Source: Hormiphora californensis (lineage: Eukaryota > Animalia > Ctenophora). From it: 64,000 nt of DNA. Both the position numbers and the translations under genes were made by a program. This document shows, one piece after another, positions 1-64,000 of the stretch; position 1 is the first letter of the stretch; the number at the start of each line of letters is the position of its first letter. The notes under the pieces are model-generated. The model did no database searches. It saw only the letters and a list, made by a program, of their open reading frames with translations, and was not told where the DNA came from. The stretch spans positions 1,736,001-1,800,000 of the forward strand of contig CM035358.1 of assembly GCA_020137815.1 (NCBI GenBank). The letters are read 5' to 3'.

Positions 1-181
1 TACACATTGCATGCACTTATGCGAATTAGACACATAATTGGCAGTGAAAGTCTCCCCTGTGTGCTACCCGTCTCTTGAATAATCATAAGTGTGAGAAACT
101 CACACCATTCAGTGAACTACAGAGAAATACATTTGACCCCCCCCCCACGTTATACTACCCCACCACCCCCTTTTTTCACAG

Positions 182-7554
<7,373 letters not shown>

Positions 7555-8189
7555 TGGGAGAAAGAGAGGAAGACTGAGACACTTTGTATTAGGACAAGAG
7601 AAAAAGAATTGAAGCCCAGCACCAGAGAGAACTACGAATGTAAAATATATAATTTGGGGTATAATGTTGATTCCCTATAATTGATTATTTTGGTGGTTGA
7701 TTACACCACTCAAAAGAACTATTTAGAGAGCTGTGCTCCGTTTTGAATTATGGATTCTGTAGTGTTTGTCAGTTTTATCTCGTAGAGCTAATTATTATAT
7801 GCTTTTTTGTCAATAAATTCTGATTTATTGCCTGGCAACGAGTTATTTTGCTCCTTTTTGATGAATAATGCTGCTCGTCCTTTGGTGTCTGGTTTGTACA
7901 TATTTTGGTTTCAGTAAATACATACACATTTCATACGTTTGAAGTCGAAAGATAGTTCGTTTTTCTTTTGAGGATCAAAATGGGCTGGTGGCGTCAGACA
8001 AGTGTTCGGGATGTAACGCGCGAAGTTTTTCGAAAACAATGCGCGCGACATAATGTTTGCTTCAATTTCTGCTGAGCGCCGCGCAGATGAATGATCCGAA
8101 TTGCAAATTTTATTTTTGTTTTGGTTTCCTTTCTGTTCAAAACGACGTTTCTAAGCATTTCCCCCTCGTAGGATGTGACCAAGACGATC

Positions 8190-11100
8190 ATGGCAGGAGA
8201 TTTTAACTTCGTGGCTTATTTGACGCTTTTTCTACAGCTCTCTAGTTCAACGCCGTCATTCCCCGTCCTCCCATCGCAGTTTCGAACTCAAATTCTTGGA
8301 CAGTTCCATCTTTCAGACTCTTCAACGGGATCTTTCACACTTGAACAAAGTTTCCTAAGGTCTCCCAACGATGGATCAACGATATCAAAGTGTCTATTCA
8401 CAGCAGAGCAATATTATAAGGGGACAATCATTAACAGTGCGAAAAATAAAACGCTAGAGTTCAATTTTTCTACTTGTTACCTTAAATCTCGTAATAAAGA
8501 CATTGGATACCAGAGTTATGGAATATCAGAAAGAGATAACCTGGGTTTTCAGCTAGTCGATGTTTTGCAGCTTTTTCAGGTATTTTCAGTACAAATCACA
8601 ATATCGTACAATGTGTAAACTGTATAATTTGTATCATGTTCTAAGTGAATTTGTTGATACAGGTATTACGAGTTGAGTGTGATCTTTTATATCTTAAAAT
8701 TTCCCAAAACCTGCTAATTTACAGAACACGAGTGAAGTATCAGCTGTTAATATTACTGAGGAGGGGACAGTGTACTCGCATGAACCGAGTGAAGCAGTTC
8801 CCTTTACAATCAGTGCACTCGTTCTAACAGAGCGTAAGTTTAATGACAAATTAAATAAGTGCAGTATCCTAATACAACATTTTGTTTCTAGTTGCTAAAC
8901 TAGAAAAAGTGATAATAGAAGGAGATAATTGGAATGTTACTTTACTGTACGATCAGCTCCTGCCGCTCACTGACACTTTTTATGCAAGTTCAAACTTTTT
9001 GAATATTTCAAATTATACCTGTTTCTGACAACCTAAAATCAGTTTCTCTGCTAGCTGTGAATGTCCGGTGCACTTCAACACCTTTGTATTACTAGGACTT
9101 GTAATTAGAACAAACCCTGCTTTTTGAAATGTCTATTGTGTATTGGACAGACCATCACCGCTGTTCCTGGTTACTACTACCTGGCGCCAATTTGTTCCAA
9201 TTATTTTGGTTTTTAGAATCTCAATGTTATTTACCCCAAACAGGTATCCACACCACCCCACGGAGTGTTATGTCGGAGTCAGGGTGAAAAGAAATCCATC
9301 CCTCCCGTAGATCCGTTTACATCATTTGAAGTTAGGATTATTTCACAGTATTACACCAGTCACAACTCTGCTGAGGCCATACAGGTACCCAGCAGGAACC
9401 GACCGACACAAGTAAACAACCAATCAGAACTCGTTATTTAGGTCACGTGACTGGTTATCAGCCAATCAGGGACCAGTATTTCCTGATTCGGTCGGTTCCT
9501 GGTACCCAGGATCTCTGATGATCTCAGCCTAACCATTTTACATTTGTGGTGAGACAGGGCCGAACATTTGGTCCTAAAATTGGCAAATAAAGATATTTTT
9601 ATTACCCCCCATGTTACATCCCACCCCTGTGTTACAGATAATGGATGATAGGATTGAGAACCTGACAAGTTTAGGATTTATAGCTGATACAGACCAACCT
9701 ACCCACTACACCAATGTAGTACACAACTCACACACGGGTAACGGGTGGATTATAAACAGGGAGACTGAGGTGTGTCAACAGTCCTCTCTCCTGCCTACAG
9801 GATCAAATTCCCTAATTCTACCACCGCTAATGAGGTAGGTATAATATACATACATTGTATACAAGAAAAAAGAAAGAGTTTAACCAATCTCAGATACATT
9901 CCATAATATTTCAAATATCACCCGGAATTGAATAACAGAACAATGCCTTTGTTTGGGCTTGATAAACTCTGTCACGAAGGGATATATTCAGATCTCTTAC
10001 ACACTTGTTTCTAACATGTTTCTAACATGTATCTGGTTTCTATTCCCAGTTATTTGTGAAGAAAGTACTGAAGAGACTTCACTTTTACAATAGGAACTAC
10101 CTGGCTCTTTTCTGGCAGGTAATTGAACATTGCACAAGTAATATTAGTCAACTATTCTCTTGTAGTATCAGCTTAATATGATGTTTATTACTCTAGGTGG
10201 GCTAATTGAAACAACATGTGAGTCCTGTCGGCATATTAGACTCGGTGATATTGATATTCTCGTTAACTTAAGTGCATCTCGAAACACTAGATTCCTCACT
10301 ACGATGAGACAGTTGAAATTCAACTAATCCTGCATTTTCGGAACGTGTTCGTCTCAACACTGCGCGCCGCAGACTGTACCAAACCCGGACCCCGGTCGAA
10401 CAAGCTAACAATAGTGCAATTACATGCGCGCGATGTACTATATCGCATGGAAGTTCACTATTGTTAGCTCGCTCACCCGGGCTAGCTCGAGCACCCGCGA
10501 CGCGCAATGCCGAGACGAACACGCTCCGAAAAGAGAGCATAACTATAATATCTTAGCATGTATTACTGACACACCCCACCCATTACAGGTGTGGGCTCTG
10601 TTGAGGGAGGGAGGTTATAGTTGGCAATACCAGGGAACCAGACTAATTAACTCAATCCACGTGGAAGTATGGAGCTACCCTGTCCAGTCAAGTTGGATCG
10701 CCGAGGTCGCCTTCACTGTGTGAGTACATAGTTATGGTGTAGTTGTAAGAAATAGTTGCTGTGTGAGTTATACAGGGTGGCCCATAATTTGTTGGGGCGG
10801 GGCGAGCCGCTGTAGTAGTTATATATAGAGAGAGATGCTGTGTGAAACCATTTGTTCGAGTTTCGATGAGTTTTTTGTATCGAAAATTGATCAAATAATA
10901 TTCAGCCGTATGTATGTCAGAGCATTGTCATACTCAGTTCTTTCTTGTGTTGGGAGATATTATATATTATTGGCTGAGATTGGACAGCTAATTATATACA
11001 CAGTGAAACCATATATTAGTTACTAGACACATCTGAATTAGTTCCCTAACTGGGTATAAACGATATACACACACAAAGCTCTTCAATAAGCTGGTTCGTG

Positions 11101-13426
11101 AGACATGCTGTTCATATTGATAGTACTCTAATGAACCTTGCATTTTGCCAATTTAATAATATTTCTTTGGTAATCCCCGACTCGATATGTTCACGATTCC
11201 AAAAAAAGTTTATTTCAGTATTTCAATAAAATCTTACCACACAGGGAGAAACTGCCGCTAAGAGAGAACGGTTATACCAACACCCTTAGAAGTATACCTG
11301 TGAACATTGATCTGTACAGAGTCCATGCTCGATCTAACTCTGCTCCTGCACTCTCCTTCCCCATCAACAACTTTCAAATAGACTCTAGTTCAGGTGAGAT
11401 AGTAGTTAGTACAACCTGACTTCCAATCTATCATGTCTCGTTTCTTAGAAAGATTCCTAGTAACGATTTTGTAGCGTTCTTGTTCCCCTAGCAACGATTA
11501 TCCTCCCTAGCAATGGTTGCCATGGCATTCGATACGTCATCGTGTTACAGTAACAATGAATTTACTGTTGCTCAGTTTACCCTTGATATCAACTACACTG
11601 TGGTGTACAAGTACGGTGTGGGCAACGTTAAACAGGTGAAAATGTAACTCGCTACTCTGTCTTTGGGAAGTTTGAAATGAAAGGAAGGATATATCATGGT
11701 TAAATGTTGCTGCCAAATAAATCATTTCTTTTTGAAAGTTGGGCCAGGGTCCTTTAACCTTCTGTTTTCATCTTGTAATTCCAAATCTACCAATTCTACA
11801 GGCGGTAATACAGTCTCTGGTACGATGGCTAAACATTGAAAGAGACCAAATATCTGGTGTTAGGTTATCCCCAGTTCCTGGACGGACCTTTGTGACCCTT
11901 ACAGTGTACCATGGCCTTCATAAGAAAGAGGAGCCTAGTGGTAAGATGAAGATTAATAAATTGGGAGTCATCCCCCAATTTTTCCTTCTCTAAGTTGAAC
12001 TAAAACCAGCATGAAAGGGAGAAGTGTTTTATCTTGTTTTTTCTTCTTTCGTTTATAATAGCCCCTGACTTGCTTTGTTCGGGGGGGGGGGGGGGGGGTT
12101 ATCATGGTGACAAATGGTGACTCATCTGACCATTTAGGGTATGTCACCATCACCATTTGTCACCATATGTCACCATTTTTCTCCATTTGTCACCATTTTT
12201 CTCCATTTGTCACCATTTTTTTGACGAAATATGCGGATTTCGGCAGAATTTTTTCAAAAATTTGATAAAATTTATTAATTTCCTTAGACCGATATATTTG
12301 TTCATAAGTTGTTAACATGGCCATTCCTGATCGGCTAGTAGTGTTTTGGACCGCTAAAAACTTCCCAAAAGTCACGTTGAGGGTGTACCTCCCTCGCACA
12401 ATACATAAAAGCGCAATTAACCGCCTGTGACCCCTCAATTACATCCAATCGACTTGAAACTTGGTAGAAGTGTCCCCCCCAGTGTCCCATAACAGCATAT
12501 TATGTCCCATAACATCATATTATGCCTGTAGGAAGCTCCAGAGAGAATGGTGACAAATGGTGACTCATCTCAAAATTTTGGTCATGTCATCATCACCATT
12601 TGTCACCATATGTCACCATTTGTCACCATTTGTCACCATGATTACCCCCCCCCCCCCCCTTTGTTCAAACTCTTTTTATTTTATTTTATAAAAACGTGCG
12701 GGGCTCTCGAATTGCAGTCTAGCTTGGCAACCCCTGATTATACCCCCACCCCGCCCCCTGATTTTAACCTCTTCATTTCTGCAGTAGTTGAGGGAAAGCT
12801 AAGATCAGCAGTTAATGACCCCTTGTATACAACTTTCACAAACCCGTACTCAGATCATGTCCAACTGGCATACTCTGTCCCTGGATCTCTTATCATTAAC
12901 TACCAGGTAACATAATGTTTTCATAAGTTTAGAGGGAAATATGAACTTTGGTCGGATTTTTAATACTTTTCTTGGTTTGCAAGATAGTCTCAACTAGTGA
13001 ATTGATACTGTACTTCCACTTACACCCTTCCACATCTCCTCTTCAGAACAAGTCACCCTCTCACGAGTGGAGCGTGTCGATAACAGCAGCAGTCAGTGCA
13101 TCCCTGGCTACCCTATTCCTGGGACTGATAGTAGGGGCCCTGATCTACCGGGTTTGGAATCTCAGGTAACGAGTAATTGATCGTATCCAGAGAGTCGGAA
13201 CACTCAAATGCATAACATGCTTACTACCAATCGGGATCTATTATGTAACTTAGTGAGTTAGAGCATGCCAAGTACGATACATGGATTGCTCCCCCAATCT
13301 ATTGTTCCCCTCAGATCAAGTAGAACGGTCCTAACTCTCGGAGGAGGAGAGGGAAGGAGGTGCAGCCCGAATTACAAGAAGTTCTCGAACGAAGAGGACA
13401 CTGTTAACATCGGCAGCAGTATTTGA
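8190..13426 (+). CDS. Uncharacterised multi-exon type I transmembrane protein, possibly endolysosomal
   Basis: Signal-peptide-like MAGDFNFVAYLTLFLQLSSS; many short GT-AG exons; TM segment SITAAVSASLATLFLGLIVGALIY (~13075-13150); tail ...NYKKFSNEEDTVNIGSSI* with a YxxF motif; AATAAA ~13538. Internal exon structure not fully resolved. Confidence 0.65.
9393..9501. mobile_element. 109-bp hAT-type MITE
   Basis: TIR CAGGAACCGACCGA/TCGGTCGGTTCCTG; 8-bp TSD GTACCCAG (9385-9392 and 9502-9509). Confidence 0.9.
12081..12659. mobile_element. MITE with poly-G/poly-C termini and 7(-8)-bp TSD
   Basis: TTTGTTC|G18-TTATCATGGTGACAAATGGTGAC...GTCACCATTTGTCACCATGATTA-C15|TTTGTTC; internal TGTCACCAT repeats. 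Confidence 0.8.
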
Positions 13427-13914
13427 TGGAAATATTATATTTAATTTGATATGTGTACCAAGACTGGAAGACTTGTGTGTGTTGATTTTATTGTTACTTT
13501 ATTATTTGCAGCCGCTCAACTCCTTTACCATACCCCAAATAAAGTATTTTGAATTTGATCCATTTCTTTAGCTGGTACTGATCAGGAAAACTATTTTGAG
13601 TTGTTGGATTCCATAGACCCTCGGGGCTCAGGGCAAAGGGGACAAGTTATGTGAGAGGCATTGAAAAGGAAATATACTCTCTCCTATCGACCTCTCACTA
13701 TGCCATGAGTGTGTTCGACCTGATTTGTCGAGCAATATCTGCCATTCACATCCGGCTCCCAGAGACAGGGAGAACAGGAAAACGGTGGGTGGAACAGTAC
13801 ACAGATCTGCCATCTCCCCCTTGTTGTTCTCCTACTTGTTGGACAGAGATTCACATAGACGTGACACGCGGTGGTGTAGGGGTATGGTTGTTGGCGCGAT
13901 CAATACGCGCGCAT

Positions 13915-15357
13915 GGCAATTTCTGATTTGCCGCATACGGCGTCTAGACGGCGTCGCAACGCCGTCTAGACGGCGTCTAGACGGTATACCGTCTGGACGG
14001 GTTTCGGTGAAATCAGCTAAAAACGGTACCGAAATTGCTTGAGACGGGTTATAGACGGTATCAGACGGTCTCTAGACGGGTTATAGACGGTATCAGACGG
14101 TGTTGCGACGGTATCAGACGGTCTCTAGACGGTGTCTAGACGGTACCGTCCCGGCGTCTGGACGGCGTCTGGACGGTGTCTAGACGGTATCCGTCCGAAA
14201 TTGAGACGGCACGTCTGAAAATTGTATCAGACGTTGAGACGGACTTTTAGAACTCCGTCTGTATTTCAGACGGAGTTTTAAAAGTACGTCTCAACGCAGT
14301 CTAAAGGAAAATCGATGAAAGTACCGTCTAGACAACGTCTCAACTGAAACCGGTCAACATACCGTCTAAACAACGTCTAGACAACGTCTAAACAGAATCT
14401 CGCGATTCAGTTTCAAATACCGTCTAGACAACTTCTCCAGCAATTTCGATAAGAATACCGTCTAAACAACGTCTAGACAACGTCTCAAATAATGATGTCT
14501 AGACTCGACCGTTTTCGAAGACCATTCTGGATTACCCATGCCAGTTGGAATTAGTGGTAGATGTGTGCCTATTGAATGAAAATTACACATGTGTTTATTT
14601 GAAGTTGGGTACGAAAATTACCGGGAGGATAACCCCTTTTCCGTCCCCGAGCATCGCGGTACGACTGTGCTGGTTAAACACATGTGTAATTTTCATTCAA
14701 TAGGCACACATCTACCACTAATTCCAACTGGCATGGGTAATCCAGAATGGTCTTCGAAAACGGTCGAGTCTAGACATCATTATTTGAGACGTTGTCTAGA
14801 CGTTGTTTAGACGGTATTCTTATCGAAATTGCTGGAGAAGTTGTCTAGACGGTATTTGAAACTGAATCGCGAGATTCTGTTTAGACGTTGTCTAGACGTT
14901 GTTTAGACGGTATGTTGACCGGTTTCAGTTGAGACGTTGTCTAGACGGTACTTTCATCGATTTTCCTTTAGACTGCGTTGAGACGTACTTTTAAAACTCC
15001 GTCTGAAATACAGACGGAGTTCTAAAAGTCCGTCTCAACGTCTGATACAATTTTCAGACGTGCCGTCTCAATTTCGGACGGATACCGTCTAGACACCGTC
15101 CAGACGCCGTCCAGACGCCGGGACGGTACCGTCTAGACACCGTCTAGAGACCGTCTGATACCGTCGCAACACCGTCTGATACCGTCTATAACCCGTCTAG
15201 AGACCGTCTGATACCGTCTATAACCCGTCTCAAGCAATTTCGGTACCGTTTTTAGCTGATTTCACCGAAACCCGTCCAGACGGTATACCGTCTAGACGCC
15301 GTCTAGACGGCGTTGCGACGCCGTCTAGACGCCGTATGCGGCAAATCAGAAATTGCC
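13915..15357. mobile_element. Foldback Mutator-like element: 683-bp inverted arms, 77-bp spacer, 9-bp TSD
   Basis: TSD CGCGCGCAT at 13906-13914 and 15358-15366; arms 13915-14597 and 14675-15357; many GTCTAGAC/AGACGG motifs. Confidence 0.88.
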
Positions 15358-15694
15358 CGCGCGCATCCCAGTCAGGCAAAATGTGATGAATTGCCTGGGA
15401 AGTCGCTTTGGATGAAGTCAGTCTCACCGGCTACCGAATTCGGAGTTGGTGCCAAATTCCCTGAACAGTCACAGCTTATCAGTTAAACTCGGAGTTTCTG
15501 TATTTCAAGTACTGAATCAGATACAACAACACAAAGAAAAAAACCTGCCCTTGCATATCAACATAGTCTTTTATCCAGTCAATCAGTTTCTATCGTCTCA
15601 CTGGGACATTACGGCCATGATTTTCTACTGGAACTTAGAGCGTTCCATCATTTTATTCCGGGTTGAACGTTTTGGGGGTTGTTGGGATGGTATA

Positions 15695-29379
<13,685 letters not shown>

Positions 29380-30488
29380 TCTCTCTGATGTTATGAGCTA
29401 AACATGGTGGAGATGGTGTTAAGAACATCACAGTTCAGAACTGTACTACACGTACTGTAGAAGAAACTACTACTGCACTGACATCTGGGGCCTGGGCTAT
29501 ATCACAACCTTGACTTGTTCGACCCTCTCTCAAAGAGGGTTAGAACATAACAAAGCATAACCACTACTTCCACAACTGCAGCAGTGTAAAACACGGCTTG
29601 GAACAAAACAAACACGTTGTTGCCAGATGTTTGCAATTTAGCTGAGAAAATAGCTCTGCAAAGAAGAGGTACGCTAGGGTTAGGTGCCGATAGAAAGTGT
29701 GAAAAGTAGGGTAAAAACCTATTTTGGCAAAAACGGCATTTATCACTGATTTGTTGCATAGCCTCATATAGCTGCTGCAGCTAGAAATAATATCAACAAA
29801 CACAGCTAAATTTACAGTTTATAGGAAGTAGAGGGGGCAGCATGGGGATAGAGATGGGTTCATTATGTCAGCTGATCCCTTCTCCCTGAGTTGTAAGACA
29901 TCACACTGACAGTGGGTTCATGATGAAGGTACCTAATAAAAGGTTGAATTGGAGAGATACACAACACAGTGGGAATGGAAGAATGAGAGACAGAAAATGA
30001 AGAGAATACACTGGGAGAGTTGAGTGAGAAACCGGAATTAAATACAAGTACAAGCTAGTTTACACTTCCCGTGCCCCCACGAATACAGTCTTATAGGAAG
30101 AGTGAGAGAAAGGAGGAGGGAAAGAGAGAAGACAAAATGAGACATATGGTGGTAGATGAAGATTTATCGGCAAATGAACACAGCTGTTACTTTTTTACAA
30201 TACATACGGACAAAATGGCTGAATAGCGAATATATACGGGAAATATGCGGGGAATAAATACACATTTATTCAATATTTACACATTTCTAATTCTAATTTA
30301 GGGAATGATAACATTAAAAAACTCGAAGATAAACTAATCATGTGGTCTGACTGTTGTTATAAAATAACGAAAAGATGGTAGTGGGAGAACCACCCTCTAT
30401 CATGACCAAGCATAATTTATGAAGCAGCAGTGGACAAACAAAGAACACAAATAGGGCTCAATATGTACATGTTACTGAGATGAGAGAG

Positions 30489-30523
<35 letters not shown>

Positions 30524-31139
30524 CAAGAGCTAAACATAATGATAAATTATCCAAGGGGACGACTGCTTGTCGTGATAAGCCAGCGCCCTCCCCTCTTATC
30601 ACATGGTGGATTCTGCTGTAACACGACTACATCTATGCGTCACAAGACTGAGGGTGAGACAGGAAATATTTATCACAGACACAGAAATTACAAAAACCAC
30701 CACGGCCTTCGTGGGGGAGAAAGGGATGTGAATTGTGAAACATGATCCAGGACAATTAAACTTCCTAGTTACATCCGTAATAGAGTGATCTATGGGAAAC
30801 ATAAACCCAGCTCATAACAAAAAAAGATCATCATCATATGTGTCGAGAGAGCAGACTCGAAGATGCAAAATATCCGGAAGTTTCGCGCCATGATCACGAT
30901 TTGCCGAGTTTCGCGCGGTGATGAACCATGAGAGGCGATTGGGAGTCATCCGCGCGTTACATGACCGTCTGTGTAACATCAAGTTGAAATCCGCGAAAAG
31001 TGGGGACCAAAAACGAGCGGACTTGGATACATATACAACGATTGGACTCGGAGTGGCCTCTTTGGGCTGCCTTGCCGCGCTAGTCAGACCCTACTTCACT
31101 TGATGACGTAATTCTTTATCATCTAAAAAGACAAGTCCT

Positions 31140-31917
31140 TGTAGCACACCTGGGCAATGAGTAGATAGATATTATAAGCATGCACCTTGCACCACCTGCC
31201 TCCTATCTTTAGTGCACCTGGTTAGATAAGATTCGCCTTGCAGCCCCTTGTCGACGTAGCCCTTTGTGAGAATAAAACTAGAGAGCATCAAAACAACACG
31301 GAGAGAAAACATCTGCACCCTTAACAATAGTTGGTAGGATCACACGTGGCCAATCAATTGCAATTAGAGACCCCCAGCGAAGCCCCCTGAGGCTGAACAA
31401 AGGGCCAGCGTGGCCAATAAACGGGGGGACGTGCCTTAAAGCAGAGCCATTTCCAACAATTCTACCTTAGCTCCTGTATCTCGACCTTCTGTAAACCACA
31501 GTCGCAGCAACTACACAACATCAACTCCAACGCCACAAAAACTACATCTCGCCGGCAGCTACAACCTCCTCTGTAACCTTTTTCCAACAGCATCACCAAC
31601 CAGCATCACCAACCCACAAAGTAAGTGCCAATGGACAAGGAGGAAATCATGTTCGTCCCTCCGCCTAAACCCAAAAGATGGTGCAAGAGCAAAGAATCCA
31701 GGTCACTCACACATATAGGACCCTAACAGCCTCAGAGAGGGAACACATAGCCACTATAGCAACCCTAGAAGCGGCGAAGCTGTCTCTAATCGAGGCGGGT
31801 AACTGGGTGAAACGCACTAATAGTGGAGGGTTTGCTACCCGAGACGCACTAATAGTGGAGGGTTTGCTACCCGGGACGCTCCAAGTCCTGAAGTTTCAAC
31901 TGCATGAACTTCGTCAG
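31140..31917 (+). mobile_element. Probable truncated LTR retrotransposon 5' end (LTR ~31140-31326 plus leader)
   Basis: TGT...AATAAA...ACA followed within 5 nt by PBS-like TGGTAGGATC; no second LTR seen. Confidence 0.4.
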
Positions 31918-32169
31918 AGGAGGGTTTACAATCTGATCTTTTGAAGGTTACAGAATGGGCCAAGATAAACAATATGGTGCTACATGATCAGAAATTTCAA
32001 CTCCTGAGTTACAGACTGAACAAGTCGGCAATCTACAAGGAATTCCCTTTTTCAGTTGACATATGTTCGTATACCACAAAATCTGGAGTACAACTGTTTC
32101 CTGAAGCTGATGTCCGTGACTTGGGTGTCCAGATGTCCTCGGATGGTTCTTGGTCTAAGCACATTGCCA
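31918..32169 (+). pseudogene. 252-bp internal RT fragment of the LINE family present at 35987-48240
   Basis: Essentially identical to 43828-44015 joined to ~47451-47514. Confidence 0.92.
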
Positions 32170-32649
32170 TTTCTTGAATATCGAGTTCCCGAAGAATAAA
32201 TGTGTCGATTACTGTGTCCCGCTAAAACGAGTGTCCGTAAGGAACGTTTCATTCACTGAGTACCTAGACGAGCAGCCCAACAGTTCACTAAGACTAAAAG
32301 GCCGCGGCCACAGCCCACAGTCCACACACCTGGGGGTACGAACGAAAAATCTAATGAAGCTGCTCGAATACATGGGCTCAGGGTAGTCGCCAGCTGTATG
32401 AACAGCCTCAAGGAGATGCTAACTGTAACATGTGGCAGTGCACTGCACACTGCCAAAAATGAAAAAAGTACCCTGCACTAAAACGGCTCTAACCGCCAAA
32501 CCACTCAACCGTTTAGCTAATTCAAAGTTAATCTGATAGGAAATGTCAAGCCCTAACCCCAACCCCAATCCCAGCCCTATAACCCTAAAAACAGAGAGTG
32601 CTGACACTCCAAACACCGAGACTTTAACGCTGCCAGAAAGGTTGGCAAA

Positions 32650-33183
32650 CGCGGGATAAGGCAGCGCTTTTCAACCAGAAAGGCTCCGCGCCAATTTTTT
32701 TGACAGACACGATCCAGGCCGACCGCGACGCGACGACGCGAGTTTATGAAAATTTATGCGCTGCATGTCGCGAATTTAAAGTGCGATTTTTAATAATGCG
32801 AACCGGGGGCGCGCATTAATAATAACATAATTCCATTTGCGCGTGCTAAATCCGGTTCCTGATAAGCTAGCGACTTTTTCTTGGTGCCATTGGAAAGATA
32901 AAAATTTCATCTTTCCAACGCAACCAGGATCAAGTCTCTATCTCATCAGGAACCGGAGATATGACCAATTAACCAATTGTGTGCGCGGCGGCCTGTCGCT
33001 TAAATAAAAAATTCGACTATACGCGGCGATATTTTGTGCAAAGCGATTAATTTTGAACGCGCATTCGCTTCAGCGCGCGCAGCACGCTTTGCTTTGGCAG
33101 AAAAAAGTTCGTTCACAAACTTCAGAAATTTGAGAACAACTCAGTGCACTGAAAAGCGTTGAAAAGCGCTGCCTTATCCCGCG
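32650..33183. mobile_element. Non-autonomous DNA transposon-like element with ~26-bp inverted ends and an internal palindrome
   Basis: CGCGGGATAAGGCAGCGCTTTTCAAC / GTTGAAAAGCGCTGCCTTATCCCGCG; internal TCCGGTTCCTGAT...ATCAGGAACCGGA; TSD not resolved. Confidence 0.55.
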
Positions 33184-33453
33184 CCAGCAGCATTTGCCAA
33201 CTCTCCAGAGCACACTTGTCTGAAAAACACTGCTTTATCTCGCGCTGCTGCTGTAGCATATGCCAACGCATTCGTTAGAGGTGGCAAAACCGGATGCCTG
33301 GGACTCCCGCCGTGGGAGCAGGGAGAGGATTTGGCATTTGCTTGGAGCAGAGCCCCCTGAAAGTCGGATAGGGGGCTAAGATTTTGTCGAAATTAGCTGA
33401 AGACTTCGTCTTTTTCGCCCAAAATTTTCTGAGCAGCCCGGATCGGGCTACAC

Positions 33454-33495
33454 GTTTCAAACTTTTCAACACTACTTTAAACAAATTAATTTGAG
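33454..33495 (+). other. 42-nt spliced-leader-like sequence heading LINE 1
   Basis: GTTTCAAACTTTTCAACACTACTTTAAACAAATTAATTTGAG, identical to 35987-36028; 45 nt before the ORF ATG; matches my recollection of the ctenophore SL exon. Confidence 0.8.
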
Positions 33496-33540
33496 GCGCG
33501 CGCCCGTGCGTTTTCGAATATCCCTCTGTAGGCTCTAGCC

Positions 33541-35448
33541 ATGCCAGATATGACAAATATGGCTACACCTACTGATGACAAAAGTGATGGCAATGCCCTT
33601 GCCGTTGGAAATCTTGTAAACGCAGCAGATCCCCTTACCAAAAAGATCCTGTCTGCCTACCGCCATGATGTGGATTACACCAAGAATCTAGACATCATCC
33701 GCACATTCAACTGTGCTCACCTGGAAGCCGCTGCATCGTTTTTCGGTGCATCCCCCGGCTCACATGCAGATAAAACTAAGCGGTACCAGAACCGCACTAC
33801 ACTAGCCGACTACATCATCATTCAGCTGGAAAGTCATTTTCCTTGTGACTGTGAGGGCTGTGGCGAAGGGTATGCAGTTAAACCAGGTGAATCTCCAGGA
33901 GATGTACCTGCCAGAATTTTACGTGACTGCCGATCATCGCTGTCATACCCCCTATCCATCTTATGGGCCAAATCGTTTGATTCTGGCATTGTACCACCCT
34001 GTCTGAAACTTCAGTACATTGCACCCCTCTACAAAAAGGGTCCTAAAATGAAAGCTGAAAATTACCGCCCGATCTCCCTCACCAGTCACATTGCCAAGAC
34101 ATTTGAACGGGTTGTAAGATCTCAAATGGTGTCATACTTTGAATCAGAGAACTTGTTTAACGAGTCTCAGCATGGGTTTAGAAGCAAGAGGAGCTGCTTA
34201 TCCCAACTCACTCGTCACATTGACAATATTCTGAACAATCTCAACGACCTTCTTGAAGTGGATGTAATCTACTTGGACTTCGAGAAGGCGTTTGATAAAG
34301 TTGACATCGGTATACTTCTCGAAAAGCTGCAGAGATATGGAGTTAAGGGCAAACTCCTTGAATGGATCCGCAGCTTCCTACTAGACCGGAAACAAACGGT
34401 CTTAGTCGACGGCGTAGCGTCTTCTTTTGCAGAAGTCAGAAGTGGGGTCCCACAAGGGACTGTTCTCGGTCCACTTTTATTTCTGATTTATGTAATTGAC
34501 CTGGAATCCGTAATCAAACACGGTTCTTCTTTGTCGTTCGCTGATGACACTAAAATCTTCTCTGCTATCCGTACTATGGTTGACAAATTGAACCTACAGG
34601 AGGATCTGAACAGTGTGATAACCTGGGCTGACGCTAACAATATGTCCTTGCACCAGTCAAAGTTCGAGGTCATGAATTTCACCCTGAATCACACCAGTTC
34701 GTTTAGAGAAGTACCGTTCAGTGCTGAGAACTATTCCTATCAACTGTCTGATGGGAGGTTCATCGATCCAACAGACACTGTCCGAGACTTAGGTGTTCTA
34801 CTCTCGAGTGATGGTCAATGGTCGGCCCAAATATCTCGAGTTGTTACCACGGCTAGTCGGGTTGCTGGATGGACGTTAAGTGCATTTAGATCCAGAACTC
34901 GCCGCACCATGATGACTCTTTACAAGTCACTGGTGCGTCCCCATCTTGACTACTGTTGCACACTGTGGTCACCTTCCAAAAATGGGGATATCAGTCGTGT
35001 TGAGGATATTCAACGATCGTACACCCGTAAGATCGTTGGTCTCAAGGGGCTGAACTACTGGCAACGTCTTCAAACCCTGGGACTTTTGTCGCTTCAGCGC
35101 CGACGAGAGAGGTACACTATGATTCTTGTGTGGAAAGTGTACAACAATGAGATACCCAACAGTACTGACATGTGTTTCGTCGACAGTCACCGCTCTGGCC
35201 CTAGAGCTGTCGTCCCTCGATACTCGTACGAGGCTCAACGATCTATCTTGTCGCTATATGAACAATCATTTGCGGTACTGGGGGCAAGGTTGTGGAACAC
35301 TTTGCCTCGATCTGTAAAGGAGGCCCCAACTCTTTATCAGTTCAAATCTCAGCTAGGTAGTTTCCTCTCTACCATTCCGGATACACCCCCCATCAGCGGT
35401 TATCCTGCTCAAGCAAACAGCAACTCAATACTAGAGTGGTGTCCATGA
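33541..35448 (+). CDS. CR1-group LINE ORF: ORF1 N-terminus fused in frame to reverse transcriptase, endonuclease absent
   Basis: RT motifs NYRPISLTS, QHGFR, YLDFEKAFDKV, GVPQGTVLGPLLF, FADD, RDLGV, LVRPHLDYC. First ~118 aa align with ORF1 at 36060 (LEAAASFFG/LEEAALFFG, LESHFPCDCEGC/IESLFPQFCEAC). Confidence 0.9.
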   Translation: MPDMTNMATPTDDKSDGNALAVGNLVNAADPLTKKILSAYRHDVDYTKNLDIIRTFNCAHLEAAASFFGASPGSHADKTKRYQNRTTLADYIIIQLESHFPCDCEGCGEGYAVKPGESPGDVPARILRDCRSSLSYPLSILWAKSFDSGIVPPCLKLQYIAPLYKKGPKMKAENYRPISLTSHIAKTFERVVRSQMVSYFESENLFNESQHGFRSKRSCLSQLTRHIDNILNNLNDLLEVDVIYLDFEKAFDKVDIGILLEKLQRYGVKGKLLEWIRSFLLDRKQTVLVDGVASSFAEVRSGVPQGTVLGPLLFLIYVIDLESVIKHGSSLSFADDTKIFSAIRTMVDKLNLQEDLNSVITWADANNMSLHQSKFEVMNFTLNHTSSFREVPFSAENYSYQLSDGRFIDPTDTVRDLGVLLSSDGQWSAQISRVVTTASRVAGWTLSAFRSRTRRTMMTLYKSLVRPHLDYCCTLWSPSKNGDISRVEDIQRSYTRKIVGLKGLNYWQRLQTLGLLSLQRRRERYTMILVWKVYNNEIPNSTDMCFVDSHRSGPRAVVPRYSYEAQRSILSLYEQSFAVLGARLWNTLPRSVKEAPTLYQFKSQLGSFLSTIPDTPPISGYPAQANSNSILEWCP

Positions 35449-35986
35449 TGCGTGTTAGTGTGTTATGTGTCGCTGTTGCTGTGAGTGTACTGAGTATTGA
35501 CTCTTTTTAGGAGGTTTATCTTTTTAAATATCCTGTGTGTTACGCAAATTTATGAATTTGATAATTTGATTTTAAGACCAGATCCATTTAAATGAACAAT
35601 GCTAACTCTCGTACGCAGCAATCTCTAATTCCTGCCTCATGATGAAGACTTCAAATTTGGAGGACAATATTGACAGTGGCAAGTTATTGTAACCAGAATT
35701 AATAAATAAACAAATGAAATTTGGAGGTTAGGAAGACTTTCGAAGTTTTGGTAGTTGAGATCCTGTAAAACCTTGTTTTACTTGAAAAACTAGAGGTTAG
35801 GAAGACCGAAGAAATTGACATGTTCTTGATTCTTTTTCTTCCAAACCTCCGATTTATCAAATCTTATCAGGGAGTGGAGGCTGGAGCAGGGAGCTATGAC
35901 ATCAAGATGTCACGTTGTGACTAATGTCCACTACTCTTTCACAAGCACACTAATTATAATTCGATATCCGGTCACTCTACCGTACA

Positions 35987-36028
35987 GTTTCAAACTTTTC
36001 AACACTACTTTAAACAAATTAATTTGAG
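35987..36028 (+). other. 42-nt spliced-leader-like sequence heading LINE 2
   Basis: Identical to 33454-33495; 31 nt upstream of the ORF1 ATG; flanks unrelated to those of the first copy. Confidence 0.8.
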
Positions 36029-36059
36029 CCAAATGTCTGCCTGACCACCCCGGAAGACG

Positions 36060-37277
36060 ATGCCGGAAATGTCAAACGAGATACTAGCGAAACAGAAAGC
36101 AGTGCTGTCGGAGCTATGTGATGACCCCGACTGTAGTGACGAGGTGAAACGGATCGTGAAGGCCTACAGTCCTACAGCTAAAAGGTACCAGACCAATCTC
36201 AAGGCACTTGATCGTTTTACGGACATTGTTTTGGAGGAGGCTGCGCTTTTCTTTGGGGGGAAACCCCGTACTGATGACGGAAAGGAAAAACGGTACCGGG
36301 ACAAAGCCAGTCTCATCGACTGGTTGATAATGGCTATTGAAAGTCTATTTCCGCAATTTTGTGAGGCATGCGAGAAAGACTATGTGATCAAAAGGTGTGA
36401 GAAATCCAGGTTCAATTGTGGAAGTTGTGGGGCAGGGAGCCATAATTGCACCCTAATCCAGGAGCAACCGCTGTGCTCTATTCCAGGTTTCAAGTGGATT
36501 TGTCACATGTGTTGCAAGAAACACACACTGGAAAAGTTTGTGGGTTCCAGTGGGGAGTTTGCAAGCCCTCCCAAGAGTGCAGTAAGTGAGGCTTCGGATG
36601 ACGCCCTAAGGAGGAGGTTCAGCTTCATGTCAGAGGTTGGAGACACCAAACCAGAACACCAGCAGAAGCCACCCGGTCAGAAATTCAACAGTGTGGAGGA
36701 GGCTGACGAGGGCAAGAAGAAAGACGATGATAAGCCGATCCCGGTGTGCCAACACTACCTACAAAATCGGTGCAAGTACGGCCGCTACGGAACGAAGAAG
36801 ATCGACGGAGTTTCATGCCAGAAGTCACATCCCCCAATGTGCCGGAGATACTGCGCCCATGGGTCCATGAAGAAATACGGCTGTCAGCTGGGGAAAGAGT
36901 GTCGATACTACCATCCACCTATCTGCCGCTCTTCCCAGTTCAGGCACGAATGCCTCAAGAAGGACTGTCGTTTTCAGCATCTCAAGAACACCCGACGAGT
37001 TGCAGTGGACGAGACTCTCAATCTCAATCGGAACGGAACCCTGTCTTTTGGTGTCGGAAGGGCTGAGACGAACTATGCTAGGGATACGGAGATACCACGA
37101 TCCCAAAATCCGAGTGGTAGCTCCAATGACACCCGTGAACCACCCCGATTTGATGAGGATTCTTTTTTAGAGAGACTGTTCGGGAGAATGGAAGTGAGAA
37201 TGAAACAGATGCTAGACAAGAGGTTCGAGAGTATAGAGACGATACGCCCGACTCTAAGTCAATGGAGAGATCGTTAG
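36060..37277 (+). CDS. LINE ORF1 with PHD finger and three CCCH-type zinc fingers
   Basis: CEAC..CGSC..SHNC..WICHMC (C4HC3); CQHYLQNRC..C..H, CRRYC..C..C..H, CRSS..C..C..H. Confidence 0.85.
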   Translation: MPEMSNEILAKQKAVLSELCDDPDCSDEVKRIVKAYSPTAKRYQTNLKALDRFTDIVLEEAALFFGGKPRTDDGKEKRYRDKASLIDWLIMAIESLFPQFCEACEKDYVIKRCEKSRFNCGSCGAGSHNCTLIQEQPLCSIPGFKWICHMCCKKHTLEKFVGSSGEFASPPKSAVSEASDDALRRRFSFMSEVGDTKPEHQQKPPGQKFNSVEEADEGKKKDDDKPIPVCQHYLQNRCKYGRYGTKKIDGVSCQKSHPPMCRRYCAHGSMKKYGCQLGKECRYYHPPICRSSQFRHECLKKDCRFQHLKNTRRVAVDETLNLNRNGTLSFGVGRAETNYARDTEIPRSQNPSGSSNDTREPPRFDEDSFLERLFGRMEVRMKQMLDKRFESIETIRPTLSQWRDR

Positions 37278-38619
37278 GGACTGTTTCTACTACGAGTAAC
37301 ATATTACTGCTTAATGCAAGGAGTCTAAGTCCGGCAGGTGATACGTGCTGGAAACTCGGTCTTATTAGAGATTATATAAGAAATGAGAAAACTCCTACAG
37401 TAGCCATTGCAGTTACTGAAACCTGGTTTAAAGGGTATCACTCAGATGCCCAGGTTGAGATACCGGGATATAATGTTTTTAGGAGTGACAGAGTGAGTAG
37501 AGTCGGTGGAGGCTGTGCTCTGTATGTTCACTCGTCGCTGGCTGTTTCTGATAGTACATGTTTTGCTAGTGCGTTTAACAATATGAAAGCTGTCTATGTT
37601 GGCCAGGTTAACACCATATTTGCTGCTGTTTATCGTTCAGAGTCGAGTGTTTTGGACTTTCAGAGACTAATGAACACCTTACAGACATTTATCGATAAGT
37701 ACAGTGAGAGCGGGTTACCAGAAGTGGTATTATCGGGTGATTTTAATCTCCCACTCTTTAATTGGGTTGACGGGTCATCAGTCCCAGTTGATCAGCCTAA
37801 CTACAATGTTGTATCGGACTTTATGGACACTAATTTTCTATCCCAGGTTGTAGAGGGCCCTACCAGGGGCAACAATACGTTAGATCTCGTGTTCACCAAC
37901 AGACCGGACTACTTCAGCGATATTTCCATTACAGATGAGGGTGTATCAGATCATCTGTGGGTATCATGTCACCTCACCTTCAACCCTCTCGGTCCAGTAA
38001 GTCTATTTCTGCCTGGCAAACTGGAAGGTTATCGGCAACTGGATCTCCATTCAGCGGACTTTGTGAGTATTGATGCTGACCTTGCAGCTACTGATTGGGA
38101 CAAACTGCTTGTTGAGTGTGAGGATCTGGGTGATGAGGATGGCTCATTGTTTGTGGAAGCTGTTCGAGATAGAGTGTTCAAGGTGGTTAAGTCACATTGC
38201 CGAGTGAAGAAAATGCGAAAGGACTTTGTAGACAAGGAGCTCAGGCATTTGACTAGCAGGAGGCGTAAACTTGATAAACGTAAGAACGATTCAGTAAAGT
38301 GGAAATCGGTGATGGATTGTTTAATTGGGAAAATCAAATCCCATCTGATATCAAGGGACAAGAAAGTGGAGAGGAAGGCTGTGGGTGCTATCAAGGTAAA
38401 CCCCAAGTACTTTTATACTCACGTTAAAAAGAACTCCAAGGTTAAATCATCAGTTGCCCCCCTTGAGCGTGCGGATGGTTCCTTAACTGTGGACCCCCTG
38501 GAGAAGGCTAACCTACTACAACACCAGTTTGCTAGCGTCTTCAGCAATCCGGCGGCTATTGATCCCTCTGTGGCAGCGGGTAACATTGAGGATCAGTGCG
38601 TGGATCCTGGGCAGGCAGC
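37262..38619 (+). pseudogene. LINE ORF2 N-terminal part: apurinic-like endonuclease, truncated by deletion and LTR insertion
   Basis: LLNARS, IAVTETW, GGGCALYV, GDFN, PTRGNNTLDLVF, SDH motifs; overlaps the ORF1 stop by 16 nt. Confidence 0.9.
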
Positions 38620-40110
38620 TGTGGGATATGTGAGGTACCCATGTTACCCCAGTGCCTCTACCTTCCTTATGATTCTTAGAGTCCCCTTTGCAACATCTAT
38701 CTCTGGGGCAATATTATGGTAGCGACTGGTAGTTTGTGTTCTCAGGAAAGAACAAGTGTGAAGAAGCCAGGTAGCGAAGTCGCACTGGTTTAGTTAGTCT
38801 GGCTTGTAACTATTCCACCTGTCAAGTAGAGAGAACCCTACTATTAGTTTATTTGAGTAAACCGTTACTGTTGAGTTTCGGAGACGCAGAGACGCATGGT
38901 AGAGCCTGGCCCGAGATAGGAAAAATGAGCTGGTCTAGCCTGCCGGTCGTTGACAGTTAGCGGCAGCTGTCGGCACGGCAGAGCCGGAAAACTTTGGACC
39001 AGGTGAAGCACGGTTCCAAGCTTGGTAGACTAGACAGTCACGTGGTGTTGTAAATATTAACCTCCGGAGTATATAAAGAGCGAGCAAATATGGTAAAAGT
39101 GTGGCTTGTGGCTTGTGGCTTGTGAGTGGGACGCCCCTAGTATCTCTTTTGTGTTGTATCCGATTCTCCGTACGTTGATATTCACACCGTGGTGAACCTT
39201 GTTGTTTTACTGTCTATGTGCATGTGCCCTAAAACAACCCCTTCATCTGGCAGAACACCCTACACCTACAGCCCGCGAACCCACAACCTGAGCTCCTACT
39301 AGGGCACCCCCCTGTCACAGTCTCACTCCCAAGAAGTACACAATCGCTCAACTGGTGACCTTGATGGGACCCCACAAAACTGCTGATGATGTGCCTCTTC
39401 CGGCCCCCGAGAATCTGAGAACCCGGCCAAGACAAGACCATGAGGAGGATGATGATGTTGAACATGCCCTGATGTTGTTCCAAGAGGAGGACGAGGCGAA
39501 AGATCAAGAATGTAACATCAACCTGCTAAGTGGAGATGTAGCTGACCAAGGAGTGGTGACTACTGACTGGTGAGAGAAAGAGCGGACACTCCATTAGCTG
39601 TTCCAGAGCCGCGGTATAACATCAGGCCCCGACACCAGCAAGAGAGGCGATAGCTTTGGGGGTGCGTGAGGGTTATAACAAATCCAACTCCAATTAACTG
39701 CAGAACGATTGGTGTTGGAAATTGAGCCCCTAGCAAGGAGGATTTGGTGTCTTATATGACGTCTTGCTTAGGAGATTACCTTGGTTACTGGAGAGACTCG
39801 AGGCGACCGGAGGTTGAAGCCGTTCTTCATTCTAAACGGGCATGTGCACGGGAGGAATGATTGAATTTGGACCGGACACCTACATCGATCCAGATGTGCC
39901 GTCGGACAATGATGATGGGCATGTGCCCAAGGGGGATAGTATTCAGGGCGGAGGCATCTTACTGGAAACTGAGGAAGGAATCTCTCCTCAAGATTGATAA
40001 CACCTAATTCACCAACGAGCTAAGTCAAGCCTTGTCTGACTCTATTGAACAATTATTCTTTATGGGTTGCAAAGCAAATGTGAAAATGGGATGTGTGTAG
40101 GGTTTTGGAA

Positions 40111-40778
40111 TATATGAGGCATAAACTCTGGCCACTGGCACGTTATTTCAGATACCTTTCTCCCAGCGCGCCGCTGGGAGAAGGTAGCTGTAGTTTATCC
40201 GCCAGTGGCGGATAAACTGGTTTAAATCACGACGACGATCCCGAGGCGGAGCCGAGGGAGAGGCGGAGGGGTTTAAACCAATAACGTGCCATTGGTCAGA
40301 GTTTATGGGTTATATACCCTGCTTTAGTTGTTTGTTTCAAGTATTACACACTAACAAGAGAGAAAACACTAATCAAAACACACAAAGAGAACTGAGAAAC
40401 AGTCAAAAACATCTCTCAATTGAGTGTATATTGTTTGGTAACAGTTACTAAGGAGAGAGAGAAAGAAATAACAAGATATAATGGGGCATGCCAGACATAA
40501 CACAGAGGAATTGAGATAGTGAAACAAAAGGGGAGATAAAGAGAGAGTAATTGGCGGAATGTGTTGTTTCTTTCTCTCCAATTTAGTGTGTAACTCTTCC
40601 AAACAGTGTTCCCTCTGTATTTCAGTAAGAACTGATCATTTACACACACTTTGAATGTAACATAGGAGTTAAAAATAAATAACCTGCCAGTGGGAAATAA
40701 TCTGCCGCTGGACTGGCTGGTTATCGAGAGCGCGCTAGTGGGACTGGCGCATTATTTAAGTTAGCAGGGTATATATTA
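40111..40778. mobile_element. Hairpin-rich non-autonomous element (Crypton-like architecture) inside the LTR element
   Basis: IR ATAAACTCTGGCCACTGGCACGTTATT / AATAACGTGCCATTGGTCAGAGTTTAT enclosing three hairpins, including CCGAGGCGGAGCCGAGG; second IR TATATACCCTGCT / AGCAGGGTATATA. Confidence 0.45.
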
Positions 40779-42488
40779 ATATGAAACCTTGTAACGGACC
40801 GTGCTTCTACCAATTAGGCGTGGTGTAGCGACACCTGGGTGTTGAGTAGGAGAGACTTGAGCGGTCTCTGCGTCTCCCATGCTTTGTAATTTTAGGGACC
40901 GACTAAGCACTCTTTACAGTATGACGAACTGACCTATTTAGATGCGGTTTATGAAAAACAACTCCTCCCTGACTTTTCTGTGTGTGTCTGAGCATTTGAT
41001 TGCTCGGATATGTTTTCTTTATCGTTGTTCTTCATTTGTACAGGAACCGCTATAGACGACAGTTTCGATATAAAGTGTGTTTTAAGGCCCCATATATTAC
41101 ACAGTAGGTATATAGTCAATCAGTAGTCGAGATTCGTTAGATGCAGAGTTGAGATTGAGACCAAGAGATCTGAGCTGAGAGAGTGAGTATGACACATGAT
41201 CTACTGGGTGGCGTGTGGTAGCATTGCCCGAGTTTGTTCGTTTGGAAGTTGTGAGATTGCTAGCTTGTTGACAACCCGAAGTGATCATCTTCTGAGGGCA
41301 CTGCTCCACGGCATTCTTGGAGACCTTGTATAGGTTAGAGTTTGAGTCACAGTCACTGTAGAAAAGAGAGAGAGTTAGGAGAGCTTTTAGACAATAGAGA
41401 GAGTAAGAGATAGAGAGTTGAACGCATCATTAAGAGAGAAATGAACAGTGAATAGTGATAAAGTGGAAAGCATGTTGAGAGAAACCGTGTTAGTACATGA
41501 GACGTCATGTTTATTGTTTAGGCGTGAGACGTCATGAGGACTCAAGAGAGCAACTTGTGTTCAGGTAGAATTGCTCCTATCTAGGACACAATGTCTGTCA
41601 TTTTAAAGCTCGTTTCGCTTTTGAGACTCATTACCTTAATTGCGAAGCCAAGACCCAGCGTAATGAACTGTATGCTTGTAGAGCTAAGAAATGGCGGCTT
41701 GAGTCAGACCTTTCGGAGAGATTGAGCGTTGGGAGATAGAGCTAGTCGTTTAAGACCGATTTTGTATTCGGTGATATCAGTGATCTGCATCTGTACTTGT
41801 GGAGCCAGTGATTCGTGCTGCAATGCAATTGGTTTATAGCGAGCCCTAGCCGAGTCTATCAAACTCAAGTCTTCGAAAGGTTAGAGTTTAGAGAGATTTA
41901 AATTGGTGAGTTAGAGGTTCAGAGAATAGAAGAGACTAGAAGAAACTAGAAGAGAATAGAGAGCTACTGAGTGAGTTGAGTCATCGAGGATATGGGTTAT
42001 TATCTATTTAGTATCTAGGAGAATTGAGATCTGCTGAGTAAGAGTTAGGCCAACTAACAGCACTGGTGTGATTTTCTGGTACGGTCTGATCTAAGCAGTC
42101 TCACTACGTGTTTGTTGTTGGTCAGAGATATTGGCACTCGAGTTTGTGATTGAATCGACGCGACTGACGCTCTTCGGTCATAGATTGGAGTGTCAGTAGG
42201 GTTGCCCGTATGATTTTGACTAGAATTGATGCGACTGACGCTCGTCTATCCGGGATCATGCGGAGCAAAGAGAGAGTGGGAACGAGTAGTAGAGTTTTAG
42301 GAAGCAAGACTGACTGAGTAGTTATATATTGAGCTTTTATATAGTCTTAGATTAGTTTTAGAGTCTGAGTAGAGTCTGAGTAATTTGAACGAGCTGAGAG
42401 GTTCCTTGGGCCAACTGCTGGTCATGAACTCCGACATGCACCTCATACCAGTTGGCAGATGTGCTTGTGCGTGAGATCTTGAGCATGC

Positions 42489-42603
42489 AGTGAGTGAGTG
42501 AGTGAGTGAGTGAGTGAGTGAGTGAGTGAGTGAGTGAGTGAGTGAGTGAGTGAGTGAGTGAGTGAGTGAGTGAGTGAGTGAGTGAGTGAGTGAGTGAGTG
42601 AGT
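42489..42603. repeat. (TGAG)n microsatellite
   Basis: Seen directly in the sequence. Confidence 0.97.
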
Positions 42604-44059
42604 AGTCGAGTTCTCTATAGTTCTTTAGGTGTTCTGAGGTGGCTTTGATTTGCCTAGGTCAGTATGCACCTGTTATGACGTGGGTATTGGTCCTGGGGAC
42701 TTCGAAACCGCTAAAAGACGATATATTACTATTTATGAGTAGAGTTAGTTAATGAGTCAGTCTTGGGAGTAGAGCTAATATTAATTAGGAGTTACTTAAT
42801 TTTGTCACCCGAAGTAAGGGGTCACTCTTAGTCTTGTAGGAGAGGGTGAATGTGGGATATGTGAGGTACCCATGTTACCCCAGTGCCTCTACCTTCCTTA
42901 TGATTCTTAGAGTCCCCTTTGCAACATCTATCTCTGGGGCAATATTATGGTAGCGACTGGTAGTTTGTGTTCTCAGGAAAGAACAAGTGTGAAGAAGCCA
43001 GGTAGCGAAGTCGCACTGGTTTAGTTAGTCTGGCTTGTAACTATTCCACCTGTCAAGTAGAGAGAACCCTACTATTAGTTTATTTGAGTAAACCGTTACT
43101 GTTGAGTTTCGGAGACGCAGAGACGCATGGTAGAGCCTGGCCCGAGATAGGAAAAATGAGCTGGTCTAGCCTGCCGGTCGTTGACAGTTAGCGGCAGCTG
43201 TCGGCACGGCAGAGCCGGAAAACTTTGGACCAGGTGAAGCACGGTTCCAAGCTTGGTAGACTAGACAGTCACGTGGTGTTGTAAATATTAACCTCAGGAG
43301 TATATAAAGAGCGAGCAAATATGGTAAAAGTGTGGCTTGTGAGTGGGACGCCCCTAGTATCTCTTTTGTGTTGTATCCGATTCTCCGTACGTTGATATTC
43401 ACACCGTGGTGAACCTTGTTGTTTTACTGTCTATGTGCATGTGCACTGATATCTATCACTCCAAAGTCCAAGTTCACCTCGTCCGGCGGTTGTTTTAAGG
43501 GCATGTGCCCTAAAACAACCCCTTCATCTGGCAGAACACCCTACACCTACAGCCCGCGAACCCACAACCTGAGCTCCTACTAGGGCACCCCCCTGTCACA
43601 GTCTCACTCCCAAGAAGTACACAATCGCTCACAGCAGTGTGTGATGGTGGATGGGGTTAGGTCACCATGGGTGGAGGTGCTCAGCGGGGTGGCGCAGGGT
43701 AGTGTCCTGGGCCCTCTCCTCTTCCTTATTTATATACTGGACCTGGAATCTGTACTGGATGGTAGTATGTGTCTCACCTTTGCGGATGATACCAAGTTAA
43801 TGAAAGCCATAACAGATATTGTTGATCAGGAGGGTTTACAATCTGATCTTTTGAAGGTTACAGAATGGGCCAAGATAAACAATATGGTGCTACATGATCA
43901 GAAATTTCAACTCCTGAGTTACAGACTGAACAAGTCGGCAATCTACAAGGAATTCCCTTTTTCAGTTGACATATGTTCGTATACCACAAAATCTGGAGTA
44001 CAACTGTTTCCTGAATTAAAGAGAAACAACGATTTTGCAGTACTAATATTCAATTAAGA

Positions 44060-44101
44060 ACAGGAGCTTTCGACTGATCTATGTCAGACGTCTTCAGCTA
44101 T
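44060..44101 (-). ncRNA. Minimal type I hammerhead ribozyme motif
   Basis: Minus strand ATAG-CTGAAGA-c-GTCTGA-cataga-TCAGTC-GAAA-GC-TC-CTGT: CUGANGA and GAAA cores, stem II with one mismatch, palindromic AGCT stem III, 4-bp stem I. Confidence 0.7.
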
Positions 44102-44400
44102 AACAACAATGAAAATGAAAGTGTTTATGTAGTGGAGAAGAGGATATGGGATCCGGGGAGGGGAGGAGAGAGGAAGGGATGAGATCCGAGAAGGAAGATG
44201 CGATCCGAGAGGAGGGGATGGGGGAGGTGATCCAAGGGAAGGGAGAAGAGGTGATCCGAGCTGAAGAGAATTAGGAAACAGGTTTGGGAGATCTAGGTTT
44301 GATGGAGATGCCAGCAGGACGGGGTTTGAAGGAGTTAGCAATTCTGGGGAGAAGGTGAGTCCATTGGAGGTTGACAGTAGGAACTTTATCTGTTCGGTTA

Positions 44401-47340
44401 TAATACATGTGATTTGGGTAAATAATCAGGTCAACCAGGAATTTTGGGGGGGACGGCTAATTCCTTCACTAATAGTTAGTCTAAGAGGTCCTTATGCACC
44501 AAAAAAAAGTTTTAAATCTGAAGTGGTGGGGAAGACCCCTATAATTGGCCTTAATTGGCACTAACTGGATATTCACGTAACTTGGCTTAGAAATGGAGTA
44601 GAGACAAAAATAAGGACACTAAAATGTGTAGAATCATCACATTATAGGGGGTAGAGACCATTACTGAGTCGATATCTCCAATACTAATTGAGATAATTGA
44701 GTTAATTGGATAATTCATGCCGCGCATGGTTGCCGAATACAAATCCTCTTAGAATAGGAGTAGAAATGAAAATAGGGACACTAAACTGTGCAGCGTCCTC
44801 GCATTAGTGGGGGTAGACACCCATGAAAAGTTCCTATCTCAATTGGTTAATTGGATAATTGGATAATTAGATATGCGCATAGCCGTATTAGCCTATTAGA
44901 TATATTCAGCAGACCATATACGATACCCTGAGACTCTAAGAGCCTCCTACATACCCCTAGTACCCTCCTAAATACCCCTCAGACCCCATGCTAGATTCCT
45001 ATTACACTCTATTAGATGCCCCTCGAAGCTTCCTAGATAGCCCTTACAGCTCATTTGGTAACCCTTTTACCTTCCTATATACCCCTCAGACCCAGCTAGA
45101 TGCTTTTTAGATCTTCCTAGATACCCCTAAAACTCTCCAAGATACACATTAGACTATACTAGATACCTCTTAGACCCCGTTAGATACCCCTAAAATCCTT
45201 CTAGATACCCCTCAGATCTTCATATGTATAGTATCTATTAGATACCCCTAGTACCTTCCTGGGCACCCCTCAGATCTCAGACCATATAAGATACCAATCA
45301 AGCATCATTAGATACCCCTCACAGCTCTCTAGATACCTTCACAGCTCCTTAGATAGCCATTTTACCCCTCTAGATACCCATTAGACCCTGCTAGATACAT
45401 ATCAGATCTTGCTAGATACCCCTGAACGCCCCAAAGATACCCCCAGAAGCTACTAGAAACCCCCTTAGACCCCATTAGATAGATATCTGTCAGACCCTTC
45501 TAGATACCCCTCCAGCTCCTTAGATAAGCCTATTACCATCCTAGACATCCCTCCGACCCTGGGATTGATAGATACCCATTACACCCCTCAAAAGCTTCCT
45601 AGATACACCTCACAGCTTATTAGACACCCTAATAGACTCCTAGACACCCCCATACCCCTGAAACCAGCCATTAGATAGCGCTCTGAGGTCTGAGGGGTGT
45701 CTAAGAAGCTCTGAGGGGTATCTAGAAGGAACTGAGGGGTATCTGATAGTGCCTAAGGGGTATATTAGTAGAGTCGGAGAGGTATCTTGGAGGGTTTTAG
45801 AGGTATCTAGCAGGGTCTGCGTTGTGTGGCTCACACCCTTTGGGAGGGTTCAGTAGATCAAAGTCTGAGGGGTGTCTAGGAGGCTAATAGGATTCATAGG
45901 AGCTGTGAGGGGTATGAATATGAAGCTTTGAGGCTTGAGGGGCATCTAAAAGGGTGTGATGGGTATCTAGTAGACCCAGGGTCAGGTATGAAGCTCTGAA
46001 GGGTATCTAGAAGGGTCTGACGGGTATCCGACTCTACTATATACCCCTTAGACACAATCAGATACCCCTCAGACCCCAGAGGGCTATCTAGTGGACGGTT
46101 TCAGGGGCGTGGGTGTGTCTGGGAGTTTATTAGGGCATCTAAAAAGTTGTGAGGGGTATCTAGGAAGCTCTTGAGGGGATTGAGGGGTATTTAATAGGGT
46201 GTAATGGGTATCTAAGAAGCCCAGGGTCTGACGGGTGTCTTGGATGGTAATAGGCTTATCGAAGGAGCTAGAGGGGTATCTAGAAGGGTCTGACAGATAT
46301 CTATCTAATGGGGTCTAAGGGGGTATGAATCTAATAGATTCTGGGGGTATCTATCAAGATCTGATATGTATCTAGCAGGGTCTTATGGGTATCTAGAGGG
46401 GTAAAATGGCTATCTAAGGAGCTGTGAAGGTATCTAGGGAGCTGTGAGGGGTACTTAATGATGCTTGATTGGTATCTTATATGGTCTGAGATCTGAGGGG
46501 TGCCCAGGAAGGTACTAGGGGTATCTATGAAGATCTGAGGGGTATCTAGAAGGATTTTAGGGGTATCTAACGGGGTCCAAGGGGTATCTAGTAGAGTCTA
46601 ATGTATATCTTGGAGAGTTGTAGGGCCCTATAGGGGTATCTAGGAAGATCTAAAAAGCATCTAGCTGGGTCTGAGGGGTGTATAGGAAGGTAAAAGGGTT
46701 ACCCAATGAGCTGTAAGGGCTATCTAGGAAGCTTCGAGGGGCATCTAATAGAGTGTAATAGGAATCTAGCATGGGGTATTTAGGAGGGTACTAGGGGTAT
46801 GTAGGAGGCTCTTAGAGTCTCAGGGTATCGTATATGGTCTGCTGAATATATCTAATAGGCTAATACGGCTATGCGCATATCTAATTATCCAATTATCCAA
46901 TTAACCAATTGAGATAGGAACTTTTCATGGGTGTCTACCCCCACTAATGCGAGGACGCTGCACAGTTTAGTGTCCCTATTTTCATTTCTACTCCTATTCT
47001 AAGAGGATTTGTATTCGGCAACCATGCACGGCATGAATTATCCAATTAACTCAATTATCTCAATTAGTATTGGAGATATCGACTCAGTAATGGTCTCTAC
47101 CCCCTATAATGTGATGATTCTACACATTTTAGTGTCCTTATTTTTGTCTCTACTCCATTTCTAAGCCAAGTTACGTGAATATCCAGTTAGTGCCAATTAA
47201 GGCCAATTATAGGGGTCTTCCCCACCACTTCAGATTTAAAACTTTTTTTTGGTGCATAAGGACCTCTTAGACTAACTATTAGTGAAGGAATTAGCCGTCC
47301 CCCCCAAAATTCCTGGTCCTTACCCTAATCACATGCATTA
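44401..47340. mobile_element. 2.9-kb foldback DNA element with long inverted arms and TAGATACCCC-type minisatellite
   Basis: TTA|TAATACATGTGATTTGGGTAA...TTACCCTAATCACATGCATTA|TTA; removing it restores the Penelope reading frame; 3-bp TSD (Academ- or Harbinger-like). Confidence 0.82.
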
Positions 47341-48302
47341 TTAATCGCCGGATGAAGAGTGTGAATAGCCGCTTGTTCCAGTAGATTTAGACTGAGGCAG
47401 GAGGAAGAAGAGGAGAGGATAGAGGTAGAATTCCAGTCCAGTTTCCTGAAGCTGATGTCCGTGACTTGGGTGTCCAGATGTCCTCGGATGGTTCTTGGTC
47501 TAAGCACATTGCCACCATTGTGAGGAGAGCCTCTCCTATCTGGGTGGATTTTCAGTGTTTTTCGAGATCGTTCACCAGAGGTAATGTTGCAACTCTTCAA
47601 ATCACTGGTCAGACCAATTTTGGAGTATTGTTGTCTGGTCTGGGATCCGTCAAAGTCTGGGGACATCAAGTCAATTGAGAACGTCCAACGGTGTTTTACT
47701 AGAAGACTTGATGGAATGCAGAATCTCGACTATTGGGAGAGATTAAAAGTTCTCAACCTGATGTCTCTTCAACGTAGGAGACAACGTTACATATTGATAC
47801 ATGTGTGGAAGACGATCCATGGGTTTGTTCCGAATTCTGCAAATCTTGTGTTCCAACACAGTGCAAGGCTGGGTATGAGGTTAGTCCCACCAGTGTTTCC
47901 TTATCGGGCTGAGACCTGGAGAGCGAATCAGTACCATTCTTCCTTCGGACCGAGAGCTGCTCACCTGTGGAACAGGTTGCCAGCGGCCGTTAACTCTTGC
48001 GGAAGCTTAGGTCAATTCAAATCATCCCTGGGCAATTACTTGACAGGCTTTTATGACCGTCCCCCTGTCAGAGGCTATCCATCACTTCCCAATGATATTT
48101 CCCCTCAATGTGCTGTAAATGTCTGAGAGTGGCTGAGAGGTGATACGTGTTTAATTTATTTAGGTGGACCCACTAAGGGAAGGCCTGTTGTGTACACTAA
48201 AACTTTTATTGTAAACTTGTAAACTTGTAAACTGTAACTTTGTTAAACTAAATTAATAAAACATTTTAATTATTACCCATTTTAACTTTCATAGCTCAGA
48301 CC

Positions 48303-51300
48303 ATGAACCGACCACATAGTCGCCGATCGGACGGGTCTGAGGCCGAGCAGGAGCGACTTCAGGAATGTAACGAACTCAGTAAGTCAACTTAGCTCTCAGA
48401 ATACCCCATACCCCCATGACCCCTCCCAATTGACATCTTAGCTGATCACTTTTACACACGAAAAATTATTTGCGGCAGACTTTTATTTTTCAGACTTTTG
48501 AACAATTTTGAACAATCAAAGAAATTGACATCAATAATAAACAGTGATAAATCTCGCTTGCAATCTCGCTTGCATTAATCGAATCGAATTTGAAAATATT
48601 TAGTGTATGAAACAAACGTATTGTGCATCTCTCCAGTCTCCTGCTAGAATTCAACAAATTGCAAGTTATTCAATTCATCCAACTATGTAATACTTTACAA
48701 ACATTTACAAACGTCTTTTGGTGAACCTGGGCATGCTCCTTACATAATCTCTTCTCTCTGATTCACTGGTAAAAACATGGCTGAAGTTGAAGCAGGAGGG
48801 GTTTTATGAACTTTATTTCGTTGGCGGCGAACTGTCCTTTCGATTAACTCCCGGGCAGGAAGGTAATTAGCTAATAAAACTTCAGAAAGTCCACGTGCGG
48901 TTTGACGGACGATATCTTTTACTGAGGCGTCAGAAACTTCGGCAGTATCTTTCAACCTGGGGCGGGGATAGAAAAATATTAGTATTTACTAATCCATATA
49001 ACATACTTTACTAAAACTAAAATTGTAGATCAAATATGTGTTACTATGATAATGTTTAGCTATTACCACAAAGCTTTGTAAACAAGACTTACTTAGAATA
49101 GAACTGGCGAGCTTCAACATCGTAGGAGTCGGGTAGATGAGTGTGTAGAGGCTGTGTACAGAGTAGCTCCTGCCCTTGCTCGTCCCTGGATCGCAGCCTT
49201 GCCTTGCAACCATCATTTTTCTTGCTACAGTACCAGTAGGTAACCTTGAGTTTAGACTTTAGTTCTCTAGTGGTCTCTTTGATAAAAAATAAAGCCTTCA
49301 ACTGCAAGTTGCACTCCGCCTCGGGTTCCTCGTAAAACGGTTACAGTGGATCCATTAGGTGGAGCAAACAAGTCCTCTGAAAAATAAACGCGTGTTAATA
49401 TTGTAGACATCTCAGGTTACGATTCGTAGCTAGAAGTGTTTAAAGCATGGACTAATAAGTGTAATTACCTGATTCATTAATAGTAGGAAACGATTCGATA
49501 TAACTATCGGACAATGGTGGCGGGGGTACAATTTGGGCGTCTGTAATGATGTCATTCAGTGTAGGTGGCGCTGGCAAATTAACAAAAGTCATGATGAAAA
49601 ATGATAATGGTTTTTCATACAATTTCGTCACACTTAAGTATACCCTTCTATTACATTCCATCATGCGACCCGATTTCACTGAGACAGGGTCGAATGTCTT
49701 CATAATATTGACGTGACAAGCTGTTGACCATTGAACATGATCATGATAATAAACTGATCAGTGATCAGCTAAGAGGTCTATCAGGGTGGTATTCGGTTTG
49801 TACACTGATCAGTGATCAGCTAAGAGGTTTGCATTGTACACTGATCAGTGATCAGATTCTGTGATCTGATCTGGTCAGTGAACAGGTCATAGCACCTTTA
49901 GTTATTGGTCGCTTTACTGATTGTCCCTGATCGTATATTAGTATTCAGGTATACAGGCAATCAACGTAGTGGACAGTGGTATTCAATTATCTCTCTCTTT
50001 CCCTCTCTCACTTTCCTGCCTTCCTGGTCGCCCTCTCTTTCTCTGTTTCTCTCTTTCCCTTTCTCTCGCTCTCTTGGTCTCGCTCTCTCTCTCGCTCTAT
50101 GAAGTTTTAAGTGACTAAAGATCGAGTACGTTTCAGAAATGGAGCTGACGAAACTACAACAGCAGTACAGGATCATGGCAAGCGGCACCAAAGCCTACTG
50201 CGAGGAAGCACAAAACGCTATCAGAAAACATAAGTTAGTGGAGAAAAGATAGTGTTGTAACTGTCCTATTTCTTTTTCTCACGTAGACTAATAATCAGTT
50301 GACAAGTTCTCATGTATCTGACTTAGTATTTGCTGCACTAACACTCAAACTAGAGTCTATTTTTAATAGGGGGAGCATCGAACAGCTGGAGAGCGAAGAA
50401 GCAGAACTTCTAAAAGAGCTAAATCTTGCTCGATCAAACCAGAATAAACTCAAGGACAAGGGTACAGTTGACAAGTTGAAAGGCCTGAAAGACAGAGAAG
50501 GTAAGATATCCCGTCACTTGTCGTGAAGTAAACCCCTGCTGGACCCCTCCTGAAGATGTATCATCTAATTGAAAATCATTTACCGAACTTTTTCCCAGAG
50601 GAGGCGATGGCGAAGATTGAGGAAGAAAGGGAGAAAATCAAGAACTTTGATTTACAGATAAGGAAAATGGAGAAGGCCAAGAGGGATCAGCATAAGAATA
50701 TGGGAGGGTAAGTGTGCATTTTGTATTTGAAACTATGTGGTAATTTTCACTCGCAACCTAATTTCCACGAGAAAGGTATTCTTCGGGCTAGAAACAACTT
50801 TGGCTAATATAGTAGTACTATTCAAATCATGAAGAATGGTGCTGGTCTGAGACTCAAGAGACATCTCCTTCTCTTGCTAATTCATTGTTTTATCTCTCTA
50901 ATTTACCCCCCTTTTCGAATAGTGCATCACAGTCTCCCTTTCCCCCTTTACAATAACGTGTAAAACAGCGACCAAACTTGATATAGACGCCAATATCTCA
51001 GCAACCATTCTACATACAGGAGTTTGCAAATATTTGTGAGAAGCTCCTTCGTCTGGTCTTGAATATGAACTAAAATTTACAAGTCTTTGTACTAAGATGG
51101 TGCTTCCATGACCAATTATATGAGCAGCAAACTAAAAATTATCCAGTATACCAGTGACATTCTACACCATTTCAACACCTTTCCTACAGTAGGGCAAAGG
51201 ATCTCTCTTCTCTCTCTTTCCCCCAGGGGGGATGGTCGTGGGAAAAGTTGATGCACTGTTTTGAGTGATCCCAGGAAAGAAAGGCACTAATTAACCAACT

Positions 51301-54300
51301 GAGAATGTCATTCAAGATAAAACTATGCAGGAGTGATTCATAAGACCCATTTCTACTATTTTAGATGATAATAGGACATAATTAATTTTTTATGCTAGCC
51401 CGAAGAATACCTTTAATATTAATACAAAACGCGGAGTTTTTACGTCAGCCGACCCGAAACCGGATTAAATTTTGCCACCCGCTGGTCTCAGGGCCTCCAA
51501 ATATGTCAAAATATGTCTGAATTGTCATTTGGGGTCATTTAGACCTTTTAATTACATGTAATTACCCTTTAATTACATGTAATTACATTTTAATTACATG
51601 TAAATACTTCCAATTACATTCCAATTACTTCAGCACCTCGAGAGCTTTCGAACGCACCCTATAACACCTTTCTACTCCTTCTAATTGCCGAGTTCTGTAT
51701 ACCCCTTATTTTGACTGTTTTTCGCGTCCTACCCCTTATGGGTTTGGGTACGGCCATCGCCGCACCCCCTATACGTCGCGGGACCTCGAGACCTTTCCAA
51801 CGAGCCATAGAACACCTCTCTACTACTTCAGGGGGCTTCAAAACTTTCACTCTAAAAATATCTATGGTTTATGGTTTATGGTTTATGGTTTACCTCGACC
51901 AAAACGCGGAGTTTTTACGTCAGCCGACCCGAAACCGGATTAAATTTGCCCACTCGCTGGTCTCAGGGCCTCCAAATATATGTCAAAATATGTCTGAATT
52001 GCCATTTGGGGTCATTTAGACCTTTTAATTACATGCAATTACCCTTTAATTACATGTAATTACATTTTAATTACATGTAATTACTTCCAATTACATTCCA
52101 ATTACTTCAGCACCTCGAGAGCTTTCGAACGCACCCTAGAACACCTTTCTACTCCTTCTAATTGCCGAGTTCTGTATACCCCTTATTTTGACTGTTTTTC
52201 GCGTCCTACCCCTTATAAGTTTGGGTATGGCCATCGCCACACCCCCTATACGTCGCGGGACCTCGAGACCTTTCCAACGAGCCATAGAACACCTCTCTAC
52301 TACTTCAGGGGGCTTCAAAACTTTCACTCTAAAAATATCTATGGTTTATGGTTTTATGGTTTACGGTTTATGGTTTTTTTTCATCTGGTATTAAGGGCCT
52401 GTCGGCTCGGCCCCGTTGTTTTAGTTTTAGGGGGGGGGGGGTGTTTTAGGGGGGGATGGGTTGAGTTTGGGTTATATTCGGGTCGGGGGGGCCTTGCCAG
52501 GCCCCGAATGGTTTATTTTTCATCTGGTATTAAGGGCCTGTCGGCTCGGCCCCGTTGTTTTAGTTTTAGGGGGGATGTTTTAGGGGGGATGGATTGAGTT
52601 TGGGTTATATTCGGGTCGGGGGGCCTTGCCAGGCCCCGAATGGTTATGGTTTTTTTTCATCTGGTATTAAGGGCCTGTCGGCTCGGCCCCGTTGTTTTAC
52701 TGTTTTAGTTTTAGGGGGGATGTTTTAGGGGGGATGGGTTGAGTTTGGATTAGATTCGGGTCGGGGGGCCTTGCCAGGCCCCGAATAATGAATGGGTATT
52801 TCTATACCTAACTGACTCTCCCAACCAGAGTTCATATGAGTCAGCAAGTGCAGGTAGCGACCAAAAAACAGGTTGCTGTCCTCGAGAACAGGCTGGATCA
52901 GGCTCTGAAGAGGTTCAACACAATTCTAGCAGATAACAAAAAGAAAAGGGAACTCATTGATCATTTGAGGCAGGAGAAGGTTATCTTTGAGAATCTGTTC
53001 AAGAAACTGGAGAAGGTTAGTGTTGCTATTTTGACAACGAATTGAAATAGTACGATAAAATTCCCTCTTTCCTAGATCTAGGGTTTTAGTTAGGGGCATG
53101 GGGCTTGAGAATGGGAAAAAAAATGGTACCAGCCAATTTCTTCACCAATGTGTCCCAAATGGTCCCCAGAAACACCAAAAAGTTTTGTCCGGCTCGGGAT
53201 GAAGGGCAGAGGGTCCATTTCCTGGTTTATATGCATGCGCATCAAGTACTGTGAGGGGGGAATTAAAAATCTTAAAAATTGGAGTTTTGGTCCCGGAAAA
53301 AGGGTCTACTCCGACCGGAAACATCGTGTTAGTGGGGGTAGAGCATGTCAAATTTATCATTAAACCATTCGCTAATGAGATAATTACATAATTAGTATAC
53401 TAATTATCGAAAAATCGTAAAAATTGGAGTTTTGGACCCGAAAATGACTCATCCCGACCGGAAACCGCGTGTTAGTGGCGGTAGAGCAGGTCAAAATTAC
53501 CCTCAAACCATTTGCTGATGAGATAATTACATAATTAGTCGACTAATTCTCGAAAATCGTAAAAATTGGAGTTTTGGACCCGGAAAATGAGCGTACCTGA
53601 TACCCCTCAGACCCTACTAGATACTCCTCTGACCCTCCCAGGAACCCCTCTGACCCTCCCAGATAACCCTCTGATCCTCCCAGATACCCCTCTGACCCTC
53701 CCAGATAGCCCTCTGACCCTCCCAGATAGCCCTCTGACCCTACTAGACACCCAAAGACCCTCCCAGATAGCCCTGTGACCCTCGCAGATACCCCTCTGAT
53801 CCTCCCAGAAAGCCCTCGGACCCTCCCAGATACCCCTAAGACCCTCCCAGATACCCCCTGATCCTACTAGATAGCCTTAGACCCTCCCAGATAGCCCGCT
53901 GACCCTCCCAGATACCCCACTGACCCTACTAAATACCCATCTGACCGTCCATATATACCCCTCTGACCCTCTGACCCAACCTGATACCCCTCTGACCCTA
54001 CCTGATACCCCTCTGACCTTATTAGATATCCTCTGACCCTCCCAGATAACCCTCTGACCCTCCCAGATAACCCTCTGACCTTCCCAGATACCCCTCTGAC
54101 CCTCCCAGATAGCCCTCTGACCCTCCCAGATACCCCACTGACCCTACTAGATACCCATCTGACCGTCCCATATACCCCTCTGACCCTCCTAGATAGCCCT
54201 CTGACCCTCCTATGATACCCCTCTGACCCTCCTAGATATCCCTCTGACCCTATTGAATACCCTAAGACCCTCCCAGATACCCCTCTGACCCTCGCAGATA

Positions 54301-57300
54301 GCCCTCTGACCCTACTAGATACCCTAAGACCCTCCCAGATAGCCCTCTGACCCTCGCAGATACCCCTCTGATCCTCCCAGATAGCCTCTGACCCTCCAGA
54401 TACCCTTCTGACCATCCCAGATACACCCTGGGAGGGTCAGAGGGTTATCTGGGAGGGTCAGAGGATATCTAATAGGGTCAGAGGGGTATCAGGTAGGGTC
54501 AGAGGGCTATCTAGGAGGGTCAGAGGGGTATATGGGACGGTCAGATGGCTATCTGGGAGGGTCAGAGGGGTATCTGGGAAGGTCAGAGGATTATCTGGGA
54601 GGGTCAGAGGGTTATCTGGGAGGGTCAGAGGATGTCTAATAGGGTCAGAGGGGTATCAGGTAGGGTCAGAGGATATCTAATAGGGTCAGAGAGGTATCTG
54701 GGAGGGTCAGAGAGCTATCTAGGAGGGTCAGAGGGGTATATATGGGACGGTCAGATGGGTATCTAGTAGGGTCAGTGGGGTATTTGGGAGGGTCAGCGGG
54801 CTATCTGGGAGGGTCTTAGGGTATCTAATAGGGTCAGAAGGGTACCTGGGAGGATCAGAGGGCTTTCTGGGAGGATCAGAGGGTATCTGCGAGGGTCACA
54901 GGGCTATCTGGGAGGGTCTTTGGGTGTCTAGTTGGATCAGGGGGTATCTGGGAGGGTCAGAGGGGTATCTGGGAGGATCAGAGGGTTATCTGGGAGGGTC
55001 AGAGAGGTATCTGGGAGGGTCAGAGAGCTATCTAGGAGGGTCAGAGGGGTATATATGGGACGGTCAGATGGGTATCTAGTAGGGTCAGTGGGGTATTTGG
55101 GAGGGTCAGCGGGCTATCTGGGAGGGTCTTAGGGTATCTAATAGGGTCAGAAGGGTACCTGGGAGGATCAGAGGGCTTTCTGGGAGGATCAGAGGGTATC
55201 TGCGAGGGTCACAGGGCTATCTGGGAGGGTCTTTGGGTGTCTAGTTGGATCAGGGGGTATCTGGGAGGGTCAGAGGGGTATCTGGGAGGATCAGAGGGTT
55301 ATCTGGGGGGGTCAGAGGGGTACCTGGGAGGGTCAGAGGAGTATCTAGTAGGGTCTGAGGTGTATCAGGTACGCTCATTTCGGGGTCCAAAACTCAAATT
55401 TTTACTTTTTTTCAAGAATTAGTCGACTAATTATGTAATTATCTCATCAGCAAATGGTTTGAGGGTAATTTTGACCTGCTCTACCCCTACTAACACGCGG
55501 TTTCCGGTCGGGGTGAGTCATTTTCGGGTCCAAAACTCCAATTTTTACGATTTTCGATAATTAGTATACTAATTATGTAATTATCTCATTAGCGAATGGT
55601 TTTATGATAAATTTGACATGCTCTACCCCCACTAACACGATGTTTCCGGTCGGAGTAGACCCTTTTCCCGGGACCAAAACTCCAATTTTTAAGATTTTTA
55701 ATTCCCCCCTCACAGTACTTGATGCACATGCATATAAACCCGGAAATGGACCCTCTGCCCTTCATCCCGAGCCGGACAAAACTTTTTGGTGTTTCTGGGG
55801 ACCATTCGGGACACATTGGTGAAGAAATTGGCTGGTACCATTTTTTTTCCAATTCGGGGTGAAATTTTCCATTCCCGCCCCTAACTATTTAATATAATCG
55901 CAAACTCAGAAGTTTTACTTTTCCTATTCTTTCGGCCGCAGCCGATCTGTTGAATATTCTTTTCTCACGGTTTTTCTCTATTTCCTACTATACCTTCTTT
56001 TCTCGTTCCAGGAATTGGGAGATACAAAGAAGGAGATCTCAATCATTACTGAGGACAGCACTGCTGCATATGACCAGAGGTTTGTTGACAGAAGAGTCAA
56101 CTACGAGTAGACTTATACGATAAAATAGCTTTGAACTATAAATTCAGAACTGGCTATCCATCTCACTTTTCGACTGTTTCTGATATATCACAATCTCCAG
56201 GGACGAAGCGCAGTTCAAGATGCTCGCTCTGAAGGAGAAATCCGACAAGGAAATGATTCAGTACAATGTTGAGTTGAAGGAGATTAGGAGGATTCTGGAA
56301 CACGACAGGAAACTCAAGGAATTCATGACAATCAAGGCCCAAGAGAGGGAGATGGATGAAGAGAGCCTGGCGAGAAAGAGGAAGAAGGATGCTGCTGAAA
56401 AGGCTGAGAAGGCAGAGGAGGCCATTACGGTTAGTTAATAATTAGGGGATTACTAAACACTGTTTAGTTGTAGGAGGTCTTTCGAAACATGATAAACTTA
56501 TGCCTTATGGTTTGATTTATTTCAGACCTATGCCCAAGCCTTTGAGAAGATTAGGGAGGTTACTGGCATTCAGGATACTGATAAGCTGGTCAAGAGGTTC
56601 ATCGAAGGTATGTCACATGCTTGAAAAAAGTTAATTCGTTACTTTTGTTGTCTTGGTTTTTCTACAATCGCCAATAAACAGTGAACATCCCTCCGGCTGA
56701 TGAAACCCAACTTCAAAGAATCTTCGCAAACTATACCTCTTGAACAATCATTATTCAATAATGGTTGCTTTTTTGTGTCAAAATGGGTGAACTATGAATT
56801 GTGCGACAGACAATTGCCACTTCTCCATCACAGCTTTACTTTCAGAATGTTGGAACGCGCGAAACAGAATTGTTGTCTGGGTTGGCGCACTTTACAGGGG
56901 TTGCTATAGGAATGTGCGCGCGGGCTAAAAACAGTTGAATACAGCTTGGACGAAGCAACAAAGCAACTGGAAATAAGGTCCCTGGAGCCTGGTCCATTTA
57001 ATTTTGCTTAACCACCTCTTTATTCTTTCAGTTGAGGACCAGAACTTTGCCCTTTTCAACTACGTTAATGAGCTGAATAACTCTATTGAAACCATTCAGG
57101 AGCAGATCAATACCGTAAGTTTTTGTCCGGTGTTTTGGAAGCTTAGAACAAGCGGTTTTAAATTTTAATATAATAAACGGAAACTTACAAAAGTAAGTCA
57201 TTAATTAATACTATTGGGATTTTTAAACAAATTTGAAGTTAAATACTCGCTTCATAATCTTAGACACGATCTCTCGTTCAGTCTCTCGTTCAGTCACTTA

Positions 57301-60300
57301 ATTAGTCACTTGAGTAATTGTTCATCCTAGTAATTTTGTATCTAGATCCTCCATTTGTAGTTTCCCCTCAATTCCTCTGCCAATGACGGCTGGGGACACC
57401 CTGTATCTAGGGTCGGCTGGAATCTCTCTCCCTCGGTTGGGCACCCTACATCACTCTCCCAACCCTCAACATCCCAAGACAGTGGAAGATCATCATCCCT
57501 TTCCCAACTTCCCTTTTCACAGACAGTAGCATAAGCCTGGGCAACCACACACTTGGGAGGTAGCTCAGGGATGAACTGACCCTTGCACTCATCATAGACA
57601 CACCCCTCGATGTAAGGCTCCTTGTCGATCCCACATTGGGCGAGTTTACCGGCGCTAAACAGATTCTCACACTCCCGTCTCACACTACTGTATCTCCTAC
57701 CACACACATCTCTCACACTCTCAGCAGGTACTCCAACCTCACATCTCCTTCCAATCTTCCAGCTCTCACCAAACACAAATGGATCCCTGGTCATACCAGT
57801 TCCTTCTCGTCCTCATGTCAGTTATTCGGTTTACCATCGTTGTTACCGCACATACCGCACGTGCGAGTGCTCATGGGTGTCTGGATGGTTAGACTCACGT
57901 ACCCATCCCAGTAGAGCACAACACGTTCCTCCATGTCCACTACCAGCTTGCGTCCTGTGTTTTACCCACAACAACATACATCATGAGGGTAGCGCCATCA
58001 AATAAGAGAACGAATTCTGAGGATCTGCCTGTGATTCTTATTTCCTCAGTTAGGGTGGTTCTTTGGGACCACCTTTTGTCCGTCAACGTTAACCAACCAG
58101 CCTCTCTGGATCTCAACAATGTCTGAAGAGATCGGGGTTTAGTTTATAAATGAGGTCAATAAAAAAGGGGATAAAGACCAGGCCACTACCAATTCACCAG
58201 AAACCTTACCTCCAGTAACGATAAGTGTAGCGGACTCCAAACAAGATCCCTCCTTGTTCTCTCCACACGGCCTCATCCTTCCATAGACAAACCAACTTGC
58301 CTTCTCGCAGTCCATCGCCAGCACATTATCACACCTACCATTGTAGTCAAATGAACTCTTGTCATAGGTCAAGAAGTGGGGGTCTCCAAACACCTGGAAG
58401 GAAGAGAAGGGGGTTAGTAATTCAAGGAATCTGTCAATTATACCAGGTGTAGGAGAATATGAGATAATAATTTGGTGCGTTTTGGAGAATTGTTAATTAT
58501 GGCCAACTTTACCTAGTGTGGTATGTAACTTCGGAACAACATTTTTAATATCTCCTCTGGCTATAACTGCACATCTCACTTTCTCTCTCTCACACACGTG
58601 TATATGTAACTTACAGCACATGTAGATCGGGGGGCTTGAGGTGCTTCAAAGTTGTCTGGGGTGGGTGCAACGGTGGGTGTTGGAGCTATAGTGGGTGCTG
58701 TAGTGGGTGCCGGTACTACCTTCACATTCGCGACCAGGTGCCTGGGATATTATTATATGATTATGGGCCAATAATATTTAGGGGAGTGTTTTATCTTTTT
58801 TCCTTCTCTGAGTCTCCCTCTATCTATTTCTAATTAGTCTACCCATCACATATAATACGGATAAGAAGGGAATATTGTGAGATAGTGCCGCTGCAGAGAG
58901 CTCTGGCAACTGCAAGGTAACGTGCAGAGTAAAGGGCGCTCTGGCAAGCAATAATAATATGCAGTACAGCTGCTGCTCCGGCAAGTTATGTTATAATTTA
59001 CACGCTACATGTTACACACATGCTAACAAATGTAACATGGGAAACAAACAGACAAGCAGAGAAATAAACAGACAAACAGAGAAACAAACTCACTTGAACT
59101 CCATTGACTGTTTGCTGCATTTGATAGGCACACAATAGAACTTAGCAGTGGAGTCAACAGATACAGAGACCTGTCCTGATGTCATACCCACAGCAAATGA
59201 GTCCCTTTCGTTGTCCCTAAACCACTGAACTGAACAAAAACGGAAAAGAGGTGGATCTTGCTAGTTGCTTTAAACGGGGGGAGGGTGGGATGTTGTTAAT
59301 TTGGTAGAATAAAACTAGTGGAAGGAACGAGAGAAATCGTAATGTCCTGCCTCGCTGGAGTGACTTTGGGCACTATTATCATCATGATCATGATTAGGTA
59401 CAGATTTTTCTCTATCAGTACGACCGGAATGACTAATGTGGCTATACTAGTAAAATGACTATACATACTCTCAGTAATATGAACATCATAATCCACGGGG
59501 CATTCAAATTCAAACACCTCCCTATCACTAGTAGTCTCCATTCTAATTGTCTCAGCATCATTCTTTAGGAACACTGGGTCCTGGATGTTTTGCTGACAGG
59601 GCTTGTAGTACAGGGCTCGAATATCCGGGATGTTCTTTTCGCATGCTTGTCTGTTCATCTGAGAGGGAGATTGTGCGAATTATGATTTTTCCAAGGATTT
59701 ATGTTTTGAAAATCCTTATGAACGCATTGATTTAGATTCCCATAGCAGTCTCTTGATACTGTAACAATAGTCACGTGACACTACAATAGCAGTCACGTGA
59801 CACACTTACAAAGCAGGTGTTGGGCTGGGTTTCACAGTAGTTGTTGCACAGACCCCCGGATGGAAGGTAATTGAACAGTTCGGACATTTCACAGTATTGG
59901 GGGCACACACACTTAGTGGTTGAGGTGTAGGGGTCCGCTTCACATATCTGATAGGGAGGTATCATTCTGGAATCTGGGGCAATTGTATCAATAATGGATA
60001 GCAGATATAATGTAACTTTGGTCGCTTGACACTGTGTTTGAACTCTTCAAAGTGGATTTGGAATGTACATACCTTGGGTTCAGGGCACTGATTCTCAGGC
60101 AGGGCGCACAGGTCCAACAACCTCAGGTACGCCTCAGCTCTATCGCACCCGTAGTAGTTACAAGCCTGACAGGTATACCAGCCCTCATTATCCTCATTCA
60201 CATTAGTCATTGTCTGGACCACTCCGTTACCTGACATTTTATCCGAGGTCTTGGGTTGTAGCCGCTAAGGGGGAGAGGGAATTATGGGTTAGTTTTAATT

Positions 60301-62987
60301 CTACGCGGGGATAAGATTCTGCTACGACTGGAGGAAAGGTGTTAGCGCTTGACATATTTCGAGGGCAGTGTTATATAGTCATGAGTTGACATCTAGGTCG
60401 CCTGATTTTGACAAGAAGAATGTTGCTAGGAGATGTCCTAGTAGGGCTAGCATTCCAATATACTGTTTAAAGATTCCATATAATTACACTCATATGGCCT
60501 ACCCCTAGAATTCATCAAATGTTGGCATGTTGCCAATATTCAGCCCGGTAACCAGATGGAAAGTGAGGTACTGGGCCCTCTTATACTTACAGAAATGTCT
60601 GGGTAGTAGGTGTTCTCAGTTTTGGTGAGAGTAATTCCCGGAGAGGGATTTCCCTCCGCACTACAACTCATCTGGACAGTTCCTCCCTTTGCCACGGTTA
60701 CATTGACAGGCGGGGTAGTGATTCTCGTTGATACCTGGAAGAGAGAAGGAGTCGTATTGCAGAATTATAGTCGAAGAGAATTCTGAGAGATGGAATACCG
60801 ATAATATTTCTAGGATGGGGGGAATATAGGAGAAGGGCCGAGGGGAAGGTGGAGAGAGATGTTCTGAGTTAGATAAGAGACTAGGGAAGCCATGGTAAGT
60901 TAGAGGTCTCCCCTTTGATAAACATGGGCTACAGCTTCATTCGGTCTGAATCTGATTATGGTAGGATGCTAATGCATCGATCCTATTTATCGAGAATTAA
61001 CAAATCTAGTACGTTTGACACTTACTCCGTCTGGTTGTGAATCTTCATCATGATATGCAATGTCAGACTGAAAATGGAACAGGTCAAAAATTAATAACAA
61101 ACGTCAACTCGACAACTAAGCAGCTCCACTTATTTGGTCTAAATCTAGGCAAAAATCTATAATACCCACGTCAAATGGACTGAATGATGGTTCGATATTC
61201 TTCTCAGATCGGTACTGGGTTGTACTGGCTGGTAGAGTCCTCATCTGTCCCTCTGTCGTTAAGTAGTCAGCACTCGTGTACTAGATAGAGGGCAACAGGT
61301 AATGCAGGATAAATGGACAAAAAATGTTTAGAGAACAAAGGATATTCAATTCTAGATTCCAGTGAAACTCACCCGAACAGTTTCCAGAGTTGGACTACTC
61401 GACACCACATCCTCCTCATCAACAGGCTTATATTGGTCATCCTTCGCCTGGTTTATCCTACCACAATACTCCCGTAACCGCCGATCTACCCCAATGAACT
61501 TTGAGCATTCCTCAATATTCTCACAGAGGAACTGGGCTGATCCCCGTGAGCAGGACCACTCATTAGCGACCCCGTACTGGGCTGTTGAGGTGGCGATGAG
61601 GAGGAGGAGGAGGAGGGTTGGAAGGAGGGCCTCTCCACGGAGAATCATGGTGAGAGGAGCTATGTTAGGGAACACGTGTGGGGGTTAACAAGGAGTTATG
61701 CAGAAGATACAGAAATGATATATGCAAAAAGCAGGATCAAGAACTGTGGTAATTAAGTAGCAGAAATATTAAACGGAATGCGTGTTAGGATCAAATGTGT
61801 GTTTCATTCATTCTTTTCCAGTCACCCAATTTATCCTTCGTAAAAAATATTTCAAAGGCGAGACAAGTATGAGTTACAAACGGCAAGTATCAGCAATTTT
61901 TCATAGTATCATGAATATGTAAAGAGAGGAAGATAGTGAGTATCGGGGAATGCTGCATTGGAGATGACGGGAAGCACTGGAGAGAATTAGAAGGTTCTTT
62001 TGCAGAGAAGGAGAGGGTTTAGTTGAATTATCGGGCATGCAACTGATAAGGGTAATGCATGCTGCTGCTGGCTGCATTTATATTGTACCGGGTTCTGTTA
62101 TAGGTGTGGGATAGTACTAGAGGGAGAGACCATAGTGGAGAGATAGATAGAAAGAGAACGAGTGGGAAAGAGAAAGAGAGGGAGAGAGGAGACGTTATAG
62201 ACATGGGAAAATCAACAGATGAGTCATATATTCGGCACGTAGTATGATCTATAGGTAGGTACCTATCGTACAAGGTGTGGTATCTTCACAAAACATGACA
62301 CAACTAGATGACATTATGTCCGGTATTTCAATTCCGTCATCACTCAAGATCTGTAAAATTCATTGGCTCATTGCACTAGTACTGTAGTGTAATATCTCTC
62401 TGCAACTGATTCGGATATATATGATATATCGTACACCCTTCCATCTATTCAATGAACATATTCAGTGAATAAATGAGGTGGATAGGAATTAAATTAACGC
62501 CCTGTCGCCCTACCGCCGGCAATAATATGGGTCCTTGAATAACTTGGAATCTTGGAAGCAGAATAAAATTCAACAAGGATAATGCTAATTATAAGACGCT
62601 ACCTGGGAAACTGCTTTCCGAAGGAGAGGAACTGTTCAAACTGTATTCGAGAACAGTGCAGGCAAGGGGAGGGTACCCCGGTACCAAAAGAAATGTGGGT
62701 ACTGAATTTCAGGATAGAATTAATGCATTGATAAGACGAGCGCCGTCCATTATATTATATGTCCCTTTGAATTAAGCAAATCAGCCCCACCACCAGTTAT
62801 CACCCGATACATGCGACAGAGGCAGCTGTGTTACACGTATAATGGTATCAGTTGCGTCTTATAGAACGGAATCGGCAAAGTGATCTAAGGGGGTTGGTTA
62901 AAAAAAGTTGTTACAAAATGCGAGAATCCCAATATAGTAGTGCTGCAAAAGCGCTTCGACCAAAGTCTCTTGACGTTGCTTAGCTTG

Positions 62988-63063
<76 letters not shown>

Positions 63064-64000
63064 CCCCATCTCTCTCTCTCTCTCTCACCAGCACCAGGAA
63101 CTTTCTCACACTCAACGTGCTAACATCAAACCCTTCAATGACACTCCGTACGCAATAGCGTACGGTCCTATTATATTCGTGCTAGGCTACAAAACTAACT
63201 CTGGGATTTCTTGAAAATTATATCATCGTGAAATCCCAGTATTTTTCCCAGTCACAGATATTCTTTTCAAAACTGAGTGATTTATCCGCACAATCTCTCC
63301 AGGTCAAGGAAGATATTGAGAAGTTCAAGATGGAATCTGTAGACCTTGAAAACGAGAGGAAGAACATCCTATCTGATTTAGAGGGACGTCTGACCTCCAC
63401 TAATGGTCTCAAGGATGCCTACGATTTGAAGAGGGAGGGAACTTCCAAGACACTGGATCAACTTCAATCAGGTAGGTTGACAAGGGGGTGACAAATAGGT
63501 TGTCAGGGGTGATCGCAGGGAATTAGAGAACTACAAAGTAAACTAAAATGAAATGCATTGTTAATTCAAGATCAAAATATATATATTCACTCTTAAAATG
63601 CTGCATTCAAAATATAATAAGGTGCAAAGAATTTACACCAAAGGGATAATATATCCCATTCCCCAGCCCCTGGTATAATTTCCAACCATTCCCAGGTATC
63701 GACAGTCTATTCAACAAGATCAACTGTGACAAATCTCCCATAGTGGAGATGCTGGGAGACTCTGGAGTCACTGATAACAACATGATGCAGGTATCTTAGA
63801 ACTCTATCTTTCTATCTTAGAACTCTATCTTTCTATCTTAGAACTACATCTTTCTATCTTAGAACTCTATCTTTCTATCTTAGAACTCTATCTTTCTATC
63901 TTAGAACTCTATCTTTCTATCTTAGAACTCTATCTTTCTATCTTAGAACTCTATCTTTCTATCTTAGAACTCTATCTTTCTATCTTAGAACTCTATCTTT
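48303..64000 (+). CDS. ODAD1: Outer dynein arm docking complex subunit (ODAD1/CCDC114-CCDC63 family), multi-exon, 3' end outside window
   Basis: Approximate exons 48303-48378 (MNRPHSRRSDGSE), 50137-50232 (ELTKLQQQYRIM..KAYCEE), 50370-50500, 50599-50708, 52830-53014 (VLENRLDQALKRFN..IDHLRQEK), 56011-56079 (STAAYDQR), 56201-56429 (DEAQFKMLALKEK..HDRKLKEFM), 56526-56606, 57032-57114 (EDQNFALFNYVNELN), 63303-63471, 63696-63790. Confidence 0.88.
48410..49890 (-). mobile_element. Degenerate Mutator/FLYWCH transposon in ODAD1 intron 1
   Basis: YWYCSKKNDGCKAR...HTH (FLYWCH) at ~49090-49300 spliced to LP....RTVRRQR (48740-48955); inverted subterminal motif CTTAGCTGATCACT / AGTGATCAGCTAAG; boundaries approximate. 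Confidence 0.65.
50772..51415. mobile_element. MITE with 20-bp TIR
   Basis: AAAGGTATTCTTCGGGCTAG / CTAGCCCGAAGAATACCTTT; TSD unclear. Confidence 0.6.
51425..52790 (+). repeat. Two tandem arrays: 2 x ~475 bp ending in (ATGGTTT)n, then 3 x ~135 bp ending in a GC hairpin
   Basis: Unit starts CAAAACGCGGAGTTTTTACG at ~51426 and ~51900; TTTTCATCTGGTATTAAGGGCC...GGGGCCTTGCCAGGCCCCGAAT x3. Confidence 0.85.
53087..55887. mobile_element. 2.8-kb foldback DNA element with ~21-bp minisatellite arms, in an ODAD1 intron
   Basis: TTT|TAGTTAGGGGC...GCCCCTAACTA|TTT; ~500-bp unique inverted arms, then CTCTGACCCTCCCAGATACCC repeats mirrored about ~54430. Confidence 0.82.
57342..61648 (-). CDS. Secreted Ig + follistatin/Kazal-like + VWD/C8 domain protein nested in an ODAD1 intron; last exon frameshifted in this sequence
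   Basis: Signal peptide MILRGEALLPTLLLLLLIATSTA; Ig (MSCSAEGNPSP..DNEGWYTCQACNYYG); Kazal-like (KCVCPQYC..NTCFMNRQAC); VWD (FGDPHFLTYD..CDNVLAMDC; TCGMCGNNDG; FGESWK); C8-like (CVYDEC..AYATVC). Confidence 0.75.
63792..64000 (+). repeat. 21-bp minisatellite starting at a splice donor
   Basis: TATCTTAGAACTCTATCTTTC repeated to the end of the window. Confidence 0.95.

Follow-up and report, generated by a model that had tools for sequence, protein, structure and literature searches.

LINEs must rebuild their 5' end in each cycle, and two answers to this problem are known, one being an internal promoter and the other a 5' ribozyme combined with read-through. Genes for the spliced leader (SL) are themselves the insertion sites of the RLE elements CRE, SLACS, and CZAR. 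The closest described counterparts of the elements considered here are dinoflagellate retrogenes with SL relics (Song et al. 2017, PMC5585692; Slamovits and Keeling 2008, as cited there), retroposed RNAs that likewise start with a genomic copy of the SL, and the passages of that paper dealing with relics propose for them the same two roles that are considered below, those of promoter and re-acceptor. The use of a host SL by transposable element (TE) RNA has also been described: TE transcripts are SL-trans-spliced in Hydra, where about 30% of TE Iso-Seq reads carry SL (PMC12220107), and SL genes overlap LINE/CR1 repeats in Heterodera (PMC6362198), but the relevant passages of both papers concern the RNA level only and do not report SL as the genomic 5' end of a LINE. 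In the ctenophore Hormiphora, the SL is found on 56% of Iso-Seq reads, and 718 genomic SL copies were counted, compared to 491 in Mnemiopsis, with section 37 of the report leaving the nature of these copies unstated (PMC8527503).

The window analysed here, a 64-kb stretch of Hormiphora californensis DNA, includes two LINEs (E1 and E2) that begin with the same 42-mer. The 42-mer occurs at 33454-33495 and 35987-36028 with 0 mismatches, verbatim at both positions as the earlier note had claimed, and a search of the window located neither a third copy at up to 3 mismatches nor a further partial match of at least 14 nt. By composition, the chance of a 42-mer match is about 1e-24 per site, and 0 of 100 shuffles contained any match. 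The identity suggested for the motif in the earlier note proved correct, and the 42-mer is the ctenophore spliced leader: the published 44-mer of Hormiphora is GA plus the 42-mer, letter for letter (comparison with PMC8527503), and the motif also begins host mRNA contigs (L001, L004, and L009) and lies in an SL RNA gene (L008). The E2 copy has an additional A at 35986, bringing it to 43 nt, and the E2 leader region is identical over 44 nt to the SL gene in L008. The 43-nt leader is AU-rich, with AG at positions 1-2 and 42-43 only. In agreement with the earlier note, neither copy in the window is an SL RNA gene: GCGCG and CCAAA follow the motif where the SL gene has GTAAG. The GT donor, the SL intron, and the SL upstream region are lacking at both copies, no Rfam match was found in 32000-38000 or in the whole window, and no tRNA was found in the window.

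An empty allele of E1 places the leader within the inserted DNA. Contigs of X1 and X5, two samples from two studies (X1 possibly being the window's own sample), contain a joint 33454>35570 with 1 letter between, at a depth of 48.8 (side 30) in X1 and of 337.9 in X5. One X5 contig spans 33200-33454 and 35570-36011, and thereby covers 255 nt to the left and 442 nt to the right of the insertion with 0 differences. The empty site has no SL, and the leader therefore arrives with the element; for the same reason NeSL/CRE-type targeting is ruled out for E1, in agreement with the earlier view that this is not a NeSL/CRE/SLACS-like insertion into SL genes. Since the empty allele has the G at 33454 as well, the polymorphic insertion, from SL to 3' tail, begins 1 nt into the motif and extends over 33455..35569 on the plus strand. 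The inserted DNA opens with the SL, which makes up its first 41-42 nt and is neither flank nor SL-gene target, and E1 is in this respect an SL-relic retrocopy, in that the DNA left by a retroposed RNA starts with a copy of the SL. Insertion of E1 replaced one target base without creating a target-site duplication, and no target duplication of 6 nt or more was found for E1 or E2. The haplotype that lacks E1 also contains the E2 junction, and no empty site was found for E2.

A 3' end consisting of a short tandem repeat, in the absence of a target duplication, is a feature of the CR1 clade, and E1 ends in this way. Its SL exon (33454..33495, plus strand, of which the first base, G at 33454, also belongs to the target site) is supported by the motif match, the published SL, and the empty allele, and is followed on the same strand by a 45-nt 5' UTR (33496..33540) that has no upstream ATG and contains two YAG sites, ending at 33531 and 33538. 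The adjoining 635-aa ORF (33541..35448, plus strand) fuses an ORF1 N-terminus of about 118 aa in frame to a reverse transcriptase (RT; RVT_1, E=3e-30, Pfam), with no endonuclease, and the 3' UTR (35449..35569, plus strand) ends in a short AATTTGA(T) repeat. The fusion marks an internal deletion of this copy, which joined the ORF1 N-terminus to RT with a deletion point near 33893-33897, because contigs of X1 and X5 leave the E1 sequence at 33893/33896, and those of X9 at 33893, as members of the E1 family that run on into the missing part. P0001, a 79% relative that aligns with the E1 ORF from residue 421, has both APE and RT, whereas E1 itself has RT. Among the 120 matches to the E1 RT listed, the five organism-named ones are Mnemiopsis and Bolinopsis proteins that are 51-53% identical, relatives that by themselves make a ctenophore the very likely host; a search of viral_contigs gave 11 pattern matches, 0 of them confirmed.

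Several further observations touch on E1. The AATTTGA repeat of the 3' tail (35554-35569) equals the 7 nt that precede the leader's last G, which may be chance or meaningful. Over the E1 family (33551-35539), X1 depth is as high in the 5' part as in the 3' part, a parity that hints at few 5'-truncated copies, contig depth being a poor measure. One X5 contig (33496>33547) joins SL to E1 ORF1 sequence via 11 other letters, and represents a relative whose UTR is different and shorter. An X1 contig (35439>35988) joins E1-family 3' sequence to an SL via 14 letters, and may be an SL-headed element that lies within another copy. Upstream of E1, at a distance of 430-600 nt, a palindromic repeat (32851-33022) resembles at 74-87% positions 1939-2127 of L007, the flank directly before the leader of that metagenome locus, and this likeness could reflect a shared target preference or chance.

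E2 is headed by the full 43 nt of the SL exon (35986..36028, plus strand), as seen from the motif match and from a family contig (36009-36450) that includes the last 20 SL bases, unbroken in two organisms. On the same strand follow a 31-nt 5' UTR (36029..36059) with a 3-codon upstream ORF (uORF) at 36033-36044, a Cys/His-rich ORF1 of 405 aa (36060..37277) that has no Pfam match and is 39% identical to the ORF1 of L007, and the 5' part of ORF2 (37262..38619), which encodes an APE-type endonuclease (Exo_endo_phos_2, E=5e-9, Pfam). ORF2 is broken by two insertions to which no strand is assigned. The LTR-like insertion (38620..43447) is bounded by repeats at 38620-39230 and 42851-43447 that are 97% identical over 611 nt, and the fold-back insertion in the RT (44016..47440) is associated with a 10-nt duplication at 44006-44015 and 47441-47450. 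An RT fragment (43632..44015, plus strand; RVT_1, E=1e-7, Pfam) and the C-terminal part of ORF2 (47441..48126, plus strand) complete the APE-type non-LTR layout of ORF1 plus an ORF2 with APE and RT, which E2 retains in pieces. The description of E1 and E2 as full-length copies consequently holds for their 5' ends and fails inside, where E1 is internally deleted and E2 interrupted. Elsewhere in the window, an uninterrupted RT fragment at 31918-32169 is identical to E2 on either side of the fold-back insertion (43828-44015 and 47441-47514), and shows the state before that insertion. Long palindromic or fold-back regions lie at 13907-15364, 44400-47341, and 53109-55855, two of the three with internal repeats of 21-nt period or similar arrays.

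The two elements are homologous mainly at the protein level, as the earlier note had suggested. In a blastn comparison of their DNA, only the SL (47 nt, 98%) and a 72-nt stretch of RT at 72% align, whereas the proteins share 39% identity over 85 aa of ORF1 and 47-50% in pieces of RT. The distance from the motif to the ORF1 ATG, measured as 45 nt in E1 and 31 nt in E2, is as previously reported, and the upstream flanks of the two elements are without likeness, again as reported. Both elements belong to families whose sequence is found at high depth in X1, with 856-1066 for the 5' bins of E1 and 610 for the E2 contig 36009-36450, compared to 42-49 for the flanks, and an E2 contig with the same start was found in organism B at a depth of 390; contig depth is not copy number. 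Immediately upstream of 35986 the flanks of diverging contigs are mixed, with nine such contigs in X1 (agreement 0.46) and seven in X9 (0.51).

To what extent the leader is found outside the window can be judged from metagenome records, where an exact-match scan with the last 41 nt of SL gave 12 matches in 11 loci: three host mRNAs, one SL-RNA/5S array, and seven LINE-like heads. The LINE-like heads make up seven of the eight non-mRNA loci, a count that covers SL-bearing LINEs only and comes from metagenome assembly, which favours multi-copy sequence. They stem from three metagenome records (record type presumed to be DNA), five of the seven from one record. The motif had 0 matches in viral_contigs and 0 in genome_contigs. 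The three mRNA-like contigs begin with the leader and represent unrelated mRNAs. L008 is a true SL RNA gene array, in which the SL is an exon with a GT donor; its two SL copies, 778 nt apart, are each followed by GTAAG, and a 5S rRNA match (E=9e-24) lies in the same locus. The array is a 778-nt repeat in which SL RNA genes of the ctenophore type and 5S rRNA genes follow each other in turn.

Five of the seven LINE-like loci have an APE or APE-RT ORF2, and these come from two deep RT lineages. L007 has the start of an APE and an ORF1 39% identical to that of E2, and L002, L003, L005, and L011 share another ORF1 type together with an APE-RT ORF2, Pfam-confirmed for L003. The APE-type domain is N-terminal to RT in ORF2 (Pfam), with no restriction-like endonuclease. 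L006 and L010 have an ORF1-like frame and no ORF2 in their short contigs, and are not proven LINEs; their ORF1-like proteins have atlas matches at 0.84-0.90 that serve as leads only, and no Pfam match above cut-off was found for the seven ORF1s scanned. L006 (1-1258) consists of SL, an ORF1-like frame with one frameshift, and a short UTR ending in a TTTCAAG repeat, and, lacking ORF2 and ending at the contig end, is possibly an ORF1-only non-autonomous element. A uORF of one to four codons (MSA, MSK, M, METH) is found within 17 nt of the leader in four of the five heads with a short UTR, those of E2, L007, L006, and L010, while none is present in E1 or in the four heads with a long UTR; such a leader-proximal uORF may tune translation of ORF1 and ORF2. 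Six of the LINE-like loci extend 7-352 bases upstream of the leader, and these bases are unlike the SL gene and unlike each other, with the SL-gene upstream region of L008 absent from all LINE loci. The earlier note had named beforehand three outcomes that would speak against its reading, namely a 42-mer missing from mRNA 5' ends and SL RNA genes, sequence shared by LINE copies upstream of the leader, and SL-gene halves around the insertions. None of the three was encountered.

Taken with E1 and E2, the metagenome loci provide nine LINE-like heads, and in all nine the junction with the LINE lies exactly at the 3' end of the SL exon, the donor position. No SL intron bases are retained save a single G in three of the nine, and a second exact 41-mer, as expected of tandem leaders, was found in none of the nine. 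The 5' ends are frayed, with AG kept in two heads, only G in four, and neither in three, so that seven of nine are without the first one or two SL bases. Downstream of the leader, identity within groups is only 36-77% over the first 100 columns. The SL itself does not vary, an invariance that, like the loss of no more than two bases, is partly built in by the choice of loci through an exact 41-mer match. The junction occupies a homologous point across families with 39-60% ORF1 identity, and the SL-headed elements comprise four ORF1 types. Their ORF2s fall into two groups, 24-33% identical to each other, that are separated with 100/100 support in an RT tree of 25 rows (five SL-headed elements and 20 of 240 database matches) without named clade references. 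From their motifs, we take the two groups to be CR1-like and L2/Crack-like, and the CR1 label of E1 and E2 is provisional, as no named CR1/L2 references occur among the 240 matches listed in the RT searches. The leader is, as anticipated, common to unrelated LINE families with different flanks.

Because the head equals exactly the exon in nine of nine cases, ending at the donor position, the RNA from which these elements were copied had very probably been spliced. Our preferred reading, which we rate at a little over an even chance, goes further, and holds that LINE RNA is SL-trans-spliced, copied to the cap, and re-accepts a fresh SL at the terminal AG in each cycle. LINE RNA would obtain the host SL by trans-splicing, as host mRNA does, and reverse transcription would proceed to within 0-2 nt of the cap. 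The new copy would then be transcribed from upstream, either by read-through from host sequence or from a start site within or ahead of the head, and the DNA copy of the SL would serve as a putative trans-splice acceptor via its terminal AG, a role that has been proposed for the AG inside retroposed SLs of dinoflagellates in the part of the study concerned with re-splicing (PMC5585692). Splicing at this AG would restore the complete capped leader in place of a frayed 5' end without creating a tandem relic, and an exact start site and a 5' ribozyme would become unnecessary for the LINE. The frayed 5' starts and the lack of tandem leaders fit this model, for which the SL-carrying TE reads of Hydra are a precedent, and the fraying counts in its favour because frayed ends would accumulate over generations without renewal.

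A number of observations run counter to renewal. GAG is in general a poor 3' splice site, and the two better YAG sites in the E1 UTR are without a direct SL joint, with 0 of the eight joints listed. Furthermore, SL pieces in an RNA-labelled run (X22; 701 records in SL bins only, 3 of 30 bins, which are not evidence on LINE expression) differ by 1-5 letters, and a mixed SL pool should yield variant heads, whereas the E2 family contig shows one leader form in two organisms. The single form is weak counter-evidence, since assemblers drop rare variants. The fixed junction does not discriminate, being equally expected if the leader is inherited. Inheritance would mean that the SL was captured once per lineage long ago and that its DNA copy is an internal initiator or promoter and translation leader, unspliced and kept by selection. 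The Ascaris SL exon is an internal promoter element, and conservation of the junction position across families, the one SL form of the E2 contig, and the lack of alternative-acceptor joints all agree with such a history. There are also precedents, in the promoter role proposed for SL relics of dinoflagellate retrogenes (relevant passages of PMC5585692) and in the inherited U1/U2 heads that some Tx1 families have according to the corresponding part of PMC4494074. However, 41 of 41 bases would have to stay frozen while the adjacent UTR drifts, and this would be needed in both ORF2 lineages and all four ORF1 types, although ascertainment weakens the point. An inherited head would also erode at its start, where seven of nine lack one or two bases, and the SL-gene upstream region of L008 is in no LINE locus. 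On balance we regard inheritance as rather unlikely, although it is the alternative to be taken most seriously.

Joining of the two RNAs at insertion, with the RT jumping from LINE RNA to SL RNA or to an SL-capped mRNA as in snRNA-L1 chimeras, is a known route for U1, U2, and U6 heads (PMC4494074, in its treatment of such chimeras). The same passages state that only a minority of copies undergo switching, and the junction speaks against template switching, since it coincides in every case with the final base of the exon, does not vary within a family, and lies ahead of an intact ORF1 start. This origin is improbable. SL exons are also known LINE targets (PMC4640811, in its section on these elements), and 718 copies are reported in the Hormiphora genome (PMC8527503), which would suit a NeSL/CRE/SLACS-like insertion directly downstream of the exon, be it in SL RNA genes or in dispersed SL copies. 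For E1 this is refuted by the empty allele, and more generally the APE-type endonuclease and the absence of an SL intron, an SL upstream region, or a 5S gene at either flank leave targeting very improbable. Least credible of all is an assembly artefact or cDNA contamination, since the E2 junction or flank is found in independent DNA-labelled runs of two samples and in a second organism, and the same layout recurs in seven loci from three metagenome records. In the broadest form of the renewal reading, several ctenophore LINE lineages would have ceded definition of the 5' end to the host, with the retrocopied SL as its own trans-splice acceptor that resets read-through transcripts to the complete capped leader in every cycle, LINE heads would make up much of the 500-700 genomic SL copies, and the arrangement would be a general convergent strategy in trans-splicing eukaryotes, a tentative extension to which we give somewhat less than an even chance.

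A head made by host trans-splicing, if true, would be a third answer to the 5'-end problem of LINEs, backed here by an empty insertion site and by two deep lineages in an animal. Even if the leader is inherited, the use of a host SL as promoter by LINEs of several lineages would be a novelty within the literature searched. That search covered full-text papers, mainly open-access ones, and found no report of LINE families that start with SL in the genome; the pertinent passages of PMC12460157, PMC7986045, and PMC4558846 likewise make no mention of SL-headed LINEs. In practical terms, the SL head is a tag for 5'-complete LINE copies, and SL-to-genome mapping in ctenophores will land on LINE heads and calls for caution.

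The dispersed SL copies of Hormiphora and Mnemiopsis, as far as the available passages describe them (PMC8527503), are the same leader in hundreds of copies; LINE heads are predicted to account for part of the 718 and 491, and this offers a testable origin for them. Among known LINEs, NeSL-1, CRE, SLACS, and CZAR also adjoin an SL exon (PMC4640811, in part), but the NeSL-1 group, as characterised there, has RLE and inserts into SL genes, whereas the elements described here have APE and an empty site without SL. Tx1-Mar LINEs and SINEU likewise begin with part of a small RNA of the host, yet the sections of Kojima (2015, PMC4494074) that concern them attribute the U1/U2 heads to template switching, while here the head is the exact exon that the host adds to its mRNAs. 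The L1Tc/ingi elements with the Pr77 promoter-ribozyme are also LINEs in a trans-splicing host, and, in the accounts of them that bear on this point, represent the opposite solution, with unspliced transcripts from an internal promoter plus ribozyme. The dinoflagellate relics, in the passages that describe them, are partial and tandem and belong to host genes, in contrast to the near-complete single SL with a fixed junction found here on retroelements of an animal. The ctenophore elements are thus of a known kind, that of SL-tagged retrocopies, and are new in that the retroelements themselves carry the SL.

Follow-up and report, generated by a model that had tools for sequence, protein, structure and literature searches.

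Comb-jelly LINE families headed by the host spliced leader, and a plausible route by which trans-splicing could renew their 5' ends

LINEs that start with the host spliced leader (SL) are a well supported, real feature and form a pattern at the level of families, and their copies were most likely reverse-transcribed from RNA that had acquired the SL by trans-splicing. Based on our data we propose that leader-headed copies serve as sources, that they are transcribed from upstream and that a fresh SL is spliced at the terminal AG of the old leader. This self-renewal step is plausible, and we give the reading as a whole a probability of about 0.5. The initial annotation had suggested such a self-renewing 5' end; the origin of the leader, its constancy and the failure to find outron-bearing sources among the contigs listed speak for it, whereas the weak GAG context of the AG, stronger acceptors that are left unused and a subfamily with a damaged leader speak against it.

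The window, which is the whole 64-kb stretch of Hormiphora californensis DNA that was analysed, contains two leader copies, compared with 0/100 in shuffled controls, and the chance expectation of a second copy is ~7e-20. One of them opens LINE copy B, of which the feature noted earlier spans the first 74 bases, and 42 nt of its leader (35987-36028) are an exact repeat of 33454-33495, the 5' end of LINE copy A (Table 1). The claim of perfect leader identity between otherwise diverged elements was borne out, as these 42 nt are identical while the UTRs of A (45 nt) and B (31 nt) have no DNA in common and the N-termini of ORF1 are 38% identical. The view that each element carries one leader and no stacked relics held as well: no second or degenerate leader was found within 300 nt upstream or downstream of A or B, and the best local scores beside the two leaders (13-24) were equalled or beaten by 53-396 of 423 control tiles. 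Stacking of the dinoflagellate type, that is, a second leader tail, was seen neither beside A and B nor in the 121 loci listed from the contig scan described below. The 3' end of the leader reads TTAATTTGAG; these letters are as annotated, but the U-richness attributed to them is confined to -6 to -4, with a G at -3. A longer leader including four bases common upstream of both copies was considered and rejected for A, as the bases are present in the empty allele.

Table 1. Coordinates of the two SL-headed LINE copies and of the host sequence that follows copy B (positions in the window).
Feature	Position	Strand	Remarks
Spliced leader of A	33454..33495	+	42 nt; first G also in empty site
5' UTR of A	33496..33540	+	45 nt; internal YAG sites 33531, 33538
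Body of A	33541..35569	+	3' UTR and tail after fused ORF
Spliced leader of B	35986..36028	+	43 nt, full length vs SL-RNA gene; first letters AG; terminal AG in GAG context
5' UTR of B	36029..36059	+	31 nt; 3-codon uORF 36033-36044
ORF1 of B	36060..37277	+	405 aa, Cys/His-rich; no Pfam match
ORF2 of B, 5' part	37262..38619	+	APE endonuclease domain; broken by LTR insertion
LTR-bounded insertion nested in B	38620..43633	.	direct repeats from 38620 and 42851
Remainder of B	43634..48262 (end approximate)	+	
RT remnant of B	43634-44016	+	
Foldback insertion in B	44434-47317		
RT C-terminus of B, then 3' UTR	47445-48126	+	
Host sequence after B: predicted ODAD1 acceptor and start codon	48263..48305	+	AG ending 48294 or 48299; start 48303

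A and B are APE-type LINEs, with ORF1 followed by an ORF2 that carries APE and RT, a simple-repeat 3' tail and no LTRs. PF14529/PF03372 were detected in ORF P0003 and PF00078 in ORF P0001 and in the remnant of B, and the best PDB matches of the element proteins were L1 ORF2p. From C-terminal motifs we tentatively take both elements to be CR1-like, and the Cys/His motifs in ORF1 of B are presumably PHD-like and CCCH-like. A Cys/His pattern as in PHD-type ORF1s is visible in the alignment and has no Pfam match; according to the consulted part of PMC4120745, PHD domains occur in both the CR1 and the L2 lineages. The ORF of A (33541-35448) joins the N-terminus of ORF1 in frame to the RT via an internal deletion near 33893-33896, and B ends in a TTGTAAAC-repeat tail near 48262 with no evident target-site duplication. 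Forty of 299 sequence differences from the window are listed; 29/34 of those in the ORF of A and 4/5 of those in ORF1 of B are synonymous. As the listed ORF differences are mostly synonymous, the lineages appear to be under purifying selection although the window copies of A and B are broken. A short copy of the B RT region that is free of the foldback insertion lies at 31924-32170. Long near-perfect inverted-repeat (foldback) elements are found in the window at 4346-5739, 13915-15357, 44434-47317 and 53109-55855, some of them with internal 11- or 21-nt tandem repeats.

The leader is the spliced leader of the ctenophore host, as it is identical on many unrelated mRNAs and matches the published leader. 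In the sections of PMC8527503 drawn on here, the Hormiphora californensis leader without its first G equals the window leader, leaders differ between ctenophore genera except for their AATTTGAG end, and genomic leader copies number 718 in Hormiphora and 491 in Mnemiopsis. Scanning metagenome contigs for an exact 24-nt leader match yielded at least 121 loci, in which the last 24 nt of the leader are fixed by the search pattern. Among the 121 listed, 112 are mRNA-like contigs headed by the leader, which stands at the contig end in nearly all (two of the 112 are odd assemblies), and the 81 ORFs scanned from the listed leader-headed loci encode mostly ordinary host proteins. The leader pattern had no match in viral contigs, and the best match of a host gene in the window is to Mnemiopsis (74%). 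Two further loci, L087 and L088, carry the leader directly before a GT donor (leader followed by GTAAG) in two units on a single contig, at a spacing of 778 nt; they are tandem SL-RNA genes, with the leader as the exon before the donor. Their intron hairpin has a z of -2.5 and no Rfam family matches them. The leader copies of the window are not followed by GT. The short UTRs on which the initial annotation had relied, 31 and 45 nt, are as measured; however, a short UTR is the usual look of trans-spliced RNA here, since the distance from the SL to the first ATG has a median of 11 nt in the 112 mRNA-like contigs among the loci listed.

The remaining seven listed loci have non-leader sequence in front of the leader. 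Five SL-headed LINE contigs beyond A and B were recognized among the loci listed: L039, L042 and L064 carry APE+RT ORF2s that are 25-27% identical to the RT of A, L028 is related to these three, and L081 has an ORF1 that is 47% identical to ORF1 of B. L071 and L085, likewise SL-headed with a non-leader flank, were given no class. The contig L081 comes from an mRNA-rich assembly and includes upstream flank; as it could be DNA or a chimera, we do not count it as read-through RNA. Several side observations concern these loci. L028, L039, L042 and L064 form a second SL-headed LINE group; their UTRs measure 145-190 nt and retain, close ahead of the start codon, acceptor-like sites with high scores. 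One repeat family includes both the flank upstream of the L081 LINE and positions 32892-33022 of the window, ~500 nt upstream of A. L071 (95-145) and L015 (26-85), both oriented from the leader, resemble each other in that the UTR of each holds a small GC hairpin as well as a start-stop uORF; their ORFs are weakly related (25%, E 2e-7), and L015 may be a LINE ORF1 transcript. Leader-matching contigs in X1 (12 contigs) and X9 (11 and 3) have loose ends behind 36029-36030 and 33497 and go on with a CTGATGA..GAAAC-like stretch, which we take to resemble a hammerhead ribozyme core; they are possibly SL-headed Penelope/retrozyme elements, or else a chance part-match.

A is a polymorphic insertion. 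In the DNA runs X1 and X5, contigs as deep as the flanks represent its empty allele: 33454 is joined to 35570 and a single base separates the two; 1 nt was lost at the site and no target-site duplication of A was found. As the empty site has no leader, the leader arrived together with A and is part of the insert. This bears on the possibility that the LINE targets SL-RNA genes, or that its RT, on finishing synthesis, jumps to SL RNA or mRNA as a new template. Both have precedents, as NeSL or SLACS/CRE target SL-RNA genes and U6/L1-type chimeras are known, and yet in the present case we regard such an origin as highly improbable: in addition to the leaderless empty site of A, the junction is fixed at the exon end, with none of the GT intron found behind the leader in L087/L088, the intron and upstream region of the SL-RNA gene find no match near A or B in the window, and the flanks of the SL-headed LINEs match neither the SL gene nor one another. 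For A itself SL-gene targeting was rejected, the empty site being without leader and the flanks not being those of an SL gene. Another head-to-tail arrangement occurs elsewhere: in X1 a joint (35439 to 35988) runs from the 3' end of an A-type copy into a leader, with 14 other letters in between.

If the copies were made from trans-spliced RNA, the leader could have been acquired anew in each cycle or inherited from the parental copy. Nine copies that have flanking sequence and are not SL genes, namely the two of the window and 7/7 of the listed loci with flank, keep 43, 43, 42, 42, 42, 42, 41, 40 and 35 nt of the leader with no mismatch, the last 24 nt being imposed by the search, so that 8/9 retain at least 40 nt. 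L028 and L042 have perfect leaders but UTRs of 79% identity, and in two A-family records (X5 record 18, X13 record 1) 11-12 differences were counted in 63 letters, none of them listed in the leader proper, with the G run at the junction 33495/33496 one letter shorter. The SL-headed families are only 25-59% identical in protein. As each insertion loses a few 5' bases, inheritance of an element's own leader would erode leaders or let them drift as the UTRs do; the leaders do neither, and repeated trans-splicing is thus the simplest account. That trans-splicing recurs in most cycles is, in our judgment, very probable.

The constancy of the leader could also be the work of selection, with no re-splicing at all, if the RNA is initiated on the genomic leader or immediately ahead of it, with an internal promoter provided by the leader and/or the UTR, so that it would have the SL at its start from the outset. 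In Ascaris, the promoter of the SL gene includes the SL exon. For dinoflagellate retrogenes, the consulted part of PMC5585692 puts forward SL relics as promoters. In addition, a short uORF and a CCACCCC..GGAA..GACGATG motif are common to the UTRs of B and L081, though their ORF1s are only 47% identical, and it is conceivable that this motif serves translation or transcription. For this reason the initial description of the LINEs as promoterless is tentative: the UTRs are short, but the shared motif leaves room for a promoter. Under initiation at the leader, however, every lineage would have to follow each letter of the host SL and withstand the loss of 5' bases to the extent that eight of the nine copies do (at least 40 of 43 nt), and it would have to do so while leaders vary between ctenophore genera and the families have diverged as far as stated above. 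We therefore consider initiation at the leader rather unlikely and favor renewal by trans-splicing.

A subfamily of A bears on both readings. Its 5'-truncated leader lacks 33471-33484 (14 nt), a deletion that takes out the TTAAA motif of the leader, and it is represented by one contig in X2 (depth 292, compared with 496 for the window-type contig) and by two in X5. Directly before the damaged leader stand 11 letters common to X2 and X5, beyond which the upstream sequences differ; its X2 contig also carries UTR variants at 33521 and 33526. This form was found neither in the window nor in the 121 listed loci, which were chosen by an intact leader, and its flanks have no match in the window. If it spread by retrotransposition, its source was headed by a relic, transcribed from upstream and not re-spliced; re-splicing may accordingly not be obligatory, and relic-headed copies may spread. 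The depth of the subfamily favors initiation at or near the leader, with which the damaged leader is compatible, and it may equally fit self-renewal if the loss of TTAAA killed the acceptor. The subfamily may also have come from DNA duplication or from a second SL type. In the second species, an A-family contig of depth 36 (X13 record 3) has a leader with one substitution at 33479, a candidate for a marked copy or an SL variant.

Renewal by trans-splicing further depends on the acceptor, and that the leader's own GAG fills this role stands at even odds. For comparison, 25 cis acceptors of the host genes TBC and ODAD1 were inferred; a protein-guided search gave 17 of them and reading by eye the other 8. 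All are YAG (25/25; 17 CAG and 8 TAG) and GAG is absent (0/25), whereas the terminal AG of the leader is a GAG that scores above only 2/25 of them with a leave-one-out matrix. It departs from the canonical pattern of YAG after a pyrimidine tract, as judged by these cis acceptors, and GAGs located 10-14 nt before three host cis acceptors are skipped. Stronger sites are present downstream. The UTR of A has an acceptor that scores higher than the leader AG (-1.0 vs -3.2), acceptor-like UTR sites are kept in L028 (8.8), L042 (6.4) and L039 (4.5), and TTTCAG or TTTTAG right behind the leader is kept in L081 and L071. Among the contigs listed, no SL junction was found at the internal YAGs of the A UTR, and no joints link the leader to internal AGs of that UTR. 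A weak GAG with unused strong acceptors downstream would fit an RNA that is no trans-splicing substrate, which is a further point for initiation at the leader. In favor of the leader AG, the interior of the leader is free of AG and its branch-point-like TTAAA lies at -16; similar motifs are located at -17 to -19 in host introns. In 44/112 mRNA-like contigs among the loci listed a further AG follows the SL within 6 nt, so that the upstream one of two nearby AGs is often preferred. In the excerpts consulted, trans-splicing in Ciona prefers the first functional acceptor (PMC11155486), and outron acceptors of Schistosoma are less conserved than cis acceptors (PMC5832876). A host gene with two SL junctions, in which the -3 base of a trans-acceptor could be read, was not encountered among 11 related pairs.

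The GAG problem would be avoided if the true sources were rare masters with their own promoter, outron and YAG acceptor, the SL-headed copies being dead ends. Both window copies are broken, as expected of dead ends, and contigs can drop single-copy branches. The initial annotation had named precisely such outron-bearing sources and dead SL-headed copies as the finding that would speak against it; what the contig data contain instead is deep contigs that cross the SL-UTR junction. In the B family, X1 record 8 (36009-36450) has a depth of 610 vs 42-49 in the flanks and X9 record 30 of the second species (36009-36288) a depth of 390; both begin within the SL and continue into ORF1 with no break, and the UTR region of the deep B-family contig has 6 extra letters (24 of 338 loose ends in this comparison are listed). 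In the A family, compared over 33478-33700, a region that largely keeps out leader-only contigs and for which 25 of 88 pieces are listed, contigs across the junction have depths of 750 in X2, 1150 in X5, and 142 and 237 in X13. One fixed junction per subfamily is thus seen at high contig depth in two species. At the A junction (33496) no loose end and no other upstream sequence appeared among 16 of 19 listed in three DNA runs, and no outron-bearing master appeared among the contigs listed from the DNA runs of the two species. As rare variants are lost from contigs and copy number can be read from depth only roughly, these data render masters less likely while leaving some room for a rare one. 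Moreover, there are at least four A-type UTR variants, each of which would need its own master; a trans-spliced master cannot copy its own outron, and yet the lineages are under purifying selection; and, judging by the subfamily with the damaged leader, copies headed by a relic seem able to spread. Taken together, hidden masters are unlikely, and leader-headed copies probably act as sources. Two possible RNA runs, of uncertain run type, have no bearing on expression: X22 gave 706 contigs, of which 632 fit both leader copies while ORF1 is uncovered, and X16 gave one contig (33618-33700, depth 4).

Sources of this kind would need transcription from upstream, and the read-through host transcript postulated in the initial annotation is plausible judging by the sequence of one locus. 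B lies in sense upstream of the first coding exon of ODAD1, with ~30 nt between the end of its tail and the predicted first ODAD1 acceptor. As B just precedes ODAD1, transcription of this gene would have to begin upstream of the B leader and cross it in sense, unless a nested element provides a promoter. A and B are not in TBC introns, as the TBC gene ends near 7.6 kb. As seen at 48205-48305, ~12 kb of nested elements (15 kb with A) now lie between the ODAD1 acceptor and the upstream sequence that preceded the insertions. Within an ODAD1 intron, VWD, C8 and Ig-like exons are found in antisense (57345-60264, minus strand), constituting a nested gene.

The cycle that we propose would run as follows. 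Transcription would enter from upstream of the genomic leader, driven either by read-through from the host or by a signal of the element that directs initiation further upstream, and the SL would be trans-spliced to the first exon base of the element, as the fixed junction suggests. The capped RNA would be translated and then copied to within 0-3 nt of the cap, an extent that the junctions show, and in the following round the AG of the new copy's leader would be the first acceptor on offer. As the 5' end of the product equals that of the template, the cycle would be a fixed point in which nothing stacks and the 1-3 nt lost per insertion are restored.

Parts of this scheme have counterparts in other systems. 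The non-LTR elements NeSL, SLACS, CRE and CZAR, which reside beside the SL exon, insert into SL genes with a restriction-like endonuclease; the ctenophore elements, in contrast, are APE-type and take the leader to unrelated sites. R2 is co-transcribed from a host promoter, its 5' end is set by its own ribozyme, and it has one fixed target. On the proposed model the ctenophore LINEs would resemble R2 in being co-transcribed from a host promoter and in having the 5' end then defined by RNA processing, but the end would be defined by the host trans-spliceosome, and at dispersed sites. SL-relic retrogenes of dinoflagellates were reportedly described by Slamovits and Keeling in 2008. In the parts consulted of PMC12014239 and PMC5585692, these retrogenes likewise owe a genomic leader to trans-spliced RNA and receive a new SL at an AG in the relic, the former source placing re-trans-splicing at an AG inside the relic leader. 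Their substrates are host genes, whereas in the ctenophore they are LINE families with one leader each; since the dinoflagellate AG is near the leader 5' end, 15-nt relics stack up, whereas the terminal AG of the ctenophore leader would leave no trace. In Hydra ~30% of TE Iso-Seq reads carry an SL, including a full-length CR1 transcript (PMC12220107, in part), an observation at the RNA level, unlike the genomic copies starting with the SL that we describe; the part consulted mentions neither such copies nor a self-renewal. In Schistosoma mansoni 6/32 genes with an internal genomic SL are transposable elements, suggested to be reverse-transcribed trans-spliced RNAs; in the consulted part of PMC5832876 this is a passing remark, with chimeric assembly as a possibility, and that part gives no family-wide junction, empty site or mechanism. 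The sections of PMC8527503 referred to above report the same leader at hundreds of copies per genome in Hormiphora and Mnemiopsis and do not tie these copies to LINE 5' ends. Relic re-splicing in dinoflagellates, SL-bearing CR1 transcripts in Hydra and SL-containing retrotransposons in Schistosoma are thus known separately, and no description of ctenophore LINEs headed by an SL, or of re-splicing at the terminal AG of a leader, was found in the literature searched, which comprised few subscription papers and left out Repbase.

A basic problem in the life cycle of LINEs is how to regain a 5' end that can be transcribed once they have been reverse-transcribed; internal promoters and R2-type ribozymes are the known answers. 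A self-restoring 5' end supplied by the host would, if true, be a third, and a weak GAG would then act as a routine trans-splice acceptor. Gene annotation can be misled by genomic leader copies at LINE ends, and such 5' ends may account for many of the 718 copies reported for Hormiphora. On this model, a sense insertion in an outron, such as that of B before ODAD1, could divert the trans-splicing of the host gene. We tentatively suggest, as a view somewhat short of an even chance, that many unrelated comb-jelly LINE lineages gave up their promoter and outron and that the host trans-spliceosome rebuilds their capped 5' end at the last AG of the leader after read-through, a strategy that may explain many genomic leader copies and may be general wherever SL trans-splicing exists.
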